A stretch of DNA of 64,000 bases from Candidatus Doudnabacteria bacterium (lineage in GTDB: Bacteria > Patescibacteriota > JAQUNI01), in contig JBAZQX010000002.1 of assembly GCA_041644975.1 (NCBI GenBank), positions 84,603-148,602 on the forward strand. Reading direction: 5' to 3'. The first letter of the stretch is position 1, and every line of letters begins with the position of its first letter. The notes beneath the pieces are model-generated. The model saw only the letters and a list, made by a program, of their open reading frames with translations, searched no databases and had not been told where the DNA came from. Made by a program: the position numbers and the translations under genes. Shown here one piece after another: positions 1-64,000 of the stretch.

Positions 1-117
1 TTTGTGAAAAAGTAAGCGACAAGATGACAAAGAATGCGTGTTATAGGGAGTATGCAATTAACCTTTCTGATAAATAAATTTTATTGTATAATAGCATAAA
101 GGATTAAACAAAATCAG

Positions 118-873
118 ATGTCCAAATTAAAAATATTTATTCTAATCTTCGTAGTTGTTGCTTTTGTTTTTGGTATTTATAAATCGGGTTTAATTTCTAA
201 AGTAACAAAAAAAGAAACTGGAGAGAAAATTGGTACTTTTATCTCTGAGGATAGGAATTTTTCAGTCCCATCTGTTTACCATATTGTCAATGTTCCTTAT
301 TATAGTGAAAAGAATTGGTGTTGGGGGTCAAGTACCTTGATGCTTTTAATGGAAAGAGGGTTTACGGAAAAGGAAATCCAAAACGCTCGGGCTGTTATTA
401 AAAATGAGGGTCGTGGAGGACCACCTGATATGTTTATCGCTTTTCAAAAGTATGGGTTGGTTGATAAAGTTCGTATCGCCTATTCAAAAAAATATGTAAA
501 AGAATATGCAGATTTTTACAACAGCCAACTCTTAGTTAATCCAGCAGAACAGACCATGCTTTTTGATAATCAGGATGAGGCATTTAATTATCTAAAATTC
601 TTGATTTCTTCAGATGTGTTGGTGATGATAGTTGTCCATAATGGCAACCATTTTGTTATTGCCACAGGTTATGATGATAACTATGTTTATACCAATGATC
701 CTGGTTGGGATAATGGCTATGATTATAAAATTGATTCGGATCTCGAATTAAAGCAAAGAAGAATTGCCGTGGATGATTTCTTGGAAGAGTGGAGTATTGG
801 AGGCCAAGCAGAAGAAATTGGAGAAATGATTGGCTTTCCCGGTGATTATGGAATGATTTGGCTGGAGAATTAA
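118..873 (+). CDS. C39-like papain-fold cysteine peptidase domain protein, N-terminal TM/signal anchor
   Basis: 251-aa ORF. Hydrophobic N-terminus. Cys motif NWCWGSS and downstream His in HNGNHFVIATGYDDN resemble the Peptidase_C39-like (BtrH-type) catalytic dyad. A-rich leader before the ATG. Confidence 0.6.
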   Translation: MSKLKIFILIFVVVAFVFGIYKSGLISKVTKKETGEKIGTFISEDRNFSVPSVYHIVNVPYYSEKNWCWGSSTLMLLMERGFTEKEIQNARAVIKNEGRGGPPDMFIAFQKYGLVDKVRIAYSKKYVKEYADFYNSQLLVNPAEQTMLFDNQDEAFNYLKFLISSDVLVMIVVHNGNHFVIATGYDDNYVYTNDPGWDNGYDYKIDSDLELKQRRIAVDDFLEEWSIGGQAEEIGEMIGFPGDYGMIWLEN

Positions 874-891
874 GAAGGTTAAATAAGAAAA

Positions 892-1260
892 TTGTGTGAG
901 AGGGGGGATTTGATAGTTAAAAATAGCTTCTTTATTGGAGAAATAGGGGTCGACTCTATTTTTTTTAAGATTTATCGCTTTAGCGATGGGCAGGCCATTG
1001 AGCCGGACTTTGTGTTGTTTTTAAAAGAAAAAGGAGGCAAAAAAACTTTATCATACCAGCTTTTTGTTGAGCCGAAAGGCAACAGGGGTTTGATTGAGGA
1101 TAAATGGAAGGAAGACTTTTTAAAGGAAATAGAAGCGCAGTTTAGGATTGAAACCTTATTTGAGAAAGGTAAATACAAAATTATTGGTCTTCCTTTCTAT
1201 AATGAACAGAACACTAAACAGGAGTTTAGTAATACATTTAAGGAAAAATTAGCTTTATAA
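892..1260 (+). CDS. hypothetical protein (TTG start in the ORF track; start uncertain)
   Basis: 122-aa ORF immediately downstream of the peptidase gene on the same strand. No recognisable motif. Confidence 0.3.
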   Translation: MCERGDLIVKNSFFIGEIGVDSIFFKIYRFSDGQAIEPDFVLFLKEKGGKKTLSYQLFVEPKGNRGLIEDKWKEDFLKEIEAQFRIETLFEKGKYKIIGLPFYNEQNTKQEFSNTFKEKLAL

Positions 1261-1276
1261 TCAATAATTTACTCAA

Positions 1277-1528
1277 ATGAATTTAAAGGAATTTATATCT
1301 AAAACAATTAATGACATAGTAGAAGGGGTGGAAGAAGCGTCGGAAAAATTAAAGGGAAAAAATAAAGAGATTGGGATATATTCTGCAGGTAGTTCTGACC
1401 AGCGACATATTGAGTTTGATGTCGCGGTCACAGTGGATAATAAGAATAAAAATGAGAAAAGTGGAGGTGGTGGAATTAGGGTATTGAGCATAGTTCAGGT
1501 AAGTGGAGGTCTTCAAGCAAAAAAATAA
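1277..1528 (+). CDS. hypothetical small protein
   Basis: 83-aa ORF with a 16-bp gap after the previous ORF. Gly-rich C-terminus (SGGGGIRV...SGGLQAKK). Confidence 0.35.
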   Translation: MNLKEFISKTINDIVEGVEEASEKLKGKNKEIGIYSAGSSDQRHIEFDVAVTVDNKNKNEKSGGGGIRVLSIVQVSGGLQAKK

Positions 1529-1687
1529 CTGAGTCATCCGATTCAACAGTTAGTAGAATTAAATTTGGTCTCAGAATTAAAGATATAAAAAGAAAATAAA
1601 TTATTCGCTATTGACTGTGTTTTTTGCAAATATGGGTGGGCGGTAAATAAACGCGCAAAAAATTAAAGAATAATAAATAATGAATGT

Positions 1688-1826
1688 TGGGGTGATGGAA
1701 CAAAATTTGACAGATTAAGTTTGTTGAAAAATCATTTTTTGAAAACAAGTGTTTTCTTGCATAATTTTTATTTTTTTATTGATTTATAGATTTGGATCAG
1801 TTCGGAAAATAGGTAATCTGCGGAGC
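1688..1826 (+). repeat. intergenic repeat family A, copy 1 (with short B-like leader)
   Basis: gaaaacaagtgttttcttgcataat...ttgatttatagattt...aataggtaa(t/c)c(t/c)gcggagc. Near-identical to copies at 5405 and 8810. Lies 170 bp upstream of the 1994 gene. Confidence 0.75.
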
Positions 1827-1993
1827 CATTCGACGGGCTCGGGGTCTCAAAAAGGTACCTGACACCTTTTCTTTTCTCTGGCGGCGGCGGTTGTTATTTT
1901 GCCGGTTTTTAATTTTTTGACAATAAAAATATTAAGGAGTAGGCTGATGGTAAACAAGGGGGGTTATTATTAATAATTAAATTAAATAAAAAT

Positions 1994-4900
1994 ATGAAAA
2001 AATATACATCGTTTGTGTTAGTCGTTTTTTCTGTGGTATTTGTCTCTATGTTTGCAAGGGGGGCCTCTGCTTTTACCGGAGGCGACGGTTCTTCTGGAAA
2101 CCCTTATCAAATAACTAATTGCGTTCAGTTGCAAGAGATGAACAATAACTTGACTGCAAATTATGTTTTAATAAATGATATTGATTGTTCTGATACTGTT
2201 AACTGGAATTCTGGAGCCGGACTTGCGCCTATCGGAACACCGGCCTCCCCATTTACAGGAACTTTTGATGGACAAGAGCATAAAATAACTGGCTTGTTCA
2301 TAAACAGGCCTTCTACTAATTATGTTGGTTTGTTTGGCAAGAATTCTGGTACAATACAAAATGTTGGTTTAGTAGATGTTGACATAACTGGTAATGATTA
2401 TGTGGGAGGACTAAGGGGTTATAATGAAGGAGCCATAACAAACTCCTATGCAACTGGAAGAGTAAGTGGCAGATATTATGTAGGAGGATTAGTTGGTGTA
2501 AATGTGGGAGCTATAACAAACTCCTATGCAACTGGAAGAGTAAGTGGTGGTGCTTATTTAGGAGGATTAGTTGGTTGGAGTAATGTAGCTATAACAAACT
2601 CCTATGCAACTGGAAATGTAACTGGTGGTGATTATTTAGGAGGATTAGTTGGTTTTAATGGGGGAGTAGGAGCCATAACAAACTCCTATGCAATTGGAAA
2701 TGTAAGTGGTACTAATGGTAATGTAGGAGGATTAGTTGGTTTTAATTATGCAGGAGCCATAACAAACTCCTATGCAACTGGAAGAGTAAGTGGTGGTGCT
2801 TATGTGGGAGGGTTAGTTGGTTGGAGTTATTATTATAGAGGAACCATAACAAATTCTTATTGGGATACAGAAACATCTGGTCAGCCTACGAGTGCGGGTG
2901 GAACAGGAAAAACAACAGCAGGAATGAAACAACAATCCACTTTTGTGGGTTGGGATTTTGCTACTATATGGGCGATTAAGGAAGGAGTTAGTTATCCTTA
3001 TTTCTCATGGCAAATTCCTCCTGTCGTAGATTCAGACGGCGATGGTTATTCTTCAGCCGTGGATTGTAATGACAACAATCCCAATATTCATCCGGGTGCA
3101 ACAGAGGTCTGTGATGGTGTGGATAATGATTGTGATGGTGCGATTGATGAGGGTTTAGTAGGACCTTATACTCCTAATCAGATGGGTGTTTGTGCAGGTT
3201 CGAATATGAGTTGTGCAGGTGTAAATGGTTGGGTTGTAACATATCCTTCAAATTATGAGCCTACAGAAGTATCATGTGATGGTAAGGATAATGATTGTGA
3301 TGGAACAATTGACGAATTTTGTGATACAACGCCACCTGTCGCCCCCGATGCTCCGGACCTGCAAGCAGCCAGCGATACGGGCTCTTCCGATACCGATAAC
3401 ATTACCAACGACAATACTCCCTCCTTTGACATCACCGGACTTGAATCCAACAGCACGGTGACTGTTTACGATGGCAGTAATATCTTGGGAACAATGGTTA
3501 TCCCGGGCGGCTACACTTTTGGAACCTTTACACCCGCAAGCCCGATGAATGAAGGTATATACGTCATTACGGCTACCCAGACAGATGCGGCTGGCAATGT
3601 CGGCCCGATATCACCGGCAATGGTGCCCAATTTGCTTATTGATACAACCCCGCCTGTAATTGCTGCCCACGCTGACGTTACCGTTGAAGCCACTTCTCCA
3701 GCCGGTGCAGTTGTTACTTATGAATTGCCAACCGCTACTGACAACTATGATACTAACGTGGTAGTGACATGTACTCCAGTTTCTGGTTCAACATTCCCAC
3801 TAGGCGATACCACCGTGACCTGTACCGCAACAGATTTGGCAGGCAATAATACTATCCTGGCCACCAGGACTGTACATGTTAATGTTACCGTTGAGGCCGC
3901 TTGTTCGGCCGGAGCAGTTGTTACTTATGAATTGCCAACCGCAACCGATAATAATGGTGCAAGTGTTATTATGACCTGCACTTTTCCTCCAGGTTCAACA
4001 TTCCCACTAGGCGATACCACCGTGACCTGTACCGCAACAGATTCATCAGGCATCGTAATTTCAACCACATTTGTTGTTCATGTTGTAGATTCTACTCCGC
4101 CAGTAATTACTGCTCATGCTGACGTTACCGTTGAGGCCATCTCTGCGGCCGGAGCAGTTGTTACTTATGAATTGCCAACCGCAACCGACAACTATGATGC
4201 TAACGTGGCAGTGACATGCACTCCAGTTTCTGGTTCAATTTTTCCTCTCGGTGATACGACCGTAACCTGCAACGCTCATGATAACGCCGGCAACGTTGCA
4301 ATCCCGACAACGTTCAAGGTTTCAGTACAGGATAAAACCGCGCCGACAATTACAATAATTACACCTGTGTCATATGGACTTTATACAGTTGGAACAGCTC
4401 TTGATTTTTCTGCCACCGATGACCAGAGTGGCATTGCGAGTGTTGTAGGAAATCTGAAAAATACGCTTGACGTATCAAAACAGGTCGCAAGCGGCGATGT
4501 GCCTGAACCGGGTGTTTATACGCTAGTAGTAACTGCCACGGACAATGCCGGCAACATCAAGGTAAGCGATACCGTGAACTTCGTTGTCTATGATCCAAGT
4601 GGTGGGTTTGCCATCGGTGGAGGATGGTTCTATCCGGATGATTCGGAAGGCAGTTTATCTTCTGCGGGCAAGGCCAATTTCGGCTTCAATGCAAAATATA
4701 AAGACTCCAGTTCCACTGGCAACCTTGAATTCCAGTACAAGAGTGGTCCTGACATCAATTTAAAAAGCACCACGATTGACTGGCTGGTCATCAGCGAAAC
4801 AAGCGCTCAATTTCAGGGTACGGGCACCATTAACGGCACCGGACTCTATACTTTCCGAGTAATGGCAAAAGACAATGCTGAACCGGGAATAGGAGCCGAC

Positions 4901-5005
4901 CATTTTGATATAAGAATCTGGGGCGGTACCGATACCAGCGCGGGAATTGTCTACAAAGCAAAGAATACCCTTTCCGGCGGTAATATTGTGGTTCACAAGA
5001 AATAA
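1994..5005 (+). CDS. large secreted surface/adhesin-like protein with GLUG-type Gly-rich repeats, MopE-like Cys/Asp metal-binding motifs and HYR-like Ig-fold repeats
   Basis: 1003-aa ORF with an N-terminal signal peptide. About 8 tandem repeats of ITNSYATG(R/N)VSGG.Y(L/V)GGLVG (GLUG-like). Two CDGxDNDCDG(A/T)IDE motifs. Three repeats of ~100 aa of type PPVI(A/T)AHADVTVEA..AGAVVTYELPTATDN..TFPLGDTTVTCTATD (HYR-like). Confidence 0.85.
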   Translation: MKKYTSFVLVVFSVVFVSMFARGASAFTGGDGSSGNPYQITNCVQLQEMNNNLTANYVLINDIDCSDTVNWNSGAGLAPIGTPASPFTGTFDGQEHKITGLFINRPSTNYVGLFGKNSGTIQNVGLVDVDITGNDYVGGLRGYNEGAITNSYATGRVSGRYYVGGLVGVNVGAITNSYATGRVSGGAYLGGLVGWSNVAITNSYATGNVTGGDYLGGLVGFNGGVGAITNSYAIGNVSGTNGNVGGLVGFNYAGAITNSYATGRVSGGAYVGGLVGWSYYYRGTITNSYWDTETSGQPTSAGGTGKTTAGMKQQSTFVGWDFATIWAIKEGVSYPYFSWQIPPVVDSDGDGYSSAVDCNDNNPNIHPGATEVCDGVDNDCDGAIDEGLVGPYTPNQMGVCAGSNMSCAGVNGWVVTYPSNYEPTEVSCDGKDNDCDGTIDEFCDTTPPVAPDAPDLQAASDTGSSDTDNITNDNTPSFDITGLESNSTVTVYDGSNILGTMVIPGGYTFGTFTPASPMNEGIYVITATQTDAAGNVGPISPAMVPNLLIDTTPPVIAAHADVTVEATSPAGAVVTYELPTATDNYDTNVVVTCTPVSGSTFPLGDTTVTCTATDLAGNNTILATRTVHVNVTVEAACSAGAVVTYELPTATDNNGASVIMTCTFPPGSTFPLGDTTVTCTATDSSGIVISTTFVVHVVDSTPPVITAHADVTVEAISAAGAVVTYELPTATDNYDANVAVTCTPVSGSIFPLGDTTVTCNAHDNAGNVAIPTTFKVSVQDKTAPTITIITPVSYGLYTVGTALDFSATDDQSGIASVVGNLKNTLDVSKQVASGDVPEPGVYTLVVTATDNAGNIKVSDTVNFVVYDPSGGFAIGGGWFYPDDSEGSLSSAGKANFGFNAKYKDSSSTGNLEFQYKSGPDINLKSTTIDWLVISETSAQFQGTGTINGTGLYTFRVMAKDNAEPGIGADHFDIRIWGGTDTSAGIVYKAKNTLSGGNIVVHKK
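2441..2830 (+). repeat. intragenic near-identical DNA tandem repeats (GLUG-like unit, ~70 bp x ~6) within the 1994 gene
   Basis: aacaaactcctatgcaactggaagagtaagtggtgg...ggaggattagttgg recurs at about 2448, 2518, 2588, 2680, 2758. Confidence 0.8.
3640..4290 (+). repeat. intragenic ~240-bp HYR-like repeats (3 copies) with conserved DNA blocks
   Basis: gacgttaccgttgaggcc...gccggagcagttgttacttatgaattgccaaccgc...ccactaggcgataccaccgtgacctgtaccgcaacagat recurs at about 3675, 3885, 4125. Confidence 0.8.
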
Positions 5006-5070
5006 AAAGGGGGAGATGTCCCTCCAGAGGCGGGCAAGCAGGTACCATTAATTTACCCATGACCATTGCA

Positions 5071-5115
5071 ATAGATAAATATAGTAAGTAGCGTGGTGGG
5101 GTAAAAATTGCTATA
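5071..5115 (+). repeat. repeat family B (GC-rich palindromic element), truncated copy
   Basis: atatagtaagtagcgtggtggggtaaaaattgctatactgaag. Retains the ends (atatagtgagtagc ... ggggtggggtaaaat) but lacks the central palindrome. Confidence 0.6.
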
Positions 5116-5123
5116 CTGAAGTT

Positions 5124-5306
5124 ATGAAAAAATATCCTCTGGGCCTATATGTAATTGGTGTTATTATCGTTCTCGTGCTTATAAACTACATCGCGTGGTT
5201 CGTGGGAGGAGAGGCGAAGTTAAAAAGTTTTGAACTACTCTCCGGCGGCTTTTTGTTAGGAATGCTGGCAATGTATATAGCGGTGCATATCTATCGGTGG
5301 AAATAA
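5124..5306 (+). CDS. small hydrophobic membrane protein (hypothetical)
   Basis: 60-aa ORF with two predicted TM segments. It lies inside an intergenic repeat region, so it could be spurious. Confidence 0.3.
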   Translation: MKKYPLGLYVIGVIIVLVLINYIAWFVGGEAKLKSFELLSGGFLLGMLAMYIAVHIYRWK

Positions 5307-5404
5307 GAGACCTTATTGAACACCAAATTGTCTCAAATCCGGCATGTAAATATACTCATTTTGTCGCTGGATAATAGTTCTAACATTGTCCACCTAGGGG
5401 AAGA

Positions 5405-5544
5405 GGTTTTATTAAAAAGTTTCGAAAGGAGTTATACCTATTTGTAAAATATTTTGAAAACAAGTGTTTTCTTGCATAATCTTTATTTTTTCTTTTATTG
5501 ATTTATAGATTTTGATTAGTTTAGAAGATAGGTAACCCGCGGAG
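5405..5544 (+). repeat. intergenic repeat family A, copy 2
   Basis: ttttattaaaaagtttcgaaagg...gaaaacaagtgttttcttgcataatctttatttttt...gatttatagattttgattagtttagaagataggtaacccgcggagc, followed by an A9 tract. 100 bp upstream of the SPFH gene. Confidence 0.8.
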
Positions 5545-5644
5545 CTAAAAAAAAATTGCCATTTGAGCAGTTTTTGGTAGAATGAAATTAGTAGAATAAA
5601 AAAGGTCGAAGGATTTAAAAATTAAATTTTAACAAAATAAAAAT

Positions 5645-6457
5645 ATGGATAATATAAATGTAAGCCAAAGAATAAAAGACATAAAACCAGGAAAAGTTAT
5701 CTCCTGCATAATTATTGGAGTGTTTGTCCTAACGTTTATCCTTAGTGCTTTTGGAACCATAGGAGCGGGTGAGCGAGGAGTGCTTCTTCAGTTTGGAGCA
5801 GTTCAAGATAAAGTATTTAATGAGGGGCTCTATTTTAAAATACCGTTTATTCAGAAAGTAGTGAAAATGGATGTAAAAATTCAAAAAGATGAAATCCCAG
5901 CAAGCGCTTCTTCTAAGGATCTACAGGTAGTAACTTCTAGAATTGCTTTGAATTATCATCTTGATCCAAGCGTAGTAAATAAAATCTGGCAGGAGGTGGG
6001 GAAAAATTACAACACCCGTATCATTGCTCCTTCTATCCAAGAAGGAGTGAAAGCGGTAACGGCAAAATTCACAGCCGAGGAATTGATTACCAAAAGAGAA
6101 GAAGTGAAAGAACAAATCAAAGCAAATCTTACTGACAGATTATTTGAACATGCCATTATAGTTGATGAGTTTAACATTATTGATTTTGAATTTTCGCCAG
6201 CATTTAATGATGCCATTGAATCTAAAGTTAGAGCCGAACAGCTAAAACTTAAAGCTGATAGAGATTTAGAAAGAATAAAAATTGAGAAAGAACAAATGAT
6301 AGCGGCTGCTCAAGGTAAGGCAGAAGCTATCAGAATTGAAGCGCAAGCATTAATGCAGAATCCTAAAGTGGTAGAACTTCGTTGGATAGAAAAGTGGGAT
6401 GGAAAAGTTCCAACTTACTGGGGAGAAGCAAGTCCATTTATCGGAATAAATAAGTAA
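5645..6457 (+). CDS. SPFH/band-7 (prohibitin/HflC-like) family membrane protein
   Basis: 270 aa with N-terminal TM. GERGVLLQFGAV...FKIPFIQKV...DV matches the SPFH domain core. C-terminal coiled-coil region rich in AEQLKLKADRDLERIKIE. Confidence 0.9.
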   Translation: MDNINVSQRIKDIKPGKVISCIIIGVFVLTFILSAFGTIGAGERGVLLQFGAVQDKVFNEGLYFKIPFIQKVVKMDVKIQKDEIPASASSKDLQVVTSRIALNYHLDPSVVNKIWQEVGKNYNTRIIAPSIQEGVKAVTAKFTAEELITKREEVKEQIKANLTDRLFEHAIIVDEFNIIDFEFSPAFNDAIESKVRAEQLKLKADRDLERIKIEKEQMIAAAQGKAEAIRIEAQALMQNPKVVELRWIEKWDGKVPTYWGEASPFIGINK

Positions 6458-6473
6458 AATAATGAATGGATTT

Positions 6474-6517
6474 AAAAAATCGTCTTTTTGGCGATTTTTT
6501 GATAAAATAAAAAAAGA
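6474..6517 (+). terminator. family-C hairpin acting as terminator of the SPFH gene, followed by TGnTAAAAT-like box
   Basis: aaaaaatcgtctttttggcgattttttgataaaataaaaaaag lies 17 nt after the stop at 6457. Stem atcgtc/ggcgat followed by T6. Confidence 0.6.
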
Positions 6518-6520
6518 TAT

Positions 6521-6560
6521 AGTGAGTAGCAGAGTAGGGTATACCCGAAATGTCAGACCA
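6521..6560 (+). repeat. repeat family B, truncated copy
   Basis: atatagtgagtagcagagtagggtatacccg, immediately after the family-C hairpin that terminates the SPFH gene. Confidence 0.55.
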
Positions 6561-6775
6561 GCGCTAATAATTGTCTAACTTGTGCTATAATAACTTCAGG
6601 AACAGGACAAGCTCTCTCCTATTCAAAAGTTCTAAAGCTGTCCTGCCAAGCGAGCTATGAAAAGCTTAAATGATATTCCAAAAGTTTGCAGTGCGTGCGG
6701 CAGTAGAATGCTAATAGTAAGTTGTTAAAGCTATTTTAAAGTTTGCGAATCCTTTCAAAAAGTAGTTCTTATTTC

Positions 6776-6808
6776 GCACGGTCATTCATAAAAGACCGTG
6801 CTTTTTTT
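6776..6808 (+). terminator. rho-independent terminator-like hairpin in an ORF-free region
   Basis: gcacggtc-attcataaaa-gaccgtgc followed by T7. About 320 bp downstream of the nearest + gene stop, which suggests an unannotated small transcript. Confidence 0.6.
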
Positions 6809-6924
6809 GTATTTATTTTTTGATTACTTAAATATATTTAGCATTTGTAAGAGGAAGATTTTCAAATTCTTTCATGATTTTGTACCAATCTATTGTCCTG
6901 AATGTGTCCAATAGGGGGAGCAAA

Positions 6925-6957
6925 TAAAAAATCGCCCGAAAGGCGGTTTTTTGATTA
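6925..6957 (+). repeat. family-C-like hairpin (stand-alone)
   Basis: aaaaaatcgcccgaaaggcggttttttgattag inside the ORF-free 6480-7110 region. Confidence 0.45.
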
Positions 6958-7112
6958 GTATATTTAATGAAATATATTTGACACTTTAATGAGTTATGGA
7001 GAGAATTAAAAGCTGAGTATATATTGTCTTTGCTGTCATTATAAAATAATTAATATTACATTTTCAGAGTTTCCTTCCTCTTTTCGGGTAAAGTATAGAG
7101 TCTTAATGATTT

Positions 7113-7865
7113 ATGATTTTTATTACTAATATTTTAAAATTCGTCGCCATCATAATTGTTTTTTTGTTAGCGCCGATATCATTTTTAATAATTTTTTTAA
7201 TTGCTAATTCAGAATATAGAAAAGAGAAAAATCATAATAAAGATTGTAATATTTTTCATATACTTGATGATTATTTTGAGATAACTAAAAAGCTAATTAA
7301 AAAATTAACTAAGTTAGATTTTTTTGATTGGATCAACCTTATTTTGTTTCTCTCGGGAATAATATTGATGGCATCATTCAGGTATTTTTATAAAATATCA
7401 TATGAGCAGTTATTGACAGTCATTATTTTATGGTTTACAGGGATTGCTATTTTACAATACACCAAAGAAACATACTGGTTAAGACAATTACAGCAAAAGA
7501 ATTTAAAGTTACAACGAGAGCATTTAAAATTTGAGAGAGCACCTTTCGTTATTATTCATTTCGAGAAGCCAGAAACATTTATATTGAAAAACGTCGGGAA
7601 GGGCGTTGCTCGTAATGTTCGATGGGAGGTTAGAGGCGAAAAATTTATATATCCAAGAAAGACCGTAATTTCTCCAAATGAAGGATCAACATGGATTCAA
7701 AATGAGGGTTACAGAAAATTTAATCCAGCAGAAAGTAATAAACCGTATGAGATCATAATTGTTTATGAAGATTTAAGCGGGATTAAATATTATACTAGAC
7801 TAAAGTCTGGTGAAACGGTTGATGACTATGAAGTTTTAAACTATTCTGAATATTTTGAAAATTGA
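7113..7865 (+). CDS. hypothetical membrane protein
   Basis: 250-aa ORF with 3-4 N-terminal TM helices followed by a soluble C-terminal domain. No recognisable motif. Confidence 0.5.
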   Translation: MIFITNILKFVAIIIVFLLAPISFLIIFLIANSEYRKEKNHNKDCNIFHILDDYFEITKKLIKKLTKLDFFDWINLILFLSGIILMASFRYFYKISYEQLLTVIILWFTGIAILQYTKETYWLRQLQQKNLKLQREHLKFERAPFVIIHFEKPETFILKNVGKGVARNVRWEVRGEKFIYPRKTVISPNEGSTWIQNEGYRKFNPAESNKPYEIIIVYEDLSGIKYYTRLKSGETVDDYEVLNYSEYFEN

Positions 7866-7888
7866 ACCTAACAAATCAGCAAATTTAA

Positions 7889-8075
7889 GGTAAGGTCTTG
7901 AATCGTGAATCCCCGTTCCTTTTTTATTGTAGAATATATAGTGAGCCACGGGGTGGGGTAAAATTTGATAAACTAAGATTGCTGTTTTAAAACAGTAATG
8001 TAAATATATTCATTTTGTTGCCTAATAATGGTTCTAACCCTTCGGCAAGCTCAGGGCAAGCTATTATTTACGATG
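7889..8075 (+). repeat. composite repeat: terminator-like hairpin + family B (short form) + downstream conserved tail (gtaaatatattcattttgttgcctaataatggttctaaccc ttcggcaag...)
   Basis: ggtaaggtcttgaatcgtgaatcccc-tttttt-attgtagaatatatagtgagccacggggtggggtaaaatttgataaactaagattgc... The tail segment recurs at 5335-5400, 15150-15330 and 17895-17945. Confidence 0.7.
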
Positions 8076-8225
8076 TGGAGCAAATTAAAATAACTGCTTA
8101 TCGATGCGGTTATTTTTTTGATATCCAGAATTGGATTTAAACTCTTTAATTTCTTCGATTTAAATAACCTGCTATAATAAAAATATCCCCCAAGCAAGCT
8201 ATAGTTGGGTAATTGATTAATTATT

Positions 8226-8729
8226 ATGAATAAGCATTTAAAAGTTAAATCTTTCCAAGAAACTTTAAATGCCGGCATGTGCGGGCCGGCTTCTTTGAAA
8301 ATTTTGCTATCTTACTACGGGATTAAAAGGGACGAAAAAGAGTTGGCAGATTTATGCGGAACAAAAAAGGGTTTAGGCACTGATGATCAAGGGATAAAGA
8401 GAGTAGCCGAAAGTTTAGGATTCAAGGTAAAAATAAAAAACAACAGCAGTTTTAAGGATATAGAAAGATGGCTAGATAAAGATGTGCCTATTATTGTAAA
8501 TTGGTTTACTCGTGGAAGAGCGGATTATACGGACGCAGATGTTCCAGATGGCCATTATTCAGTGGTTTGCGGAATTGATGATCAATCTATTTATTTACAG
8601 GATCCGGAAATAGGCAGGATCCGAAAAATCAAAAAAAATGATTTTAAACGAGTATGGTTCGACTTCTCCGGCGAACTGATCAAACCCAATGAGCTCATTA
8701 TTATGCAGATGATTGCTATATATAAATAG
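8226..8729 (+). CDS. stand-alone C39-like cysteine peptidase domain protein
   Basis: 167 aa. CGPASLKILLSYYG (Cys in the Q/C-box-like context) and GHYSVVCGIDD (His) follow the typical peptidase C39 domain layout. No ABC transporter is attached. Confidence 0.7.
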   Translation: MNKHLKVKSFQETLNAGMCGPASLKILLSYYGIKRDEKELADLCGTKKGLGTDDQGIKRVAESLGFKVKIKNNSSFKDIERWLDKDVPIIVNWFTRGRADYTDADVPDGHYSVVCGIDDQSIYLQDPEIGRIRKIKKNDFKRVWFDFSGELIKPNELIIMQMIAIYK

Positions 8730-8815
8730 GGAGTAGCGGGTCACGTCGTTCGCGAACGACGTGGCGGGGTGGGGTAAAACCTAATAGATTAGGCTCGTCG
8801 AGAGTGGATTTTTTT
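8725..8815 (+). repeat. repeat family B, copy with 11-bp-stem palindrome
   Basis: agtagcgggtcacgtcgttcgcgaacgacgtggcggggtggggtaaaacctaatagattagg. Palindrome cacgtcgttcgcgaacgacgtg. Overlaps the stop of the 8226 gene. Confidence 0.8.
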
Positions 8816-8936
8816 TAAAAAGTTTCAAAAGGTTGTAAAATATTTTGATAACAAGCGATTTTTTGCATAATCTTTATCTTTTCTTTGATTGATTGATAGA
8901 TTTTGATTAGTTTAGAAGATAGGTAACCCGCGGAGC
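8810..8936 (+). repeat. intergenic repeat family A, copy 3
   Basis: ttttttaaaaagtttcaaaagg...gataacaagcgattttttgcataatctttatctttt...gattgatagattttgattagtttagaagataggtaacccgcggagc. Directly follows a family-B copy. About 215 bp upstream of the 9153 gene. Confidence 0.8.
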
Positions 8937-8946
8937 CAGAATTCCA

Positions 8947-8978
8947 GAAATCGCTGCTTTGGCGATTTTTTTATAGAG
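8947..8978 (+). repeat. family-C-like hairpin directly after repeat A copy 3
   Basis: gaaatcgctgctttggcgatttttttatagag. Stem atcgc(t)/(g)gcgat plus T7. Confidence 0.45.
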
Positions 8979-9152
8979 TGAGAATAGATTTATTGAGATT
9001 AATATCGATAGAAATGCCAAAAAGCAAGACCTGATCACGAGATTGTAATGGTGGATTTATTTCCATGACCGTGATATAAAGAGGTTGTCACAGAGACAGT
9101 ATTAAGTCCGTAACATTTAACACTGGGTAGTTTTCCAGGGAGGATTTTCGAA

Positions 9153-9842
9153 ATGAAAGTATGGTTGAGTGTCATAGTTTTAATAATCTTTAGCGTATTA
9201 GTGGCTTATGGCGCGGGCGATGAGAAGATCCCGGGCATAGAGAATGGATTACAGCTTTCCAAGAATCGCTTTGCGCCGCCTGAACAGAGGTATTCTTATG
9301 AAGGCGTATCGCGGGTGCCGAGTAGCTGGAAGATGGTAAATGCCAAAGGTCAGGCGGTTATTGCTACCGAGAAAGCAAGCAAGAAGCCAATCGGGCAAGG
9401 TATTTTGCTCTTTAAAGAGACGGTCTATGTGCAGACCGAGTTTGCGCCGCCCGAAGGGCCATGGTCTTTCCAGACAGCGATAAATTTTTCCTTACATGGC
9501 GGCTATGTCGTTTTTAATAATTTTGAGACATGGAAGGATGAGTTTGTTTATCCAGATACGCTCAATAAAGTTCAGGGTTTGCCTACGCAGGCGACTGCTA
9601 AAAACAAAGCAGGCAAAACCCTTGCTTCGGTCAAAGTGTTGCGCTTTATCGTCGATGCAGGTTCTAATCAATTCGTCGGCGTTGAGGTTGTGGAAACGCA
9701 TTTCGGTCAGAATGGTAAAGTAAGTTTCCGTTGCGTTTCCCAGTTTGAACATCCGTCAGGCTTGAAGCGGTTTGAGAAGGTACTCTCGGGCAAGAAGGAG
9801 AAAGAGTATTTTCCGATTTGGCCGGTAAGCACGATTATGTAA
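9153..9842 (+). CDS. hypothetical secreted protein
   Basis: 229-aa ORF with a signal peptide (MKVWLSVIVLIIFSVLVAYGAG). Noticeably GC-richer than its flanks. Confidence 0.55.
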   Translation: MKVWLSVIVLIIFSVLVAYGAGDEKIPGIENGLQLSKNRFAPPEQRYSYEGVSRVPSSWKMVNAKGQAVIATEKASKKPIGQGILLFKETVYVQTEFAPPEGPWSFQTAINFSLHGGYVVFNNFETWKDEFVYPDTLNKVQGLPTQATAKNKAGKTLASVKVLRFIVDAGSNQFVGVEVVETHFGQNGKVSFRCVSQFEHPSGLKRFEKVLSGKKEKEYFPIWPVSTIM

Positions 9843-10010
9843 ATAATGCCCGTAATACCCATCTGTTGGCGGGTCGCTTTGGCGGGCTAACTAATGCATT
9901 CAGGACCAAAAAGAACTTGGAGGGTATAATTATTAATAAATTATTACTTTGCAGTTGTCCTATCTCTCTCTTAATAATTCTATTTTGGAAGAAAGAGCAA
10001 GGGATAATTA

Positions 10011-10042
10011 GGGTCAAGTTTTGAAACTTGACCCCTTTTTTA
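10011..10042 (+). terminator. rho-independent terminator
   Basis: gggtcaag-ttttgaaa-cttgaccc followed by T6. Confidence 0.7.
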
Positions 10043-10116
10043 TTGACTTTTAGGAAAATTAGTTTAATATGGGGGTTAGTTTAGTTAGTTCATTAAACTT
10101 GGTTCAATAAGAGAAG

Positions 10117-10917
10117 GTGACAAATATGAATCTACGATCTTGGTTTCAGAGAAGATATGTAAATGAGATGGTAAAAGTTTTAATTGAGGATGATAGAAAA
10201 TGCCAAGAACTCATCAGGAGAGTAGAGGCGGATTATGGGGTCAAAATAAAGCTACCGGACTCAAACAGCATACCAAGTTGTTTTCTCGTTGATATGCTGG
10301 AAAGAGCCTTTACAACTGGAAAGATTGTTTTACCTCCGAAGATTACCGTCCTTGATTTCGGGTGCGGCGATTGGTTCTATGCCCCCTTTTTACTGGGTTT
10401 TCTAAAACATTGGCAAGGATTCAGGGAGGTTTGTCTGGAGGGGATTGATTTTCCCAGTCGGAAAAATAAAAGGTCCCTACGCCGATTGCAGAAAGGAGAA
10501 CTTGATTTAAGAGTCCATTGGGGCGACATTATGAATTTGTCCCAAGAGAACAAATACGACATAATTTTTGCAAGCCATATGGTTGCTGGGCCCCATCATT
10601 GTAAAATGTGGGGGGTTCCTTATTACAAGCCCAGTATATTGTTCTCTTATTTACAATCTTTAGGAAAGCCCGACTGCTTGTTCGTTGTAATAGCTTATGA
10701 ATATGCTGGAGAAGACGCGATTTTTCGTTGCTTTAAATCAAAGTTAACAGAGTTTTTCTATCAACCTCTGGTCGAAAAAAAGTTTAGTTCCTTTCTTTAT
10801 AATCGTCGCGGCTTTCATGACAACTCAATTTGCATCAGCAGGTCTCCATTTGTGGACCTAGAAGCATGCACGAGATATGAAGAGGAGATTGAGGAAATGG
10901 ATGCAATACTTTATTAA
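10117..10917 (+). CDS. putative class I SAM-dependent methyltransferase-like protein
   Basis: 266 aa. Motif I-like VLDFGCGDW. An acidic residue ends the following strand (LEGIDF). DIIFASH resembles motif II. Weak, fold-level call only. Confidence 0.5.
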   Translation: MTNMNLRSWFQRRYVNEMVKVLIEDDRKCQELIRRVEADYGVKIKLPDSNSIPSCFLVDMLERAFTTGKIVLPPKITVLDFGCGDWFYAPFLLGFLKHWQGFREVCLEGIDFPSRKNKRSLRRLQKGELDLRVHWGDIMNLSQENKYDIIFASHMVAGPHHCKMWGVPYYKPSILFSYLQSLGKPDCLFVVIAYEYAGEDAIFRCFKSKLTEFFYQPLVEKKFSSFLYNRRGFHDNSICISRSPFVDLEACTRYEEEIEEMDAILY

Positions 10918-10921
10918 ACAA

Positions 10922-10952
10922 AGGACGGCTCTATCGGGAGCGTCCTTTTATA
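10922..10952 (+). terminator. rho-independent terminator after the 10117 gene
   Basis: aggacggctctatcgggagcgtcct followed by ttttat. Starts 5 nt after the stop. Confidence 0.6.
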
Positions 10953-10984
10953 ATTTTAAAGATTACCATTATTTGTTCCGTCTG

Positions 10985-11100
10985 AGATATAGTGAGTAGC
11001 AGTTCATGTCGTTCGCGAGCCCCGTCGCTCTTGAGCGACAGGGCGAGCGACGTGGCGGGGCAAGGTAAAATATGATAAACTAAGCTCGCGGATTTAAATC
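10985..11100 (+). repeat. repeat family B, long form (extra internal hairpin)
   Basis: atatagtgagtagcagttcatgtcgttcgcgag-ccccgtcgctcttgagcgacagggcgag-cgacgtggcggggcaaggtaaaatatgataaactaagctcgcggatttaaatcagg. The internal ccccgtcgctcttgagcgacagggcgag insert is identical to that in the 17.8-kb copy. Confidence 0.8.
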
Positions 11101-11137
11101 AGGAGATATTTTCACTAAAAATATTAAAACAAAAAAT

Positions 11138-13138
11138 ATGAAATGGCGCGTGATTTTATTTATTGTTTTTTTCTGGCTCGTCGCGGGAAAAATAGAGGCC
11201 GCTCAAGTGACCATCAACGCAACCGCGGATACCTATGTGAACTCTTATGCGCCGACCCAAAATTTTGGCAGCGTGGGTACTCTGGAGGTGCGCTCGCGCG
11301 ATATTTCCCGCTCGAGTTTTCTCCAGTTTAATCTTTCCCACTTTATTCCTTTAGATGCGACGGTGACCAGGGCTTACTTGAAATTATATCTTTTTGACAA
11401 TTTTTGTTATACCAATGCCACCGCGCCGATGAATATCAGAATCTATCGGGTATCCGGTCGTTGGTCTGAACAGAGTATTACTTACCAGAGCCAACCCGAT
11501 GCTTCTACCGTGGACGGCGCAAGTCTTACGCTCCCTTTAAATTCTGATGCGGGGTATAAAACTTGGGATGTCACGAACATTGTTAAGGGTTGGATTGATA
11601 ACCAATATCTTAATTATGGTTTGCGCACCTATTATTATTCGGTAAATAATTGTCAGGCCACATTTTATGCCCGTGAGACCGGGGAAGGAATGAAGCCTCA
11701 GTTAGTTGTTGAATATACGCCGCCTCCGGACCGCACCCCGCCGCAGATTAGGGAAGTTTCAGCCGAAGTAACGGCGGCGACAGCGACCATTCGTTGGAAG
11801 ACATACAATGACCCCTCTTCGAGCACGGTTGCTTACCGGCGGCCGGGAGCACAGCTTTGGCCAATCCAGAGCGCCGGGGGTTTAACAGTTGATCACAGTG
11901 TAACTTTAACCAATTTACAACCCCAAACACTATATCAATACACGGTGAAATCCAGAGACGCGGCAGGCAATGAAGCAGTTTCCGCGGTTTTAGAATTTAC
12001 CACGGCAGAGGCTGAAGATCTGACCGCGCCGGATATTTCCAATGTGAATGTTAATCACCTTTCAAGCCGTGCGGTAGAAATTATTTGGAGCTCGCAGGAA
12101 GAGGCGACAGGAGAGGTACGCTATAGTACAGATCGCCAACGCGTATCCATTGCCACCCAGGCGGGGCTCAAGACCAATCATACCGTGCGGTTGGAGCCAT
12201 TGTTACCCGCCACAACTTATTATTTTGTAATTAACTCGGAAGATGCCCGGGGGAACAGGACAGTCCGCGAGGAGGATCAATTTACTACGCAGGCGGACGC
12301 TGCCGCTGGAGAAGAGGATGGAGAGGAACAGGATGAGGAAGAGGATTATAATCCTCTTTCCATTTACAATATTATCTTGGATGTCTTGAGCCCGACTAGT
12401 ATGCGGTTCAAGTGGTGGAGCACAATTGACGGCACCTCTTGGGTGTTTGCTTCGGCAGACGCGGATGACGCGACATCGATTGAAGATTATGAATTTGTCG
12501 CGGGGCGCAATGATGGAGTAGATATGCACGAGGTTGTCTTGAACAATCTTGCGCCCGCCACAACCTACAGCTATCGTGTTCTAACGCGCAGCGCGGATGA
12601 TCAAGCGGATCTTTCAGAACTTAAAACTTTTCGCACTGACGCCCAAGCTGCTCCCGAGGCTGCGGGTGAGCAGCCTGAGGCGCTTCCCCCACTGCCGGCC
12701 GAACCCGATAGCACTCCGCAAGATCAAGTCCCAGAACAAATTACTGATCCGGCGGTGATTGAAGAGATTCGGCACCAGGCTCAAGAGGCAGAGAAAAAAG
12801 AGAGTCTGGAGCCTGCCATAGCAGAGGAGAAAGAGAGTTCGGAACCTGCCGTAAAAGAAAGTGAAAATTTGGAAGATGAGGATCAAAAGCCAGCCGGCTT
12901 GGGCTCAAAGTTTTTACTTATTTTATCGCGCTTCTGGGTTTGGATTATTCTGGGGGGCGTTTTTTTCCTTGCTTTGCTGGGTGTGTTACTGTATTTATTA
13001 TTACGCAAGAAAAAAGGCGGTGAAAATAGGGAGGCAAATCCTATCGCGTCGCAACCAAGCGGGGCAGTACCGAGCCAGACAGTGGCAGAACAAACAGTCA
13101 GCCAGACCCCCCAGCCCCAAAAGCCCAAAAAGAGCTAA
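11138..13138 (+). CDS. type-I membrane-anchored surface protein: DNRLRE-like N-terminal domain + 3 fibronectin type III repeats + acidic linker + C-terminal TM anchor with basic/Pro-rich tail
   Basis: 666 aa. Signal peptide. ADTYVNSYAPTQNFG...YLKLYLFD is a DNRLRE-type motif. Three FN3-like units (e.g. TLYQYTVKSRDAAGNEA). EEDGEEQDEEED acidic linker. C-terminal TM (FLLILSRFWVWIILGGVFFLALLGVLLYLLL) followed by RKKKGG. Confidence 0.8.
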   Translation: MKWRVILFIVFFWLVAGKIEAAQVTINATADTYVNSYAPTQNFGSVGTLEVRSRDISRSSFLQFNLSHFIPLDATVTRAYLKLYLFDNFCYTNATAPMNIRIYRVSGRWSEQSITYQSQPDASTVDGASLTLPLNSDAGYKTWDVTNIVKGWIDNQYLNYGLRTYYYSVNNCQATFYARETGEGMKPQLVVEYTPPPDRTPPQIREVSAEVTAATATIRWKTYNDPSSSTVAYRRPGAQLWPIQSAGGLTVDHSVTLTNLQPQTLYQYTVKSRDAAGNEAVSAVLEFTTAEAEDLTAPDISNVNVNHLSSRAVEIIWSSQEEATGEVRYSTDRQRVSIATQAGLKTNHTVRLEPLLPATTYYFVINSEDARGNRTVREEDQFTTQADAAAGEEDGEEQDEEEDYNPLSIYNIILDVLSPTSMRFKWWSTIDGTSWVFASADADDATSIEDYEFVAGRNDGVDMHEVVLNNLAPATTYSYRVLTRSADDQADLSELKTFRTDAQAAPEAAGEQPEALPPLPAEPDSTPQDQVPEQITDPAVIEEIRHQAQEAEKKESLEPAIAEEKESSEPAVKESENLEDEDQKPAGLGSKFLLILSRFWVWIILGGVFFLALLGVLLYLLLRKKKGGENREANPIASQPSGAVPSQTVAEQTVSQTPQPQKPKKS

Positions 13139-13310
13139 GGATGTATTATTGCCTTTTTCTTAATTAATTTTGCTCTTTTTTTGAGGGCATTCTTCTAAAC
13201 ACAGTTTGAAAAGGAAATTTTAAATATATTTGAAATTCCAAAGATATTTCTGGATTAAGATTTATTGTTAAAGATAAGACAAATATTATTAAGGTAATTA
13301 ATTTGGAAAG

Positions 13311-14279
13311 ATGAAAAAGATTTCAATAATTGGATTGATTGCAGGTATTTTAGTAATTGGAGCTATTGCTTTTTTCTTGTTAAATTCTTCTTCAGAAGAG
13401 GAGAATAATGTGGGCCAAGAATCAGAAATTTTTTGCGCAGATTACGATGGAAATCAGCAAGAATGTTTATCCCATTCAGAATGTAAGTGGAGTTCAGATA
13501 TGAATGAATGTGATTCAACAGATATGGTTGAGGAAGAAGATGGTGGAGGATTTAAACAAGAATTAGAAAATATTGCTGTTCCAAATAATCCCTCAAATAC
13601 TCTTTGTAAAAAAATACCTTTGTCAGGTAAACCTCCTTATAGCGAAAGATATTACTGTTTAGCGGTTGTAAATCATGATGAAAGATTTTGTGAAGGGATT
13701 GATGAAGAAAAGGGGAAAAATATTTGCTTAGCCCATGCGAAAGCAGACCCCTCTTATTGTAAAAAAATCCAAGAAGATTCAGCTAAACATGTTTGTTATT
13801 ATATGCTTGCAGTATCAAGCAAAAATGCTGATTTTTGTAGTGATATTAGTTATAGTCAACATGAAAAAGAACAATGCTATTTTAATTTTATGAGTAATTT
13901 ATATCAGTGGGATAAATCTGATGAGATAAAAACAGAATACTGTAATCAACTTGATACTCCAGATAAAAATACTTGTCTTGCATTAAAGGCGAGAGATATT
14001 TCTCTTTGCGGAGATAATCCTCATTGTTTGACTTTTTTTGAGCAAGATTTGTCTTTTTGTGATGAACATCCTGAAATAGATGGTTGCATAAAAGATAGGG
14101 CAAAGACAAGTAAAAATGTGTCAATTTGTGAATTACTTCCCCAGCCAGATAGAGATAGCTGTGTTGGGGTTTATTGCACCCACACAGAGCTTGATGTTAA
14201 TATTTGTGATACAATTGAGGGCATTAAAGAAAGACAAGACAGGTATATAGAACTTGCAATGAATTTAGGTAATTGGTAA
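13311..14279 (+). CDS. secreted cysteine-repeat protein (paralog A)
   Basis: 322 aa with a signal peptide. About 24 Cys in a periodic C-x10/11-C pattern (YYCLAVVNHDERFC, NICLAHAKADPSYC, HVCYYMLAVSSKNADFC ...). Paralogous to the 15502..16311 protein. Confidence 0.7.
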   Translation: MKKISIIGLIAGILVIGAIAFFLLNSSSEEENNVGQESEIFCADYDGNQQECLSHSECKWSSDMNECDSTDMVEEEDGGGFKQELENIAVPNNPSNTLCKKIPLSGKPPYSERYYCLAVVNHDERFCEGIDEEKGKNICLAHAKADPSYCKKIQEDSAKHVCYYMLAVSSKNADFCSDISYSQHEKEQCYFNFMSNLYQWDKSDEIKTEYCNQLDTPDKNTCLALKARDISLCGDNPHCLTFFEQDLSFCDEHPEIDGCIKDRAKTSKNVSICELLPQPDRDSCVGVYCTHTELDVNICDTIEGIKERQDRYIELAMNLGNW

Positions 14280-14374
14280 AAATTTAATGCTGCAGAATCC
14301 TAAAAATTTGTTTTGCTTTTTTATTAATTCTGATTCAAAATTCAAATACAGTAATTTTTTGATAGAATAAGATC

Positions 14375-15112
14375 ATGAAAAATCCAGAAGAAATAAAAAA
14401 AATTGTTAAAAATAAGTATAAAGAAATAGCCGTCAGTGATTCCGGTTGCGGCTGTGGTTGCGGAGGCGCGCAGGATATTGCTAAAAGCATAGGTTATTCT
14501 GAAGAAGATTTAAAAACGGCAGGAGCAGCGAATCTTGGTCTTGGTTGCGGCAATCCTGTAGCCTTTGGTAAAATAAAAGCGGGGGATATTGTTTTGGATT
14601 TGGGGTCCGGCGCCGGTATAGATTGTTTTTTGGCTGCGAAGAAAGTAGGCAGCACAGGTAAAGTGATCGGTATTGATATGACAAGAGAAATGGTTGAAAA
14701 AGCAAAGGATAATGCCGAGAAACAAGGGATTAAGAATGTAAAATTTATTTTAGGAGAAATAGAGGATTTGCCCCTTAAAGATAATTTGGTAGATATTATC
14801 ATTACCAATTGCGTTGTTAACCTTACTCCCAATAAGACCAAAGCTTTTCAAGAAGCATACAGAGTTTTAAAGCCAGGAGGAAAAATTTATCTTTCAGACA
14901 TTGTTTTATTAAAAGAGCTTTCAGAGGAACAAAAAAACAACAAAGATTTATTATCCGGTTGTGTCGCGGGCGCTTTATTAAAAGAAGATTATCTAAATAA
15001 GATAAAGAATGCAGGATTTAAGGCACGGATTCTACATGAAAATAAAAAAATTGGTAAAGAACAATATCATGGGATCGCCCTTGAAAATTTAATGGTTGAA
15101 TTGGGAAAATAG
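14375..15112 (+). CDS. arsM: arsenite S-adenosylmethionine methyltransferase (ArsM)-like SAM-dependent methyltransferase
   Basis: 245 aa. N-terminal Cys cluster [22 protein letters not shown] motif [30 protein letters not shown] with the conserved Cys. Overall layout matches the ArsM/Cyt19 family. Confidence 0.75.
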
Positions 15113-15501
15113 ATATCTGCGTTTAAAGAATTAATTTCAGCAATGAATTTTTTCTAAACACCCATCAAACACGTTCTAAACCTTCGGCAAAGTTTACAGT
15201 GAGTTCATCGAACTGCTTGAGGGCAGGCTCGTCCCGAGGCCGTTCAGGCTCGAGGAGACTCAGCTCCTTCGACTGTGGGGTGAACAGCCCGAGGGGCTAT
15301 TGTTCACGATGCGGCGTAACATTAGATGGATTCAAATCTTTTTAGTAAAGGATGTCGTTCGCGAATGACATCCTAAAAGATAATTCACAATTTTTTGACC
15401 TGATCCCATTCTCTCTTTGTTTTTAGCCTTTCTTTCGTTGACTTGGTCTATATTGAATTTTGATTAAATAGTATTATTGATCATTTCATTAAGATAAAAT
15501 T

Positions 15502-16311
15502 ATGGGAAGAAAGTTTTTATTTTTTTGGTTTATTTTAATTGTAATAAGTATTATCGGTTTTTTATTTATTGTAAACAATAAGCCTTCAAATAATAAGCCT
15601 TCTTCTGAAGAAATAAAAATTCTCGATGACAAACCAAATTCGATTTGTCAAAAAATTACTTCGGCAGAGTCCAGATTTTTTTGTTTGGCTTTTGTGAATA
15701 AAGATGAAACTTTTTGCAATCGGATTGATGGTGACGGGAAAAATAGCTGTTTAGCCGCTGTGAAAAATGATTCTAAGTTTTGCCAGGAAATATCAAATAA
15801 AAACAAGCAATTTTGTTATCAAAATTTAGTTAGCGTGACCGGGAAAAGCGATTTTTGCAGTGAAATGACGGAAAAAAGAGACATCAGTTCCTGTTATGTC
15901 CATTTTGTAAGCACTAATTTTCTTGCTTCTAATTTTGACCTTCTAAACCAAAAATTGTGCGAGCAGATTATTGATAACTCACCGGAGAAAACCTTATGTC
16001 TTGCCATGGTAAATCAAAATCCTGATGTTTGCGGTCCGGAGAGAAATGACTGCGCGGCATTTTTTAGTAAAGACGAGTCTACCTGCATAAAATCTGCCTC
16101 GGAGATAGATAAGGCAGAATGTTATCATGCTTTGGCGATGTTAACTAATAATAGTTCTATTTGTGAAAAAATTAGCGATTCCAATCAAAAAGACGATTGT
16201 TATAGGGATTATGGCAGAATCAGTGAAGATACTATAATATGCGATAGGATATCCAATGTTATGTTAAAGGGAGAATGTTATAAGAATGTTGCGATTCATC
16301 TTGTAAATTAA
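15502..16311 (+). CDS. secreted cysteine-repeat protein (paralog B)
   Basis: 269 aa. Signal peptide. Same periodic Cys repeat (RFFCLAFVNKDETFC, NSCLAAVKNDSKFC, QFCYQNLVSVTGKSDFC ...). Confidence 0.7.
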   Translation: MGRKFLFFWFILIVISIIGFLFIVNNKPSNNKPSSEEIKILDDKPNSICQKITSAESRFFCLAFVNKDETFCNRIDGDGKNSCLAAVKNDSKFCQEISNKNKQFCYQNLVSVTGKSDFCSEMTEKRDISSCYVHFVSTNFLASNFDLLNQKLCEQIIDNSPEKTLCLAMVNQNPDVCGPERNDCAAFFSKDESTCIKSASEIDKAECYHALAMLTNNSSICEKISDSNQKDDCYRDYGRISEDTIICDRISNVMLKGECYKNVAIHLVN

Positions 16312-16367
16312 AACTTGACCTTTTTTATTTCTATGCACTTTGCAGACAGATTCCACCAAAGGGAGCT

Positions 16368-16410
16368 AAAAAAATCGCCAAAAGGGCGATTTTTTGGTAA
16401 AATAAAAAAG
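16368..16410 (+). promoter_or_regulatory. family-C module: atcgcc-aaaa-gggcgat hairpin + T6 + extended -10-like TGgTAAAAT, about 30 nt upstream of the ATG
   Basis: aaaaaaatcgccaaaagggcgattttttggtaaaataaaaaag. Near-identical 80-bp block, including the first codons ATGCATTTRAAAAAT, at 21470-21555. Confidence 0.5.
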
Positions 16411-16435
16411 AGTTCATTAAAATAAAAACAAATCT

Positions 16436-16918
16436 ATGCATTTAAAAATAAGATACATTTTTATCCCTTTTCTGGTGATTATTATTGTAGGAATTGGCGT
16501 ATATATTTTGCTTTCAAAGACAAAAAAGGAGTCCTCTAAAACCCTAGAGATAACTAAAATTACTTGGGTATTGGAAAAAGCGGGCGAAGATAGCGAGACG
16601 GGAGCGCCGCTTACAAAAGTAAAAGCAGATTTCAAAGGCGGAATCAATAAAGGATATGACGCGGGGGTTTACGCTGGAAACTGTTTTGAGATTGCCAAAT
16701 CCGAATGGGAACTTTTAGAAAATGAAATTTCGGGAGTGATTTGCTGGTGGGCAGGCGGGGGAGATGAGATTGGCATTTTTAAGGAAGATGATAAACTGGT
16801 TATCGAACACGGGACGCTTAGCGCGGGTGGTCCTGCTACAGAAGATGAGCCGGCCATACCGAATTTCAGAGGCGACTTTGAAAAGCTTTTTGAAATGAAA
16901 GGAAGACCTGTTTTTTAA
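16436..16918 (+). CDS. hypothetical secreted/membrane-anchored protein
   Basis: 160 aa, starting MHLK. Its 5' region and first codons are shared with the gene at 21541 (repeat family C). N-terminal TM. Confidence 0.5.
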   Translation: MHLKIRYIFIPFLVIIIVGIGVYILLSKTKKESSKTLEITKITWVLEKAGEDSETGAPLTKVKADFKGGINKGYDAGVYAGNCFEIAKSEWELLENEISGVICWWAGGGDEIGIFKEDDKLVIEHGTLSAGGPATEDEPAIPNFRGDFEKLFEMKGRPVF

Positions 16919-16943
16919 CCCCAATAAAAAGAAGTATTATTTT

Positions 16944-17687
16944 ATGAAGAGAATCCATCTTTTATTTTTTTTATTTATTGTAATTGCCGTAATTATTTTA
17001 CTGATTTATATTTTTTCTGAAAAACCAAAATCATCCTTGCCCCAAAACAATCTCCCCACGGCTCCAACCAGCGAGCCAGGGCAGAAAAGTAATTCGCCAT
17101 CGGTTTCGGGTACAGAGCCAGGGTTGCAGCAAACTCAACCCAACAATGCAAATGTCGGAGATACTGACAAAGGAAGTGCAGGTATTTTTCAACCTCCTTT
17201 AGAGAGAGCGATGGAAAGGGTACTTAAGAAAAAATTTGGTATGTATATTACCCCTCAAAATTCGCCAGTGCAGCCAGAAAGATTTCAAGGATATCACACG
17301 GGAGTTGACTTTGAAATTTTCCCCGAGGAGTTAAACGCGGAGGTCCAAGTCCATGCGGTTTGTTCGGGAGAACTAAAATTAAAAAAACACGCGTCTGGTT
17401 ATGGAGGAGTCGCGGTTCAGGCTTGCGAATTAAATAAAGACCCGATAACTGTGATCTACGGACACTTGAAATTGTCTAATATCACTGCTGATGTTGGAAC
17501 AAATATCAATGTTGGCGAAGTAATTGGGATTCTAGGAGCCGATAAAAGCGTGGAGACAGACGGTGAACGCAAGCATTTACATTTAGGTTTTCATAAAGGA
17601 ACAGCGATAGATATTCGAGGTTATGTGAGTTCAGAAGCAGAACTCGCTAACTGGATTGATCCTTGTCTTTATGCTTGTCATGATTAG
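16944..17687 (+). CDS. M23 family metallopeptidase (LytM-like)
   Basis: 247 aa. N-terminal anchor. HTGVDF (HxxxD) and HLHLGFH (HxH) M23 active-site motifs. Gly-rich beta region. Confidence 0.75.
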   Translation: MKRIHLLFFLFIVIAVIILLIYIFSEKPKSSLPQNNLPTAPTSEPGQKSNSPSVSGTEPGLQQTQPNNANVGDTDKGSAGIFQPPLERAMERVLKKKFGMYITPQNSPVQPERFQGYHTGVDFEIFPEELNAEVQVHAVCSGELKLKKHASGYGGVAVQACELNKDPITVIYGHLKLSNITADVGTNINVGEVIGILGADKSVETDGERKHLHLGFHKGTAIDIRGYVSSEAELANWIDPCLYACHD

Positions 17688-17739
17688 AGTAATAAATTTT
17701 GAAAAATGCTCGCGGTTATAATATAAAAAAGAGAAATTT

Positions 17740-17772
17740 GGGGTCAGGTCTTGAAATTTGCCCCTTTTTAAT
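17740..17772 (+). terminator. conserved terminator hairpin (ggggtca..tgacccc type) preceding family B
   Basis: ggggtcaggtcttgaaatttgcccc + T5. Same sequence at 18688 and 21427 and similar at 7889 and 10011, so the terminator itself is a repeated module. Confidence 0.65.
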
Positions 17773-17774
17773 TT

Positions 17775-17900
17775 CTACAATATATAGCGCGAGTAGCGGG
17801 CCACGTCGCTCGCGAGCCCCGTCGCTCTTGAGCGACAGGGCGAGCGACGTGGCAGGATGGGGTAAAATCTGATAAACTAAGATTGCGGACTTAAATTTAG
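17775..17900 (+). repeat. repeat family B, long form
   Basis: atatatagcgcgagtagcgggccacgtcgctcgcgag-ccccgtcgctcttgagcgacagggcgag-cgacgtggcaggatggggtaaaatctgataaactaagattgcggacttaaatttagg. Preceded by the ggggtcaggtcttgaaatttgcccc T5 hairpin. Confidence 0.85.
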
Positions 17901-17959
17901 GATGTAAACATATTCATTAAACAGGGCATCCCTCTTTTTACAAGAAAACCCAAAAATTT

Positions 17960-18625
17960 ATGATTTTTTTAATTGTCGGACTTTTAGCTTATCTTATTTT
18001 TCTTCCGCTTTGCTTTGCTATTTTATTTTTGGTTGCTAGAAAACAATATAAAAATTATTCGGTTTTCACTTTTTGGCTAAGCAATCTTGGCGCGAAAAAA
18101 TCGCGCAGCCGCCTTATCTTCAATGTTTGTTCCTTTGTTTCTGGTTTATTGAATTTATTGTTTAGCTGGATATTATTTAAAATTTTGCCCCAAACATTAT
18201 TGACTCTGGCAATGTTAATATTTTTTTCGCTGTCCGCCCTGCTTACTGTTCTTATTCCTTTTTTCCCGATGGACAAGAAAAGAAAAGCCCACGAAATAAT
18301 CGCTAACATTTTATTTTTTTGTATTTTAGCAGCTTGTTTGTTATTTACTTATTTTAATTTGATTTCACAAATGTTTCCCGCATTTTTAACTATTTTGAGT
18401 TTGGCTGCGGTTGTTTTTTCTCTTTTAGTAGTCTATTCTTACTTGAAATTAAAAGGAAAATATGGAGGCCGGGCAATGGGGGATTTGGTTTTTGAAAGGA
18501 AAAAAGAAAAGTCCTGTATTTTAAAGAATGCCACGCTATGGGAGTGGCTTGCCTTTTCTTCGGTGATTGTTTGGCTTTTTGCCTGGACCATTTGTCTTTT
18601 GAGCTTTTTGCTTCACGGACGTTAG
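17960..18625 (+). CDS. hypothetical polytopic membrane protein
   Basis: 221 aa with about 6 TM helices. No motif recognised. Confidence 0.5.
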   Translation: MIFLIVGLLAYLIFLPLCFAILFLVARKQYKNYSVFTFWLSNLGAKKSRSRLIFNVCSFVSGLLNLLFSWILFKILPQTLLTLAMLIFFSLSALLTVLIPFFPMDKKRKAHEIIANILFFCILAACLLFTYFNLISQMFPAFLTILSLAAVVFSLLVVYSYLKLKGKYGGRAMGDLVFERKKEKSCILKNATLWEWLAFSSVIVWLFAWTICLLSFLLHGR

Positions 18626-18687
18626 TCGGAGGATATTGACAAAAAAGGGCGAAAAAGGGAACGCATAAAATCAGCGCGAAGGGCATA

Positions 18688-18720
18688 GGGGTCAGGTCTT
18701 GAAATTTGACCTCTTTTTAT
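18688..18720 (+). terminator. conserved terminator hairpin after the 17960 gene
   Basis: ggggtcaggtcttgaaatttgacctc + T5. Confidence 0.65.
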
Positions 18721-18782
18721 TTCTACAATATATAGCGCGAGTAGCGGGCCACGTCGCTCGCGAGCGACGTGGCGGGGCAGGC
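18721..18782 (+). repeat. repeat family B, short form
   Basis: tacaatatatagcgcgagtagcgggccacgtcgctcgcgagcgacgtggcggggcagg. Perfect 13-bp-arm palindrome ccacgtcgctcgcgagcgacgtgg. Preceded by the same terminator hairpin as at 17740. Confidence 0.85.
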
Positions 18783-18852
18783 ATCATCTACACAAGCGAG
18801 CAAAAGTTTTTTATAAACCGAGCTATTTGCTTGGAAAGTCTTTTTATAAAGT

Positions 18853-18894
18853 GAATTGCCAAAAAGGCGAATTTTTTGTAAAATAAAATAAATA
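18853..18894 (+). promoter_or_regulatory. degenerate family-C module upstream of the P-type ATPase gene
   Basis: gaattgccaaaaaggcgaattttttgtaaaataaaataaatacttATG. Weaker stem but the same T-run plus gtaaaat box. Confidence 0.35.
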
Positions 18895-18897
18895 CTT

Positions 18898-21339
18898 ATG
18901 TTACCAAAAGGATTAAGTGAAAAACAAGTTCTAAGGCGCAGAGAGAAATTTGGCGAGAATTTGATTCTATCTAAAGAGAAAACCACTTGGTTTTCAATTT
19001 TATTGTCTCAACTTAAGAGCCCCTTAATTTATATTTTAATTGTTATCGGGTTTATTTCCCTATTTTTTCAAGAATACTTTGATCTGATTTTAATTTGGTC
19101 CGTGATCGTCCTTAATACCCTGATGGGTTTTTTCCAAGAATACCATGTTAAAAAAACCCTCGCTGCTCTTAGAAAACTTTTGAAGCCCAAAGCGCTAGTT
19201 GTTCGAGAAGGCAGAAGGAAGGAGATTGAAGCAAGAGAATTAGTGCCGGGCGATTTGGTTATTTTAAATTCTGGTGATAAAGTTCCGGCTGACGGAGAAA
19301 TAATTGAAGGAGTAAATTTGTTAATCAATGAAGCAATTTTAACCGGCGAAGAGGAGGCGGTGGCGAAAACAACAAAGGAAGAAAACAATTTTGTTTTTAT
19401 GGGCACGATGGCGATTTCCGGCAGGGGAATCATGAAGGTTTTAAACATCGGGAAAGAAACAGCAATTGGAAAGATTGAGCAAAAGTTAGCCGACATAAAA
19501 GAAAGGAAAACGCCGATTCAGTTAAAACTTGACGAATTTTCAAAAAGTTTAGGGAAGATTATTTTAATCGTTTGCGCAATTGTTTTTTTAGTAGGATTGT
19601 TCTACCGAGTAGATGCTTGGGAAATGTTTAAGTTCGCCGTTATTCTAGCGGTGGCGGCAATACCCGAGGGTTTGCCGATAGCGATAACCGTGATTTTAGC
19701 CCTCGGGGTGAGGAGAGTATTAAAAAGAAACGGGCTAGTTAAAAGGTTAATTTCAGTTGAGACCCTAGGTTCAACCTCGGTTATTTGCACCGATAAAACC
19801 GGAACCCTGACAGAAGGGAAAATGAAAGTCGTAAAAACAGATTTTTTAGATAAGGGAAAAACATTACTTGCTTTAACCTTGAATAATGAACAAAGGAGCG
19901 GTTTGGAGGCTGCCATTTGGGATTATATAAAAAAAGAAAAGAGATTTAACCCCCAAGATATTTTTGATAAAACGGAAAGGGTTTATGAGGAACCATTTGA
20001 TAGCGAAAAGAAATATTCGATGACTATAAATAAAGTTGAGAATAAGGAAATTGCCTTTTTGAAAGGGGCTCCAGAAGTTATTCTCTTATTCTGCCAGATT
20101 TTTGACGAAGAGAAAAATAAAATTTTGGGAGAAATTGAAAAATGGGCGGACGAGGGATTAAGAATCTTGGGGGTAGCTTTTAAAGAGAAAGGAAATTTAA
20201 AGGAGAAGAAAGAATTTTCTTGGCTTGGCTTAGTCGGTATTATTGATCCGATCAGAAAAGATGTGAAAGAGGCAATTTTGAGCGCTCAAAAAGCTGGGAT
20301 AGAAATTAAAATAGTGACCGGCGACTATCGCAAAACAGCCGAAAGGTTAGCAGCCAATCTCGGATTTAAACTCGCGCCAAAAAATATTTTAGAGGGTCAG
20401 ATGTTAGAAACTATTTCAGAGGAAGAACTCGAAAAGAAAATAGACGACATCGTTATATTCAGCAGGGTTGCCCCCCATCAAAAACAGAAAATAGTAAAAG
20501 TGCTTCAGGAAAAAGGAGAGATAGTGGCGATGACCGGAGATGGCGTAAATGATGTCCTTGCTTTAAAAAAAGCCGATATTGGCGTCGCGGTAGGGAGCGC
20601 TTCCGAGGTAGCCAAGGAAGCCGGAGATTTAATTTTACTGGACAATAATTTCAAGACAATTGTCGCGGCCGTGGAGGAAGGCAGATTAATTTTTTCAAAC
20701 ATTAAAAAAGTCGTGGGTTATGTTCTTTCTAATTCTTTTGTTGAGATTTTTTTGATTTTCGGATCCATAATTTTAAATTTACCCTATCCTATTACAATAG
20801 TTCAAATTTTGTGGCTGCACCTTGTTTGCGACGGACCACCTGATATTATATTGGGCTTTGAGCCTAAAGAAAAAGATCTTATGAAAGAAAGACCGGAAAA
20901 TCTTCGGAAAGAAAGCATTCTCTCTAACGCAATGAAATTTTTAATCTTCGGAATCAGTTTTATTATCGGACTCCTTTGTTTATTTCTCTTCTGGTATATT
21001 CTAAAAAAAACAGGGGATCTAATTTTTGCTCGCACCCTTATTTTTACAACAGTCGCCGTAGTTGATTTAATTTATATTTTCTCTTTTAAGAATTTGAAAA
21101 AACCTATCTTCAAAACTGAGAATTTTTTCAAAAATAAACTCCTATTTTTAGGTGTGCTTTATGGACTTTCGCTTACTTTCGCCGCCATTTATTTGCCTGT
21201 TTTGAACCGAATTTTAGGCACAGAGCCTCTTAAACCAGTTCACTGGTTATTAGTTTTAAGCGTTGCTTTAATTGCCACCCTTTGGGCTGAATTAGTTAAA
21301 ATTATATATAATCGAAAATACAGGCTTAATAATAATTAG
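18898..21339 (+). CDS. P-type cation-transporting ATPase (P2-type, Ca2+/Mg2+-like)
   Basis: 813 aa. Phosphorylation motif CTDKTGTLTEGKM. Hinge MTGDGVNDVLALKKADIGVAVG. TGE-like actuator region (LVPGDLVILNSGDKVPADG). About 10 TM segments. Confidence 0.9.
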   Translation: MLPKGLSEKQVLRRREKFGENLILSKEKTTWFSILLSQLKSPLIYILIVIGFISLFFQEYFDLILIWSVIVLNTLMGFFQEYHVKKTLAALRKLLKPKALVVREGRRKEIEARELVPGDLVILNSGDKVPADGEIIEGVNLLINEAILTGEEEAVAKTTKEENNFVFMGTMAISGRGIMKVLNIGKETAIGKIEQKLADIKERKTPIQLKLDEFSKSLGKIILIVCAIVFLVGLFYRVDAWEMFKFAVILAVAAIPEGLPIAITVILALGVRRVLKRNGLVKRLISVETLGSTSVICTDKTGTLTEGKMKVVKTDFLDKGKTLLALTLNNEQRSGLEAAIWDYIKKEKRFNPQDIFDKTERVYEEPFDSEKKYSMTINKVENKEIAFLKGAPEVILLFCQIFDEEKNKILGEIEKWADEGLRILGVAFKEKGNLKEKKEFSWLGLVGIIDPIRKDVKEAILSAQKAGIEIKIVTGDYRKTAERLAANLGFKLAPKNILEGQMLETISEEELEKKIDDIVIFSRVAPHQKQKIVKVLQEKGEIVAMTGDGVNDVLALKKADIGVAVGSASEVAKEAGDLILLDNNFKTIVAAVEEGRLIFSNIKKVVGYVLSNSFVEIFLIFGSIILNLPYPITIVQILWLHLVCDGPPDIILGFEPKEKDLMKERPENLRKESILSNAMKFLIFGISFIIGLLCLFLFWYILKKTGDLIFARTLIFTTVAVVDLIYIFSFKNLKKPIFKTENFFKNKLLFLGVLYGLSLTFAAIYLPVLNRILGTEPLKPVHWLLVLSVALIATLWAELVKIIYNRKYRLNNN

Positions 21340-21426
21340 CAGATATAAAGCTAAAATTCCATTTTTGCCTCTTTTTTATTTAAGTCCTCACAGGAGTTAT
21401 CCTTCAATTACTATAAAGAGGAGGAG

Positions 21427-21458
21427 GGGTCAGGTCTAAAAAACTTGACCTTTTTTGA
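21427..21458 (+). terminator. conserved terminator hairpin after the P-type ATPase gene
   Basis: ggggtcaggtctaaaaaacttgacc + T6. Confidence 0.65.
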
Positions 21459-21469
21459 TTTTAGATTAT

Positions 21470-21512
21470 AAAATCGCTAAAAGGGCGATTTTTTGGTAGA
21501 ATAGAAAAAGGA
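21470..21512 (+). promoter_or_regulatory. family-C module upstream of the 21541 gene
   Basis: aaaatcgctaaaagggcgattttttggtagaatagaaaaagg (TGGTAGAAT extended -10-like). Paralogous to 16368-16440. Confidence 0.5.
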
Positions 21513-21540
21513 GTATTTATTTAAAATAAAAAACAAATAC

Positions 21541-22707
21541 ATGCATTTGAAAAATGTCAATTTAAAATACCTTTTTATTGTTGTGCTTTTGGCGGTCTTG
21601 GTGGGGGCGGGAATATTCATTTATTCATGGAAGATTTCCAAAGAATCCTCTTCTTTTGATGCCAGGACCCCCGGAGAATCGAAACAAGATCAAGCCAAGG
21701 GGCAAGAATTACAATGGGCTTGCGGCAGCTTGCATACCCATATAATGATTTTTGAAGATGAGAGGCAGAACACAGAAAGTTTGGAAGAAGTTATCGCCGC
21801 GTCAGAAAAATTGGGTTTCAAATTTATAATGCTGTCTGAAAAAGGCCCCTCTTATAGCAAAGACTCCCCCAATTGGAAAAATATGATTAGAGATTGCGAC
21901 AAAAATAACACTAATGATTTTGTCTGTCTTTCAGGTCAAGAAAACTGTACTTTGGAAGAAGCGCCCAAAAAGCCGAGAGGACATTTCGTCATTATAGAAA
22001 ATAAAGATTACATCCCTGAAATTTTAGATGTGCCTGAAGTTCTTGGAGAAGCCCACAAGCAGGGAAGCGTAGTGATTATAGCCCATCCCTTTTACAAAGA
22101 GGATATTTCGGATATGTATAACTATAATAGGTGGGATATCTTGGATTGGGAGGCAATGGAAGTGATAGATGGAGTAATTGACCAAGAATCCAATGAAAAA
22201 GCGCTTAAAAAGATTTATGAGTTTTGGAATAAGGGCATTAAAAAATCTTTGACTGGCGGCGCTGATTTTAAAAATCATAAGGCGTATACCAACACCCTTT
22301 TAGATCCAAAAGAAGTAGAAGACAAATTAAAGACAGGATATACCTGTTTGTATTTAAACGCACTTAATAGAGAGGCAATTATTAAGGCAATTAAAAACGG
22401 CAATGGCTATGCTTCCTCTGGCGTGCAGATCAACGATTTCACGGTTAACGGAGCGCGGATGGGCGAGACTGTCTTAGTTCCCCCAAACGGGTCTTTATCT
22501 ATAAAAATAGATGCTAAGGCAGGGTCAAAGATAAAAAAGGTTGTGCTGATTGAAAACGGTAATGTCTCGAAGGTATTCCAACCTACTGCGCCAGAGTTTG
22601 TTAAAGATTTTTCTCTTCCTGTGCGAGAATCAGGCTGGTACAATCTTGAAGTTTATGCTGAAGATGGCAGGGCTTTTACTAACGCCATTTGGGTAGAAGT
22701 GAGATGA
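21541..22707 (+). CDS. hypothetical protein, possible PHP-like metal-dependent phosphoesterase domain
   Basis: 388 aa. N-terminal TM. GSLHTHI early, then HFVIIEN and IIAHPF His-containing strands reminiscent of the PHP fold. Weak. Confidence 0.55.
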   Translation: MHLKNVNLKYLFIVVLLAVLVGAGIFIYSWKISKESSSFDARTPGESKQDQAKGQELQWACGSLHTHIMIFEDERQNTESLEEVIAASEKLGFKFIMLSEKGPSYSKDSPNWKNMIRDCDKNNTNDFVCLSGQENCTLEEAPKKPRGHFVIIENKDYIPEILDVPEVLGEAHKQGSVVIIAHPFYKEDISDMYNYNRWDILDWEAMEVIDGVIDQESNEKALKKIYEFWNKGIKKSLTGGADFKNHKAYTNTLLDPKEVEDKLKTGYTCLYLNALNREAIIKAIKNGNGYASSGVQINDFTVNGARMGETVLVPPNGSLSIKIDAKAGSKIKKVVLIENGNVSKVFQPTAPEFVKDFSLPVRESGWYNLEVYAEDGRAFTNAIWVEVR

Positions 22708-22810
22708 TCTTTGGAAACCACGTGCCGTTTCTAGAATACCCCGATTCTTGAGCGGAGGCATATTCATTTAATCGAAAATCCAAACCAAAATTATTAACTA
22801 AAATAAACTT

Positions 22811-23485
22811 ATGCCAAAAATTAAAAGTATTGCTTTGCTTTCGCTTATGGGTTTGGTTGTTCTTTGGGGATCGGGATGCGATTGTTGGTATGGAGAAGAA
22901 GAGGAGAGGTCCTCATTTCAACCCCCAAGCGCGGAAGAAGACCAGCCCTTAGGTAATGAAGCAGGTCCTTATTATTTAACTGAATCCAATACAGTTTCGG
23001 TCACCACTGATGAATATCATATCACCGGCGGTCCCAATGATTGGACTTATAAATCTGGCGAGTGGACGAGCAACAAAAGAGAGACCTATGGTTCGCTGGT
23101 GAAATTTGAAATCCCCGAGGTCAAAGATTTTAGCAAGGGCACTCTCCATTTGCGGGTGCAGGAGTATACGAATAAAGAGAGGGGGGACAAAAAGTGTGAT
23201 TTTACTAAAAAATTCTATATTAAGAAAGTAACCGAATCTTGGGATCCAAAAACTGCGGATTGGAACACTATTGCTTCTCTGCAGAAAAGCGGGGAAGTCG
23301 TTGCTACTTTTGAGGTCAAGCCGGAAGATCAAGAGATTAAAGTGGAAGTCCCCTTGAAAGAACTAATGCAAGGGTATGGGTTTACAATTGACGAGGTGGA
23401 TGAGACTTTCTGCCGCGTTTCCTTTTATTCCCAGAATCTTAACAACACCCAAGATCATTGGCCTTATGTGACCGTTGTCTGGTAG
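22811..23485 (+). CDS. lipoprotein with DNRLRE-like beta-sandwich domain (hypothetical)
   Basis: 224 aa. Signal followed by LWGSGC, a lipobox-like sequence. LHLRVQEY...VTESWDPKTADWNTIASL resembles the DNRLRE-type motif seen at 11138. Confidence 0.55.
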   Translation: MPKIKSIALLSLMGLVVLWGSGCDCWYGEEEERSSFQPPSAEEDQPLGNEAGPYYLTESNTVSVTTDEYHITGGPNDWTYKSGEWTSNKRETYGSLVKFEIPEVKDFSKGTLHLRVQEYTNKERGDKKCDFTKKFYIKKVTESWDPKTADWNTIASLQKSGEVVATFEVKPEDQEIKVEVPLKELMQGYGFTIDEVDETFCRVSFYSQNLNNTQDHWPYVTVVW

Positions 23486-23643
23486 TAAGGGGGAGTATAT
23501 TTTTAAACAGACGTGGGAGATAATATATTTACTGTCGTTTTTTTGATTCTAAATTTTAAAGCAAACTCTTGACTAAAATAGATAAATGATTTATAGTTTA
23601 TAACCTGAATTTGGTTTATTTTGGTTCCTTGTAAACAGCGTCT

Positions 23644-24090
23644 TTGGATTTTCTCTCTGGCAGACAGAGGAAAGGATTAGAAATGCAGATAATAGTTTTG
23701 GTAATTATAGGGTTTCTCATTATTGTTGTGCTTTTTCGGAGAAGTCCGCGGTGGAGGTTTAGAAAGACGTTTGGTCATGATCCTTATGACGACCCACAGG
23801 GAGTGAGAAGCGCAGTCTGGTTGCGTGTGTTCTTTGTCTCTGACGGAATCTCAAGGTTTCAACGGGATAGGGAAGAATCAGAAAGGAAGATTCGAGCCAC
23901 AGATGATCTCGATGAAAAGTATTATGAGGGCAAAGCACTGGAATATTATTGTGCGATGCTCAAAAGCCTTAATGCTGAAATGTCCCATATACAGAGATTA
24001 GCTACAAAATTCTGTTACGGGTTCGTGAGTCGGGAAGCGGCAAAGCTGACCTATAAAGATTTATACGTCGTTCAAAATGCCACATCCTAA
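23644..24090 (+). CDS. hypothetical protein (probable true start at the internal Met near 23683)
   Basis: 148-aa ORF. TM helix near the N-terminus, then a charged soluble region. Confidence 0.4.
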   Translation: MDFLSGRQRKGLEMQIIVLVIIGFLIIVVLFRRSPRWRFRKTFGHDPYDDPQGVRSAVWLRVFFVSDGISRFQRDREESERKIRATDDLDEKYYEGKALEYYCAMLKSLNAEMSHIQRLATKFCYGFVSREAAKLTYKDLYVVQNATS

Positions 24091-24117
24091 ACAGGAAGAA
24101 GGTTGCAAAAAGGAGAT

Positions 24118-24267
24118 ATGATGATGAAAATTTTAATACTTCTGGTCTTAGCATTTTGTCTGTTTGTTCTGCTTAGTAAACCCAAAACCAAGCTCTTCAG
24201 ATATAAGTATCAAATTCATCCTTGGGATGCTTGGCGGTTTTTTAAGGTTGAGGCAGTAAATCAGTAA
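24118..24267 (+). CDS. small hydrophobic peptide (49 aa, hypothetical)
   Basis: Not in the ORF track because it is under 60 aa. Strong SD AAAGGAG 7 nt upstream of ATGATGATG. MMMKILILLVLAFCLFVLLSKPK... is a single TM segment. Sits 27 nt downstream of the previous gene. Confidence 0.3.
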   Translation: MMMKILILLVLAFCLFVLLSKPKTKLFRYKYQIHPWDAWRFFKVEAVNQ

Positions 24268-24414
24268 AAGGCGGACGAGATAGGGAAGAGGCGCTTTAGT
24301 TATATAGTTGCACTTGGCGGCACGGTAATGACTGTATTTTATCGTGCTTAAGCGGTACATTAAAATCTTTGAGTAATGTCATACACTACTCTTTTTTATT
24401 TCTATACCTTGAAT

Positions 24415-24622
24415 TATGAAATTCATTTTGTCATTACGAGGAGGGCTCTTAGTCAGATCCCTCGCTTCCGCTCGGGACAGGCTCCGCAATCTCATTAAGC
24501 GATATTTATGCCTAATTTAGGAGATTGCCTGCCCGCCATCGCTTCGCTTCAGGCGAGGCGGGCGGGCTTCGGTCGGCATCAGATGCCTCCCTCGCTAATA
24601 GACGATACATTTCGTAATCCAA
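24415..24622 (+). mobile_element. MITE-like element family E (~200 bp, ~25-bp imperfect terminal inverted repeats, GC-rich structured core)
   Basis: Left end attcattttgtcattacgag. Right end ctcgctaatagacgatacatttcgtaatcc. The core is rich in ggcgggc/gcccgcc palindromes. No ORF. Confidence 0.6.
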
Positions 24623-24859
24623 GGTTCTATATTCTAACAAAATAGGTTCTAATATTATCTATCCAGGGGAGTCCATATTGAAAAATGGCTTGAATAAGCC
24701 TTTTTTTAATGAGACTTGCATAACATACAATTCTATGCTTTAATTTAGAGATTATTTTTGATGTGTTCTTTAATCAAATCTCAAGATCATTTTCGTTTGT
24801 ATCGGAGGATATAGATCTGATAAAAAATAATTCACAATGAAAAACAGGAGGTTTTAGAG

Positions 24860-25462
24860 ATGTGCCGCAGTGTTGTGATAACCTTTTTGGAGAATTATGA
24901 GAGTCTAATGCATGTTGATTCTGCTTTTAGAAAGTTAGTAGTACTTTTCCACAGAATACCGTTCTGCGCCACTTTCGGCGTAAGCTGCGCTGGAGATTTT
25001 GAGGAGACTGATGATACTGACAAATGGTATCCAAACAGCTTTGATCCTTCGCCATGGGGAAGTTTAGACATTATTATTTTACCCACTATCCCTCATATTC
25101 AGGAACTTCTGGATGTCCTTCGTAAAACTATCGGCAATTATTCCGATACCTCGTTTAAGAAAATAGATCATCCCTTTGGTCCGCCAGAGGATAGCTGTTT
25201 AGAAATATGGGAGATAAGAATTGGAGATAATGGTTGTTTGGCTAGCCTTAAGGAAGAGTATTGCGGCGGTTTTTTGTCAATTAAGGAGTATCAGATAGCT
25301 TATGAAGAATCAAAAAAAAGATGCAAAGAAATAAGGTTGTTTTGGCGAGGCCTTGAAATGGAGGTTGCTGATTTTTGCCGAAGGCACGTATTCGAAAGAT
25401 TTGGTTTAAAAAAGCGAATTGAAGAACTTGTGGGTGTTTGGAAAGAGGATTTAAAAAAATAA
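24860..25462 (+). CDS. hypothetical protein
   Basis: 200-aa ORF preceded by an SD (CAGGAGG). No recognisable domain. Confidence 0.4.
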   Translation: MCRSVVITFLENYESLMHVDSAFRKLVVLFHRIPFCATFGVSCAGDFEETDDTDKWYPNSFDPSPWGSLDIIILPTIPHIQELLDVLRKTIGNYSDTSFKKIDHPFGPPEDSCLEIWEIRIGDNGCLASLKEEYCGGFLSIKEYQIAYEESKKRCKEIRLFWRGLEMEVADFCRRHVFERFGLKKRIEELVGVWKEDLKK

Positions 25463-25653
25463 AGGTCTATTGTGCTTGAAATGGAGGGAGGGTATCAATG
25501 TCAGAACTTAAACGGCAAGATTTAGTTATATATTGGGCGGCACCTTGTTTTAGGTCCGTTGGCGCATTATCTTAATTATGCTCAAACGGGCTTTTTTATT
25601 TTCAACTTGAGAAAAGTGTCAAAGCAGAGTAAGATTAAAAAAGAGATAAAATT

Positions 25654-26382
25654 ATGCGCAAAAAACCAATTGCCATTACCACAATTTCTTTAAACAGAAC
25701 CCCCGAAGAAGGAGAAACAGTTTTAGAGACAGTTAAAATTCTGAATAGTCTTGGTATCCCCATAATAATAGCAGATGGCGGTTCCCCAATAAAACAAAAG
25801 AAAATAATGAAATCATTTTCCAATGTTACTTTTTTGGAAGCAGAAGGACTGACTAATGAAATAAAAACTACTTTTCGAAGGGGCGCGGCAATGGCTGACT
25901 CTCTTTTCTATCTTCATCTGGATAAATTGGATTTTGTCAGGAAATATGTTCCGAAATTGATTCAATACTACCTCGCTCGCAAAGATAAAAAGATGATCGT
26001 TGCCGCGCGGACTAAAAAGTCCTTCCAAACTTATCCTCCCTACCAAAGGAAAGTGGAGGAATATTTGAATTATGTTCTCGGAGACTATTGCGGTTCAAGG
26101 TCGGATTATTATTATGGTCCGAAGATTTTTTCCTCAATGCTTGTCCCGTATCTTAAAGCGCTCAAAGGGGATGTAGGCTGGGGCATTGAAGCCTATTTTT
26201 ATGTTTTAAATCACAGGCTCTCTCTGCCTATGGAATTCTATCCCGTGGAAATTACCGCCCCTGCCGAGGTGCTTGCAGACGAGCTAGAATTCAAACAATA
26301 CCGTTTGAAAGGTCTTTTGCAACAGGTAGAAGGTTTTTTGCAGGGGCAGAAAGTAGAAGTCGCAGGGCAATTCCCATCTTAA
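25654..26382 (+). CDS. hypothetical protein, possible GT-A-fold (glycosyltransferase family 2-like) domain
   Basis: 242 aa. IAITTISLNRTPEE...IIIADGGSP echoes the GT2 N-terminal layout (IPxxN...DDGS). Divergent, possibly inactive. Confidence 0.45.
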   Translation: MRKKPIAITTISLNRTPEEGETVLETVKILNSLGIPIIIADGGSPIKQKKIMKSFSNVTFLEAEGLTNEIKTTFRRGAAMADSLFYLHLDKLDFVRKYVPKLIQYYLARKDKKMIVAARTKKSFQTYPPYQRKVEEYLNYVLGDYCGSRSDYYYGPKIFSSMLVPYLKALKGDVGWGIEAYFYVLNHRLSLPMEFYPVEITAPAEVLADELEFKQYRLKGLLQQVEGFLQGQKVEVAGQFPS

Positions 26383-26549
26383 AAAGATAGCTTATTTAAC
26401 AGCCTATATTGAAAATGGTTCCTATTGTGTTATTTTTCAATGGCAAAATTTTAAAGAGCATTGTCCGGGAATACTGTAATTTTTGGCGGTTTTATATTAT
26501 AATATTAATGAAAGGCAATAAGATAAATTAAATAAAAAATAAAGAGGAG

Positions 26550-27032
26550 GTGAGAATGAAAAAGTATATTTACATCTTGGTTATTCTAGTTGTGATCGTG
26601 GCGGGTTTGGGAGCTTATTTTTTGTGGAAGCGGTCAAACGCGCCGCAGGCCGCACCTTCTTCAGGCGATGTTGGTCCGCAGAGCGTTTCGCAGGTGCTGT
26701 CGGAAGTGGAAAAGATCTCCGGGTTACCCAGCGCAAAGTCAGTAAAAGTGAAACAGGATTTTGGCAGCACAGAGAATTTGCTGGACGCTCAAGGCTTTAC
26801 CTTTACAGCAAAGTTGGGCGCGCCGGAAATTCAGCAGAAAGTGGACTCTATAGATGAGCGGCTTAAAGATCGAGGTTTTACGGCGCAAGAATTCAAGCAA
26901 CCCGAATCGGACAGTGTGGGCAATCGGTTTATAAAATACAAAAAAGGCTCCACGGAGTGCGTTTTGGAAAAAACAGACATTGAAAGCCAAGACACAAGCG
27001 AAGTCTCTTTCGGTTGTCGTGAGTTAAAGTGA
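26550..27032 (+). CDS. hypothetical secreted/anchored protein
   Basis: 160 aa. SD GAGGAGGTGAG. N-terminal TM (YIYILVILVVIVAGLGAYFLW). Confidence 0.5.
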   Translation: MRMKKYIYILVILVVIVAGLGAYFLWKRSNAPQAAPSSGDVGPQSVSQVLSEVEKISGLPSAKSVKVKQDFGSTENLLDAQGFTFTAKLGAPEIQQKVDSIDERLKDRGFTAQEFKQPESDSVGNRFIKYKKGSTECVLEKTDIESQDTSEVSFGCRELK

Positions 27033-27271
27033 AGCTCTGCGGGTCTAGAGGGAAGGCGAAGCCGCATAAAAAACAGACGCGCAATGCAATTCTAGAGAGG
27101 TAAAACTTGAGAGATTTTTGTTCAAAAAAAAATCAAAACAAAAAATATGAGGATGGAATATAGTTATTATTCTATATTTTGCCCGGGCTAATCTTGGGTG
27201 CTTTTTTTAACCAACAGACAACAAGCAAAGCAGTGATTTTGCCACTTAAATAAATTCGGCAGAGTCAAGAT

Positions 27272-30200
27272 ATGAAAAAAATAAAGGGATTGCCAATCTT
27301 TGCCCACGCACCAGCCCCACACCTTTTTAAAAGGTGGGGGACTGTATGGGGTTTCACATTTTTTTGTGCGGCACTGGTTTTATTTTTAGTGAAGATTCCT
27401 TCTGCCCTTGCTTATGGCTCTTATGCAGTGAGTTTTGGAAGTTACGCAGAAGGGATGCTTTCGGGGTTGGATCAAGAAACAATTGAATTTTACAGCGATA
27501 TTCCCGCAGGGGTAGATAAAGTAATTTTAAGCGCGGTGGGCAACGATTGCGTGCGGCGCAGTATTGATTTGTGCGGCGGGAGTCAAGAACGTTGCGAAGT
27601 AAGCGCGACTCCGGGTTCGCGAATCTATTTCAATGTGAGTTTTGATATTACGCCTTGCGGTTCCAGCCCTTCTTTTTGGTATCGGACTTATGTTTTGAAA
27701 TCGGAAGGGAGCGGCAGTGCCGACAGCGGTTTCTCCGCGAGAGCAAATGGGGAGCAGTGCAGCGCAAACAGCGAATGTCAGTCTGGATATTGCAACAATG
27801 GTTATTGTTGCACAGGGAATGTCTGTTGCGCGACTGACAGCGATTGTGCGAGCGATGCCTATTGCGGCTCTGATTATATTTGTTATTTTCAAGAAAATGA
27901 TGGTGCTTCCTGCAACCGTGCAAGGCAGTGCAAGGGCGGTTATTGTACAAATAACAAATGTAGTTCAAGTGCCTCTACTTGCGGCGATTATTATTGCGAT
28001 ACAGGAGAGACTTGCGCGAGTTGCCCGATGGATTGTGGAATCTGTAAAAAAGCGGATGGCGATTCTTGCGACTATGCTTCTCTATGCCAAGGTGGCTATT
28101 GTAATGGAGGGCGATGCGGTTCCAGCCCTTATTATTGCGGCAATGCTTATTGCGATGCGGGCGAAACCTGTGCTAATTGCGTTCGCGACTGCGGCGCTTG
28201 CCCGCGGCAAAATGGCGCCGTTTGCGATTACGATGATGATTGCGCAAGTAAACACTGCGTCCACGGCAAGTGTCGGGCAGGTGAGACTTATTGCGGGGAC
28301 AGCGAATGTGATGCGGCGGAAACCTGCGAGACTTGCGCTCGCGACTGCGGCGCCTGCGACAGTGCGGCTTGCACCAAAGATTCAGATTGTGCAGGCGGGC
28401 ATTGTGTGCACAAGAAGTGCCGTAATGAAACAACTTACTGCGGCGATGACGTTTGCGACTCGGGCGAGACTTGCGCAAAGTGCCAGCAGGATTGCTGCGG
28501 CTCGGATTTGCGTGTTTCTTTTTCTACGATGCGCTTGCAGTTGAAACCAGGGGACACGGGTAACTTAGAGATTAATTTTAGAAATGTAGCAAAATCTACT
28601 GCTGATAATGTTTATTGGAGCATCCTTGTGGATAAAGACGAATTGCTTGTTATTTCTCCTAAAGATAAAAATATTGGCACAGTGAAAGGCTCTAGTGAGT
28701 TATCCAAAGAAATAAAGATTACGGCGAAGTCTGCAGGCACGGCTTATTTGGCAATACATATTCGGGGCAATAATTTTGGCAGTATTCTGAAATTCGTCCA
28801 AGTGAATATTGAGGGAGGACTCGCGCTTGATGTGCCGGAGTCTATTTTTTTATTGCCTCAAGAAGAAAATGATTTCGGCGTTTTTGTGATTAACCAAGGC
28901 AATGAGTCAGCGCAAGTAAAGGGTTTAACCTTGGAGAGTCTGAATCCGAACGTTGTGGAGATTAAAGAGGGAGGAATAATGGAAGTGAGAGGACAGGGGC
29001 AGGGTATTAAACCAGACCAACTTTTTACTACCGAGAGTGAAGATATTTTGAAAATGATCTCCCCGCGACCGAAAATTCAGGGTCGGGACGCAGGGGAAAC
29101 TGAACTTGTTTTTAAACTTAAGTATTATCTTCCGGGGAGTAATCGCGAGGAAAGTCTAGAAAAGAGGACTAAGGTGAAAGTCGGCGCTACGCGTGGAGGC
29201 AAACAAAGTTTGCTTGATTTGCAAATCATTCCAGCCGGCATTGCTTTGGAAATAGGGGAGGCAAGAGAGTTAAAATTAGTTCTCAAAAACAAAGGCAGTG
29301 AAATCGTTAAGCAAGGTGTGATTAGAATCACTAAATCCAAGATTACCTATTTTGAATCCACCGCGGAGGTGCGCTTCGGTTTTATTGAGCCGGGGCAAGA
29401 AGCGACCGCGAAGATTGACCTTGTCGCCACAGATGAATTCCCGCCGCTTTTAAAGAAACTTGCCAAGGAGGGGGAATTAGCCATTACTGATCCTTTGTCT
29501 TTGGCAGTAGAGTATCAAACCGTGGACGGTCGCAAGTTTCAATTTCAGGACGAGATTAAAGTTTCGTTGGTGGAGAAGCGCGCCCAGTGCAAATCTAATG
29601 ACCCAGCGTGCGTTAGGGCTGTGAATTGTCTGGTAGAACTTTCCAATGCGATGAGCTGCACTCTAGAACTAGCGGATGTGATTCCATATTTAGACAAACC
29701 TGTGGCTGTGGTCCTTGCTACCGCTGATGTGTGTGAAATTGGGCAGAGGAGAGCAGGAGGTGATAGTATTGGTGCGGCGGTCTCGGCGCTTTTGATGGCG
29801 TCGGACGTAGCGGATAATGCCGCGGACGCAGTGCCGGGCGCGGGCAATTTGGCTTCCACTTTTGCGGATATCGTGGAGGGCGCAGCTGATTGCGCCGAAG
29901 GTTTTGTGCATAGCGGGGTGGATCAATATTGCGCCGGCGGCAGTGGCAAGGGTTATACCGGTTGTGCGGAAAATATTTTTAAGACCATTGCGGAGATTTC
30001 TGGTAAAGCGACAGAGCCAGCCGCCGTGCGGAAAATGGTGGTCGCTATGGTAGGCTCGCCCGTCGCCATCGCTGTCGTAGATAGTGAAGGCAAGGTTTTA
30101 ACTCCCCGGGACGGCGTTATTGTTTTACAGCAAGGGGATTTGAAACTCATTCTCATCAAAAATCCGCAGGATTTAATGGGAAGAAGCGTAAATTTTAAAA

Positions 30201-30529
30201 TTATGGGCGAGGATAATGGCAAATACAGTGTGCAGTTAGGTTTGATTGATAATGGTTCTTTAGTCAAAACGCGCGAATTAAAGGACAAAAAGATTAAACA
30301 AGATGAAGAGGTTTTAATTCCTTTGGGTGTCCGCAGTACTTCTAGCGCTCAATTGACCGATCTTTTACTGGGAAAAAGGGAGGTGGCGCGGCTGGGTCAT
30401 AAAGGATTTTTAGATACGATTTTAGACTCCCCGCGTCTATTCAAAAGCCTATTAGCTATTTTTGTTATTTTACTTGGTGGAGCAAGCGCTTTTTGGGTGT
30501 TGCGGAAGATTAAGCAGTCAAAAAGATAA
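27272..30529 (+). CDS. large cysteine-rich surface protein with 4 tandem ~46-aa Cys modules, Ig-like middle region and C-terminal TM anchor
   Basis: 1085 aa with a signal peptide. Four repeats of the form ...DGxSC.....C.GGYC....C......CG..YCD.GETC..C..DCG.C. C-terminal TM (LLAIFVILLGGASAFWVL) followed by RKIKQSKR. The GC-rich, repeat-rich DNA generates many spurious overlapping ORFs. Confidence 0.85.
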   Translation: MKKIKGLPIFAHAPAPHLFKRWGTVWGFTFFCAALVLFLVKIPSALAYGSYAVSFGSYAEGMLSGLDQETIEFYSDIPAGVDKVILSAVGNDCVRRSIDLCGGSQERCEVSATPGSRIYFNVSFDITPCGSSPSFWYRTYVLKSEGSGSADSGFSARANGEQCSANSECQSGYCNNGYCCTGNVCCATDSDCASDAYCGSDYICYFQENDGASCNRARQCKGGYCTNNKCSSSASTCGDYYCDTGETCASCPMDCGICKKADGDSCDYASLCQGGYCNGGRCGSSPYYCGNAYCDAGETCANCVRDCGACPRQNGAVCDYDDDCASKHCVHGKCRAGETYCGDSECDAAETCETCARDCGACDSAACTKDSDCAGGHCVHKKCRNETTYCGDDVCDSGETCAKCQQDCCGSDLRVSFSTMRLQLKPGDTGNLEINFRNVAKSTADNVYWSILVDKDELLVISPKDKNIGTVKGSSELSKEIKITAKSAGTAYLAIHIRGNNFGSILKFVQVNIEGGLALDVPESIFLLPQEENDFGVFVINQGNESAQVKGLTLESLNPNVVEIKEGGIMEVRGQGQGIKPDQLFTTESEDILKMISPRPKIQGRDAGETELVFKLKYYLPGSNREESLEKRTKVKVGATRGGKQSLLDLQIIPAGIALEIGEARELKLVLKNKGSEIVKQGVIRITKSKITYFESTAEVRFGFIEPGQEATAKIDLVATDEFPPLLKKLAKEGELAITDPLSLAVEYQTVDGRKFQFQDEIKVSLVEKRAQCKSNDPACVRAVNCLVELSNAMSCTLELADVIPYLDKPVAVVLATADVCEIGQRRAGGDSIGAAVSALLMASDVADNAADAVPGAGNLASTFADIVEGAADCAEGFVHSGVDQYCAGGSGKGYTGCAENIFKTIAEISGKATEPAAVRKMVVAMVGSPVAIAVVDSEGKVLTPRDGVIVLQQGDLKLILIKNPQDLMGRSVNFKIMGEDNGKYSVQLGLIDNGSLVKTRELKDKKIKQDEEVLIPLGVRSTSSAQLTDLLLGKREVARLGHKGFLDTILDSPRLFKSLLAIFVILLGGASAFWVLRKIKQSKR
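27880..28500 (+). repeat. intragenic tandem repeats (~140 bp x 4) encoding the Cys module in the 27272 gene
   Basis: tattgcgg..attattgcgat.c.gg.ga.acttgcgc.a.ttgc...gattg.gg..c.tg recurs at about 27975, 28130, 28290, 28440. Confidence 0.75.
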
Positions 30530-30540
30530 CCTATTATTCT

Positions 30541-30700
30541 ATAAATAGGACTTCCGCGTTTCATAATAATTAAACTTGGATATTTATTGTCATTCCCATC
30601 CCGTAATGAATACAGGGTAAACTCCAGCGGGAATCCAGGATTAGTGCCTCCGACCTGGATCCCCGATCAGGTCGGGGATGACATGAAACGCGAAAGATCT
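30541..30700 (+). repeat. palindromic intergenic element (related to, or a second type alongside, family E)
   Basis: ccgcgtttcataat ... tgtcattcccatcccg ... cgggaatccagg ... cctggatccccgatcaggtcggggatgacatgaaacgcg. Ends are inverted repeats of cgcgtttcat / atgaaacgcg. Marks the boundary of the GC-richer island. Confidence 0.55.
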
Positions 30701-30880
30701 GATGTTTTTAATTGAAACATTGCATTTTAGGGAAAATGTGCTAAAGTAGTTAGATGTTTTCGGGAAGGAGGGAAACATCAAAAAGTTTTGTTTTCTGTTC
30801 TTTCATAAATAAGAGCCGCAGGGGGCGGAATATTGGGTTAGGCTCTTTTTTTGTTTTTTAGCGAAGGGAGGAATTGTGGT

Positions 30881-32044
30881 ATGGCTCGGAAAGAAGTCAA
30901 TGTGGGTTTAATCGGTTACATGTTTATGGGCAAGGCGCACAGCCACGCTTATCACGATGTAGCCATGTTTTTTAATATGGACGCAAAACCAATAATGAAG
31001 GCGATCTGCGGACGTAATGAAAAAGGCGTGAAAGAGGCATCGGAGAAATTCGGCTGGGAAAGCTATGAGACGGATTGGGAAAAACTGGTGCGGCGCGATG
31101 ATATTGATCTTATTGATATCTGCGCGCCAACCAATATGCATAGGGATATTGCCATTGCCGCGGCGAAAGCGGGAAAACACATTATTTGCGAAAAACCCTT
31201 GGCTATGGATCTAGAAGAAGCGCAGGAAATGTGGGACGCGGTTGATGAAGCGCGCGTGATCAATATGGTCAACTTCAATTATCGTAAAGTTCCGGCAATC
31301 GCGCTTGCAAAAAAGATGATTGACGATGGAAAGCTTGGTAAAATCTATCACTTCCGCAGTGTCTATCTGCAGGACTGGATATTGAGTCCGGATTTCCCAA
31401 TCGTATGGCGTTTGGATAAAAGCGTTGCCGGTTCGGGCTCTCTTGGAGACCTTGGCGCTCATATAGTGGACCTTGCCAGATATCTTGTTGGTGATTTTGA
31501 CCGCGTGGTGGGAATGGAAGAAACCTTTATTAAGGAACGTCCTGTATCCGCAACAGGAATGGATGGTAAGTTATCAGCGACCGCGACGGACAAAAGTGTT
31601 AAGGGTATGGTTACGGTTGACGATGCCACTCTGTTTTTGGCTAGATTTGAAAATGGCGCTGTGGCGACTTTTGAGGCTACAAGGTTTGCCGCTGGAAGGA
31701 AGAATTACAACAGTTTTGAAATCAACGGAGAAAAAGGCAGTATAGTATTCAACCTTGAAAGAATGAACGAGCTGGAATACTACAATGTTGATGATCCTGT
31801 CGGATTGCAGGGATTCAGGACAATTCTGGCAACTGATCCGTCTCATCCGTATATGGGAGCTTGGTGGCCGCCAGCGCATATCATCGGGTATGAGCATACA
31901 TTTATTCACCAGATATATGAGCTGATGCAGGCTATAGCCAGTGGTAAATCGGCATCTCCAGACTTTGAAGACGGCTTGAAATGTCAAAGAGTGTTGGAAG
32001 CTGTGAGCTGTTCAATAGCTGACGATGGATGGGTTTATGTGTAA
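30881..32044 (+). CDS. Gfo/Idh/MocA family NAD(P)-dependent oxidoreductase
   Basis: Start chosen at the ATG after GGGAGG (MARKEVNVGLIGYMFMGKAHSHAY). Rossmann GxGxxG-like segment and the typical Gfo/Idh/MocA C-terminal alpha/beta domain. The ORF track instead starts at an upstream TTG at 30851. Confidence 0.9.
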   Translation: MARKEVNVGLIGYMFMGKAHSHAYHDVAMFFNMDAKPIMKAICGRNEKGVKEASEKFGWESYETDWEKLVRRDDIDLIDICAPTNMHRDIAIAAAKAGKHIICEKPLAMDLEEAQEMWDAVDEARVINMVNFNYRKVPAIALAKKMIDDGKLGKIYHFRSVYLQDWILSPDFPIVWRLDKSVAGSGSLGDLGAHIVDLARYLVGDFDRVVGMEETFIKERPVSATGMDGKLSATATDKSVKGMVTVDDATLFLARFENGAVATFEATRFAAGRKNYNSFEINGEKGSIVFNLERMNELEYYNVDDPVGLQGFRTILATDPSHPYMGAWWPPAHIIGYEHTFIHQIYELMQAIASGKSASPDFEDGLKCQRVLEAVSCSIADDGWVYV

Positions 32045-32097
32045 TTTATTGGGATACTGAAAAGACAAGAAAGGAGAAAAGAAGGGTGGGAGGAAAG

Positions 32098-32373
32098 ATG
32101 GGCTTGGAAAAAACATACAAAATAATTTTTAAATCAGTTGATCCAGATAAAACAGTTGCCACGGTATCTACTATTAAAAGAATTTTGAAGTCTCTATCAT
32201 TGAAAGAGGTTAAAGATGCTTTTGATAATTGCCGTCAAACCGGTCAGCCACAAACCTTGCAAGGGGGGTTAACCGAGGACGAGGTCTTGCAGTTCATAGA
32301 GGAGATCCAAACAAATTTAAAGGATAAAGGTCTAGACTCGGCTAGCGTTGATTTTGAGGCTGAAAACCTTTGA
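32098..32373 (+). CDS. stand-alone ribosomal protein L7/L12 C-terminal-domain-like protein
   Basis: 91 aa from the ATG after GGGAGG. TYKIIFKSVDPDKTVATVSTIKRILKSLSLKEVKDAF...LTEDEVLQFIEEIQTNLKDKG...VDFEA aligns position-by-position with the L7/L12 CTD (FDVILK...KVAVIKAVR..TGLGLKEAKDLV...[22 protein letters not shown]). Confidence 0.6.
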   Translation: MGLEKTYKIIFKSVDPDKTVATVSTIKRILKSLSLKEVKDAFDNCRQTGQPQTLQGGLTEDEVLQFIEEIQTNLKDKGLDSASVDFEAENL

Positions 32374-32550
32374 CAAACATCAAGTTTTGGTCTTAGATGA
32401 GGCTGTATAAGTATGGGCTGGGTTTAATGAATTAGTCTTTGTTAAAAATCAACTTAAAGGAGAGGAAGGTAGCAGGTCGGTTCGGGTTCTGTTTTTTAAG
32501 CAAAAAACCGGACGGATTAAGACCGTCCAAAGAAGAAGGAGAAAAGAAAG

Positions 32551-33567
32551 ATGGCAAGAAAAGTGACTCTTTTTACAGGACAATGGGCGGATTTGCCCCT
32601 AGAAAAGCTTGCAATCATGGCAAAAAAGTTTGGCTATGATGGGCTTGAACTTGCTTGTTGGGGCGACCATTTTGACGTAAATGCCGCGTTGAAGAATGAG
32701 AATTACTGCAGAGACAGGTATTCAATTCTGCGCAATCAGGGACTTGGAGTTTGGGTAATCAGCAACCACCTTGCTGGACAGGCGGTTTGCGACAACATTG
32801 ATCAAAGGCATAAAAGTATACTTCCTCCTCATATATGGGGAGATGGAGATCCTGAAGGTGTAAGACAGAGGGCTGCAGAGGAAATGAAAAATACAGCGAG
32901 AGCCGCCGCAAGACTTGCTGAAGCAGCCGGACATAAGATTGATGTTTGTGGTTTTACAGGATCAAGCATCTGGCATTTGCTATATTCTTTCCCGCCAGTA
33001 ACACCAGACATGATTGACACTGGATATAAAGACTTTGCAGACAGATGGAATCCGATTCTTGACGTTTTTGACGAGGTTGGCGTAAAATTCGCTCTGGAGG
33101 CGCACCCAACGGAGATAGCATTTGACGCATGTTCAGCAGCGAGAGCAGTTGAGGCATTAGGTGGACGCAAAGCTTTCGGCTTCAATTATGATCCAAGCCA
33201 TCTTGGTTATCAGGGCGTTGATTATGTCGAATTTATCCGCATGTTTGGGGATCGCATATATCACGTTCACATGAAAGATGTTGGCTGGTCATCAGTACCA
33301 AAGCTATCAGGCGTATTTGGTGGTCATCTGAATTTCGGTGACGTAAATCGTTACTGGGATTTCCGTTCACTAGGTCGTGGAAACATAGATTTTGAAGAAA
33401 TTATCAGGATGCTCAATAGAGTCAACTATCAAGGTCCATTGAGTGTTGAATGGGAAGATTCAGGTATGGATCGTGAGCATGGCGCCGTTGAAGCCTGCGA
33501 GTTTGTGAAGTCATTAGATTTTCCGCCTTCAGCTACAGCGTTTGATGCCGCGTTTGAGAAAAAGTAA
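32551..33567 (+). CDS. sugar phosphate isomerase/epimerase (xylose isomerase-like TIM barrel) family protein
   Basis: 338 aa. [23 protein letters not shown]... and HVHMKD are typical of AP-endonuclease-2/xylose-isomerase-like TIM barrels. A clean terminator follows. Confidence 0.9.
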
Positions 33568-33580
33568 TTTTTTATTGATA

Positions 33581-33612
33581 CCCTGCAATCGCTTGATTGC
33601 AGGTTTTTTATT
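33581..33612 (+). terminator. rho-independent terminator after the sugar-phosphate isomerase gene
   Basis: ccctgcaatcgcttgattgcagg + tttttta. Perfect 8-bp stem. Confidence 0.8.
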
Positions 33613-33694
33613 CTTTGAAACTATGTTAAAATAGATCTAAGGTTATAAGCAAGCCGTCTACAAAAATAAAGATCAAAAAATAACTTAAAAAAAT

Positions 33695-36067
33695 ATGCCT
33701 AAGAAAAAATTATTACTAGGGATTTTGATTCCAGTCGGCGTTTTGATTTTAATCGTTGTCGGCTTGTTGGTCTGGGGTTTTAGGGTACGTAAAAGCTTTT
33801 CCGCGAGGCAAAATATTACTGTTGATTTGCCGCAAGAAATGGATTACCAAAATTTAAATCCGAGCGACCAAAAGAAACTTTTACAGGATATTAAAAAGAG
33901 CCTTCCAAATAAGATTGTTCCGAATAGAGAAGGGCAGCCGGTGCGGATTGTTCAGGATGTGGTCTTGAGCCAAAATCAAAAAGCGTTGCCTGCGGGATTA
34001 AAACCGCTTAGCGGCGATAAACTTCTGGAGAGCACACCTGCTCAAACTCTTCCTCTTTCCAGCCAACCTCAAGCCGCGCCCGAGAAAACAGATGTTAAGG
34101 GAGCTTCTCGCGCGAAACAAGTTCAAGGGATGAAGATAGTTGCTAATCAGAGCGGCTCGGAACAGGAAGAAGAAATTAACTGGCCGGCGCTTGCCTATTC
34201 TTATAATGTGCCGCCGGGCGGTCAGGATAAGGGCGCGGAGTATAAGGAAATGGTGAAGATTATGGAGCTCACTAAAAAATATTATCCCACACTGGTCAAA
34301 TATTATGGCGAGCCTTTTAATGTTAAAAATCGGTTTTTGATGTTTGTTTATGACCCCGCGGCTGAATTTTCCGTCTTTCTTCCCCAATACGATACAATTA
34401 TCTTAGCAAGTTCCAGACCTTGGGAAGTGATTCCCGCTTTTGTCGCCGCGTTTCAAAGCAATTTTTACTCTGTGATTCCGGAAACTTGGAGAGACGGCAT
34501 GGTTTATGCCGTAGCGCAACTCGCGATTCGGCAATTTCCAGAGGATTGGCCTCGCGATCCGATGATGGATTTAATCGTTCAGGGTGTGGAAGGCAGTTAT
34601 GAAAAATATAATGTGGCGGCCTATCCCATCTGCGGCGCAAAGACCATTTATCTTAATGATTTCCCTGATTTTGCTTGGAAACGTCCTTTTTTAGCAGCCG
34701 CGGCGTGGCTTAAAATTTATCAATACGACCCAGAGTTTTTTCGCCGAATGAATATTGAGCTTTATGGCAATTCCCTGGATAGCGAAATCTGGCAGGATGA
34801 AATGAAGGTCTTTCTACGCACCAAGAATATTTTTTATCCCGAGATTGAAAAGTTTACACCGGACTCTTGGTATAATAATCAGCATGTTTTACATCAAACA
34901 CAAACCAATCCCATTGTTTTTTTAATGTGGGCGCTTTTTGGCAGCACCTTTGTGGCGGAGGATAATGGGATTCATCTGTATGAATTCAAATCCGTGAATG
35001 CCGGGCAAGGGACGCGTTTTGAACCCCGCCAGGATCGCTCGCATACGCTTCAAATTTACAATGACCGTGTTTTATTAAAAACTATTAGCCGCAATACGGA
35101 CGCGCGCGGTCAGATTGACATTCCTCTCGCGGAAGCAGGAACTTTAAGTAACGGTCGCTATGAAGTGAGATATAGTGAGGAAATCATCCCTATTAACTAT
35201 GCCTACTTTACGGAAAAACCGTATGCCTTATATGGAAGCGTGGATAACTTTGGGGAAGGGAAAATTTTAGCTTATGATCAGAACCAAAATCTGTTGGGAG
35301 AGGCGCAGATTTCCGCAGGCGCTTTTCGTTTTGAGAGACACTTTCAGGGCGTGATTAAATTAGATGTTCAAGATTATTTGGGTGATATTCCTTTACATAA
35401 GGAGCTTTCCAAACCCGAAGGTTCATATTATGTCGCCCTCGCTTCGCGCTCCTCCTCTTATGAGCCGGAGGAATCAGGCTCGCGTGGCGCTCCGCCGATT
35501 GGCGAAGGTGAGGCAACCGCGCCGAAGAGCGAGGATACTTCTCCCGCTCTTCGCAATGTAGTGCCTCCAGCGTCGCAGATAGAAGGACTACCGAATACTT
35601 TTATTTCCGACAAGTATAAATTTAAGATTAGTTATCCAGATGATTTTGACGCGACGGATACCACTAAATTACAGGGACCAAACCTGACTCCTGATATTCC
35701 TATCAAAAGCGAACAAGCGGCGCAGTTTATGGAAAAGAATAAGAAAATCGGCGCAAAAGAGGTGGGGATTATTTGGCATTCCAATCCGGATAAATCGTTG
35801 AAAAGTTTTGCTAAATATTATACGTCTATAACAGCAACAGAGGCGCAGTATGGCGCCCTGACCATTAACGGTCGGGAGGTAGTCACCGCGGAATATAAAG
35901 TGACGCCGGGGGTGCCAGGCAATCCAGCCGCGCGGCTCCCCGAGGTGGAAATGAAAAGTTATTTCATAAACCGGGGGACTGATGTTTTTATTTTTGGTTG
36001 CACTCTGGATAAAGAGAGCCAGGATCTGCTCAATAAAATGATTCAGACCTTTGATTTTGTGCAATAA
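33695..36067 (+). CDS. hypothetical large secreted/membrane-anchored protein
   Basis: 790 aa. N-terminal TM (LLLGILIPVGVLILIVVGLLVWGF). No recognisable catalytic motif. Confidence 0.7.
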   Translation: MPKKKLLLGILIPVGVLILIVVGLLVWGFRVRKSFSARQNITVDLPQEMDYQNLNPSDQKKLLQDIKKSLPNKIVPNREGQPVRIVQDVVLSQNQKALPAGLKPLSGDKLLESTPAQTLPLSSQPQAAPEKTDVKGASRAKQVQGMKIVANQSGSEQEEEINWPALAYSYNVPPGGQDKGAEYKEMVKIMELTKKYYPTLVKYYGEPFNVKNRFLMFVYDPAAEFSVFLPQYDTIILASSRPWEVIPAFVAAFQSNFYSVIPETWRDGMVYAVAQLAIRQFPEDWPRDPMMDLIVQGVEGSYEKYNVAAYPICGAKTIYLNDFPDFAWKRPFLAAAAWLKIYQYDPEFFRRMNIELYGNSLDSEIWQDEMKVFLRTKNIFYPEIEKFTPDSWYNNQHVLHQTQTNPIVFLMWALFGSTFVAEDNGIHLYEFKSVNAGQGTRFEPRQDRSHTLQIYNDRVLLKTISRNTDARGQIDIPLAEAGTLSNGRYEVRYSEEIIPINYAYFTEKPYALYGSVDNFGEGKILAYDQNQNLLGEAQISAGAFRFERHFQGVIKLDVQDYLGDIPLHKELSKPEGSYYVALASRSSSYEPEESGSRGAPPIGEGEATAPKSEDTSPALRNVVPPASQIEGLPNTFISDKYKFKISYPDDFDATDTTKLQGPNLTPDIPIKSEQAAQFMEKNKKIGAKEVGIIWHSNPDKSLKSFAKYYTSITATEAQYGALTINGREVVTAEYKVTPGVPGNPAARLPEVEMKSYFINRGTDVFIFGCTLDKESQDLLNKMIQTFDFVQ

Positions 36068-36097
36068 ATTGATTAACTTTCTAAAAAGGAGGTTAAA

Positions 36098-37006
36098 ATG
36101 AAAATCAGACATTGGATTTTAATTCCTATTCTAATGGGGTCATTAGCTATTTTGCCCGGTTGCACTGGTTATGAAATTTTGGATGTCGCTTTTGAAATTG
36201 CGGATGACATGTTCCATTTAAGCGGCGATGATGACGGTGAGGGTTTGACTAATCATCAAGAAGAGAGCGCGCATACCAATCCTGATGATTTCGACACCGA
36301 TGATGATGGACTGAACGATTATCAAGAGGTGAGGATTTACAAAACGGATCCTAATAATCCTGATACGGACGGCGATGGGATGATGGATGGGCCTGAAGTG
36401 TATGCGGGACGCAATCCCCTCGTGCCTGATAATCCTTCGTCCGATACCACGGCTAGCCGTGGCGGAACAGAAGAGGAGGGAGCAACGCCTCAAGAAGAGC
36501 AGGCTGATACTCCGTCTGCCGTTTCACCGCCTACACCCGCGGAGAGCGATCCAGCGTCCGAAGATACGGTTTCCACTGCCTCAGGACATACCTATCTTAA
36601 TGAAGCCTGCCGTTTTTCTTTCTATTATCCCAGTGGCTGGGAGATTAAAAGCGCGGAATTTTATACAATGCTTGACGGCACTAAGGCGGATTTCCCGACA
36701 GTGATTCTGGGTAGGAGCGGGAGTAGCACTAATGACGACATTGCCTTGAATATGCGCCAGGCTTTTTGTATGACCGTGGAGCCATACGATAAGAAGACAG
36801 AGAGCGCCGGTACGAGAGAAGTGAATATCTACACTTATTATAGCGCTGATCGCAAAACAAAAATTGGCGGTTGTTTAGAAGCAGAAGTAGAGGCACTTAA
36901 TATGAAGGGCAAAACGATGACCTATACCTTTATTTCGCAATCCAATGATTCCATAGTTCTATCCGCTTTCAAAGAAGCAGTCAAAACGTTCAAAGTGATA
37001 AAATAA
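36098..37006 (+). CDS. lipoprotein with thrombospondin type-3-like calcium-binding repeats
   Basis: 302 aa. SD AAGGAGG. Lipobox LAILPGC. DxDxDG repeats (TDDDGLNDYQE, PDTDGDGMMDGPE), then a Pro/acidic linker and a globular C-terminal domain. Confidence 0.7.
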   Translation: MKIRHWILIPILMGSLAILPGCTGYEILDVAFEIADDMFHLSGDDDGEGLTNHQEESAHTNPDDFDTDDDGLNDYQEVRIYKTDPNNPDTDGDGMMDGPEVYAGRNPLVPDNPSSDTTASRGGTEEEGATPQEEQADTPSAVSPPTPAESDPASEDTVSTASGHTYLNEACRFSFYYPSGWEIKSAEFYTMLDGTKADFPTVILGRSGSSTNDDIALNMRQAFCMTVEPYDKKTESAGTREVNIYTYYSADRKTKIGGCLEAEVEALNMKGKTMTYTFISQSNDSIVLSAFKEAVKTFKVIK

Positions 37007-37066
37007 TCAAGACTGGAAAATATTCAATTTTTGGCAGTTTTTTAATTTTTCAATTAACATAAAACA

Positions 37067-37270
37067 ATGCGCACCGAACAAGAGATCCAAACCAAACTTT
37101 CTGAACTTGAAAAAGAGTTAGCAGAAATAGAAGAAGGTTTTGACGATGAGATTGAAATGGCGGAGGATGATGACAATGCGAAGGAAGCAGAAAATTTGGA
37201 AGGTGAAAAGGAGATTAAGATTAAAAAATTAGAGAAGCAGGTGGAAATTTTGAAGTGGATTTTAAGCTAA
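37067..37270 (+). CDS. small acidic coiled-coil protein (hypothetical)
   Basis: 67-aa ORF with a highly charged E/K-rich heptad pattern. Followed by a repeat-D-containing terminator region. Confidence 0.35.
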   Translation: MRTEQEIQTKLSELEKELAEIEEGFDDEIEMAEDDDNAKEAENLEGEKEIKIKKLEKQVEILKWILS

Positions 37271-37284
37271 AAAGTCTTTGGCGT

Positions 37285-37460
37285 GAATAAACCCCGTTAG
37301 ACCCCATTAGAAATTTATTTCTAATGGGGTAAAATAAATCTCGCCTGTTTTGGGCGAGGTTTATTGTTTATACTTCCATTATGGTTTATTCCGTCCAGGA
37401 TAATAACGGAATAGTTTATCCCGTTAGATGTTTGCTATATAACGGGGTTTACCCCTATTT
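37285..37460 (+). repeat. repeat family D (nested palindromes built on ccccgttagaaataaatttctaacgggg), complex copy
   Basis: accccgttagaccccattagaaatttatttctaatggggt ... ctcgcctgttttgggcgag ... agtttatcccgttag ... taacggggtttacccc. Lies between the 37067 gene and the first NUDIX gene. Confidence 0.65.
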
Positions 37461-37494
37461 TTATTGATGTTATAATATTCAATGCCAATCAAAT

Positions 37495-37896
37495 ATGTTT
37501 AATGATATGCTTAAAATTATCGTCGTTTCCGGACCGGTGATTGTGGAAGACGGCAAAGTCTTATTAAATCAGCACGGCGAGGATAATTTTTGGAAATTCT
37601 GCGGAGGCAGGGTGGAGGATTATAACGTTGATTTAGCGGAAAACGCGCGGCGCGAGGCGAGAGAGGAAATGGGGATTGACATAGAAGTGATTAATAAAAA
37701 TCCTTTTATTATTTATCTCCAAAAAGAAACAGCGGAAGGTAAAGTTGATGTTATTTTAGCGCATTTCTTAGCAAAAAGGATAGGTGAAGTGAAACCTGAT
37801 TCTGAAATCAGGGAGTGGAATTGGTTTTCTATGGATAACCTTCCCGGAAATATAGCGCCAAATGTGAAGCCAGCCTTGAAGCATTTTGGATTTTAA
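37495..37896 (+). CDS. NUDIX hydrolase
   Basis: 133 aa. Nudix box GGRVEDYNVDLAENARREAREEMGI (Gx5Ex7REUxEExGU). Confidence 0.8.
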   Translation: MFNDMLKIIVVSGPVIVEDGKVLLNQHGEDNFWKFCGGRVEDYNVDLAENARREAREEMGIDIEVINKNPFIIYLQKETAEGKVDVILAHFLAKRIGEVKPDSEIREWNWFSMDNLPGNIAPNVKPALKHFGF

Positions 37897-37907
37897 GCCG
37901 TCTATTA

Positions 37908-38075
37908 GCGAGCGAGCCTCGATATCCCTCACTTTACAAAAGTGAGGGATGAGCGAAGCAATCTCATAAGACTCAATATTCATTGAGTTTTAAAAAATTA
38001 TTTAAATGACTTCGAATATTGTCATTAATGAGATTGCTTCGTCGCTCCTTAAGGGTCGCTCCTCGCTAATAGACA
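37908..38075 (+). mobile_element. MITE-like element family E (opposite orientation)
   Basis: Starts ccgtctattagcgag (reverse complement of the ctcgctaatagacgg end) and ends ctcgctaatagacaaagtg. Internal ccctcactttacaaaagtgaggg hairpin. Sits between the two NUDIX genes. Confidence 0.6.
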
Positions 38076-38082
38076 AAGTGCG

Positions 38083-38520
38083 ATGGACAATACTAAAAAA
38101 CCCGGCGTGGGCGTAGGAGTAATGCTTTTAAAAGAGGGCGAGGTCTTGCTCGGCAAGCGGCATTTTGATGCGGCGCGGGCGGACAGCGAACTCCACGGCG
38201 AAGGCACTTGGACTATGCCTGGCGGTAAACTGCATTTTCACGAAGAATTGGAGGGCGCGGCGTATCGCGAGGTCTTGGAGGAAACAGGGGTAAAAATCGA
38301 TCAAAAAAAACTAAGGATGATTAGTGTCACCAATGATATTGTTAAAGACGCGCATTTTGTGACTATTGGTTTTTTATGCGAAGATTTTCGAGGCGAACCA
38401 AAGGTAATGGAACCCGACGAGATTACAGAATGGCGCTGGTTTGCTTTGGACAAGCTGCCTCATCCAATTTTCTTTCCAAGTAGAAAGATTTTAAATAATT
38501 TTTTGAAAATCCAAAAATAA
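38083..38520 (+). CDS. NUDIX hydrolase
   Basis: 145 aa. Nudix box GGKLHFHEELEGAAYREVLEETGV. Confidence 0.85.
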   Translation: MDNTKKPGVGVGVMLLKEGEVLLGKRHFDAARADSELHGEGTWTMPGGKLHFHEELEGAAYREVLEETGVKIDQKKLRMISVTNDIVKDAHFVTIGFLCEDFRGEPKVMEPDEITEWRWFALDKLPHPIFFPSRKILNNFLKIQK

Positions 38521-38562
38521 GGCGAATACCCTTTGAAATCTTTGGCTTGGATAAAAAATAAT

Positions 38563-38586
38563 CCGCTTTTGCAAGCGGTTTCTTTA
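38563..38586. terminator. bidirectional terminator between convergent 38083 (+) and 38623 (-) genes
   Basis: aatccgcttttgcaagcggtttcttt. A-rich on the 5' side and T-rich on the 3' side. Confidence 0.6.
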
Positions 38587-38622
38587 TGAGACTGGAGGGG
38601 GAGGCAATTGTATGTCTCTTTT

Positions 38623-39162
38623 TTATGGGTTGGGTGGATGATGAAAGCGGGCGACTAAATCCATAATTACCTTTTTGATTTTTTGCGGATGGGGGAGGGC
38701 ATTGAAATAAAATTTATCCTGCTCCGCGCCTGCGGATTCAATCTCAATGTCGCCATAGTTTAAAAACGTGGCGAGGATGCCAAACATTTTAATGGAAATG
38801 TCCTGGATATTATATAACTTCAATTCATTTAAGTTATATTTAAAAAATCCTTTTTGTTCATTCTCTATGACTCTTTTATTAGTGACAATTACCGTGTTTA
38901 AGGTGTAAATCATAATATTGTAAAAAGCGATCATCCATAAAATAAAAAGATAAACAGCCGCTAAAAACCAATAGACAGAGGAGAAGATTTCATACCAGCC
39001 GCTTGCCGCAATCAAAAAATAGACCCAGAAAGGAATTAAAGCGAAAAGGGCAAGGACGAAAAGAGGTCCGAATAATCTAATCCAGTGCCGGCGAGTGAGC
39101 AAAATAACTGTTTCATCCGGCTGGCGGCCGCGGAAATTATTTGTGGAAGAAAATATAGGCAT
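38623..39162 (-). CDS. membrane protein with bacterial PH-like (YdbS/YdbT, DUF304-type) domain
   Basis: 179 aa on the minus strand. Two TM helices, then VIVTNKRVIENEQKGFFKYNLNELKLYNIQDISIK, the typical bPH_2 beta-sandwich motif. Confidence 0.6.
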   Translation of the reverse strand: MPIFSSTNNFRGRQPDETVILLTRRHWIRLFGPLFVLALFALIPFWVYFLIAASGWYEIFSSVYWFLAAVYLFILWMIAFYNIMIYTLNTVIVTNKRVIENEQKGFFKYNLNELKLYNIQDISIKMFGILATFLNYGDIEIESAGAEQDKFYFNALPHPQKIKKVIMDLVARFHHPPNP

Positions 39163-39200
39163 AATAAAAAGTGAAAAGTTAAAAGTGAAAAGTGAAGATA

Positions 39201-39437
39201 CTAAAAGATGTTTTGGGAGATTTCGTCCCAGTTAATTTGGCGATAAAGGATAAGAATAATGGCGAAAAAAATAAAAGAACCTAAGAAAAAACATAGGGCT
39301 AAAATCTTAGGTTTAGCCCCCACACCAAAGCGAATGAAATGATAGATAATGCAAAAAGCATACCAAAAATAGATGACAAGGACTACCAAGAAAACAATTA
39401 AGGGAAGATTAAAACCATTTTCAAAAATAGAACCCAT
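39201..39437 (-). CDS. small membrane protein (hypothetical)
   Basis: 78 aa with two TM helices. Co-directional with and upstream of the PH-domain gene. Confidence 0.35.
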   Translation of the reverse strand: MGSIFENGFNLPLIVFLVVLVIYFWYAFCIIYHFIRFGVGAKPKILALCFFLGSFIFFAIILILYRQINWDEISQNIF

Positions 39438-39650
39438 ATTTTATGTTAAGTATAGTTGAATCTATTTTAGCAGGAATCAAATAAATTGGCAAAGAGTTTT
39501 CCCGCGTTTCTAATTATGTTAAAATAGAATCAATTAAAAAATAAAGATAAAACTATGCAATTTAGCGAAGGTATTTTCATGTCGCTTAAAAGAAATTAAA
39601 ACTTGGTTAAAAAAATTAAAATAATTTGTAAAAAATCAAACAAATAAAAT

Positions 39651-40550
39651 ATGGCTGAACCTATTCAGGGTACCTATGTTTGTGGAGATAAAAGTTGCGC
39701 TACTTTCTTGGGAGAGAGCGCGGAGAATTGCCCTCAAGACTGCTTGCCTAGTGGAGGAGGCGCAGAAGGCGCGACCCCTTCTATTATTGATTCTCTGGCG
39801 ATTCACATTAACCCTTGGCTTCTCTTGGCGGGGATTTTAATGATGCTTACCCTCGTCATTCCTTTAATTTATTGGCGCAGGAAAGAAAAGACTCCTTGGC
39901 GTTTTTTCGCTTGGGGAGCACTGATTTGGACTATTAATATTATTATTAAAGCTACCTTAGATTTTACTTTTAATAACACAGTTTTTGCCGCCGTGGGCGG
40001 GATCACGTTTTTTTACGCTCTTTATTTTGGCATCCGGACTGGAGTTTTTGAAAGCGGTCTTTCTTATCTCTTTATTCGCTTGAAAAAAAGAATGAAAGAG
40101 GCGAATTGGGGTGAGGCGGTGGCTTTTGGGATTGGGTTTGGCGGTCTTGAAAATTTTATCCTGGGTCTACAATCATTTTTGACGGCTGTTGTTTTGCTCG
40201 CTGCTCCGGAGGTTCTGCAAAGATTTCCTTCTTCTTTGCAAGCCGAATATCTCAAGGCTTACACCGCTTCTTCTTGGATTATCTTCGCGCCCGCCTTGGA
40301 GAGGATAGCGGCGCTTTTTGCCCATATTTTAGCGAGTGTGCTCCTTTTTGCGGCCGTGAAAACCGGCAAAATGCGTTATTTTTGGTATTCGTTTCTTTAC
40401 AAAATGATCATTGATGGGAGCGTTTTGTATCTTACAAAAATTTCCGTCTCCTCTTTTTTAACCTCGGTTTATTTAGTGGAGATTCCGATTATCATCTATG
40501 GTTTGGTCGGTTTTTGGGGATTAAAGCGGTTAAGGAAAATATATTCTTAA
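39651..40550 (+). CDS. polytopic membrane protein with N-terminal extracytoplasmic Cys motif, possibly YhfC/CPBP-like intramembrane protease-like
   Basis: 299 aa. N-terminus CGDKSCATFLGESAENCPQDC is the same Cys module as in the 27272 protein. About 7 TM helices. GFGGLE and FAHILAS segments hint at an intramembrane metalloprotease-like core. Weak. Confidence 0.6.
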   Translation: MAEPIQGTYVCGDKSCATFLGESAENCPQDCLPSGGGAEGATPSIIDSLAIHINPWLLLAGILMMLTLVIPLIYWRRKEKTPWRFFAWGALIWTINIIIKATLDFTFNNTVFAAVGGITFFYALYFGIRTGVFESGLSYLFIRLKKRMKEANWGEAVAFGIGFGGLENFILGLQSFLTAVVLLAAPEVLQRFPSSLQAEYLKAYTASSWIIFAPALERIAALFAHILASVLLFAAVKTGKMRYFWYSFLYKMIIDGSVLYLTKISVSSFLTSVYLVEIPIIIYGLVGFWGLKRLRKIYS

Positions 40551-40559
40551 GGATTCTTG

Positions 40560-40690
40560 GATTATGAAATTCTTAAGATACTCCTTCTTCGTCAAAGGAA
40601 AGTAAAACTTCTCCCCTGACACTTGTCTCATATTTTGTGCGGGAAGGGGAGATTAGAGAGGGGTTTATTATCAATCAGCGCGCATTATTT
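40560..40690 (+). repeat. GC-rich structured intergenic element (family-E core-like)
   Basis: See 58930 entry. Lies between 39651 gene and 40829 gene. Confidence 0.45.
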
Positions 40691-40828
40691 TACAAGGCGC
40701 GGAGGAAAAGACCGCAGCCTTGTTTTTTTATTGAAGATTTGCTAAACTATCTTGTTTTACAAATTAAGTATGGAATCGGTTGTTAATAGAGAAATATAGA
40801 TTGACGGCTTTTTAAACAAAGGAGATGA

Positions 40829-43087
40829 GTGATGGAAGAGATTAATGTATTTATCCCTGGGAAGATTGTGCGGTTGTCGGTAGAAGATTTGGAAGGTAAT
40901 CAAAGCGAGGAGCGCTTTAAGGTCCAAAAGAGACTCGGCACGGGTTACGCGGGCGAAGTCTATCTCTTGACCCATCAGGATTCAGAAGAGCAGAATTCAG
41001 AAGAGAAGGTAGTCTTGAAAATTATGCGTTCGGGCAATTTTTTAAAGAGAATTATCGCGCTCTTGGCGCGGCTATTCGCTACTTTTGATTTTGCTTGGTG
41101 TGAGGCGGAGGTAAAGATGGCGGTTTTGCACCATACGCTTTTACCCCTTGCGGTCAAAAAGAGGACAGGAAAAGATTATCTCATCCCTTCTTGGCGCCGC
41201 AGTTATACTTGGATTCCAGAAAAGAAGGCGTGGGGGATTTTTTTAGAGTATGATGATCTCCGTTCTGCCTATCATGGGACATTGTCCGGAGTAGGCGATC
41301 TAGAGGTTAAAGAGCGGGCGGGGGCAGCCCATATTTTAATCGATTGTTTCAAGGGGGTTGGCGCTCTTGCCTTTGCGTGGCAGTTTAATCATTTTAAACG
41401 CGAGCCGAGAGGCAGGTGGTATGTCTGGTACACCCTGTTTTGCGCCTTAGCCGTTCTTCTTCTCACCATCTTTTTAGACCTTCCTTATGATCCAAAAGTG
41501 AATGTGCTGGCGGTTTTGTGTCTTTTTTTCAGTCTCGCAGGCGCCTCTTGGTTATCCGCGGATAATCTTAAAAAAAGTGAAAAGTACGGATTTTTCCGCG
41601 GTCCGGATTTAGAGCTGGGAATGCCGCACATTGGGTTCTGTCTGCCTGTAGGATTCCTGGTTGTGTCAGCTCTCTCTCTGATGCATAAATTTTGGGGACT
41701 TTCTCCCTCTTGGGCGATTTTTTTAGCCTTACTCTTTTCTCCGGGTTATCTTTTCTTGTTTGAGTTGCCCTTGTTTTGGGAGAATATCAAGAAGGGCTAT
41801 CCTATTCCTTTTGGACAATTGGAGATAGAGGGGTTTGCTTATGCTTTCGGGAGTGATCCGGAATTTCAAGAAGATATTGAGCGATACCGCTCCCTACTTT
41901 ATCAGTTTGAGTCGGGAAGACTTAATCCGATTAACCGTTTGTTCGTTCTGTTGGTTTTAAGGCGGCTTTTGCCTTTTTTTGGGCGGGAATGGCGGTCGCG
42001 CACGATTGAACGTTGGGAACTGAAGGAAAAAATCACTTTAGAGCGAGTGCGGAAGATGCGAGAAAATTTTGCTCATTATTTCTTTTTCTTGGTGGTAAGT
42101 TTGTTTGGCATAATCCCTTGGCGTTTTATTTTAGACCGCGTTTTTCGCCATAGGCAAATCATTTATCGGAAGATGAAGCGGCTGGAAAAGATGTTGCAAA
42201 AAGGGCAGATAAGCCGCCGGACGGCAAGAGGATTAGCTCTGGTCGGAGTAAGCTTATTTTCTTTTTTCTTAAGCTTTATTCTGATTAGGAAGTTTTATCG
42301 CCTTGTTTTTGAGCGGCATTATCGGAGGCTTTGGCTGCGCAATACCTTTAAGATTTTCTGGAGCAGAGAGTTTCTGAAAAGGCGGGCGGTCGCTCGTTTT
42401 CAGCGCTATCTGACGAATCAAAGGCGCGATGGCCGCATCACGGATCAGTATTATTACAGGATAAAGCATTTACAGAAAGTAACCGCTATTCACTGGTGGT
42501 TAATCCTGTATTTTAGCTTGCTTGCCCCCAAGTCAGTCACTTGGTCTGTGCGCATCGCGGCAGTTTCAGGATTTTTAATGGCCCGGAAGTTATTAGACAT
42601 AATGCCGGGATTGCCTAACTGGCTTGCCGAGATCATCAGGTATGATATTATTCCGCACGTGCCGGGCTGGCTTGCCGCTATCATCTTGGGGCTGGGAATT
42701 ACAGCCTTATATGAGATCGTGGCCACACTGATCTTTGGAGCGTTTTTTCTCCTGCGGCTTATTCCGCGGCTGAAGGTGGAGAGGTTTTTAGTGGGTCGAG
42801 TTATTGTGGCTTTGTTGAATTTTCTCCTGTATGTTATTTTCGCTTGCCTGAATGGCGTCCCCGGATTTTCTATTTTAGGAGTGCCATTGGCTGTGTCTTC
42901 AACACCCTATCATTCTTCCTTTTGGCTGTTAACAATAATCCGTTGGCAGTCATTGTTCTTGGGATTTATTCGTCTTATATCCCTTGGAATGTGGGATAAA
43001 GGAGGACTGGGGGAATTCTATTTTGCCGAGCTTGGCGTTAACAGCCAAGCCCGTATTGTTCTTAAACTTTGCTCCCTGCCTGTTTAA
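40829..43087 (+). CDS. protein kinase-like N-terminal domain fused to large polytopic membrane domain (hypothetical)
   Basis: 752 aa. Gly-rich loop LGTGYAGEVYL and the lysine strand VVLKIMR are followed by a hinge-like FLEY. No canonical HRD/DFG is seen. More than 10 TM helices follow. Confidence 0.65.
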   Translation: MMEEINVFIPGKIVRLSVEDLEGNQSEERFKVQKRLGTGYAGEVYLLTHQDSEEQNSEEKVVLKIMRSGNFLKRIIALLARLFATFDFAWCEAEVKMAVLHHTLLPLAVKKRTGKDYLIPSWRRSYTWIPEKKAWGIFLEYDDLRSAYHGTLSGVGDLEVKERAGAAHILIDCFKGVGALAFAWQFNHFKREPRGRWYVWYTLFCALAVLLLTIFLDLPYDPKVNVLAVLCLFFSLAGASWLSADNLKKSEKYGFFRGPDLELGMPHIGFCLPVGFLVVSALSLMHKFWGLSPSWAIFLALLFSPGYLFLFELPLFWENIKKGYPIPFGQLEIEGFAYAFGSDPEFQEDIERYRSLLYQFESGRLNPINRLFVLLVLRRLLPFFGREWRSRTIERWELKEKITLERVRKMRENFAHYFFFLVVSLFGIIPWRFILDRVFRHRQIIYRKMKRLEKMLQKGQISRRTARGLALVGVSLFSFFLSFILIRKFYRLVFERHYRRLWLRNTFKIFWSREFLKRRAVARFQRYLTNQRRDGRITDQYYYRIKHLQKVTAIHWWLILYFSLLAPKSVTWSVRIAAVSGFLMARKLLDIMPGLPNWLAEIIRYDIIPHVPGWLAAIILGLGITALYEIVATLIFGAFFLLRLIPRLKVERFLVGRVIVALLNFLLYVIFACLNGVPGFSILGVPLAVSSTPYHSSFWLLTIIRWQSLFLGFIRLISLGMWDKGGLGEFYFAELGVNSQARIVLKLCSLPV

Positions 43088-43112
43088 AAAACAGCGCAGG
43101 GTTTTTTATTTT
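43068..43112 (+). terminator. terminator overlapping the stop of the 40829 gene
   Basis: ccctgcctgtttaaaaaacagcgcaggg + ttttttattttg. Confidence 0.6.
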
Positions 43113-43118
43113 GTATTT

Positions 43119-43284
43119 TTAATTACGAAATACATTTTGTTATTGCGAGAAGCTTGATTACACTCCCCCTGCCCTGAGCGGGGAGATAAGAGGGGGAGGG
43201 AGAATAGTAGACCCCTCCTAATCTCCCGCTTCTCTAAGCGGGAGGAAAAATCCTTCGCTAATAGACGGTAATATTTCGTAATTC
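43119..43284 (+). mobile_element. MITE-like element family E
   Basis: Left TIR attacgaaatacattttgttattgcgag. Right cttcgctaatagacggtaatatttcgtaat, near-reverse-complement of the left. The core ccctgagcggggagataagagggggagggag...ctcccgcttctctaagcgggagg is strongly self-complementary. Confidence 0.7.
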
Positions 43285-43308
43285 AAGCTTTTGTAATATA
43301 ATGGGGTT

Positions 43309-43986
43309 ATGATAAGCAACAAAATTTCCCGAGCCGTCATCCAAAAAATAGAAAAAGAAGCTAAAGAATATTTTCGCGGTGCGAGTGGCTGCCACGATTT
43401 TAGCCATGTGGAAAGGGTTTTGAAACTCGCGCTTCACTTGGGTCGCAGAGAAAAAGCGGATTTAGGCATTTTAGAGGTCGCGGTTTTATTGCATGATATT
43501 GGACGGCGCGCAGAAATGAAGGCGAAAGGAACTTTTTGTCATGCTGAAGCTGGGTCTGCCTTGGCGCAAAAAATTTTAGGGAAGTATAAATTTGATAAAG
43601 ACACGGTGAGGAATATTATTCATTGCATCAGGACTCACCGTTTTCGCGACCGCCGGAATGTTCCGAAAACCATTGAGGCTAAAGCGCTGTTTGACGCGGA
43701 TAAATTGGATTCTATCGGCGCGGTTGGCTTGGGTCGCGCCTTTCTATTCGCGGGTGGCGCGGGTTCGGGTAATCTTTATACGGGCAATGAGAGACGTTTA
43801 GCGAAAACAGGATGCGACTACTCTTTTACCAAGGAGGACTCTGCTTTTCTAGAATACGAAATTAAACTGAAGAAAATTAAGGATGTGATACTTACCGCAA
43901 GCGGCAGGAGGATTGCCCTTGGCCGGCATAGGTTTATGGTCAGTTTTTGGCAGCAGTTTTGGCAAGAGGTGGCAGGGAAAAAATAA
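43309..43986 (+). CDS. HD-domain metal-dependent phosphohydrolase
   Basis: 225 aa. H...HD motif: FSHVERVLKLALHLG ... LLHDIGR ... second His region IRTHR...DADKLD. Confidence 0.85.
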   Translation: MISNKISRAVIQKIEKEAKEYFRGASGCHDFSHVERVLKLALHLGRREKADLGILEVAVLLHDIGRRAEMKAKGTFCHAEAGSALAQKILGKYKFDKDTVRNIIHCIRTHRFRDRRNVPKTIEAKALFDADKLDSIGAVGLGRAFLFAGGAGSGNLYTGNERRLAKTGCDYSFTKEDSAFLEYEIKLKKIKDVILTASGRRIALGRHRFMVSFWQQFWQEVAGKK

Positions 43987-44000
43987 TGTTATAAAAATTT

Positions 44001-44561
44001 ATGCGCAAATGGAGATGTCAAAAATCAGAACTCATTTTGGATACGAAATATTTTAAAGTGCGCAAGGATACTGTCAAATTACCGAATCAAGAAATGATAG
44101 AATGGATTTATTGGGACAGCAAAGATTCGGCAATGGTTTTGGGTATGACTCCGGATAAAAAGCTGGTGATGATTCGGCAGTACCGTTATTTAGTAGGCAG
44201 GGAGGTATTGGAATTTCCCTCCGGCGGCTTGCATAACAATGAGAATATTGAGGAATGCGCGCGGCGGGAATTTGAAGAGGAAAGCGGGTATAGGTGCAGT
44301 CAGCTAATTAAGCTCGGTTCATTTTATGAAACCTATAGCCAACTTAATCGCGAAATCCATTTGTTTTTCGCGCCGCAAGCGCGAAAAACCAAACAGAATC
44401 TAGATCAAGGCGAAAAAGGTTTTGAAGATATCAAGGTAGAGCTCGTGGAGTTTAAGGACGCGGCGCGGATGGCATCCGACAATACTATTGTCGCTGTGGG
44501 CTCGGCTTTAGCAATTTTGTTACTAAAGGAGAAGATAGAAAATAAGGATATTAAAATTTAA
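44001..44561 (+). CDS. NUDIX hydrolase (ADP-ribose pyrophosphatase-like)
   Basis: 186 aa. Nudix box GGLHNNENIEECARREFEEESGY. Overall length and layout like NudF. Confidence 0.8.
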   Translation: MRKWRCQKSELILDTKYFKVRKDTVKLPNQEMIEWIYWDSKDSAMVLGMTPDKKLVMIRQYRYLVGREVLEFPSGGLHNNENIEECARREFEEESGYRCSQLIKLGSFYETYSQLNREIHLFFAPQARKTKQNLDQGEKGFEDIKVELVEFKDAARMASDNTIVAVGSALAILLLKEKIENKDIKI

Positions 44562-44573
44562 AACTATTCATTT

Positions 44574-45227
44574 ATGGCGAGTTTTAAAATTCATATTTCT
44601 TTTGGAATTATTTTGGGTATCATAGCGATGGCCGCGGTTTTGTTTTACACCTCGCTTGCCGGTGGTTTTTTGTTCGCCGTTTTATTCTTTTTAGCTATTG
44701 TTTTAGGTTCCTTTTTGCCTGATTTTGACAGTGATGAAAGTATGCCTTTTCAAATTGTTTTCGGATTAGCGGCTTTAGTTTCCGCGGCGATCATTCTGAT
44801 CTATTTTTATAAGCAAGATCCGCACAATCTTAAATTTTTAATCGGCGCGCCCCTTGTCGTTTTTATTTTTATCCGATTTATTTTGGGCGCGATTTTTAAA
44901 AAGTTTACCCACCACCGCGGTATTTTTCATTCCCTGCCGATGATGGGTGTGGCGGCGCTCTCTTCGCTTTTAATCTTTAGCCAATTTAATTTTTCGCCTC
45001 GCGAAAAGATTCTGCTCGCCGGGGGCGTGGGCTTGGGATTTTTAGGGCATCTTATCTTGGACGAACTGAAATCAGCTGCACGCTTCAGAGGGATTTTTTT
45101 GATTCCGAGCCATTCCTTGGGGAGTGCTTTGAAATTGGTATCGCGATCGCGGATCGCGACTGTTTTTCTTTATTTAATTCTAGCGGTTTTAATTGGTTCA
45201 AACTGGCCGATCCTGAAGCAATTTTGA
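44574..45227 (+). CDS. membrane-bound metal-dependent hydrolase-like protein (DUF457/YdjM-like)
   Basis: 217 aa with 5-6 TM helices. HHRGIFHSLP and GHLILDEL His motifs are typical of DUF457. Confidence 0.55.
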   Translation: MASFKIHISFGIILGIIAMAAVLFYTSLAGGFLFAVLFFLAIVLGSFLPDFDSDESMPFQIVFGLAALVSAAIILIYFYKQDPHNLKFLIGAPLVVFIFIRFILGAIFKKFTHHRGIFHSLPMMGVAALSSLLIFSQFNFSPREKILLAGGVGLGFLGHLILDELKSAARFRGIFLIPSHSLGSALKLVSRSRIATVFLYLILAVLIGSNWPILKQF

Positions 45228-45336
45228 ATGGGTTAGCGACAGCCCTTGAAGAGACTATTATTTGATAAGACCATCTTTAAGGTGTCGTTCTGGGAGATTA
45301 TATGGTAAAATAGAAATAGAAAATTAAAATAAAAAT

Positions 45337-47376
45337 ATGGAGAACAATCAAAATTTAGAGACCTTACTTCCGGAAAATCAAAAGCCATCTCCGAAGAAGA
45401 AAAAGCGAGCTGGCAAAGTAGTAGCTATCATCATTGCCGTTTTTCTTTTAGGAATAATGGTTATCTTGGGTATTCAGAGATTGACTTTCAAACCAATTTC
45501 GATTCTTGTCCCTTCTCTTCCCTCCGTCACTCAGAAGACCGAGGAGGTGAAAAAATTTGAGGGGGCGCAGGATTTCAAAGCTTATCTAGAAAAGGGGGCT
45601 ATGCTTTCCGATAGCAGCTACTATCCTTCTGGCGCGGGTTTAGGGGGCAATCTTTTAAGGGAGGGAATGCCGACTTCAGAAGCAGCCGCGCCTACTGATC
45701 TTGCCAAAGAGACTCCTTCCTCCGGCAGAGTTTCCGAAACCAATGTTCAGGTGACGGGAATTGATGAGCCGGATATTGTCAAAACCGACGGCAAGGAGAT
45801 TTATTATTCTGGAACGAACCGCTATTACCCTCTATATAGTGAAGGATCAGAGAGCGTTCCTCCCTACAGCGAGGCAAAAACACGGATTTTGAGGGCTTTT
45901 CCGCCTGAAGATTTAGCCAAGAAATCCGAAATTGACAAGACAGGCAATTTACTTTTGGATAAAGATATTTTGATTGTATTTTCAGAGCCGAATATCATAG
46001 GCTACAATGTCGCCGACCCGGAGAAGCCGGAAAAGAAATGGGAGCTTGCACTGGAAAACAGCACTACTTTGGTCGCGGCGCGTTTATATCAAGACAAAAT
46101 CTATTTAGTAACCCGCAATCAAATTAACGGAAATGAGCCTTGTCCGATTAAACCCTTGAGCGTGAATGGGGTCGCTTTAGAGTTTGCTTGCGGAGATATT
46201 TATCATCCTTCTGAAATTATTCCCGTGGATGTGACTTTTATGGCGATGACTATTGATCCCGACTCGGGCAAGGTGGAGGATAAGATTTCCTTTGTGGGTT
46301 CTTCAGGCTCTTCAGTGGTTTATATGTCTTCCGGCGCGCTCTATGTGACCTATACTTATTACTCGAGCGTGGCGGGATTTTTATTTGACTTTTATAAAAA
46401 TAAAGCCTCGGATTTAATTTCCGAAGACGCTTTAAAGAAGTTGGAGAAAATTAAGGATTATGACTTGAGCGAGCGGGCGCGCCTCACGGAAATTGAGGTT
46501 ATTCTAGCTAATTATGCGGCGTCGCTCGCGCCTGATGAGAGCTTAAGAATAGAGAATGAGACCACAAACCGTATGGCGGCTTATCAAAAAGAACATCAAA
46601 GGGAATTGGAAAAAACAGGGATTGTAAAGATGGGACTAGATAAAAGTTTAGAAGTGCAGGCGGCGGGGGCAGTGGCGGGTCGTCCCTTAAATCAATTTGC
46701 CTTGGATGAATATGAAGGTAATTTGCGCATTGCTACGACGGTGGGCGGGCGAAGCGGATTTATGGGACAAGCAGAGAGCGCCAATGATGTTTATATTCTA
46801 GATAAAAAATTAGAGCCGAAAGGACAAGTCCAGGATTTGGGGATTAGCGAGCGGATTTACGCGGTGCGGTTTATTGAAGACAAGGGTTATGTGGTGACCT
46901 TTAAAGAGACCGACCCTTTTTATGTTTTAGACCTAAGTAATCCTGAAAAGCCAGTGATGGCTGGAGAGCTTAAAATCCCGGGTTATTCCGGCTACTTGCA
47001 TCCCATTACCAAGGATAAAATTTTAGGCATTGGCGAAGAGAATGGCAAAGTTAAAATTTCTTTTTTTGATGTTTCTACTGCCGCGAATCCCAAAGAACTG
47101 GATAAGTACCTTTTGGATGAATATCACTCCGCCATTTTAGAAACGCATCACGCCTTTCTTATGGATAAAAAGCACAATATTTTTTTCTTGCCCGGGGAAA
47201 AGGGGGGGTATATTTTTTCTTACAGGGATGAAAAGTTGAAACTGGTGAAAGCGGTTTCGGAATTTAATGTGGAACGCGCGATCTATCTTGATGATTATTT
47301 ATATATTATTAGCGGTAGTAAGATTACCGTGCTCAATGAGACGAATTGGGAAACAGTCAAAGAATTGTCATTCTAG
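45337..47376 (+). CDS. secreted beta-propeller domain protein (Beta_propel-like), membrane-anchored
   Basis: 679 aa with an N-terminal TM. Repeated beta-strand blades in the C-terminal half (YVVTFKETDPFYVLDLSNPEKPVMAGELKIPGYSGYLHP...), resembling archaeal/bacterial beta-propeller surface proteins. Confidence 0.7.
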   Translation: MENNQNLETLLPENQKPSPKKKKRAGKVVAIIIAVFLLGIMVILGIQRLTFKPISILVPSLPSVTQKTEEVKKFEGAQDFKAYLEKGAMLSDSSYYPSGAGLGGNLLREGMPTSEAAAPTDLAKETPSSGRVSETNVQVTGIDEPDIVKTDGKEIYYSGTNRYYPLYSEGSESVPPYSEAKTRILRAFPPEDLAKKSEIDKTGNLLLDKDILIVFSEPNIIGYNVADPEKPEKKWELALENSTTLVAARLYQDKIYLVTRNQINGNEPCPIKPLSVNGVALEFACGDIYHPSEIIPVDVTFMAMTIDPDSGKVEDKISFVGSSGSSVVYMSSGALYVTYTYYSSVAGFLFDFYKNKASDLISEDALKKLEKIKDYDLSERARLTEIEVILANYAASLAPDESLRIENETTNRMAAYQKEHQRELEKTGIVKMGLDKSLEVQAAGAVAGRPLNQFALDEYEGNLRIATTVGGRSGFMGQAESANDVYILDKKLEPKGQVQDLGISERIYAVRFIEDKGYVVTFKETDPFYVLDLSNPEKPVMAGELKIPGYSGYLHPITKDKILGIGEENGKVKISFFDVSTAANPKELDKYLLDEYHSAILETHHAFLMDKKHNIFFLPGEKGGYIFSYRDEKLKLVKAVSEFNVERAIYLDDYLYIISGSKITVLNETNWETVKELSF

Positions 47377-47415
47377 CTGTGGTTTATATCTAACCAATCT
47401 TCTTGAAGAAATTTT

Positions 47416-47748
47416 ATGCTTGAATCTCATTCGCGATCGGCAGAGTTTGAGAACTCTTCCTATAAGGAGGAGGCAGAGGTGCCGAAGAAGAAACCCTACA
47501 AATTAGTGGGCAATCTTAGCGGACAGAATTTAGAAATTTATACCCACGCTCACGATTTAGGCGAGGCGATCCATAACGCTGGATACCAATTGGAAGAAAA
47601 ATATCGTGAACCGGAATATAGTCGCATTCCATATTTAAAAAAAAGATTTATGGAAAAGGTCATAGTATATTGTCAGGAAGATGCGGATTCCGATTGGATT
47701 AAGATTGACTCCGGGGAAGTGAATAAGATACTAACTTGGAGGAAATAA
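47416..47748 (+). CDS. hypothetical protein (likely shorter; GTG start near 47479 after AGGAGG)
   Basis: 110-aa ORF. SD AAGGAGGAGG at about 47465. No motif. Confidence 0.35.
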   Translation: MLESHSRSAEFENSSYKEEAEVPKKKPYKLVGNLSGQNLEIYTHAHDLGEAIHNAGYQLEEKYREPEYSRIPYLKKRFMEKVIVYCQEDADSDWIKIDSGEVNKILTWRK

Positions 47749-47760
47749 GAGAAATAAATG

Positions 47761-47850
47761 TGAATTACGAAACACGTTGTCGTTGTGAGGGATTTGACCA
47801 TAAGCCCTCCTCGCAATGACGGAAAGGAAGTCATAGGAAGTAATTAATTT
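47761..47850 (+). mobile_element. MITE-like family E, partial copy
   Basis: tgaattacgaaacacgttgtcgttgtgaggg ... ccctcctcgcaatgacgg. Retains one TIR (attacgaaa...) and part of the core. Confidence 0.4.
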
Positions 47851-47920
47851 TCCTTTAAGTCATCTAGTTATAATCATTAAAATTGCCCGACATTCTTTTT
47901 AAAATGCGGGCTAAAAAATT

Positions 47921-48559
47921 ATGGCACAAGTTCAAGCACCTCCCACTCCTTCATCAGGGGGAAGCAAAAAAACAATTATTTTGATTGTGGTGATTGTTAT
48001 CGTTGTGTGCGTGGTCGGCGCGGGGGTCGGCGGTTATTTGATTTTCAGAAAAATTAAGACAGCGGCGAAGAACAAAATTGAACAGACACTTACCAACCCC
48101 GCCGAGAATGGAGATTTGTTGAATAAGCTTTCTGAAGAGGCAGATAACAGCGATGAGGCGGCGGAAGATTTTAAAAGGGTGGAAGACGTGGAAATGGCCG
48201 ACAGCTATTTGAAGGCATTGGATTTAAGCTTTCGTCCCGTACTCACGAGCGTTTTCGGCGAAGTAAAAATTACCAACTACCAGACTGATTATTTAGGTTT
48301 GGACATGGGTCAACAATTTTTGGAATACACAGTGAGCCGCAATATCGTGGCGCGTGATCTAAATGCTATTTTGAGCAGTTTAAAACAAGCCGGTTACACG
48401 GTAGGAAGCAGCAACCAAGATAAAGATGGGGCGAGTATAGTGGCGGAGAAAAGTGAAGTGTCTTTAGAGATTACTTACTGGCATGATGATTCCACAATTG
48501 GCGTGGTCATAACACCCGTTGTCAAAGATGAAACTGGCGGGGATGGAACAGTAGAGTAA
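47921..48559 (+). CDS. hypothetical N-terminally anchored protein
   Basis: 212 aa. Pro-rich start, TM (TIILIVVIVIVVCVVGAGVGGYLIF), acidic soluble domain. Confidence 0.5.
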   Translation: MAQVQAPPTPSSGGSKKTIILIVVIVIVVCVVGAGVGGYLIFRKIKTAAKNKIEQTLTNPAENGDLLNKLSEEADNSDEAAEDFKRVEDVEMADSYLKALDLSFRPVLTSVFGEVKITNYQTDYLGLDMGQQFLEYTVSRNIVARDLNAILSSLKQAGYTVGSSNQDKDGASIVAEKSEVSLEITYWHDDSTIGVVITPVVKDETGGDGTVE

Positions 48560-48560
48560 T

Positions 48561-48597
48561 TTTACCCCGTTAGAAATAAATTTCTAACGGGATTTAC
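48561..48597 (+). repeat. repeat family D, core copy
   Basis: tttaccccgttagaaataaatttctaacgggatttac. Perfect palindrome ccgttagaaataaatttctaacgg. Starts 2 nt after the stop of the 47921 gene. Confidence 0.75.
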
Positions 48598-48647
48598 ACT
48601 ATTGGCGGCTTGCAGTAAAATAAAGCTAGAAACTAAATTTAAAATTT

Positions 48648-48992
48648 ATGACCAAAAAGAAAAAAGATTCCAGTCATCAAGATCTGGCGAAGACAGACAA
48701 TTCCTTGGAAGATTTTATTGTTAATTTATTAAAAGACAAGGGTTTAGCCGACGAAGATAAGATGGTTTTTGAGCAATTAAAAAGCGATTTGATGGGTGAT
48801 TTGGAAGACAGAATTAATGCCGCAATTTTGGCGGCGATGCCCGAAGATAAGCTTGCCAGTTTTGAGAAGATATTAGACACAGGCAGTGCGGCTGAAATCC
48901 AGAAATTTTGTATGGAAAATGTGCCTGACTTATCTGAAATTACGGCTTTGGAAATGCTCAATTTTCGCAAGACCTATTTGACCACTATTTAA
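48648..48992 (+). CDS. hypothetical small acidic protein
   Basis: 114-aa ORF, same strand. Part of the small-gene run preceding the giant gene. Confidence 0.45.
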   Translation: MTKKKKDSSHQDLAKTDNSLEDFIVNLLKDKGLADEDKMVFEQLKSDLMGDLEDRINAAILAAMPEDKLASFEKILDTGSAAEIQKFCMENVPDLSEITALEMLNFRKTYLTTI

Positions 48993-49119
48993 AAGGAAAG
49001 ATAAAGATATGAAGGGGAGCGAGAATATTAGCTCTTTGCCTGGCATAAAAGCATAAATTTTTTTAGTGTTGTTTTAAACTTGAATAAAAAATAAATATTT
49101 TTAAAATTAAATTAAAAAG

Positions 49120-49857
49120 ATGGAACGTGAAACAAAACAATCTTGGAAGGAGTTAGGCCATGAAAAGAGGGAGAAGGTCAAAATGGAAAGAGAACAAAAG
49201 AAAGCTGAAAGCAAGGAATCCTGGGCGCTCAAAATGGAAAAAATGAAAATAGCCTGGGGCAAGGCTAAGAATTTTGGTAAGAATATTTTGCGCCGTGTCG
49301 TTGGCGCGAAAGAATCCGCGTTGGATATGGCTTATGCCAGTCCAGATATGGCGAAAGCAGGCCTAGAAACCACTAGCAGAGTGGTTGCCGGAGCCGCAAT
49401 AGGCGGCGTGGAGTTAGGGAGAAAAGGGATAGAGAAGTCCAAAGAGGGGGTAATCTTTTTGAAAGATAAAGCCATAGATTCGGCGGGCGCTGTGCAAGAG
49501 GGAGCGGTTAGTTTGAAGAGTCGTTTGATTAGCGGTAAAGATGATCTAAATGACTGGGTGGATGAAAAATATGGGGGTCTAAAAGGAATGGTTGGGGAGG
49601 GTTATGACAAAGTGATGGATGGGAAAGATAGAGCAGCGGGAAAATTATCTGAAGGTATGGAGTCGGCGCGCAATTTTTGGGAGAGTTGGAAGCAAGAAAA
49701 AGAGCAAAAACATTTGAGTGAACGTCTAAAATGGGTGGATGGACAATTAAAAAACATAGATAAAGAAAAGGAATCATTCACGAAAGAGAGGGAAGAAATA
49801 CTAGCAATAATGGAACTTAGTTCTTCTTTGGAAGGGTTACAGCAAGAAGCAACTTAA
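49120..49857 (+). CDS. hypothetical charged coiled-coil protein
   Basis: 245 aa, K/E-rich with Gly/Ala-rich central segments. No motif. Confidence 0.5.
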   Translation: MERETKQSWKELGHEKREKVKMEREQKKAESKESWALKMEKMKIAWGKAKNFGKNILRRVVGAKESALDMAYASPDMAKAGLETTSRVVAGAAIGGVELGRKGIEKSKEGVIFLKDKAIDSAGAVQEGAVSLKSRLISGKDDLNDWVDEKYGGLKGMVGEGYDKVMDGKDRAAGKLSEGMESARNFWESWKQEKEQKHLSERLKWVDGQLKNIDKEKESFTKEREEILAIMELSSSLEGLQQEAT

Positions 49858-49883
49858 AATAAATAAAAAGAATTGAAAAAAAT

Positions 49884-50189
49884 ATGAACAAGGATAGCCT
49901 AATTAAATTGATTCAGGAATCAAAAGTGAGCGAAGATTTAAAGAGCGAACTTTTGGGTTTGATTGGTGATGATGAACCTAGTCCGGAAATGATTCAAAAG
50001 ATACAAGTGCGCTTGGAGCAAGCGGCAGAGGAGAAAGTAGAAGAGGTTGCAAATAAAGTTGCCGAGAACGCAGCCGATACTTTTACTCAAGATGTTGATC
50101 AATTAGAGCAGGAAGAGAATAAAATAGCGCAGGAGATTAGCGAGAAGGCGGACGCAATAGATTTGGAAGAAACAAGGAAACAAATATAA
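49884..50189 (+). CDS. hypothetical small acidic coiled-coil protein
   Basis: 101 aa, 26-nt gap after the previous gene. E/Q/K-rich. Confidence 0.45.
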   Translation: MNKDSLIKLIQESKVSEDLKSELLGLIGDDEPSPEMIQKIQVRLEQAAEEKVEEVANKVAENAADTFTQDVDQLEQEENKIAQEISEKADAIDLEETRKQI

Positions 50190-50230
50190 AGAGCCGAATT
50201 TTAGCGGTTATTTTTTGACGCGGTTCAAAG

Positions 50231-50312
50231 TAAATTTACCCCGTTAGCCCCGTTAGAAATAAATTTCTAACGGGTTTAGAGAACGAAGTTCTCTAACGGG
50301 GTAAATTAGAGA
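50231..50312 (+). repeat. repeat family D, extended copy with two inner hairpins inside an outer inverted repeat
   Basis: gtaaatttaccccgttag-ccccgttagaaataaatttctaacggg-tttagagaacgaagttctcta-acggggtaaattagag. The outer arms aatttaccccgttag / ctaacggggtaaatt are complementary. Confidence 0.8.
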
Positions 50313-50452
50313 ATCTAGAAGTTGTTTGGATTTTGATTAATTTTTGCGTTTGAACAAGATATTTTTCATTTTAGATTTTCAGGAATATTTTTTATTCTGC
50401 GCGTTTTATATAAGGTGAAATTTTAAGATTATATTTTTAAAATATAACTAAA

Positions 50453-50496
50453 CCCCCACACCACGGATTTACATCCGTGGCATTCTGGTGTGGGGG
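50453..50496 (+). promoter_or_regulatory. strong 5'-leader stem-loop 20 nt upstream of the giant gene's start codon
   Basis: cccccacacc-a-cggat-ttac-atccg-tggcattct-ggtgtggggg. 10-bp outer stem plus 5-bp inner stem. Not followed by a T-run on the + strand. Confidence 0.5.
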
Positions 50497-50515
50497 TAAA
50501 TATAAAAATAAATGT

Positions 50516-53500
50516 ATGAGCGAAGAAAATAATCCGGGTAAGGATTTAGGCATAGAGCATAAATTTCCGAGTCCTGATGAGCAGAATCGTGACATTCAAA
50601 ATAGTCCGTTGCCCTTGCCTGACGGCAGACAGGCAAGGGGGGAACTTGATGCAGAAGCAGAACAGCAAGGGGAACCAGCTCGCCCTTCCGTTGAAAGAAA
50701 AGAAAAAACACCAGAAAGCAGAGAGGAAATTTTGGCAAGTTTAGATTTTACTTTGGCTTGGCTCGCAGAGTCAATTAAAAAAGCGCAAACCGAGGAAGAA
50801 AAAAATAGATTGCAGTGGATTTTAGATTCCGCGCAAAACAGCTTAAAAGAATCAAGGGAAGCTTACGACGGCAAATACGAGGTTAAATCAGGGGAAAATG
50901 TTCAGCGCGAAGGCGCCTCGGTTGATGATTTATTAGAATGGTTAGGGGTGGAAATCAGCGCTTTAACGCAGGAAGGCAAGGCGGAAGTAGTGGAGAAATT
51001 AGAAAGGGCGCGTCAGATTTTAGAGCAAAATAAACAAAGTTATTGGAGGGCGCATTTTGACAAGGAATTAAGCGAAATTAATTGGGACGAGGCAACGAAA
51101 CAAAAACAGGATTGGCGGACGGAATATGAAGCGGGATTGATTTCGCGGGATTGGCGGGCGACCGGTAATCAAGATTCTGATTACAAAAAAGCAGAAGACG
51201 CGATGGCGAAAAGGCAGGAATTAATTTTACCGGTATTGAGCGGGCAGGAGGAGGAAACAGAAATTAAGCCGCAGAAGCAAGCGCAAGAAGAAGAAACAAT
51301 AAAAGTTCAAGAAAGACCGGAAGAAACTCCCACAGAGTCTCGCGAGGAAGGACCTAAAAAGGAAAAAGTGGTTTTTGCCAATGTCAGCGCGATGATTGAA
51401 GCGGCAGCTTGGGACGCGGCGAACGCGAAGATGACCGAAGGGAAAGAAAAATTAGGCGGGGCTAAGGGGTTTTTCAATAAAATTAAAAATATCGGCAAAA
51501 GGCTTTGGAAATACAATTGGGCTTATGAGACCTATAGGCGCAACGAGTATGAAAAAGCCAAAAAGAGGATTTACCGCGATTACAAAGAGGGGAGAATTGA
51601 TATTGATAAATTAAATATACTTGCCGCGGAAGACGAAACCAGCCGTCAGGAAAAACATCATGAAGCAATGGGCGCGATGTTTGACCGCTTTGCCTCGGAA
51701 TATGATGAAGCGGTGGAAGGAGAGGCTGGCGAAGAAAAGAAGAAAATCGAAGATGAAAGCATTAAGAGAGAAATAAGGGAGTTGATTCGGGATTATGCGG
51801 AAGGCAGTATTAGTGAAGGTGATTTAGCGAGAAAACATAATGAAATTTTGGGTAAAGTAGCTGGTCCGGACGTGGATGTCAAGCTTGAGGTTGACAATCT
51901 TTTGGAAATTGCGGAAAGGATTAAAAGGTTAGATGGTCATAATAGAGCGAGGGAGGCATTGGAATTGGATCTGGAAATTATCCGTGGTCGGGCGCGCGGC
52001 GGAATAAAGACAGAAGCGGGATTAGGGCGGCTGGATAGAATCATTGATAAAATGAAAAAGATGAGAGGTTTGTCTTGGATTAACGAAACAACATTAGCTG
52101 TCGGCGCGACTGCGGTTTATTGCATAGGGCGAGCTATTTCTAAAAGATTTGCTTACAGTAAAGCGGCGAACATCGCGCTCTTCGGCGGCACAGCCGCTTT
52201 GTCAGGAGCTTATGCCGGAATTTTAGAAAACAAAAGGGTGAAGGAAGAAAGGGCGCAGCACGCACGCGAGCGAGCGAAAGGCAAGACCTTTGCGCCCGAG
52301 GCGCGGCGCAGGCAGGAAATGGAAAAATTCCGTTACGAAACAGCCGAGGCTAAAACTATTCTTCAGGAATTGCAGAATAATTATGATGTCTATGAAATTA
52401 AAGGCAAGAGAAAATTGAAAGATCTAAGTGGGGAGGAATTAGGGCAAGCCCTAGGCAATTTAGCCGATTTGGAAGCAAGATTATCATTATCCAACGCGCA
52501 TAAAATAGATTTAATTCAATATTCGGCTCCAGCAGAAGTAGAGACAGAAAGAACAAAACTTTTACTGTTGCGCAGCCGCATTAAAGCTGATTTGGAGGGT
52601 AAATATCCAGCCGGGTTTAAAATCAAGGGCAAGAATCAAAATTTAGATGATTTAGTAAATATAAGTAAGGCAGAGTTAACACAAGGCAAAGACGAGGCAG
52701 AGGGGATTTCAAAAAAAGATGATGAATTTGACAAGATGAAAGCGAAGAGAGTGGCAAAAAGAGTAGCGCAGGCGGCGGTAACGGGTTTGATTTTAGGCGC
52801 GACTTTTCAGGAAATTCAGGCGGCAATGGATGACAACACACAGAGTTTATTAGAAGGTATTTTAGATAAAAACACGGACGCGGGACACCAAACTGCCTTA
52901 GAAGGTTTGCGCGATTGGATTACGCCTCAAAAAGGCGAGGGCGCGGCTCAAGAATTAAGTAAGATTATGATCGCGGGACACGAAGTGCAAGTGGGTTTGC
53001 CCAAAGGCGCGGAATTGAAAGATCCGAACGGAGACGGCGTATATTCACTTTTTTATCATAATAAAGAGCTTTGCGATAAAGTTTCCTTTGACGAGAAAGG
53101 CAATTTAACGAACGAGGCGCGGGCGGCTTTGGCGAGCCGCGGGGTGCATATTACGGAAACTTTGCCCGAGGGCGGAGCAAAAGAAGCTTTAGCAGGAGTT
53201 TCCACGCCAGAAGGGAGAATGACTTTTGTAGAAAAGTATTCGGAATTATTTAAAAAGATTACCCATGAGATGTGGTATGACAATAATACGCCGAAGCCTA
53301 TTTTTGACCATAATGAACTGCGTTTGGATTGGGGCGGCGAGAATGGTTTGGGTATAAATGAGAATGGCGATTATGTGTATAGTATCCAAAGAATGACCGC
53401 GGACGGTTCTTGGCATAAGGAATTTTCCGTGGATGCGCATGAGGCGGCAGGAAGGGGAGGATTGAGCCTTTTACTTTCAGCAAGCCATGACACGGAACAA

Positions 53501-55318
53501 TACGTGATTCCAATTAAAATTGATCAAGATTTTAACGCTATTATCCCCAAAGATAGCGAAGCCGCCCGTATGCTTTTTACGCAGGACGCGAAAGGTCAAG
53601 CGGATTATTTAGGGGATCACGCCGAAGTATCCCAGATGATGGGGAAGACGAATACTGAAGGAGCGGAATGGATTAGAGTTTTAGCGACAGACAGCGGAAA
53701 GAACGCGCCGGTCATCCCCGAGCCCGTGGAGCCTGTTCCGATTCCGATTTTTGAAATTCCGCCGCAGACTGATTTGCCGCCGGTGATACCAATATTGGGG
53801 AGAAAGCCGATGGAGAAAATGGCGCGACAAGAGAAACCGATTATACCTCTTTATCCTTATCCTTATTATGGTTCAGGGTCGGCGGAAAATATATTAAGAG
53901 AATTTGAAAGTCGCGGCATCAAGACCGATCCCTATATAGTTGAAATGCAGGATAGGAAACGAGTCTTGAAAAAAGAAAATGGAGAGAAGATTGAAAGAAT
54001 TATTGAACGTGAAAATAAGCACATTCAAGATTATTTAGAAAGTTTAAGTCCCGAGCATAGAAAAGAGTTAGAAGAATTAGATAGTGGGTTACCTCCTATG
54101 GAGAAAGAATGTCGCATAGCAATAATTATTCCGGCTCGGTTTGAAGGTAAAAATCTATCTAATCTTTTAGACCAATATACGAAACAGGTAGATGCCGATG
54201 GCAATGAACTTAATCCCAATCTTTTTGAGGTCAATGTTATTATTAATAAAAAGAATTCAGAACAGTGGGATGAATCAATGGATATAGTTCAAGATTGGAA
54301 AAGAAAAAATCCAAATATTAAGGTTAATGTGATTCAAAAATCGTTTGACGATGATAAAGGTTGCGTGGGAATTGCAAGAAAGTATATTACAGATTTGTCC
54401 CTTTTGCGTTCACTAAAAAGAAAAGAGCAAGATGGGTCCCTATATATTGAATCGGAAGATGCAGATTTGTTCAGTATAGATAAGAGGACAGTATCAAAAT
54501 TAATTCGTGATTTTGATCATAGTCCAGAAATTGATGTGTTGAGAGGAGTGCAGGACAGGCAACCGGAGATTTTGATGGAGAATGATTTATTATTTTTCCA
54601 GAGGCGATTGTCGGATTTTATGGAAGCTTTTTTAAGAGATAGAAAATATAGACCAGAGAGTAATCCGGAGTCAGATTTTGTTTGGCATAGGGTAGTAAGC
54701 GGGGGTTGGAACACGGCTTATACGGCCGAGGCTTACAGTCAAATCGGCGGTTATAATGAAAAAATGGTTATTGGGGAGGATATGGATATTGGGCAAAAAA
54801 TATCGGTTTTAAGAGGGAAGAAAGACGCTGGAAGCGGCGATTTTATTCCAAATACTTGGACAGCTAGGGCTTCTGGTTTGCGCGCTAATTCCAGCCCGCG
54901 TAGATTTATAGACGCCTTAAAGAGAAAGATTTCTCCGTATGAAGATTTTGAAAACCAATCTTTGAAAGGCAAGACATTAGATGAGTTGATGGAGAGCATC
55001 AAGAATTATGAAAAAGCAAGTGACAGCCAGACTAAGGATTATCAGGATACTATTAATTTCGCGGCGGATTTTGTTAAAGCGACATTCAAGAACAATAAAC
55101 AGGGTTGGCAAAGGGTGATGAAGCGCGCTTTAAGCGCGATGGGCTTGAGAGATCAAAAAGATTATGTATTTAGAGAGACTAATATTGAGCTTGATTCGGA
55201 AGGAATGAAGACAATTATTAAAAAATTGGATGATTATAAACAGGAGAGGCGTTGGAAGCTTGGATATCGTCGCCAGACAAGGGAAGCTGAATCTAATACT
55301 GGAAGAGTGCCATTTTGA
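50516..55318 (+). CDS. giant membrane protein with charged coiled-coil N-terminal region, 2-3 TM segments and C-terminal GT-A (family-2-like, DxD) glycosyltransferase domain
   Basis: ~1600 aa. Start set at ATG 50516 (MSEENNPG), after an A-rich leader. The ORF-track GTG at 50477 lies inside a strong hairpin. TM segments LAVGATAVYCIGRAI / IALFGGTAALSGAYAGIL / AAVTGLILGATF. C-terminal domain: CRIAIIIPARFEG (GT2 strand 1), ESEDADLF (DxD), GGWNTAYTAEAYSQIGGYNEKMVIGEDMDIGQKI (GT2 GGxxE...GEDxD motif). A terminator follows at 55344. Confidence 0.85.
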   Translation: MSEENNPGKDLGIEHKFPSPDEQNRDIQNSPLPLPDGRQARGELDAEAEQQGEPARPSVERKEKTPESREEILASLDFTLAWLAESIKKAQTEEEKNRLQWILDSAQNSLKESREAYDGKYEVKSGENVQREGASVDDLLEWLGVEISALTQEGKAEVVEKLERARQILEQNKQSYWRAHFDKELSEINWDEATKQKQDWRTEYEAGLISRDWRATGNQDSDYKKAEDAMAKRQELILPVLSGQEEETEIKPQKQAQEEETIKVQERPEETPTESREEGPKKEKVVFANVSAMIEAAAWDAANAKMTEGKEKLGGAKGFFNKIKNIGKRLWKYNWAYETYRRNEYEKAKKRIYRDYKEGRIDIDKLNILAAEDETSRQEKHHEAMGAMFDRFASEYDEAVEGEAGEEKKKIEDESIKREIRELIRDYAEGSISEGDLARKHNEILGKVAGPDVDVKLEVDNLLEIAERIKRLDGHNRAREALELDLEIIRGRARGGIKTEAGLGRLDRIIDKMKKMRGLSWINETTLAVGATAVYCIGRAISKRFAYSKAANIALFGGTAALSGAYAGILENKRVKEERAQHARERAKGKTFAPEARRRQEMEKFRYETAEAKTILQELQNNYDVYEIKGKRKLKDLSGEELGQALGNLADLEARLSLSNAHKIDLIQYSAPAEVETERTKLLLLRSRIKADLEGKYPAGFKIKGKNQNLDDLVNISKAELTQGKDEAEGISKKDDEFDKMKAKRVAKRVAQAAVTGLILGATFQEIQAAMDDNTQSLLEGILDKNTDAGHQTALEGLRDWITPQKGEGAAQELSKIMIAGHEVQVGLPKGAELKDPNGDGVYSLFYHNKELCDKVSFDEKGNLTNEARAALASRGVHITETLPEGGAKEALAGVSTPEGRMTFVEKYSELFKKITHEMWYDNNTPKPIFDHNELRLDWGGENGLGINENGDYVYSIQRMTADGSWHKEFSVDAHEAAGRGGLSLLLSASHDTEQYVIPIKIDQDFNAIIPKDSEAARMLFTQDAKGQADYLGDHAEVSQMMGKTNTEGAEWIRVLATDSGKNAPVIPEPVEPVPIPIFEIPPQTDLPPVIPILGRKPMEKMARQEKPIIPLYPYPYYGSGSAENILREFESRGIKTDPYIVEMQDRKRVLKKENGEKIERIIERENKHIQDYLESLSPEHRKELEELDSGLPPMEKECRIAIIIPARFEGKNLSNLLDQYTKQVDADGNELNPNLFEVNVIINKKNSEQWDESMDIVQDWKRKNPNIKVNVIQKSFDDDKGCVGIARKYITDLSLLRSLKRKEQDGSLYIESEDADLFSIDKRTVSKLIRDFDHSPEIDVLRGVQDRQPEILMENDLLFFQRRLSDFMEAFLRDRKYRPESNPESDFVWHRVVSGGWNTAYTAEAYSQIGGYNEKMVIGEDMDIGQKISVLRGKKDAGSGDFIPNTWTARASGLRANSSPRRFIDALKRKISPYEDFENQSLKGKTLDELMESIKNYEKASDSQTKDYQDTINFAADFVKATFKNNKQGWQRVMKRALSAMGLRDQKDYVFRETNIELDSEGMKTIIKKLDDYKQERRWKLGYRRQTREAESNTGRVPF

Positions 55319-55343
55319 TGACCATATAATTTGATAAACAAAA

Positions 55344-55372
55344 ATAGACAGAAATCTCTGTCTATTTTTTGA
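55344..55372 (+). terminator. rho-independent terminator after the giant gene
   Basis: atagacag-aaatct-ctgtctat + tttttgat. Confidence 0.8.
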
Positions 55373-55495
55373 TATATTAAATTCTCGATTATCTTTGAGG
55401 ACAAGATTTTGTCCGCAAGGGGAATCGAGAGAGGGAGCACAAGATAATGAGCAAAATGATTGTGAAATGATTTGCTCCCTCCTCGGGGACGAGTA

Positions 55496-55966
55496 TTAGC
55501 TCGTCTTCTGTTGGGGTTGTTGGGATTTTTTGTCGGCTGGTTTCGATGGTTCGGGGATCTTTTCCCATTCCAGGACAAAGGTGTCTAGATATTTACCATC
55601 TTTTCCGTATCCATTGATCACGAAACCGAAATTGCCGATAAAGACCCTTTTTTGAGCGGCAGTGCCTATTTTTTTATCCATATCTGTTTTGAGATCTTTA
55701 TTCTTTTCAATGATCTCCAAAACAATAGACGTAAAAGCGATTCCGCCGTTTTCAGTCCAGGCGAGTTTTGGGCTCATTCCAGGGAAGAAGGCTTCCACTG
55801 TTTCTTCAATTTTCTGGAGATTTTCCCTCCCTTTATTAAAGGTAGTGTACCTCGATGTAGCGTCTACGGGGTAGACTACTTCAGCGGTGTTATATTGTTC
55901 GTCAAGGTTTATCTTAAGATTTTTTTGACCTTCCAACTTTTTCAATTCTTCAAATAGATTTTTCAT
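55496..55966 (-). CDS. hypothetical soluble protein (possible small-molecule-binding alpha/beta domain)
   Basis: Minus strand. Start at MKNLFEEL preceded by AGGAGG (reverse complement of 55967-55980). 156 aa. No confident family. Confidence 0.5.
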   Translation of the reverse strand: MKNLFEELKKLEGQKNLKINLDEQYNTAEVVYPVDATSRYTTFNKGRENLQKIEETVEAFFPGMSPKLAWTENGGIAFTSIVLEIIEKNKDLKTDMDKKIGTAAQKRVFIGNFGFVINGYGKDGKYLDTFVLEWEKIPEPSKPADKKSQQPQQKTS

Positions 55967-56318
55967 TTTTAACCTCCTGTGCAGACAGTGAATAGCAACA
56001 AGCCCCATTGCTTGCGCTATTTTAAAGATTTAATTCTGGATTCCCGTTGGAGTTTATTTCATATTCATTATGGGACGGGAACAAAAAATAGGTGATTAAA
56101 TCGTCTAAAATAGCACAAGCAAGTGAAATATAGAAAGAGCGTAGTTCGTTTTATGTTTATTAGTATATCATATTTTGATTAAAAAGTCAATGCTCGGAGT
56201 CTATTTTGGCTAAGGTAAGCTCAAAAATTGATAATAATATTTATTTCTACTGTTTTTTGGGATAATCTGTTTTGCAATTGTGGCTTTTTTTTGTTAAAAT
56301 AGAAAAGAGGATAATTTC

Positions 56319-57998
56319 ATGCAATTTAAACTTTTAAAATTTTTTGTTTTTATATTAATACTGGGAGGTTTTTGTTTCGGATTCGGGCATTTTGTTTTCG
56401 CGAAGTCTTGGGACTTTGAAAAATGGGTGAGTGATATTATCATAAACCCGGACTCTACTTTTATGGTGCGGGAGACGCAGACGGTGAATTTTAATGGCTC
56501 TTTTACTTGGCTAAAAAGAGATATCGCGTTAAAGCGCTTCAAGAAGATTAGCGATATCGCGGTTTATGATAGCGAGGGGCGCAGGCTTTCTGCCGGCGAG
56601 GTGGAGATTAGCCGTAGTGTGGGCAATGTGGGCGTGAAAATTAATACGCAGGCTCAAGACGAACAAAAAACTTGGACGATTGAATACAAGATCCACGGCG
56701 GGATTGGCTTTTTTAAAGATTATGACGAGTTATACTGGAATGCCATATCTTCGGCGCGCGATGTGCCGATTAAATCCGTAGAGGTTTTCGTGCATCTGCC
56801 GCAAAAGGCGCCGGAGGGTGAGTTGAAACAGAGATTATTCACAGGCGCAGTCGGCTCTCAAAATGAAGTCCAGAATTTTAATGTTTTGGAGGATGGCGCT
56901 TTGCATTATTGGGGAAAGGATATCGCGCCGAATACAGAGTTCACGATTGTCGCCGGTTGGCCGAAAGGCATTGTGAAAAGGGACTTATGGCTTGCGTTTT
57001 CGCCTTATCTTTGGTCTTTAATTCCTATCGTTACTTTTGGTTTTTTATTTTTCAAGTGGTGGAAGAGCGGCCGCGATCCCAAGATGAAAGGAACGGTTAT
57101 TCCCCAATATGAACCGCCGAACAAAATGACGCCTGCTGAAATGGGCGTTTTGGTCCGCGAGAAGGTAGAGATGAAAGATATTTCCGCGACCCTGGTTGAT
57201 TTAGCGCGGCGCGGCTATTTAAAAATCGCGGAGGTGGAGAAAAAGGGGATCTTCACCACTTCTCGCACTTATAATTTCGCGCGCCAAAAGGATTTCAGAA
57301 GCGATTCTACTTTAAAAGAGCATGAGCGTTTGATTTTAAATGGTGTTTTGGGCGACCGGGAACAAGTTTCTTTAGAAGATTTGGAAAATAAGTTTTACCG
57401 CCATATTACCGGCATTAAAAATGCAGTTTTGGACGAGGTCACGCGGTCTGGTTATTTTAAGCAAAACCCGTCTCGCGTGATGCAGAAGTACATTGTTTGG
57501 GGGATACTTTTACTCGTCCTGGGCGGAGTAGGCTCATTTTTATATTCCAGTGAGCTTCTGCCGCCTTTCGCTGTGGGTTTCGCCGGCATTTTCCTCATCA
57601 TCTTCGGCCGTTTTATGCCGGCTAAAACTAAGAAGGGAGCGGAAGCAAAATGGCAGACCCTAGGCTTTAAAATGTTTTTGTCTGTCGCGGAACGATTTCG
57701 CTTGAAGGCTAATGTTGACCCTCGGATGTTTGAGAAATATCTTGCTTTTGCGATGGTTTTGGGCGTGGAAGGGAAATGGGCAAATCGTTTTGCGGACATT
57801 TATACCGAGCCGCCGGATTGGTATACTCCTGTTTCCGCTTGGACCGCCTTTTCTCTCATTAATTTTTCCAGCAATATTTCGTCAATGTCCAACAGTTTTT
57901 CTTCAGTTCTCTCTTCTTCTCCTTCCTCTTCTTCAGGATTTGGCGGAGGCGGGGGAGCGGGCGGAGGAGGTGGTGGTGGCGGCAGTTCCGCGGGGTAA
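56319..57998 (+). CDS. DUF2207 family membrane protein
   Basis: 559 aa. Signal/TM, N-terminal beta-rich ectodomain, two TM helices mid-protein, typical Ser/Gly tail SSSSGFGGGGGAGGGGGGGGSSAG. Followed by a LemA gene, the canonical pairing. Confidence 0.8.
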   Translation: MQFKLLKFFVFILILGGFCFGFGHFVFAKSWDFEKWVSDIIINPDSTFMVRETQTVNFNGSFTWLKRDIALKRFKKISDIAVYDSEGRRLSAGEVEISRSVGNVGVKINTQAQDEQKTWTIEYKIHGGIGFFKDYDELYWNAISSARDVPIKSVEVFVHLPQKAPEGELKQRLFTGAVGSQNEVQNFNVLEDGALHYWGKDIAPNTEFTIVAGWPKGIVKRDLWLAFSPYLWSLIPIVTFGFLFFKWWKSGRDPKMKGTVIPQYEPPNKMTPAEMGVLVREKVEMKDISATLVDLARRGYLKIAEVEKKGIFTTSRTYNFARQKDFRSDSTLKEHERLILNGVLGDREQVSLEDLENKFYRHITGIKNAVLDEVTRSGYFKQNPSRVMQKYIVWGILLLVLGGVGSFLYSSELLPPFAVGFAGIFLIIFGRFMPAKTKKGAEAKWQTLGFKMFLSVAERFRLKANVDPRMFEKYLAFAMVLGVEGKWANRFADIYTEPPDWYTPVSAWTAFSLINFSSNISSMSNSFSSVLSSSPSSSSGFGGGGGAGGGGGGGGSSAG

Positions 57999-58358
57999 AT
58001 TCCCGCATCATCAAAATTTTGCCGCGGGGGTAAATTTTATGTTATAATTAAATTACCTGTAGACTATAGTAATTTATGCAAAAACCTCTCAAAAAGAAAA
58101 AGAAGAGTATTACTATTGATGACTTAGCTAGGATGGTTCAAATAGGGTTTAATGAGACAGCAAAACAGAAGGATATGGATAACGTTTTAAGTCAGCAGAT
58201 GAACATTTTGATTCCATAGAAGAACGATTAGCTAGGATTTAAAATATCCTTATTCTTGATGCCGCATTGAAAGATTAGGAGGAGATATGAAAGAATTGAA
58301 AGAAATTTTTGTGGTTAAATAATTTTTTAACATTAATTTTGATTCCAAGGGAATCAAA

Positions 58359-58928
58359 GTGAGTAAAAAAACTATGATTATTTTATGGATCATCCTTGGT
58401 GTGGGAGCGCTGTTGGTATTCTTCATCATTGGAGTCTACAACGGCCTCATAAAATTAAAAAATCTGACGGAAGAGGCTTGGTCAGATATTGATGTGCAGC
58501 TCAAAAGGCGGTACAACCTCATTCCTAATTTGGTTAATACGGTGAAGGGATATGCCGCTCATGAAAAAGAAGTTTTTCAGAAAGTAACTGAAGCGCGCGC
58601 CCGCGCGATGGGTGCGAAAAATCCCGAAGAGATGGCGGAAGCCGAACAGGGACTCTCTGGGGCATTGAAGACTTTATTCGCCGTTGCCGAAAATTATCCA
58701 GAATTAAAAGCCAATGAGAATTTTTTGAAACTACAGGAAGATTTAACAGACACGGAGAATAAGATTGAGGCAGCGCGCCGGTTTTACAATGGTAATGTGA
58801 GGGATTACAATACCAGGCAAGAAGTTTTTCCATACAGTATAATTGCCAAGACGTTTGGATTTACAAAACAGCAGTTTTTCCAGACCGAAAATGAGGAGGA
58901 AAGAGAGGCGCCCGAGGTGAAGTTCTAG
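58359..58928 (+). CDS. lemA: LemA family protein
   Basis: 189 aa. N-terminal TM. NGLIKLKNLTEEAWSDIDVQLKRRYNLIPNLV...YAAHEKEVFQKVTEARA is the LemA signature region. Confidence 0.9.
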   Translation: MSKKTMIILWIILGVGALLVFFIIGVYNGLIKLKNLTEEAWSDIDVQLKRRYNLIPNLVNTVKGYAAHEKEVFQKVTEARARAMGAKNPEEMAEAEQGLSGALKTLFAVAENYPELKANENFLKLQEDLTDTENKIEAARRFYNGNVRDYNTRQEVFPYSIIAKTFGFTKQQFFQTENEEEREAPEVKF

Positions 58929-58929
58929 C

Positions 58930-59095
58930 GAGTATTTTTTCATCTTGTGTTTTCCCTGCCTCCTCCTTGGCCTTGCTCTGCCGACCTGTCCGCCGAAGTG
59001 AAACGAAGGAGGAAGCTCTAAAGAGCGTAGGTGGGTAAGGGGGAGTGATTCTTTCTCCCCTGACAAGGGGAGATGAAAGAGGGGTTTTTAACTTA
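58930..59095 (+). repeat. GC-rich structured intergenic element sharing the ctcccctgaca..ggggagat.agagaggggttt core with 40560-40690 and 43119-43284
   Basis: ttctcccctgacaaggggagatgaaagaggggttttt at 59050-59090, compared with ttctcccctgacacttg...ggggagattagagaggggttt at 40600-40665. Confidence 0.5.
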
Positions 59096-59104
59096 ATAAA
59101 ATTA

Positions 59105-59138
59105 ATCCCCCGCCTTTGAAGGCGGGGGATTTTTTCTT
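59105..59138. terminator. bidirectional terminator between lemA (+) and the PQQ-repeat gene (-)
   Basis: atcccccgcc-tttgaa-ggcgggggat + ttttttc. Perfect 10-bp stem, A-rich upstream. Confidence 0.85.
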
Positions 59139-59246
59139 TTCTTTTGTTTTTTCTCCTGCTTTGCCTTTATTTAATTTCAGGCAAAGCAGGTTTTATCTCA
59201 CGAAAAAAGCGCTTTTACGGAGATTGATCTTGTGTAAAATTACTGA

Positions 59247-60416
59247 TTATTTACCGAAAGCAGTGATTGTTGAATTTTTATCTGTATGCGAGACCACGAT
59301 AATCATTCCGGGACTTACTGTGGCTGGCGTGGTAATCTCACCGGCTAATTTCTTTTTCCAAATCAGAGTGCCCGCGCGGTCCACGCAGTAGAAATTACCG
59401 CTTTGGTTACCAAAGCATATTTTTTTATCGGCGACAATCGGAGAGGCTTCCGAGGCTACGCCACTTTTGTAGCGCCAAAAGATATTGCCATTATCGCTAC
59501 CCATACTAGTTAGTTCACCATTGCCGTTTAAAGCATAAATACGGTTATAGGCGAGGGCGGGGGCATCGTTAAATTCATCGCCTCCTTCTTTAGACCAGGA
59601 GAGCGTGCCATCACTGTAACGGAATGCGTATATTTTACCGTCTGTGCCTCCGGCATAAATCAAGTTATTTCCCGCTGATACAGAGGTCAATTTGGTGTTC
59701 GCGTCCGTTTCATATGACCAATATTGGTTGCCATTACTGGGATTCAGGCAAAAAAGCTCAAATTTGTTCTCCGTGTTTGTTTCCACGCCCACGTAAATTT
59801 TGTTTTTGTAAATCGCGGGCGAGGTTGAAATTTTGTCCCCTAGTTTTTCGCGCCAATCCCTTTTACCCGTTTGCACATTTAAGGCGTAAAGATAGCCATC
59901 TTCTGAACCTATAAAGACCTGATTTCCGAGAATAACCGGTGAAGAATTAATTATTCCTTCGGTGAGATGGCGCCAAACCTGTTTTCCATCCTGTACATTT
60001 AAAGCGTAGACAAATTTATCTTGACCGCCGATAATTACTTTATTCGCGCTGATGGTCGGCGAAGATTTCCCAAAGGATTTTTGTCCTTTGAAAGTCCACA
60101 GTTCTTTGCCAGTCTTTAAATCAAGAGCGTGCACTTTTCCGTCTAAAGCGCCAAAAAAGACTTTATTCTCGGCAACCGTGGGAGAGCCCAGGATGACTCC
60201 TTTTTGATTGCCTTTCTCTTTGAGTTCATAAGCCCAGGCGACCGTAGCATTGGCTGGCGATCCGCTGGTGGAAAATCCTGTCCGGCTGACATCGCCGTGA
60301 AAGGTGAACCAGGTACTTGCTGATAAACCCAGAAGATCAGGCTTAATAATGGTAATGCAGAAAACAGCAAGGGCGCCTGTACCCACACAAAGAAGAAGGG
60401 TTAAAACCTTTTTCAT
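59247..60416 (-). CDS. PQQ-repeat beta-propeller protein (BamB-like), secreted
   Basis: 389 aa on the minus strand with a signal peptide. Repeated GKVHALDLKTGKELWTF / YVYALNVQDGKQVWRH / YLYALNVQTGKRDWRE blades, i.e. the PQQ-like repeat. Confidence 0.8.
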   Translation of the reverse strand: MKKVLTLLLCVGTGALAVFCITIIKPDLLGLSASTWFTFHGDVSRTGFSTSGSPANATVAWAYELKEKGNQKGVILGSPTVAENKVFFGALDGKVHALDLKTGKELWTFKGQKSFGKSSPTISANKVIIGGQDKFVYALNVQDGKQVWRHLTEGIINSSPVILGNQVFIGSEDGYLYALNVQTGKRDWREKLGDKISTSPAIYKNKIYVGVETNTENKFELFCLNPSNGNQYWSYETDANTKLTSVSAGNNLIYAGGTDGKIYAFRYSDGTLSWSKEGGDEFNDAPALAYNRIYALNGNGELTSMGSDNGNIFWRYKSGVASEASPIVADKKICFGNQSGNFYCVDRAGTLIWKKKLAGEITTPATVSPGMIIVVSHTDKNSTITAFGK

Positions 60417-60569
60417 ATTTTTGATTTTAATTTTTTATGATTTTCAAAGTTAGCTTGATTATAGCACATCTCTACTTTATGCGCAAAAGGCGTGGATTAT
60501 TTATCCCCAGTTGTGATGAGAGAAATAAAGAACCAATAATGGTATAATAGAATCAATAATAATTATTAG

Positions 60570-60632
60570 TTTACCCCGTTAGAAATAAATTTCTAAGCAG
60601 GGTTAGAGAATAAAGTTCTCCAACGGGGTTTA
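60570..60632 (+). repeat. repeat family D, extended copy
   Basis: tttaccccgttagaaataaatttctaagcagggttagagaataaagttctccaacggggtttac. Same architecture as 50231, more diverged. Confidence 0.7.
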
Positions 60633-60637
60633 CAAGA

Positions 60638-60880
60638 ATGATTTTTGGCGTAATTTTGGTGGCAATAGGGGTAATTTTTCTATTGCAAAACCTAGACATT
60701 ATTACGGGCAACGCGTGGAAGATTATTTGGCCGATAGTGGTGATTTTGATTGGGATTGGGTTTATCTTTAGTCGGCGGCGGCGTCTCGCGGATCAGAATC
60801 AGCCTAACCGCCGCAGGTTTTTTAAAGAGAGACCTGGCCATTTTGAGCAAGAAAGCGGAAAGCGGGGCAAGGAGGAATAG
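60638..60880 (+). CDS. small membrane protein (hypothetical)
   Basis: 80 aa with two TM helices then an Arg-rich tail. Flanked by family-D palindromes. Confidence 0.4.
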   Translation: MIFGVILVAIGVIFLLQNLDIITGNAWKIIWPIVVILIGIGFIFSRRRRLADQNQPNRRRFFKERPGHFEQESGKRGKEE

Positions 60881-60926
60881 ATTTAAGCGATCCAGAAAGG
60901 GGAGGGGTTTTTATTCCTTAAGCATT

Positions 60927-60962
60927 TTACTCCGATAGAAATAAATTTCTAACGGGGTTTAC
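60927..60962 (+). repeat. repeat family D, core copy
   Basis: tttactccgatagaaataaatttctaacggggtttac. Between the convergent 60638 (+) and rpe (-) genes. Plausibly a bidirectional terminator. Confidence 0.7.
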
Positions 60963-61608
60963 GCATCTGGCGGGTATTTTTTACATAGGCTGGACTCGCG
61001 AAAACACTGGAACTGCCCCCTACGAAAATATTAGCGCCCGCCTTTTTCAATAACCCTAGGTTGTGCTCGCCAATGTTGCCGTCCACTTCAATTTCTATTT
61101 TTAGATTTTGTTTTTGAATCATCGTCTTCAGCTCCCTCACTTTATCTAAAACCGCGGGAATCCATTTTTGTCCCGCAAAGCCGGGGTTCACGGTCATCAG
61201 GAGGACGAGATCCAGCTCGGGAAGAAGATATTGAATTGTAGAAAGAGGGGTGGCGGGATTGAGAGCAATGGTCGCTTTCGCGCCGAGAGTTTTAATTTGC
61301 GCTAAGACGCGTTGGGGGTGAAGATTGGCTTCAATATGAAAAGAGAGAATATCTCTTTTTTTTAATTCCCAGAGGTCAAGATATTGCTCGGGATGCTCAA
61401 TCATCAGATGAATGTCTAAGGGTAGATGAGAAAACCCTCTTATTTTTTTAACTAAGTCAGGACCGAAAGTAAAATTCGGGACGAAATGCCCATCCATAAT
61501 GTCAATGTGGAGATAGTCCACCCCGGCTTTTTCTAGTTTTTTAATCTCCGCCGCGATATTCCCTAAATCAGCACACATTAGAGAGGCGGAAATCTTGGGT
61601 CGGAACAT
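60949..61608 (-). CDS. rpe: ribulose-phosphate 3-epimerase
   Basis: 219 aa. ISASLMCADLGNIAAEIKKLEKAGVDYLHIDIMDGHFVPN...HLM...NPGFAGQ...GGS matches the Rpe TIM-barrel catalytic motifs. Confidence 0.9.
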   Translation of the reverse strand: MFRPKISASLMCADLGNIAAEIKKLEKAGVDYLHIDIMDGHFVPNFTFGPDLVKKIRGFSHLPLDIHLMIEHPEQYLDLWELKKRDILSFHIEANLHPQRVLAQIKTLGAKATIALNPATPLSTIQYLLPELDLVLLMTVNPGFAGQKWIPAVLDKVRELKTMIQKQNLKIEIEVDGNIGEHNLGLLKKAGANIFVGGSSSVFASPAYVKNTRQMRKPR

Positions 61609-61644
61609 AGTATTTCTTATATTAAAAAATAAAAAATTATTCCA

Positions 61645-62868
61645 TTAGTGTCTCCTTGGTCTAAATATGCCGCCCTTTAAAGTTTTGCTCAATAGCTCTT
61701 CCCATTCCTTCGCAATCGTCTCCCAACCAAATCCAGCGAGAGCGCGTTTTCTTCCATTTTGGCCAATCTCTTTGAGGTTAGCGGGGTTTTTTAGGAGGCG
61801 GATAATAAGGGGGGCAAGTTCTTCTTGGTGGCGGAAAACAAAACCAGTTGCTTGATTCTGAATGGTTTCTTCTAGAGCGGAAAGACCACCACCCACCACC
61901 GGTGTCCCTGCTGCTTGAGCTTCTAGCGCGCTAATGCAAGATGATTCTTGGTTTTGGACTTGGGGATTAACGACCACGAGAGCGGCGGACATCATTTCTT
62001 TTGCGAGCAAGGAGGGGGGGAGAGCGCCTCGGAGATAAAGATGGTCGCGGATCCTTCCCTCTTCATTATAAATATATTTTTTGATTTGAGCAAAAAATTC
62101 ATCGCCGTCAAAATAACCCGTTACTTTATCCGCATTTTCTTTTTTATACTGCTCTATGGAACCGCACATATGCAACTCTGCTTGGGGTAGATCTTTCTGA
62201 ATTTGAGGAAAGACTTTCAGAATTTTGTCTGGATTTTTTTGCCGGTTAAAAACACCAACGTAAAGGATTTTATAGGGTTTTTTCGCGATGCGGCGGTAAA
62301 GTTTTTCAGAAAAGAGATCAAGATTCACCCCATTATAAATGAAAGTAAACTTATTTTTGATTTTTTGGCGGTAGGTTGGGTGGAAAAAATATTTCATTTT
62401 GAATCGGGGAGGAAAATGTTTCACAGTGTGATGAAGCACGACTTGGCGGGCATGATGGGTGCTGCAGACTACCTCGTTAATTCGGTTGGCGAGAAGGTGT
62501 TCCACGGTGTTTGGTTTGAGGCTTAAGCCATTCGCCCAGCAGACGGTTTTTTGAACCGAGGGCTTGTGGTAGAGGAGGACGTTGGATAGGTCGCCCACGA
62601 GAATGAGAATGTCTGCTTGCCCTATTTTTTGAAAGGCAATTCTAATTTCCTTTTCCGAATTTGCGCCTTGGGCAGAGAGGGGAATCCACTGAATATGGTC
62701 TATTTCTTTCTCCTCTGGTGTTTGGCAAATAAAAAAAACTTGATGTTTATGAGCAAGTTGTTTGGCAAGATATCCGGCGGCAAACTCTGTTCCACCCACA
62801 GGATCTTTTTGGAAAGTTTCTGTATTGAATTTTTTGGGATAATCTCCGCGGTAAAAGATAATTTTCAT
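61645..62868 (-). CDS. glycosyltransferase family 4 (GT-B fold, GT1-domain) protein
   Basis: 407 aa. N-terminal GGTEFAAGYLAKQLA (GT4 N-terminal domain). C-terminal ESSCISALEAQAAGTPVV is the E-x7-E motif region. Confidence 0.85.
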   Translation of the reverse strand: MKIIFYRGDYPKKFNTETFQKDPVGGTEFAAGYLAKQLAHKHQVFFICQTPEEKEIDHIQWIPLSAQGANSEKEIRIAFQKIGQADILILVGDLSNVLLYHKPSVQKTVCWANGLSLKPNTVEHLLANRINEVVCSTHHARQVVLHHTVKHFPPRFKMKYFFHPTYRQKIKNKFTFIYNGVNLDLFSEKLYRRIAKKPYKILYVGVFNRQKNPDKILKVFPQIQKDLPQAELHMCGSIEQYKKENADKVTGYFDGDEFFAQIKKYIYNEEGRIRDHLYLRGALPPSLLAKEMMSAALVVVNPQVQNQESSCISALEAQAAGTPVVGGGLSALEETIQNQATGFVFRHQEELAPLIIRLLKNPANLKEIGQNGRKRALAGFGWETIAKEWEELLSKTLKGGIFRPRRH

Positions 62869-62984
62869 AGTTTTTTATTTGTCTCTAAAAATTTTGATGA
62901 GAAGATAAGATTTTATGGTATAATGGAAGTAATCAAATTTTTAATTGACCTAATTCTAATTAGTCTAATTAACCGTTCCGCGCT

Positions 62985-63431
62985 TTGGAGGTCCGCTCTT
63001 CGAGTCTGAACGACCTAAGGCGAATAGTGAATCGTGTCGCACTTTTCATGGCTATGCCAGACTTCAGTCCGAAGGATCTTCAGACGTGCGACCTCCATTT
63101 AGGAAAATTAGAAATTCCCTTTATGCTTTATTTACTATTCATCTCTCTCTATCTAATTTTTGGCTTAATTCTTTTTTTGTTAGTTTATTGTGTATTCAGC
63201 TTCTTTCGTGTCCGGAGGGGAAAAAGAGAAGGTTCGCTTCCTAGCCGCTTGAAAAGCGCCTTGCGATTTTTGGAGGCGGAAGGTAGCGTGACAATGGATG
63301 AGTATGGAGACTATTTTAGTATCTCGGGAGAATCAAGTTTTAAAGATTTAGAGATGTTAGAGAATTTAGGTTTTGCGGAGAGGGTGGGAGAAGGAAGAGA
63401 TATTTATTATCGTTTTATCGGACGAACTTAA
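62985..63431 (+). CDS. hypothetical protein (weak; possibly a shorter winged-helix-like product from the Met near 63292)
   Basis: 148-aa ORF with a hydrophobic middle. C-terminal MDEYGDYFSISGESSFKDLEMLENLGFAERVGEGRDIYYRF is wHTH-like. Confidence 0.3.
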   Translation: MEVRSSSLNDLRRIVNRVALFMAMPDFSPKDLQTCDLHLGKLEIPFMLYLLFISLYLIFGLILFLLVYCVFSFFRVRRGKREGSLPSRLKSALRFLEAEGSVTMDEYGDYFSISGESSFKDLEMLENLGFAERVGEGRDIYYRFIGRT

Positions 63432-63461
63432 AATGGAGGCGCGAAATTTCACGTTGCTATT

Positions 63462-64000
63462 TTAAAGGTTAGGGTTTTTTAGTTTATGGTTGACGCGAAA
63501 AAAGATTTTATCTTTTAGTCTTTGCCCTAAGCCGTTGATACTTTGGTGACCCAAAAGGATAAATCCGGGGATGGTCATCACGAGGGTAATAATGCGCAGG
63601 ATTATTACAAAAGAGATTCCCGTTCCTAAAGGCACATTGGTGATGAGAGATAATAGGCCTTGGCCTAATTCATGGATGCCCAAGAGAGTAGGGATGGGAA
63701 TTAAAATGAGAGCTTGGGTGAGAGAGAAGATTAGAATTAACTCTAAAAAACTGGACGCATAGCCTAAGAAAAGGATGATAAGATAGAAACGGAGGATATA
63801 GCAACTAATATTAAGGAAAGCAAGTAAAATAGTGAGGGGAAAGTCGCGAGGGTAATGATGCAGATAATAAATTATACAGCGGTCAATATTGTGAATAACT
63901 TTTTTATTTTTCTGGAAAAATGCGAATTTTTTTAAGCCGAAGTAATGGGTAGCGAGGCTGAAGAAGCCGCGTCTTTGGATCGTGTAATAGAAAAAGGCGA
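63462..64000 (-). CDS. polytopic membrane protein, partial (N-terminus beyond window end)
   Basis: Manual translation of the minus strand shows the reading frame stays open from 63462 to the window edge with no stop. The ORF track reports only the part after an internal TTG. Multiple TM helices (...ILLAFLNISCYILRFYLIILFLGY..., ...GISFVIILRIITLVMTIPGFILLG...). Confidence 0.4.
   Translation of the reverse strand, partial: AFFYYTIQRRGFFSLATHYFGLKKFAFFQKNKKVIHNIDRCIIYYLHHYPRDFPLTILLAFLNISCYILRFYLIILFLGYASSFLELILIFSLTQALILIPIPTLLGIHELGQGLLSLITNVPLGTGISFVIILRIITLVMTIPGFILLGHQSINGLGQRLKDKIFFRVNHKLKNPNL

Follow-up and report, generated by a model that had tools for sequence, protein, structure and literature searches.

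An intergenic repeat with a tRNA-Asn-like core as a candidate end-piece of small gene modules in a Doudnabacteria lineage

Three unrelated genes of a Candidatus Doudnabacteria genome, encoding an adhesin, an SPFH protein and a secreted protein (the 9153 gene), are each preceded by a copy of the same non-coding block, here termed family A, and the question is what one repeat does in front of three such genes. In the window, by which we mean the whole 64,000-nucleotide stretch of DNA that was analysed, a repeat finder, nhmmer and blastn agree that the unit is genuine, with three direct copies on the + strand and no others. The repeat finder (family D4) placed them at 1723-1831, 5442-5550 and 8833-8941, and an nhmmer profile built from the three copies matched them with E values of 7.5e-33 to 2.9e-39, the next best match in the window having E = 0.64. 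Identities by blastn are 91.7% between copies 2 and 3, 86.6% between 1 and 2 and 79.8% between 1 and 3. The terminal 18-mer ATAGGTAAYCYGCGGAGC occurs three times against 0.17 expected (0 of 100 shuffles reached three), and the 9-mer GCGGAGCYA, searched on both strands, is present in the window only at the three copies. These are clustered within 7.2 kb and end 166, 98 and 215 nt before the next start codon (copies 1, 2 and 3), close to the 100-215 bp given in a preliminary description of the locus. Alignment with copies from related strains refined the limits of copies 2 and 3, and the unit is laid out as follows.

1688-1733, + strand: degenerate B-like lead-in before copy 1 (alignment)
1734-1828, + strand: copy 1, well-aligned part (repeat finder, nhmmer, alignment)
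5407-5547, + strand: copy 2, full unit, directly after a degenerate C-type end (GGGGAAGAGG, 5397-5406)
8808-8938, + strand: copy 3, full unit, preceded by a B unit (8730-8807)
1757-1765, + strand: -10-like box TTGCATAAT in copy 1, with a T-run before it (consensus-level match only)
5472-5480, + strand: -10-like box TTGCATAAT in copy 2 (consensus-level match only)
8863-8871, + strand: -10-like box TTGCATAAT in copy 3 (consensus-level match only)

A family A unit is a discrete, putatively exchangeable stretch of ∼95-140 nt of non-coding DNA. Its parts are an AT-rich arm with a T-run and the TTGCATAAT box, a ∼29-nt box (AGTTYRGAARRYAGGTAAYCY) and, at the 3′ end, the core GCGGAGC(C)A. Copies with a decayed 5′ half still keep this core and the 3′ box. 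On the left of the unit stand GGGAGCGG, GAGAGTGG and GGAAGAGG, which resemble the right-hand core only loosely, and a search for conserved inverted repeats in A, terminal or otherwise, found none. An origin as a MITE or IS-derived element was rejected, since A has neither terminal inverted repeats nor target-site duplications. The wider search that the preliminary description had called for found A confined to one strain cluster, with seven members in all (three in the window, one each in L013 and L097, and two in L096); neither 80 related SPFH loci nor scans of public collections yielded a copy.

Each copy had also been said to follow a family-B unit. This is correct for copy 3, where the B unit is clear, but copy 1 has only a degenerate B and copy 2 follows a C-type fragment, its B unit being another 330 nt away on the upstream side, ahead of a 60-aa ORF. 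The elements around the copies are listed below. The C-type element at 7983-8082 has a hairpin and a C39 peptidase gene downstream, and the C-type motif, GGTTCTAAC-RTCGTCCA-N5-6-GGGAGCYA, is widespread, unlike the lineage-specific A.

1829-1912, + strand: GC-rich mini-element (TTCGACGGGCTCGGGGTCTC) and two terminator-like hairpins, after copy 1 and upstream of the adhesin gene
5329-5406, + strand: C-type fragment (..GTTCTAACATTGTCCACCTAGGGGAAGAGG), end of the 60-aa-ORF mini-module upstream of copy 2
5547-5583, + strand: start of the SPFH module, A9 (5547-5555) as its A-arm, then a hairpin and T-run
7983-8082, + strand: C-type element with the end TGTGGAGCA (8074-8082), interrupted by a GC mini-element
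8730-8807, + strand: B unit, consisting of GAGTAGC, a perfect GC palindrome and then GGGGTAAAAC
8944-8980, + strand: start of the 9153-gene module, hairpin AAATCGCtgctttgGCGATTT and T-run; present in L096 and L098 without A

Between each copy of A and its gene lie a hairpin with a T-run and then the gene's own promoter-like module, and by orthology this hairpin belongs to the downstream module rather than to A. The A-tract/hairpin/T-tract design is shared by many other genes. In the SPFH module, which starts outside the repeat, the promoter-like site comprises TTGCCA (5556-5561), a 16-nt spacer and a TG-extended TAGAAT (5578-5583); both the module start and the arrangement hairpin-TTTTTGGTAGAAT-5′UTR are conserved in relatives without A. 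The 5′-UTR or leader role considered in the preliminary description is not supported, in view of this separation of A from the gene, of SPFH orthologs that keep promoter and 5′UTR without A, and of the 9153-gene module without A in L096 and L098. A shared promoter or UP-element cassette fits no better, since the SPFH and 9153 modules exist without A and the spacing from A to the next -10 varies. Because their promoter modules also occur without it, A is dispensable for the SPFH and 9153 genes. Phase variation through the A9 tract after copy 2 was not borne out: the tract is identical in L002 (an independent run), the closest strain, L013, reads GAGAAAAAA with the same total length, and the tract, located before the -35-like hexamer, is the 5′ arm of a hairpin whose other arm is the T-run.

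Three links lay outside the preliminary description, namely tRNA-Asn, strain-variable gene content and recombination junctions at the 3′ end of A. An intact tRNA-Asn(GTT) gene (L001 1746-1820, + strand) heads the array; it lies 2.5 kb upstream of the window, 4.4 kb before copy 1, and is co-oriented with the A copies. Every copy of A terminates in 9-10 nt identical to the 3′ end of this tRNA, the core corresponding to the 3′ strand of its acceptor, the discriminator and CCA. Beyond these 9-10 nt, the similarity of A to tRNA-Asn is no greater than that of shuffled sequence.

1820-1828, + strand: core GCGGAGCCA of copy 1, identical to the last 9 nt of tRNA-Asn
5539-5547, + strand: core GCGGAGCTA of copy 2; the SPFH module begins directly after it
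8930-8938, + strand: core GCGGAGCCA of copy 3; CGCGGAGCCA matches the tRNA-Asn end over 10 nt
1-10034, no strand: window part of an 11-kb strain-variable block that starts 951 nt upstream of the window

The comparison with other strains covers few of them, and several of the contigs are short Logan or metagenome assemblies. The 11-kb block, which contains all three copies of A, is absent from the close relative L107/L109, where its flanks are 94-96% identical at the nucleotide level and where no A copies were found (21 kb searched in L107). In L107, a 430-nt mini-module is inserted between the tRNA-Asn core and the hairpin. Positions 1535-3224 of L096 correspond to L001 1812-3516 at 94% identity. 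What stands before the module carrying an HD-domain gene differs between strains: tRNA-Asn in the window strain, an A copy in L096 and a C-type end in L107, with the switch point at GGAGC for all three partners. Relative to L096, a 9.8-kb segment (L001 3517 to window 8936) starts directly 3′ of the GGAGCC of a C-type end, and its right end is the GGAGCC of copy 3; the core of copy 3 is the breakpoint, and the 9153-gene module begins 3′ of it. The SPFH module directly follows tRNA-Asn in L020, L040 and L076, tRNA-Gln in L017 and L066, a C-type end in L054, a bare GCGGAGCA in L005, and an A copy in the window and L013. One and the same downstream module has three kinds of partner across strains, a tRNA, a C-type end or A, and the switch lies in or next to GGAGC. 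Junctions at the core were found for L096/L001, L096/window and L107/L001, whereas some other indels break elsewhere: the breakpoints of the 11-kb block against L107, of a 263/266-aa gene indel and of the right end of SPFH homology (6511) fall in hairpins or B units, so that general recombination among intergenic repeats is also at work.

At matching positions, the replacement or conversion of A copies outpaces change at silent sites. Copy 2 is 86% identical to its L013 counterpart, against 94.8% at third codon positions, and copy 3 is 70-78% identical to L96a, against 91% at third positions; the B unit adjoining copy 3 is 92% identical to its L096 ortholog. The variants are mosaic, and all four combinations of 5′-half and 3′-half variants can be read from the alignment.

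We propose, with a probability of roughly 45%, that small gene modules accreted at tRNA-Asn and that A is their end, resembling an attachment site. It would form the 3′ end of self-contained modules that accumulated downstream of the tRNA gene in one narrow lineage of Doudnabacteria, bacteria with tiny genomes. The core would be the crossover point through which modules are inserted, excised and swapped, either by site-specific recombination with an enzyme acting in trans or by recombination via short homology, while the AT-rich arm would serve as the arm of the attachment site and A itself could be a gene-less mini-module. The module after a core always starts directly, with its own A-tract/hairpin/T-tract/-10 unit, and the left ends of modules have no sequence in common. 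The latter weighs against the proposal, as do the shortness of the identity with the tRNA, the breakpoints outside the core and the lack of a recombinase among the ORFs scanned. The three downstream genes would each have arrived in a separately acquired module, which would explain why they are unrelated, and A would have no regulatory effect on them.

Two explanations give A a function in expression. As a shared cis-regulatory cassette, UP-like or an activator platform, it would lie at ∼-47 to -150 relative to the promoters and co-regulate envelope genes (adhesin, SPFH and the secreted 9153 protein). All three products are membrane or secreted proteins, judged by signals and membrane anchors read from the sequence, the copies are all co-oriented with the genes, and, relative to the SPFH promoter, the conserved 3′ box occupies ∼-47 to -75. 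We nevertheless regard this as highly improbable, since the SPFH and 9153 orthologs have the same promoter modules without A, the distance from the core to the following -10 is not constant (to the next promoter it is roughly 80 nt or more in copy 1 and L96b), other strains have A before different genes (the HD-domain gene and 80- and 153-aa ORFs), and A turns over fast. A family of sibling small-RNA genes, also envisaged in the preliminary description, is unlikely too, though less so. The RNAs, AU-rich and ∼84-105 nt long, would begin ∼7 nt 3′ of the internal T-run/TTGCATAAT box and be terminated by the hairpin and T-run beyond the core, their conserved part being AGUUYRGAARRYAGGUAAYCYGCGGAGC. 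A -10-like hexamer (a consensus-level match) lies 53-65 nt upstream of the core in seven of seven copies and persists despite a diverged 5′ half, as TAGAAT in L96b and TATCAT in L097; a strong hairpin with a T-run follows within 5-25 nt, again in all seven, giving predicted RNAs of 84-105 nt; and the half copy in L096 has a terminator on its upstream side and a hairpin on its downstream side, much like a gene slot of its own. However, -10-like hexamers turn up frequently in AT-rich sequence (in 12 kb, 46 promoter-like sites were found where 34 were expected), the terminator is part of the downstream module rather than of A, and positionally matching copies change faster than silent sites. Folding energies are no better than those of shuffles (z = +0.5, -1.8, -2.1 and -0.4), the consensus fold is weak, with AU and GU pairs and almost no compensatory changes, no Rfam family matched at gathering or E-value thresholds, and a long complement to the box was not found within the window. 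The streptococcal csRNAs and Listeria LhrC1-5 are sibling small RNAs that likewise form several paralogous intergenic units of ∼90-100 nt, each preceded by a -10 box and followed by an intrinsic terminator. A differs from them in that its fold is neither stable nor covarying, it shows no seed that can be recognised (for instance an anti-Shine-Dalgarno sequence), the terminator is not co-inherited with the unit, and its turnover is faster than that of silent sites.

A further explanation grants A no role of its own: it would be a remnant of local segmental duplications in a plastic region, its only contribution being homology that ordinary RecA-type recombination, or allelic replacement by taken-up DNA, can use. 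The copies do lie within 7.2 kb and in one strain cluster, B units and hairpins likewise coincide with indel boundaries, and Pfam and PHROGs reveal no recombinase nearby. But the sharp 3′ end at the tRNA-identical core recurs as a junction with the tRNA, a C-type end or A, and the 3′ box and core are conserved where the 5′ half has decayed, which makes this account doubtful. Since their flanks are unrelated, the copies are not segmental duplications of genes plus spacer.

The proposed accretion of modules at tRNA-Asn would have a parallel in islands that lack an integrase and accrete in tandem at a tRNA or tmRNA gene. Precedents are the Dehalococcoides ssrA islands, with att direct repeats, in which the shared segment is ∼20 bp as opposed to only 9-10 nt of tRNA here (PMC3146451), and the accretion of integrase-less, cis-mobilizable elements among ICE/IME/CIME (PMC5704250). 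In such arrays, as here, an intact small-RNA gene stands at one end, strain-specific cargo between the repeats disrupts synteny, and some units have no recombination genes. Co-oriented repeats of the 3′ end of that gene lie downstream, each with a further conserved motif just upstream of it, and the short cores of A would be their counterpart here. In contrast to them, the conserved arm here is ∼100 nt and AT-rich, the units are only 0.14 to ∼4 kb, non-tRNA C-type ends are also partners, and no integrase was found in 68 kb. Pfam and PHROGs searches of the window ORFs of at least 100 aa, of a few shorter ones close to A and of the ORFs in the preceding 4.3 kb found no integrase, transposase or other recombinase.

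Integron cassette arrays with conserved attC sites, such as the Vibrio chromosomal repeats, show a similar layout, with direct repeats of ∼100-140 nt at the 3′ end of unrelated gene units, crossover at the very end of the repeat, variable left ends and one primary head site. Here, however, the scanned ORFs contain no intI or integrase domain, the modules have their own promoters and terminators, and the head site is the end of a tRNA gene. A itself was rejected as an attC: no integrase domain accompanies it, and it lacks a conserved inverted repeat or an imperfect palindrome with R″/L″/L′/R′ sites, and GTTRRRY/RYYYAAC cores, ending in GCGGAGCCA rather than GTTRRRY and folding about as well as shuffles. 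The modular intergenic repeats of compact genomes (pneumococcal BOX and RUP, Neisseria Correia elements, enterobacterial BIMEs and ERIC) are also short, exclusively intergenic and non-coding, and are built from few sub-modules, here A, B, C, hairpins and the GC mini-element, some with promoter-like or terminator-like parts. A is unlike them in having no terminal inverted repeats or target duplications, a tRNA-identical end, and very few copies, all co-oriented in one variable block. A more general idea, which we consider speculative and rather unlikely, is that Patescibacteria practise integron-like gene shuffling without an integron, exchanging promoter-gene-terminator modules at cores of the form ..GGAGC(C)A that mimic the 3′ end of a tRNA. 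Such cores would be borne by the tRNA-Asn and tRNA-Gln genes and by two classes of end-piece, A and C-type, and would be joined by a recombinase encoded elsewhere or by an as yet unrecognised enzyme.

A minor observation concerns copy 3, in which GCGATTTTTTGCATAAT is like the 3′ half of the usual hairpin/promoter module of this genome.

The repeated block that the preliminary description had placed upstream of three unrelated genes (family A, an intergenic repeat of ∼95-140 nt) was confirmed by a repeat finder as three plus-strand copies:

1723-1831, + strand, A copy 1, upstream of the adhesin gene
5442-5550, + strand, A copy 2, upstream of the SPFH gene
8833-8941, + strand, A copy 3, upstream of the 9153 gene (named by its window position)

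A profile built from these copies recovers them in the 64-kb window at E = 7.5e-33 to 2.9e-39, with nothing else below E = 0.6. Pairwise identities are 91.7% (copies 2 and 3), 86.6% (1 and 2) and 79.8% (1 and 3), the terminal 18-mer is present three times where 0.17 occurrences would be expected, and the sequences flanking the three copies are unrelated to one another. No tRNA or Rfam family overlaps the copies, Rfam being empty at gathering and E-value thresholds and ARAGORN reporting no tRNA across the window. In the protein records the window belongs to a Candidatus Doudnabacteria bacterium MAG with WC650_ locus tags. The window DNA is also contained in ENA contig ERZ27249422 k141_31134, which is identical over the overlap and adds 4.3 kb upstream (L001; other L numbers denote comparison loci). 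Further copies were located as follows:

L013 2150-2263, A copy upstream of SPFH (98% amino-acid identity)
L097 871-966, A copy upstream of the 9153 ortholog, from a sample shared with L013
L096 481-590, A copy (L96a), positional counterpart of copy 3
L096 1488-1545, A half-copy (L96b), 3′ half only

Judged from the sequences searched, the family is very narrow, copies beyond the window being seen only in close strains. A is absent from 80 SPFH loci of JGI metagenomes (∼0.7 Mb searched), from eight loci around the homolog of a 60-aa ORF and from 21 kb of the close relative L107, and BLAST against phage and plasmid records returned zero matches. Scans of public collections used exact patterns, the first of which began with GAA and would miss copies of the L013 type; they gave a single chance match, in an Acetatifactor coding region, among GTDB species genomes (genome_contigs), zero matches in JGI metagenomes (metagenome_contigs) and chance matches only in IMG/VR (viral_contigs; 1 plus 14 scattered short ones, one phage coding sequence in 5 samples). 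A weak nhmmer match in L035-L037 lies inside a membrane-protein gene and was treated as chance. Logan contig L002, from another run, begins inside copy 2 and stops inside copy 3, as short-read assemblies usually do at repeats.

The anatomy of A was read from an alignment of the seven copies. A poorly conserved, AT-rich lead-in is followed by a T-run and TTGCATAAT (with the variants TTGTATAAT in L96a, TAGAAT in L96b and TATCAT in L097), then by ∼55-65 nt of AT-rich sequence with the words TTGATT and TAGAT, and finally by a well conserved box, AGTTYRGAARRYAGGTAAYCY, and the terminal core GCGGAGC(C)A, where similarity among the copies ends. Past each copy, at 5-25 nt, an A-rich stretch leads to a GC hairpin and then to a T-run, which usually continues into TG(G)TA(A/G)AAT; the hairpins differ in sequence at each copy, and promoter and terminator calls throughout are consensus matches only. 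A palindrome in the 5′ part, GAAAACAAGTGTTTTC, was considered as a conserved operator or hairpin and rejected, being broken in copy 3, L013 and L96a, as were small ORFs within or just 3′ of A, whose frame and presence, on reading the sequences, are not conserved.

The 3′ end of A is sharp and falls at a core identical to a tRNA end. A tRNA-Asn(GTT) gene at L001 1746-1820, 2.5 kb upstream of the window, ends in ..CTCGCGGAGCCA, comprising the acceptor 3′ strand, the discriminator G and CCA. The sequence GCGGAGCCA forms the 3′ end of copies 1 and 3 and of the L097 copy, copy 3 having 10 nt in common with tRNA-Asn, and in the remaining copies one or two bases past GGAGC are different. With its last 10 nt removed, A is no more similar to tRNA-Asn than shuffled sequence is; since the likeness is confined to these bases, A is not a decayed tRNA-Asn pseudogene. 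The tRNA-Asn locus itself (L001 1408-1820, or window -2949 to -2537) consists of a partial 5′ tRNA-Asn whose D-loop region carries a GC-rich insert, a 90-aa ORF (L001 1467-1739) of GIY-YIG-nuclease-like sequence and the intact tRNA-Asn, and the insertion is missing from L107.

Comparisons between strains, which rest on few strains, several of them short metagenome or Logan contigs, reveal that the core recurs as a joint between gene modules (self-contained promoter–gene–terminator units) with three kinds of left partner. The module of an HD-domain gene (hairpin AAAAAATGGCTTATTTAAGCCATTTTTT, promoter and a gene of 451/453 aa) has three upstream partners across strains, and the switch is at GGAGC every time: tRNA-Asn in the window strain, the A half-copy in L096 (where 1535-3224 corresponds to L001 1812-3516 at 94%) and a C-type end, another intergenic repeat piece (..TTCGTTCAGCGTTTGGAGCT), in L107. 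A 430-nt mini-module in L107 sits exactly between the tRNA-Asn core and the HD-module hairpin; its parts are a hairpin, an ORF for a 60-aa membrane peptide, repeats rich in GC and a C-type end. A C-type end (..GTGTCTAGTAAGGGGAGCC) follows the HD gene in the window strain as in L096, and past it L096 continues with a GC mini-element and then the 9153 module. In the window strain the same end is followed by 9.8 kb (L001 3517 to window 8936) containing a 275-aa ORF, a C39-like peptidase, 122- and 83-aa ORFs, A1 and the adhesin, then a 60-aa ORF, A2, SPFH, a 250-aa ORF, a C39 peptidase, a B unit (a further intergenic repeat piece) and A3; the stretch closes on copy 3, at its GGAGCC, and the 9153 module is next. 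L107 and L109 are without an entire 11-kb block (L001 3405 to window 10034), the HD gene being followed directly by a 263-aa gene that is the counterpart of window 10117-10917.

In a cross-genus comparison, the SPFH module is found directly behind tRNA-Asn in L020, L040 and L076, tRNA-Gln in L017 and L066, a C-type end in L054, a bare CCCGCGGAGCA in L005 and an A copy in the window and L013. A tRNA 3′ end lies ≤170 nt from the SPFH start codon in 5 of 61 distinct upstream contexts, and GGAGC at matching distance in 6 more. Not all breakpoints are at the core: the 11-kb block, relative to L107, is bounded by two terminator T-runs, and the SPFH homology between the window and L013 stops past the SPFH terminator, at 6511. 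A 266-aa gene at 10045-11042 with weak methyltransferase-domain matches is present in the window and L107/L109 and missing in L096, L097 and L098, the indel boundaries being a terminator T-run and a point inside a B unit.

A copies at equivalent positions are more divergent than their neighbours. Copy 2 and the L013 copy, both beside SPFH, share 86% identity, against 97.5% for the SPFH coding sequence (94.8% at its third codon positions) and 92.9% for promoter with 5′UTR. Copy 3 and L96a, both following a C39 peptidase gene and B unit, are 70-78% identical; the corresponding values for their neighbours are 95.7% (coding sequence), 91.1% (third positions) and 91.8% (B unit). The L013–window homology begins at the 5′ edge of A, and 'A plus SPFH' was considered as one unit; the lower identity in A than in the coding sequence agrees better with two distinct A copies adjoining one and the same SPFH module. 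In the alignments, variant sites fall into two blocks. In the 5′ half, copies 1 and 2 share one set of variants, and copy 3 and L013 the other; in the 3′ half the pairs are copy 1 with L013 and copy 2 with copy 3, and therefore all four combinations occur. This pattern appears to be one of exchange or conversion of copies rather than of a sequence fixed at its locus.

The downstream genes are independent of A. A promoter-like site for SPFH (TTGCCA-16-TAGAAT with an upstream TG) lies 3′ of the A copy, at 5556-5583, and the hairpin-TTTTTGGTAGAAT unit and 5′UTR are kept in the A-less SPFH orthologs of L005-L010, L014, L017 and L020; where SPFH closely follows another gene (L004, L011), the 5′UTR alone is retained. 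The 9153 gene with its hairpin unit is present without A in L096 and L098. Therefore these genes neither have A as their leader nor require it as part of their promoters, and the earlier suggestions of a 5′-UTR element and a shared promoter cassette are not supported. The A9 run that had been proposed to phase-vary expression (5547-5555) is the 5′ arm of the SPFH hairpin, pairing with the T-run. It is unchanged in L002, and L013 has GAGAAAAAA of equal total length, so these assembled sequences give no sign of phase variation; an A-tract likewise precedes the hairpin at many other genes of this and related genomes. An A-tract, a GC hairpin and a T-tract that leads without a break into TG(G)TA(A/G)AAT form an arrangement common in the window and at many related loci, one unit's terminator overlapping the -35/spacer region of the next promoter and a T[CT]GCCA -35-like hexamer forming the left hairpin arm:

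5547-5583, 6470-6513, 6925-6960, 8944-8980, 16365-16405, 18850-18885 and 21464-21505, dual-purpose hairpin/promoter modules

We propose, with a probability of roughly 0.45, that A serves as the end-piece of the small gene modules that a strain-variable block carries downstream of tRNA-Asn. The whole block is present or absent between strains, and A copies are exchanged rapidly. Recombination would occur at the core, the AT-rich part of A would be an arm of the site, and a recombinase would act in trans. Our confidence stays below one half because the core is short and a search of 68 kb (window plus upstream) for recombinase domains gave none. A possible second choice is that A is a small-RNA gene, as an internal -10-like box read to the next T-run predicts transcripts of 84-105 nt in all seven copies. 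However, minus the terminal hairpin these predicted transcripts fold no better than shuffles (z = +0.48, -1.80, -2.07 and -0.39), the consensus fold is weak (-10.6 kcal/mol), and the would-be terminator hairpin is passed on together with the downstream module rather than with A. An attC-like, MITE-like or guide-RNA-scaffold nature of A was rejected for want of symmetry, terminal inverted repeats, a stable fold and an associated nuclease or recombinase, and a replication origin or parS was rejected on a GC skew uniformly positive over the window and a half-site order unlike parS.

Integron arrays, whose attC repeats are conserved, operate comparably, but the features that define them, intI and attC symmetry, were looked for in connection with A and neither was found. 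The closest described situation to the A block is in Dehalococcoides, where islands stand in tandem downstream of ssrA: 20-bp repeats of its 3′ end bound them, each repeat is preceded by an additional conserved motif, and some of the units lack integration genes (PMC3146451). Another near parallel is the accretion model for cis-mobilizable elements that have no integrase (PMC5704250).

Gene content beside tRNA-Asn differs between strains that are 94-96% identical and is built from small modules, whose joints coincide with sequence resembling a tRNA end. Candidate-phyla-radiation bacteria have genomes of ∼1 Mb with very little repeated DNA, and to our knowledge the mechanism of strain-to-strain variation of their surface and accessory genes is poorly understood. 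A dedicated mechanism would explain strain-level variation in epibiont adhesins, peptidases and membrane proteins, and would provide a simple signature in sequence by which variable modules could be located in metagenome-assembled genomes. Should there be none, the arrangement still illustrates intergenic compactness, one unit's terminator doubling as the next promoter region.

Other repeat pieces accompany these modules. A C-type motif of ∼35 nt, (A)AAYAGGTTCTAAC-RTCGTCCA-N5-6-GGGAGC(Y)A, usually followed by A-tract, hairpin and T-tract, is found repeatedly between the genes of Patescibacteria of more than one genus; Rfam has no family that it matches, and the 3′ box of A resembles an abbreviated form of it. 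A mini-element rich in GC (CTTCGACAAGCTCAGGGCAGGCC or variants of it) is inserted immediately 3′ of GGAGCC at several independent places and once lies inside a C-type element. The B unit consists of ATATAGTGAGTAGC, an optional perfect GC palindrome of 24-26 nt and GGGGTAAAAT-TGATAAACTAAG (an extended -10-like box).

L005 9270, 10742; L030 387; L054 973; L057 3178, 7312; L080 2176, 3586, 4223, C-type motif at other loci
5366-5406, 6880-6922, 8027-8082, 16340-16367, 24640-24668, degenerate C-type copies in the window
Window 1829-1848, 8036-8060; L096 3222-3285; L098 524-546; L005 ∼10770, GC mini-element
5080-5123, 7925-7975, 8730-8807, 10983-11099, 17780-17896, 18728-18780, B units

The B unit at 5080-5123 stops 6 nt ahead of the ATG of the 60-aa membrane-peptide ORF (MKKYPL..., 5124-5306), which suggests that the mRNA of this ORF may be leaderless. 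The ORF is widely conserved (L099-L106), its 90% cluster including a Brennerbacteria MAG, and L107 9468-9628 holds a similar small ORF with the MKKYPL start and promoter type in common, as a stand-alone mini-module beside tRNA-Asn. The 655 nt at 6458-7112 are without any ORF ≥40 aa and have sub-threshold Rfam matches only (L20 leader, E = 0.29); within them, 6499-6643 is 75% identical to L097 629-777, which there lies upstream of another gene. The 122-aa ORF at 892-1260 has no match in Pfam or PHROGs and reads like the C-terminal core of a PD-(D/E)xK-type nuclease (..PDFVLFL..FVEPKG..). A separate palindromic hairpin family, CCCCGTTAGAAATAAATTTCTAACGGGG, also with the word TTCTAAC, occurs at 37296-37345, 48559-48608, 50242-50291, 60568-60617 and 60924-60973.

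Follow-up and report, generated by a model that had tools for sequence, protein, structure and literature searches.

The family B repeats are probably two-layer composites, in which lineage-specific, nested palindrome insertions sit in an old promoter-like box. Seven copies (c1–c7) occur in the window, i.e., the whole 64,000-nt stretch of DNA analysed. All are intergenic and on the + strand between positions 5080 and 18782, and each starts 0–108 nt past the stop of the preceding + strand ORF. The earlier note, which had counted at least seven copies in 14 kb, each 3' of a gene stop, was right in this respect; its three nested size classes are exact, at 28, 56 and 84 nt with one additional copy of 86 nt, and the medium-form palindrome and the inner hairpin of the long form have the sequences it described.

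Copies in the window

The copies and associated features are as follows.

5080–5107, + strand: c1, empty box TATAGTAAGTAGCGTGGTGGGGTAAAAA, 28 nt (nhmmer E = 7e-9)
up to 5117, + strand: −10-like box of c1, TGCTATACT, with TATACT at 5112–5117
6473–6497, + strand: conserved terminator hairpin preceding c2
6518–6545, + strand: c2, degenerate empty box TATAGTGAGTAGCAGAGTAGGGTATACC, 28 nt (nhmmer E = 0.012)
7937–7964, + strand: c3, empty box, 28 nt (nhmmer E = 1.7e-15)
7966–7977, + strand: −10-like TGATAAACTAAG directly past the c3 box
8725–8780, + strand: c4, medium form, 56 nt (box plus one 28-nt unit)
8740–8765, + strand: perfect palindrome GTCACGTCGTTCGCGAACGACGTGGC of c4, GCGGG at either side
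10010–10035, + strand: terminator hairpin GGGGTCAGGTCTTGAAATTTGNCCCC, further copy
10988–11071, + strand: c5, long form, 84 nt
11004–11055, + strand: outer stem of c5
11019–11044, + strand: inner hairpin of c5
11073–11084, + strand: −10-like TGATAAACTAAG past the c5 box
15350–15373, + strand: orphan palindromic unit GGATGTCGTTCGCGAATGACATCC, outside any box (fold z = −4.4)
17740–17765, + strand: conserved intrinsic-terminator hairpin GGGGTCAGGTCTTGAAATTTGNCCCC with T-run, preceding c6
17783–17868, + strand: c6, long form, 86 nt (84 plus a CG duplication)
17800–17853, + strand: outer palindrome of c6
17816–17841, + strand: inner hairpin of c6
17870–17881, + strand: −10-like TGATAAACTAAG past the c6 box
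18688–18713, + strand: terminator hairpin GGGGTCAGGTCTTGAAATTTGNCCCC, further copy, preceding c7
18731–18782, + strand: c7, medium form (box head and palindrome, diverged 3' end)
18748–18773, + strand: perfect palindrome of c7, 26 nt
21426–21451, + strand: terminator hairpin GGGGTCAGGTCTTGAAATTTGNCCCC, further copy

The short end motifs by themselves are not above chance; what makes the seven sites distinctive is the presence of both end motifs in register. Allowing up to three mismatches, the palindrome core has 11 matches where 0.40 would be expected (0 of 100 shuffles reached this); all of them fall within c4–c7, and these four copies together with the orphan span about 10 kb. The remainder of the window and the 10 kb upstream contain no further family B copy. 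The pattern is unlike that of a genome-wide interspersed family: the copies are few and clustered, with 7 per 14 kb and 0 in about 60 kb more of the same genome, and the closest genome has 1 copy in 37 kb, the lineage sequence examined amounting to about 110 kb in total. The earlier note described the genome as AT-rich; the window, with a GC content of about 40%, is only moderately so. Because independent ENA, Logan and NCBI assemblies contain the same sequences, the copies are not assembly artefacts.

Anatomy of the palindromic unit

One size step corresponds to a 28-nt unit made of a 23-nt GC-rich palindrome and a 5-nt direct repeat. Box lengths are 28 nt in c1, c2 and c3, 56 nt in c4, 84 nt in c5 and 86 nt in c6, and the gaps in an alignment of 11 copies (A2) are 28 and 56 columns long. 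The outer unit is located at GCGGG, which stands at both sides of it in c4 and c7, and a diverged copy (79% identity between the inner and outer 28-mers) is nested in its centre at GCGAG, which stands at both sides of the inner unit in c5 and c6. The arms of 11 nt with fixed 5-nt direct repeats thus have the form of terminal inverted repeats with a target-site duplication, and the perfect 26-nt palindromes of c4 and c7 fall within the size and stem-loop range of REPs (GC-rich palindromes of 20–40 nt).

The folding and covariation checks suggested by the earlier note gave hairpins of −21 to −48 kcal/mol with z-scores of −2.2 to −5.6. Stem cells are paired in 93% of cases and both sides have changed in 6 of 11 pairs, which none of 500 shuffles equalled.

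Individual copies carry further detail. The outer stem of c5 has three C-to-T changes in its left arm. In c4 the TAG at 8727–8729 is the stop codon of a C39-peptidase-like gene (ORF 8226–8729), and in c7 GGCAGGCATCAT, a sequence that relatives also have upstream of the ATPase gene, takes the place of the 3' box half. GTAG lies 3–4 nt 5' of the stem in c4–c7; since the same GTAG, or GTGG, is present in the empty boxes of c1, c2, L057, L069 and L073, it is not carried by the inserted unit. The orphan at 15350 has TAAA(G) as its left flank and TAAAA(G) as its right flank, an AT-rich site and not GCGRG. The palindromes were also considered as intrinsic terminators and rejected: the hairpins are followed by GGCGGGGTGGGG and have no U-tract, and the terminator scan calls the upstream GGGGTCAGG hairpins, not the palindromes.

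An older box with a −10-like element

Together, the conserved ends of the copies make up a box of 28 nt, TATAGTGAGTAGCGGGGTGGGGTAAAAT, and an extended −10-like element, TGATAAACT, comes after it; the box consensus is AATAGTGAGT-NNN-GGGGTGGGGTAAAAT. Judged from sequence comparison, these ends are an older, lineage-wide box and not the termini of a mobile element. In other Patescibacteria contigs the box and the −10-like element occur with the palindrome absent, so the short form, previously taken for the minimal element, is an empty site. A metagenome scan with only the 3' flank as query returned 17 loci, about 11 of them with the box and none with the palindrome. This first layer would be an old conserved intergenic module of a Doudnabacteria-like lineage, placed just past the terminator of the upstream gene. 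About 20 nt separate the box from the terminator hairpin, which closes the upstream gene unit; the terminator hairpin and TACAATATATAG box that the earlier note placed before copies are shared by c6 and c7, with 92% identity over 86 nt (family D15). At c3 the copy runs on into the second conserved half of the backbone (7997–8116).

The box and −10-like element most likely constitute a portable sigma-70-type promoter, a prediction consistent with several features. Relatives have TTGAGG or TTGAAA within the box, 17 nt upstream of TAAACT. An ATG lies 6–11 nt past the −10 in two copies, a leaderless geometry: in c1 the ATG of a 60-aa ORF is 6 nt past TATACT, and in L073 an ATG follows TAAACT 11 nt on. 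In L057 the box is directly upstream of a gene. In the window the −35-like hexamers (TAGCGG) are poor, and a consensus scan made no call there.

States of orthologous sites

Among relatives, four states are found at orthologous sites, namely empty, medium, long and a footprint-like one of 38 nt. Downstream of the methyltransferase-like gene, the site is empty (28 nt) in L073 (79% amino acid identity) and long in L066, L067 (96%) and the window, and in L074 (83%) it has a footprint-like allele of 38 nt, GCAGG+CCGTG+GCAGG, in which both repeats are retained. At the site preceding DUF998, L069 has the empty and the window the long state; at the one preceding the ATPase gene, the window has the medium and L065 (96% identical) the long state. 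Because these states vary among relatives, the palindromes appear to be lineage-specific REP-like or GC-cluster-like insertions, and on this comparative evidence the units are gained and lost whole, as 28-nt blocks. The original REP- or MITE-like reading therefore holds for the GC palindromes, with their discrete 28-nt units, 5-nt junction repeats and strain polymorphism; the element as it was drawn is a composite.

Proposed origin of the copies

The second layer would be confined to the strain lineage of the window. A 23-nt GC-rich palindrome, YCACGTCGYTCGCGARCGACGTG, would have entered the box at GCGGG, leaving this 5-mer at both sides, and a diverged copy of the same unit would later have entered GCGAG at the centre of the first; an outer insertion followed by a nested one would account for the lengths of 28, 56 and 84 nt. 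Insertion would restore a near-identical 8-mer at the −10 side (GTGGCGGG replacing GTAGCGGG), so that the promoter-like geometry would be kept and the insertion tolerated. The units would thus behave like selfish hairpin DNA of the REP or mitochondrial GC-cluster type, and they may have spread by means of a trans-acting enzyme or through gene conversion and slippage from box to box. Since slippage deletion could equally well act on the 5-nt repeats, the direction of change cannot be read from them. The boxes may also have a role in shuffling the flanking gene cassettes, whose borders (described below for DUF998) coincide with them.

Independent insertions may number just three (outer, inner and orphan). 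Long flanks are shared by c5 and c6 (113 nt at 85%, D11) as well as by c6 and c7 (the D15 module), so part of the copy number is due to duplication of whole modules. Among about 55 window ORFs there was no Pfam match to a transposase, RAYT or integrase, and none of these was present among the called genes of L059, L061 and L066; PF01797-type proteins (RAYT, Y1 HUH transposase) were likewise absent from both sets. No IS or transposase with these termini was found in the sequence examined. An exact-pattern scan of 185,579 species genomes gave chance matches only, in GC-rich genomes, and viral contigs gave no matches.

Alternative explanations

Several pieces of evidence suggested that the palindrome boxes could be hairpin recombination sites of an integron-like or Xer-like cassette exchange, with cassettes entering and leaving at the palindromes: (i) The genes of the array are unrelated and all run in one direction, with the elements 3' of the ORFs, and palindrome length varies. 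(ii) Boxes stand at the borders of gene cassettes that vary among strains, and regional gene order differs strongly between genomes that are 95–96% identical. (iii) The DUF998 gene is flanked by direct repeats of terminator, box head and palindrome; the gene is missing in L065 and L061 and has at least four other contexts elsewhere, and strains without it have a single copy of the repeat. (iv) In relatives, strain breakpoints fall at fixed points of a neighbouring conserved module, with recombinase genes just downstream. However, the box exists and recurs without any palindrome, the core sites RYYYAAC and GTTRRRY are absent, and the stems pair perfectly, lacking extrahelical bases. A search of the 74 kb around the array found no recombinase (the 10 kb upstream of the window contains dnaG, rpoD and bAvd), the cassettes differ from those of integrons in that every one has a terminator and a promoter-like box of its own, and ordinary homologous recombination between repeated modules of 90–200 nt would account for the same junctions. 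We consider such sites unlikely. A broader version, in which the box, with or without the palindrome, and the neighbouring conserved GTTCTAAC-ATTGTCCACGATGC module would form the recombination platform of an undescribed Patescibacteria cassette exchange, is similarly doubtful. Self-contained promoter-gene-terminator cassettes such as that of DUF998 would then be moved between a few hairpin-marked sites, much as in integrons or pdif modules but with different sites and a putative recombinase.

The elements could instead be small structured RNAs, as the earlier note had offered, or stabilisers of 3' ends that act in the RNA. Transcription would come from the TACAAT/TATAG box or be due to read-through, and selection would keep the hairpins at the RNA level. 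The hairpins are strong, their stem pairs show the compensatory changes noted above, and several mismatches would be G-U pairs on the + strand (c5, L066 and the orphan); c4 has no other terminator before it and would lie in an mRNA 3' end as REP stabilisers do (PMC3733652). Against this, a whole-window search of Rfam 15 gave 0 matches at the gathering threshold, positions 4900–19000 gave three chance-level matches at E up to 5, all outside the family B copies, and relatives gave tRNAs only. The hairpins are missing, and hence dispensable, at orthologous sites of relatives, and the + strand mismatches (5 of G-U type versus 3 of A-C type) have no strand bias. In addition, c5, c6 and c7 lie downstream of intrinsic terminators, the hairpins lack a U-tract, and DNA palindromes can stay symmetric without an RNA function. 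An RNA-level role is thus improbable.

Least probable is a purely local segmental duplication, in which one filled module was copied around the locus and nothing was ever mobile: every copy does lie inside 14 kb and the c5/c6 and c6/c7 flanks are shared, but the exact 28-nt differences at orthologous sites of different strains, the 38-nt allele, the nesting of a copy that has 5-nt repeats of its own, the orphan unit and the empty boxes in distant contigs are left unexplained, and the orthologous-site series already largely refutes it.

Significance

Patescibacteria (CPR) have small genomes and are uncultured, and to our knowledge their promoters, repeats and gene-moving mechanisms are almost unstudied. 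Promoter prediction in this group could be anchored on the box, which is promoter-like, portable and sharply conserved, and the natural series of empty, footprint, single and nested states of a tiny palindrome would allow the birth and loss of REP-like DNA to be followed in metagenomes. The array consists of strain-variable genes for surface and membrane proteins whose borders coincide with the modules, which points to a way in which the cell surface of such symbionts may become diverse. If the palindromes are only selfish insertions, their practical value is modest; they break short-read assemblies and could mislead annotation.

Comparison with known systems

Integron attC arrays resemble the present array in having variable-length, imperfect or perfect palindromes 3' of same-strand ORFs of unrelated function and in a content that varies between close strains. 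As attC sites the elements were rejected: they lack R''/L''/L'/R' core sites, and there is no complementarity between their ends, TATAGTGAGTAGC and GGGGTGGGGTAAAAT. Neither IntI nor attI nor Pc was found, with no integrase in the window or the 10 kb upstream, and the cassettes here bring their own terminators and promoter-like boxes. The 23-nt unit, with two 11-nt inverted arms and 5-nt direct repeats, is formally like a bacterial MITE, but it is several-fold smaller than described MITEs (about 50–500 bp), has no internal sequence, and no parent IS or transposase was found for it.

GTAG-tagged REPs (Di Nocera et al. 2013, PMC3733652; Nunvar et al. 2010, PMC2817692) are closer. Like the units here, they are GC-rich palindromes of 20–40 nt with GTAG a few nucleotides 5' of the stem, stems of 12–13 bp are shared with the GTAG-24 family, and they lie downstream of ORFs and between codirectional genes, with G-T pairs and compensatory changes in the stems. 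Some REP families also have variable self-complementary loops of up to 27 bp and hence nested size classes (PMC3733652, PMC2817692). The differences are that GTAG is here part of a pre-existing box and present in empty sites, that there is a handful of copies versus more than 100 per genome (a high genome-wide copy number was not seen in the sequence examined), that head-to-head or tail-to-tail dimers (BIMEs) and a RAYT were not seen, that the units have 5-nt junction repeats, and that the host is a Patescibacteria genome, a group with no REPs in the 2013 survey (PMC3733652) or in the literature searched.

Yeast mitochondrial GC clusters (GC42; Wu and Hao 2015, PMC4478555) belong to an unrelated genetic system with no sequence homology. 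They number tens to hundreds of copies and have a 2-nt (AG) duplication versus 5 nt here, where insertions are also concentrated at one position of one conserved box. In both systems, intergenic DNA of higher AT content contains short GC-rich palindromes with duplicated target nucleotides at either side; these are present or absent at homologous positions among strains, leave footprints that retain both target copies, and can merge or nest, and their stems are constrained.

Copy lengths and the palindromic unit

Seven Family B copies (c1–c7) lie where the earlier note placed them, all on the + strand and 0–108 nt past a stop codon. The palindrome core has 11 matches in the window against 0.40 expected by chance, and an nhmmer profile built on the conserved ends recovered the same seven sites. 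Across the window's other 45 kb and the 10 kb preceding it, that search gave no convincing match. From (A/T)ATAG to TAAAAT, c1, c2 and c3 span 28 nt, c4 spans 56 nt, c5 84 nt and c6, in which one CG is additional, 86 nt; c7 belongs to the medium class but differs in its 3′ part. The three nested size classes reported earlier are thus exact multiples of a 28-nt step, and the original observation is real and sharper than drawn. A short-read contig of the window strain (L002; Logan SRR8449827, 922 nt) has one end inside c6 and the other inside c7; de Bruijn assemblies break at the palindromic modules.

The 28 nt added in c4 and c7 comprise a 23-nt unit, (T/C)CACGTCG(T/C)TCGCGA(A/G)CGACGTG, with GCGGG on either side. 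Nested at the exact centre of this unit in c5 and c6 is another of 23 nt, CCCCGTCGCTCTTGAGCGACAGG, bordered on each side by GCGAG; counted with its repeat, the inner unit shares 79% identity with the outer 28-mer. An orphan unit at 15350–15373 lies outside any box, flanked by TAAA(G) and TAAAA(G). Folding confirmed the predicted fold for all units. In an alignment of eight distinct units, a small set with related members, 93% of stem cells are paired and 6 of 11 pairs are altered on both sides, values matched by none of 500 shuffles. A DNA palindrome can stay symmetrical without selection on RNA, and the stem mismatches read on the + strand (five G–U-type versus three A–C-type) give no strand signal.

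The box and its backbone

JGI metagenomes queried with the 3′ flank alone (GGTAAAATNTGATAAACTAAG) yielded 17 loci, of which about 11 are real. All of the real loci have AGAAATAGTGAGT...GGGGTGGGGTAAAAT-TGATAAACTAAG at the 28-nt length of the box, and none of their boxes holds a palindrome. In most, the box makes up the first half of a conserved ~130-nt backbone that continues as YTTGYGGAYTTAAATCTGG-ATGTAAATATAYTCAKTTTGTC...ATAATGGTTCTAAC-ATTGTCCACGATGC; the backbone's second half is present in the window at 5341–5401 and 7997–8081. An exact-pattern scan of 185,579 species-representative genomes for GTAGC...palindrome gave chance matches only, none of four viral-contig scans gave a hit, and the backbone had no blastn match in phage and plasmid collections. 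The earlier interpretation was half right: the palindromes are insertions resembling REPs or GC clusters, but what was called the "short form" is an older promoter-like box that holds no palindrome.

We infer from sequence that the box functions as a promoter. Hexamers resembling −35 elements occur with a 17-nt spacer 5′ of TAAACT at three loci (TTGAGG in L056, TTGAAA in L044, TTAAGG in L045), and the TG of TGATAAACT is consistent with an extended −10. In c1, 6 nt separate TATACT from the ATG of a 60-aa ORF, and in locus L073, 11 nt separate TAAACT from an ATG; this would be a leaderless geometry, sensible only with a genuine −10. Genes lie directly 3′ of the box in L053 and L057, and the rpoD gene adjoins the region. 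The window copies have only TAGCGG as a −35-like hexamer, and a simple consensus promoter scan did not call them because this −35 is weak. Insertion replaces GTAGCGGG in the box with GTGGCGGG, so the sequence beside the spacer is nearly unaltered, which may explain why a palindrome is tolerated at one position.

The second half of the backbone has a promoter-like TTGTGG-N16-TAAATA and ~45 conserved nt (CATTTTGTC...ATAATGGTTCTAAC-ATTGTCCACGATGC), mostly followed by an intrinsic terminator, and looks like a small transcription unit. Further GC-rich inserts, from a 24-nt unit (CCTTCGG-N7-9-AGGGYAAGC) up to ~200 nt, occur at fixed backbone points directly 3′ of GTTCTAAC or of CATTTTGTC.

Backbone second halves and GC-rich inserts in the window and in relatives
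Window 5341–5401, second half
Window 7997–8116, second half
Window 15160–15335, second half
Window 24400–24710, second half
L054 7855–7917, second half
L045 3187–3249, second half
L061 13365–13540, second half
Window 8039–8062, insert
Window 15170–15298, insert
Window 24430–24630, insert
L061 13379–13484 and 9832–9880, inserts
L057 1501–1560, insert

One such insert site is filled in L061 (13370) and empty in the window (24645), and in this lineage the insertion of GC-rich DNA into intergenic modules richer in AT seems to be general. The larger inserts 3′ of GTTCTAAC, when folded, had no convincing structure in common. In two pairs of related contigs (L046 versus L054, L045 versus L048) homology stops exactly 4 nt past ...CACGATGC, and a serine-recombinase remnant (L054) and a 197-aa tyrosine recombinase (L056 990–1583) lie downstream. 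This fixed end point and the downstream recombinase genes suggest that the second half serves as an attachment site, either in itself or as an sRNA gene co-opted for that use.

Gene setting and orthologous sites

The window, from an uncultured Patescibacteria (CPR) bacterium, has a GC content of ~40%, and its sequence is also present on ENA contig ERZ27249422 k141_31134. Its P-type ATPase is identical to one listed by NCBI under Candidatus Doudnabacteria. Every gene from 0 to 58 kb is on the + strand, and in the first 22 kb Pfam scans and ORF calls gave a mixed set.

Genes in 0–22 kb of the window, all on the + strand
HYR/GLUG giant surface protein
60-aa membrane peptide
SPFH protein
Two C39-like peptidases
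Methyltransferases
CBM96/fn3 protein
Cys-rich paralogues
M23 peptidase
DUF998 protein
P-type ATPase

Neither a transposase nor an integrase nor a RAYT turned up in Pfam scans of ~55 window ORFs; the window also lacks tRNAs and, at gathering threshold, Rfam families. The two Cys-rich secreted paralogues (13311–14279 and 15502–16311) have no Pfam match but have repeated segments of CxxxC type in common (repeat family D20). The 10 kb upstream of the window (L059) contains dnaG, rpoD and a gene for bAvd, a diversity-generating retroelement accessory protein. The bAvd gene is immediately 3′ of rpoD (L059 6503–6883), about 3.0–3.4 kb upstream of window position 1, and a relative has the same arrangement (bAvd at L066 7392–7772).

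Three sites could be compared between strains: site 1, 3′ of the methyltransferase-like gene (c5); site 2, upstream of DUF998 (c6); and site 3, upstream of the ATPase (c7). At site 1 the alignment runs through all 85 nt upstream of the box, which makes the sites orthologous.

States of three orthologous sites
Site 1, window: long form
Site 1, L066 and L067 (96% protein identity): long form
Site 1, L074 (83% protein identity): 38 nt, GCAGG-CCGTG-GCAGG
Site 1, L073 (79% protein identity): empty 28-nt box
Site 2, window: long form
Site 2, L069 (88%): empty 28-nt box, downstream sequence same as the window's
Site 3, window: medium form
Site 3, L065 (96%): long form, same flanks; clean 28-nt difference from the window
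Site 3, L061 (95%): box absent

Given these states, the palindromes are confined to the window strain and the strains nearest to it, and they change in whole units. The 38-nt allele of L074 retains both 5-nt repeats plus the 5 outermost nt of a unit. Slippage is known to delete precisely between 5-nt repeats on either side of a hairpin. We favour insertion as the origin of the palindromes because the more distant relatives have empty boxes. L069 also has a second empty box, immediately 3′ of a GGGGTCAGG terminator.

Cassette borders and neighbouring repeats

Compared with GCA_028717685.1 (loci L061 and L066; proteins 95–96% identical to the window's), window segments 1–10033, about 14360–16371 and 17707–18775 are missing or relocated, and the methyltransferase-like gene, c5 and the CBM96 gene lie as a block at another position. 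A single Family B copy lies in 37 kb of that assembly, versus seven in the window. Family B is a local cluster at cassette borders and does not resemble a genome-wide interspersed family. DUF998 is flanked by direct repeats of terminator, box head and palindrome (c6, c7); L065 has a single such module and lacks the DUF998 gene, homologues of which occur in at least four distinct neighbourhoods. The pattern fits recombination, homologous or site-specific, within the repeated modules.

Two sequence-conserved families of intrinsic terminators recur in the window's genome and in relatives (L061, L062, L063, L068, L069): GGGGTCAGGTCTTGAAATTTGACCCC (window 10010–10035, 17740–17765, 18688–18713, 21426–21451) and AAATCGCCAAAAGGGCGATTTTTTG followed by GGTAAAAT (6473–6497, 6929–6953, 16372–16396, 21471–21495). 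Strain homology often breaks immediately 3′ of these terminators. A 109-nt AT-rich repeat with a GATAGGTAACCCGCGGAGC end (window 1723–1831, 5442–5550, 8833–8941; L069 2540–2672) has no Rfam match; two window copies are 92% identical, and a terminator lies 3′ of the copy in the relative. A separate hairpin family, ACCCCGTTAGAAATAAATTTCTAACGGGGT, has five window copies (37296, 48559, 50242, 60568, 60924) and occurs in relatives (L061 13260, L065 2865).

Comparison with known systems

Several other readings were rejected: (i) The reverse complement of TATAGTGAGT matches the T7 promoter ACTCACTATA, but a − strand T7-like promoter would have a 2-nt insertion in its motif in c6 and c7, a T at +1 and an antisense run into a terminator. 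(ii) A dif/Xer site around ATGTAAATAT has 9 of 11 positions of the XerD arm but lacks a matching XerC arm and dyad symmetry, and strain breakpoints are ~60 nt off. (iii) For a diversity-generating retroelement target hairpin, bAvd is upstream, but no TR/VR-type repeat is near any copy. (iv) A tRNA-like TAATG-GTTCTAA-CATTG stem is blank in ARAGORN, and its 5′ arm varies without compensating change in the 3′ arm. (v) The G-tracts of a G-quadruplex from GCGGG...GGGGTGGGG are not kept in relatives (AGGGTAGGG, AGAATAGGG). (vi) A riboswitch or leader is dismissed with mutually unrelated downstream genes and a blank Rfam search.

The units are not terminators, match no known RNA family in Rfam and lack every sequence feature that defines integron attC sites; we found no description in the literature of repeats of this kind in CPR bacteria. 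They are most like GTAG-tagged REPs, which have stems of 6–13 bp, in some families self-complementary variable loops, and positions downstream of ORFs (PMC3733652). Unlike REPs, the units are few in the sequence covered and the tag appears not to belong to the repeat; no RAYT was seen among ~55 window ORFs (Pfam). They also resemble the GC clusters of yeast mitochondria, for which target duplication, footprints and mergers are described (PMC4478555).

Follow-up and report, generated by a model that had tools for sequence, protein, structure and literature searches.

The three consecutive genes analyzed here, from a 64,000-nucleotide stretch (hereinafter, the window) of a Candidatus Doudnabacteria (Patescibacteria/CPR) genome, probably combine unrelated functions that became juxtaposed in a rearrangement-prone region: an arsenite methyltransferase, ArsM, and two disulfide-stapled surface binding scaffolds, denoted A and B, that flank it (Table 1). 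The plus-strand open reading frames (ORFs) are exactly those reported in an earlier note on this DNA. Under this interpretation, A and B are membrane-anchored, outward-facing alpha/alpha solenoids built of ~26-residue helix-turn-helix units with two cysteines each. These cysteines would form structural disulfides stapling neighboring helices, so as to produce a rigid, protease-resistant binding scaffold at the cell surface. A and B would then probably bind proteins or ligands as part of a complex on the surface of these episymbiotic organisms rather than handle metalloids.

Table 1. Features of the arsM locus (window coordinates)
Feature	Position	Strand	Description
Protein A	13311..14279	+	322 aa with 22 Cys; belongs to the A-type subfamily of an unnamed Cys-repeat family, predicted alpha-solenoid
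N-terminal 4-Cys module of A	13434..13514	+	C-x9-C-x5-C-x8-C; optional add-on, B lacks the module
ArsM	14375..15112	+	245 aa; predicted short-form arsenite S-adenosylmethionine methyltransferase; predicted cytoplasmic
ArsM-B spacer	15113..15501	+	unusually long, 389 bp
Protein B	15502..16311	+	269 aa, 18 Cys; B-type paralog

The protein encoded by the middle gene is, judging by sequence comparison, a canonical short-form arsenite methyltransferase. A search of NCBIfam identifies the arsenite methyltransferase model NF008823 with a score of 308.2 bits (cutoff 263), whereas the highest score among UbiE models is 65.8 bits (cutoff 216), so that the original assignment to the ArsM rather than the UbiE type holds. 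The protein also matches Methyltransf_31 in Pfam (7.8e-41) and ArsM structures in the PDB (5evj, E=6e-34; 4fr0, E=3e-29), and shows 73-86% identity to many patescibacterial proteins annotated as arsenite methyltransferase. All four motifs that had been quoted as ArsM hallmarks were located: SGCGCGCGG (residues 23-31), LGLGCGNP (54-61), [16 protein letters not shown] (73-88) and ITNCVVNL (143-150). In the phmmer alignment to 4fr0 (CmArsM), C58, C146 and C196 correspond to Cys72, Cys174 and Cys224, the As(III) ligands, and these residues are invariant in 7 CPR ArsMs. In the alignment to 5evj, the cluster C25/C27/C29 falls in the N-terminal Cys region, and C25 and C27 are invariant among CPR ArsM homologs. 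This cluster appears to supply the fourth conserved cysteine, the counterpart of Cys44 of CmArsM, the N-terminal residue that acts in the first methylation step (for the roles of the As(III)-ligand cysteines, see PMC6138428), the exact one-to-one equivalence being uncertain. The enzyme would bind As(III) on Cys146 and Cys196 (with Cys58) and methylate it from SAM, and the pentavalent intermediate would be reduced through a disulfide cascade involving the N-terminal cluster and Cys58.

Like CmArsM (PDB 4FR0) and CrArsM (PDB 5EVJ), the window protein has the class I SAM-methyltransferase core, the GCGNP, NCVxNL and GCxAGAL motifs, cysteines at the three As(III)-ligand positions, and a Cys near the N-terminus. 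Unlike these algal enzymes, it lacks the C-terminal domain of ~130 residues, carries a triple N-terminal cluster, CGCGCG, instead of a single Cys, and is encoded by a gene that stands alone, outside any ars operon. The other arsenic genes that the earlier note had named (arsR, arsB and acr3) were not found in the window, nor was arsC: no ars-type Pfam family is represented among the ~50 window ORFs of at least 110 aa, a length limit at which a small ArsR could be missed. Four other CPR ArsM loci likewise yield no ars-type Pfam families, and ArsM homologs are abundant in Patescibacteria as stand-alone genes.

By sequence similarity, A and B are true paralogs, as originally claimed (BLASTP aligns 247 aa with 32% identity and E=2e-31). 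The repeat unit comprises two helices (~24-26 residues) with two cysteines and the consensus C-x2-I-x8-C-Y-x3-A-x4-D-x3. The count of 22-24 cysteines previously given for both proteins applies to A but not to B, and the periodicity, described as a strict C-x10/11-C, is genuine but looser: x10 or x11 accounts for 11 of the 17 gaps between cysteines in B and 8 of 21 in A, and x10-x13 for 15 of 17 and 11 of 21, respectively, with outliers in A ranging from x4 to x31. Nevertheless, this regularity is far beyond chance, being matched by none of 200,000 residue shuffles for B and by 5 of 200,000 for A. None of the 18 cysteines of B varies among 23 homologs (42-48% identity), the core cysteines of A are invariant in 31 sequences, and 17 cysteines are invariant across the A-type and B-type subfamilies. 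Neither protein contains CxxC, CxC or CC motifs (the smallest gap is x4), and no thioredoxin-like motif was found in either.

The distribution of cysteines in 144 homologs suggests that these residues come in pairs. The Cys count is even in 123 homologs, and the odd counts in the remaining ~15% are accounted for partly by a lipobox Cys and partly by a CC doublet. The N-terminal 4-Cys module is all-or-none, with 4 cysteines in 80 homologs and 0 in 61. The cysteines in the A289 column and in the A311/B259 column are mutually exclusive (88 vs 55, never both, and neither in 1 homolog); read from the alignment, this switch is one compensatory Cys swap, and the covariation as a whole rests on few independent evolutionary events. 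Given this paired behavior and the lack of CxxC and CC motifs, structural disulfides fit better than metal-binding thiols and are the most likely role of the cysteines of A and B; the invariant cysteines, even counts, all-or-none modules and the Cys swap are indirect signs that such disulfides may form. CPR genomes are enriched in the MdbA-like oxidoreductase and VKOR (PMC6744442). Against disulfides, the habitats are mostly anoxic, and surface thiols might stay reduced.

The two flanking proteins had been described as signal-peptide proteins. Their extracytoplasmic location stands but a cleaved peptide is less likely: the N-terminus is positively charged and continues into a hydrophobic helix of ~22 residues, and no cleavage site is apparent, features that make a signal anchor more likely; in some homologs, the anchor is replaced by a lipobox. 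In A, the transmembrane anchor (residues 4-25) is followed by the 4-Cys module (C42/C52/C58/C67), an acidic linker and the core solenoid (~80-322), and in B, the anchor (residues 2-26) leads through a disordered linker (27-40) to nine Cys repeats of two helices each. Both are modeled with confidence as all-alpha solenoids. The AF2 model of A is all-helical, with a pLDDT of 82.7 overall and >90 in the core, the 4-Cys module being modeled as a helix and a beta-hairpin with a pLDDT of ~70; the model of B, in which short and long helices alternate, has a pLDDT of 89.1 and a pTM of 0.77. A Foldseek search returns solely weak TPR/LGN/HEAT-like neighbors (TM-scores <=0.3, E >=0.1). Searches of Pfam and NCBIfam produce nothing above noise for either protein; in particular, neither A nor B matches the Sel1 or TPR families of Pfam at E<=1, and no match at E<=1e-3 is seen among 100 members of the superfamily. 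The B-family alignment, used as a profile against PDB sequences, yields 0 matches at E<=10. Matches to the PSI domain (E=0.03, in the 4-Cys module of A) and to YxzE are sub-threshold and were rejected. The literature search found no description of such a repeat among Cys-rich CPR/DPANN surface proteins. Thus, the view that this Cys repeat corresponds to no named domain is borne out by the sequence and profile searches.

The best structural matches, albeit non-significant, are TPR-type proteins (the TPR domain of OGT, LGN, LbcA), which share the right-handed stack of helical hairpins. However, TPR repeats span 34 residues and have no conserved Cys, whereas A and B alternate short and long helices with one Cys per helix. 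In principle, the stapled scaffold would be analogous to the disulfide-containing Sel1-like-repeat (SLR) proteins of Helicobacter. HcpB and HcpC, together with COA7, are likewise exported alpha/alpha solenoids with a conserved Cys pair per repeat and a presumed role as binding scaffolds, and the Cys pairs of Hcp and COA7 form intra-repeat disulfides (PMC8892353). The differences from these proteins lie in repeat length (~26 residues vs 36 in Sel1-like repeats), the failure to match the Sel1 profile, and the taxonomic range, here CPR and DPANN. With metallothioneins and with ArsD and ArsR, an arsenic metallochaperone and a repressor that carry vicinal thiols, the common feature is the richness in Cys, and thiol binding of soft metals is chemically possible if the cysteines are reduced. 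A and B differ in that their cysteines (~8%) form no CxC, CxxC or CC clusters but are spread one per helix over a well-ordered predicted helical fold, and in that they are extracytoplasmic. The known ArsD and ArsR are cytoplasmic.

In the earlier note, the periodic cysteines of secreted proteins encoded beside a metalloid methyltransferase were taken to suggest a thiol-based module for metal(loid) binding or sequestration. On this reading, A and B would be thiol-rich extracellular proteins for binding or sequestering As(III), methylarsenite or other soft metals, acting together with ArsM. Apart from the adjacency itself, the 7.7-7.9% Cys content of mature A and B and the recurrence of ArsM-type genes near A homologs are compatible with this possibility. 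In L002/L054/L055, an ArsM-type gene with all catalytic Cys codons lies 24 bp downstream of the A homolog, and in L045, such a gene, also with all catalytic Cys, lies 3.4 kb upstream; P0088 and P0230 are probably located on a common contig of 10,219 bp, which would be a possible further co-occurrence. The ArsMs found near A-type genes share just 51-62% identity, and therefore the adjacency is not one inherited unit. Two further bacterial lineages thus carry divergent arsM genes close to A-type genes, an excess over naive chance that leaves some probability to the thiol-metalloid link. The balance of the evidence is nevertheless against it. ArsM is encoded within 4 kb in 3 of ~23 A-type lineages and was not found in ~20 others, among them every archaeal lineage and a relative with 95% identity, nor in any of the 22 B-type loci; conversely, Cys-repeat genes are found at 0 of 4 ArsM-centered CPR loci. 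Relatives with A or B 94-95% identical do not show the A-arsM-B arrangement, and this sandwich is confined to one lineage and is not conserved. The Cys-repeat family, then, occurs widely without ars genes, an observation that largely undercuts the proposed module. Further counter-arguments come from the lack of other ars genes in the ORFs scanned; from the different compartments, given that ArsM has no N-terminal hydrophobic segment of the kind seen in A and B and is a predicted cytoplasmic protein, with A and B outside; and from the arrangement of the cysteines, one per helix at a spacing of 10-13 residues, with no vicinal motifs and with pair-like behavior. Taken together, these observations make a joint role of A, B and ArsM in metalloid binding unlikely.

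An alternative that dispenses with any biochemical interaction is an envelope-stress or accessory island under joint regulation, whose arsM and surface genes would be kept together for expression. Every gene between ~10 and 38 kb of the window is on the plus strand, and many of the products are secreted or membrane proteins (CBM96/FN3, M23 peptidase, DUF998, P-type ATPase). Furthermore, the arsM region is rearranged among relatives that are 88-95% identical, and arsM recurs by A-type genes in differing contexts. The long spacer between arsM and B is, however, structured, which argues against tight co-transcription of these two genes. It is locally GC-rich in the segment ~15190-15330 (GC up to 0.65), contains a near-perfect palindrome at 15351-15376, and folds on the plus strand with z=-2.56 (1 of 200 shuffles is as stable); no Rfam family matches it at E<=1, it recurs neither in the rest of the window nor in 57 loci, and it shows no similarity to protein-coding sequence. 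The spacer may serve as a terminator or a regulatory element, or may be a scar left by rearrangement. Promoter and terminator scans of the 13.1-17.0 kb region give counts equal to those in shuffled sequence and therefore are uninformative on operon structure, and no regulator was identified. Such an island is considered improbable. The GC content of A, ArsM and B (0.33-0.36 vs 0.41 for the whole window) was considered as a sign of recent transfer and discounted because other neighbors are similar (DUF998, 0.34; ATPase, 0.37). A phage origin of A and B was rejected because viral contigs contain no relatives of either. The tRNA and Rfam scans of the window produced no matches.

Another potential interpretation is that A and B are redox-active envelope proteins, namely substrates, buffers or relays of the MdbA/VKOR thiol-disulfide system. 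The many conserved cysteines in an exported protein and the abundance of MdbA and VKOR in CPR genomes mentioned above are compatible with such a role, and one homolog fragment, P0147, carries a fused VKOR-like C-terminal part; this fragment, however, is a single 666 bp contig and may be chimeric. In Helicobacter pylori, Cys-rich SLR proteins need a Dsb system with a beta-propeller-bearing membrane partner, according to PMC4597128. In the case of A and B, the absence of CxxC and thioredoxin-like motifs runs counter to a redox function; the beta-propeller partners found across the family carry a signal peptide only, with no DsbB-like domain detected, and the window itself yielded no Dsb or VKOR gene. 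We regard a redox role as very improbable and favor stapled binding scaffolds that lie next to an ArsM of unrelated function.

The Cys-repeat family is widespread in ultra-small bacteria (CPR) and archaea (DPANN). The search started with A identifies 105 homologs from both groups, and that started with B identifies 44, which belong to Patescibacteria wherever named. A profile search expands the superfamily to ~5,000 protein clusters at 50% identity, in which every relative that bears a name is from CPR bacteria or DPANN archaea. The recurrent partner across the family is a signal-peptide-bearing WD40/PQQ-like beta-propeller protein, and because this partner is encoded next to the Cys-repeat gene, a binding role of A and B in a surface complex appears probable. 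In 17 of 40 loci, the propeller gene lies no more than 300 bp away, immediately adjacent and often overlapping; either gene may come first, and the pairing is seen with A-type and B-type members and in bacteria as well as archaea. These observations raise the possibility, here considered tentative and rather doubtful, that the superfamily and the adjacent secreted propeller form a two-component surface module, a candidate for host attachment or sensing by episymbiotic ultra-small cells, to which a bacterial subclade may add arsM. In this case, the 55-71% identity of A-type orthologs between bacteria and archaea would imply exchange between the two domains. That A and B of the window adjoin no propeller gene counts against their membership in a propeller complex; the 666 aa protein encoded upstream was examined as a potential partner and rejected, being a CBM96/FN3 protein.

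The ArsM itself is routine, but it does confirm that Patescibacteria commonly have short ArsMs encoded by stand-alone genes, a finding that bears on the methylation of arsenic in paddy soils and anoxic aquifers. The mostly lineage-specific adjacency of arsM to the Cys-repeat genes cautions against over-reading gene order in highly rearranged small genomes. The A/B family is of greater interest: it is foldable, unannotated and thousands of members strong, has a conserved propeller partner and signs of inter-domain transfer, and occurs in organisms whose surface biology, including host attachment, is largely unknown. Naming this family would annotate a sizeable block of the 'hypothetical' surface proteins of CPR bacteria and DPANN archaea.

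The methyltransferase gene arsM and the Cys-repeat genes on either side of it, A upstream and B downstream, are open reading frames at exactly the positions given in an earlier note made from the sequence alone (see the table), and every methyltransferase motif quoted there is found in the encoded protein. A and B are paralogs, as claimed (32% identity over 247 residues, E=2e-31). The count of about 22-24 cysteines in both proteins holds for A and not for B; of the strict C-x10/11-C period, the regularity stands and the strictness does not. Gaps of x10-x13 account for 15 of 17 intervals in B and 11 of 21 in A, and this regularity is far above chance, being matched by 0 of 200,000 residue shuffles for B and 5 of 200,000 for A. 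The observation is correct but its interpretation, a thiol-based metal(loid)-binding module, over-reaches.

Features of the window and propeller genes of related loci
Feature	Position	Strand	Remarks
A (Cys-repeat protein)	13311-14279	+	ORF; 322 aa, 22 Cys
ArsM (methyltransferase)	14375-15112	+	ORF; 245 aa
B (Cys-repeat protein)	15502-16311	+	ORF; 269 aa, 18 Cys
arsM-B spacer element	15180-15385	+ (fold)	GC up to 0.65 versus about 0.35 around
Near-perfect palindrome	15351-15376		closes the GC-rich spacer segment
Surface protein (1,003 aa)	1994-5005		HYR, GLUG, Big_13 and a MopE-type putative copper-binding motif
Four very large ORFs (752-1,613 aa)	27272-30529, 33695-36067, 40829-43087, 50477-55318		no Pfam match at E<=1e-4
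Propeller genes abutting or overlapping a Cys-repeat gene	L024/L026/L027 8150-9985; L010 10908-12800; L018 1472-5676; L033 4630-11775; others

The methyltransferase (METHYLTRANSFERASE) exceeds the 263-bit cutoff of NCBIfam NF008823, “arsenite methyltransferase”, with a score of 308 bits, and reaches about 66 bits against UbiE models; the nearest solved structures are ArsM enzymes (5evj, E=6e-34; the algal CmArsM, 4fr0, E=3e-29). Residues C58, C146 and C196 align exactly with Cys72, Cys174 and Cys224 of CmArsM, which bind arsenic and participate in a disulfide-cascade mechanism (PMC6138428). The further, N-terminal cysteine comes from a CGCGCG cluster. Therefore, the assignment to ArsM is upheld, and the alternative that the earlier note had raised, a UbiE/COQ5-type enzyme without the catalytic cysteines, is refuted. 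Unlike the algal enzymes, the window protein lacks their C-terminal domain. This architecture (244-247 aa) is very common, with more than 7,900 proteins matching at E<=1e-40; the closest, at 73-86% identity, come from Patescibacteria and carry the annotation arsenite methyltransferase. Judging by these comparisons, this is an ordinary short-form CPR-type ArsM of a known kind.

Neither A nor B has a Pfam or NCBIfam match, and a search of the family profile against PDB sequences finds nothing at E<=10. The 44 homologs of B come, where named, from Levy-, Davies- and other Patescibacteria; the 105 homologs of A are found in Patescibacteria and in MAGs of Nanoarchaeota, Woesearchaeota and Iainarchaeota, and archaeal marker genes (OapB/OapC, ZPR1) are present on two contigs with A-type genes (L052 and L053). 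The 55-71% identity of A-type proteins between Patescibacteria and these DPANN archaea suggests inter-domain transfer of a surface protein (homologs compared: P0065, P0093, P0100, P0104, P0113, P0119 and P0135; loci L004-L012, L052, L053 and L057). In B, 18 of 18 cysteines are conserved without exception in 23 sequences (42-48% identity), and 17 are invariant in both the A-type and B-type subfamilies. Among 1.84 billion representative proteins, the combined profile retrieves 4,983 clusters at E<=1e-3; the stricter threshold of E<=1e-10 keeps 1,399. Many of the matched proteins are 400-970 aa long and contain 5-13 matched stretches, with a consensus unit of ~26 residues, C-x2-I-x8-C-Y-x3-A-x4-D-x3. 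No Pfam domain covers the repeat in any of 100 such proteins, among which there are only sporadic fusions (to Peptidase_C39-like, TSP3 and DUF5667 domains), and therefore the earlier statement that the Cys repeat is not a named domain is right; the Cys-repeat proteins are in fact a large unannotated superfamily. An additional Cys module, DUF333 (PF03891), follows a lipobox at the N-terminus of five A-type homologs (P0111, P0116, P0119, P0126 and P0127, the named ones archaeal), and in P0147, from a 666 bp contig fragment, a Cys-repeat fragment is joined to a VKOR-like C-terminus.

Confident AlphaFold2 models of B (pLDDT 89.1, pTM 0.77) and A (core pLDDT above 90) contain an N-terminal transmembrane helix, a disordered or acidic linker and a solenoid in which short and long helices alternate, with one cysteine per helix. 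A Foldseek search against the PDB yields nothing at E<0.001; its weak neighbors, none with a TM-score above 0.3, are solenoids of the TPR, LGN and HEAT types. The positive-inside N-terminus with its hydrophobic helix, together with lipoboxes in some homologs, points to an extracytoplasmic location. There are no CxxC, CxC or CC motifs in A and B. The cysteine count is even in 123 of 144 homologs, and an N-terminal four-Cys module is all-or-none (four cysteines in 80 sequences, none in 61). In the same set, a cysteine occupies either the A289 column (88 sequences) or the A311/B259 column (55), both in none and neither in one, as expected if either column can supply the partner of Cys299/Cys247; the nominal P value for these alternative positions is inflated because the swaps represent few phylogenetic events. 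Together, these features favor paired structural cysteines over metal-binding thiols, and we infer that A and B are disulfide-bonded. MdbA-like thiol-disulfide oxidoreductases and VKOR are reported to be enriched in CPR genomes (PMC6744442), so that disulfide-forming machinery is plausible. A Cys-paired solenoid has a precedent in COA7 and the Hcp proteins of Helicobacter, solenoids of Sel1-like repeats that have disulfides within their repeats (PMC8892353). The A/B family would fall among disulfide-containing helical-repeat scaffolds and is not categorically new.

In a tblastn survey of 42 loci from genome and metagenome collections, ArsM adjoins a Cys-repeat gene only in L002. The closest relative (722 kb contig, A 95% identical) keeps two upstream genes and the first 81 nt past A; synteny breaks right at the arsM start, where a 1,210 aa protein is encoded instead. 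A relative with a 94% identical B retains B and its downstream gene, with MurJ and a C39-like peptidase upstream. Therefore, the A-arsM-B order is specific to the window's lineage, and the region is heavily rearranged among near relatives; positions 13311-21339 mark a rearrangement hot spot. In L043/L044 and L051, whose proteins are 88-95% identical, the genes around A and B come in a shuffled order: DUF998 lies downstream of B in the window and upstream in L051, and the 1,210 aa gene follows A in L043. In the first 55 kb of the window, the + strand carries nearly all genes and GC skew is positive throughout. The 389 bp spacer between arsM and B argues against their tight coupling. On the + strand, its GC-rich element forms a more stable fold than shuffled sequences do (z=-2.56). 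The element matches no Rfam family, resembles no coding sequence and is not repeated in the rest of the window or in 57 loci.

A real link between arsM and the Cys-repeat genes, as proposed in the earlier note, is improbable, in this bacterial subclade too, even though arsM lies near A in three or four of the approximately nine A-type lineages that are bacterial, above naive chance expectation. A true ArsM-type gene with all catalytic cysteines is located 24 bp downstream of an A homolog in L002/L054/L055 and 3.4 kb upstream in L045; P0088 (A-type) and P0230 (ArsM), each on a single 10,219 bp NCBI contig, probably share it. ArsM is mostly not a conserved partner, near relatives lacking the A-arsM-B order, and the cysteines of A and B behave as pairs. 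Among the verified ArsMs near A homologs, mutual identity is only 51-62%; the window ArsM, by contrast, shares 76-83% identity with ArsMs from unrelated contexts, so the adjacency was not inherited as one unit. Four ArsM-centered CPR loci (ArsM 76-84% identical) have unrelated contexts with neither ars nor Cys-repeat genes, and arsR, arsB and acr3, which the earlier note had named as genes to look for, and arsC are not found by Pfam annotation of about 50 window ORFs. Most likely, arsM recurs near A-type genes because both are accessory genes that collect in shared hypervariable regions. In L049 (7001-9231, Paceibacterota), a 145 aa gene and an M23 peptidase come after ArsM, an order resembling ArsM-(B)-160 aa-M23 in the window (14375-17687); tblastn detects no similarity between the small proteins or the M23 proteins. 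The window has three separate genes for NUDIX hydrolases in a stretch of 7 kb (37495-37896, 38083-38520 and 44001-44561); genes of this type are found again close to ArsM or A homologs in L045, L047 and L048.

The conserved neighbor of the Cys-repeat gene is a signal-peptide-bearing WD40/PQQ-like beta-propeller of 570-740 aa, encoded within 300 bp, often overlapping, in 17 of 40 loci; in 20, the distance is at most 5 kb. This adjacency is seen in both gene orders, both subfamilies, and bacteria and archaea; in L033, three propeller paralogs surround one Cys-repeat gene. The pair looks like a conserved two-gene surface module. Bacterial propeller partners end in a four-Cys tail, CGNxxCEPxLGETKExCxKDC (e.g., L027 9900-9985), which may represent a surface or sorting module that is common in CPR. 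The same motif opens the YhfC-like intramembrane metalloprotease of the window (39651-39760; VCGDKSCATFLGESAENCPQDC), and a related one occurs at 28439-28495.

The overall picture that appears reasonably probable combines a routine ArsM with membrane-anchored, Cys-stapled alpha-solenoids of the CPR/DPANN surface, whose core function would be independent of arsenic genes and whose partner would be the secreted beta-propeller. Under the likeliest mechanism, disulfides between cysteines would rigidify the solenoid, which could then serve as a binding scaffold within a surface complex.
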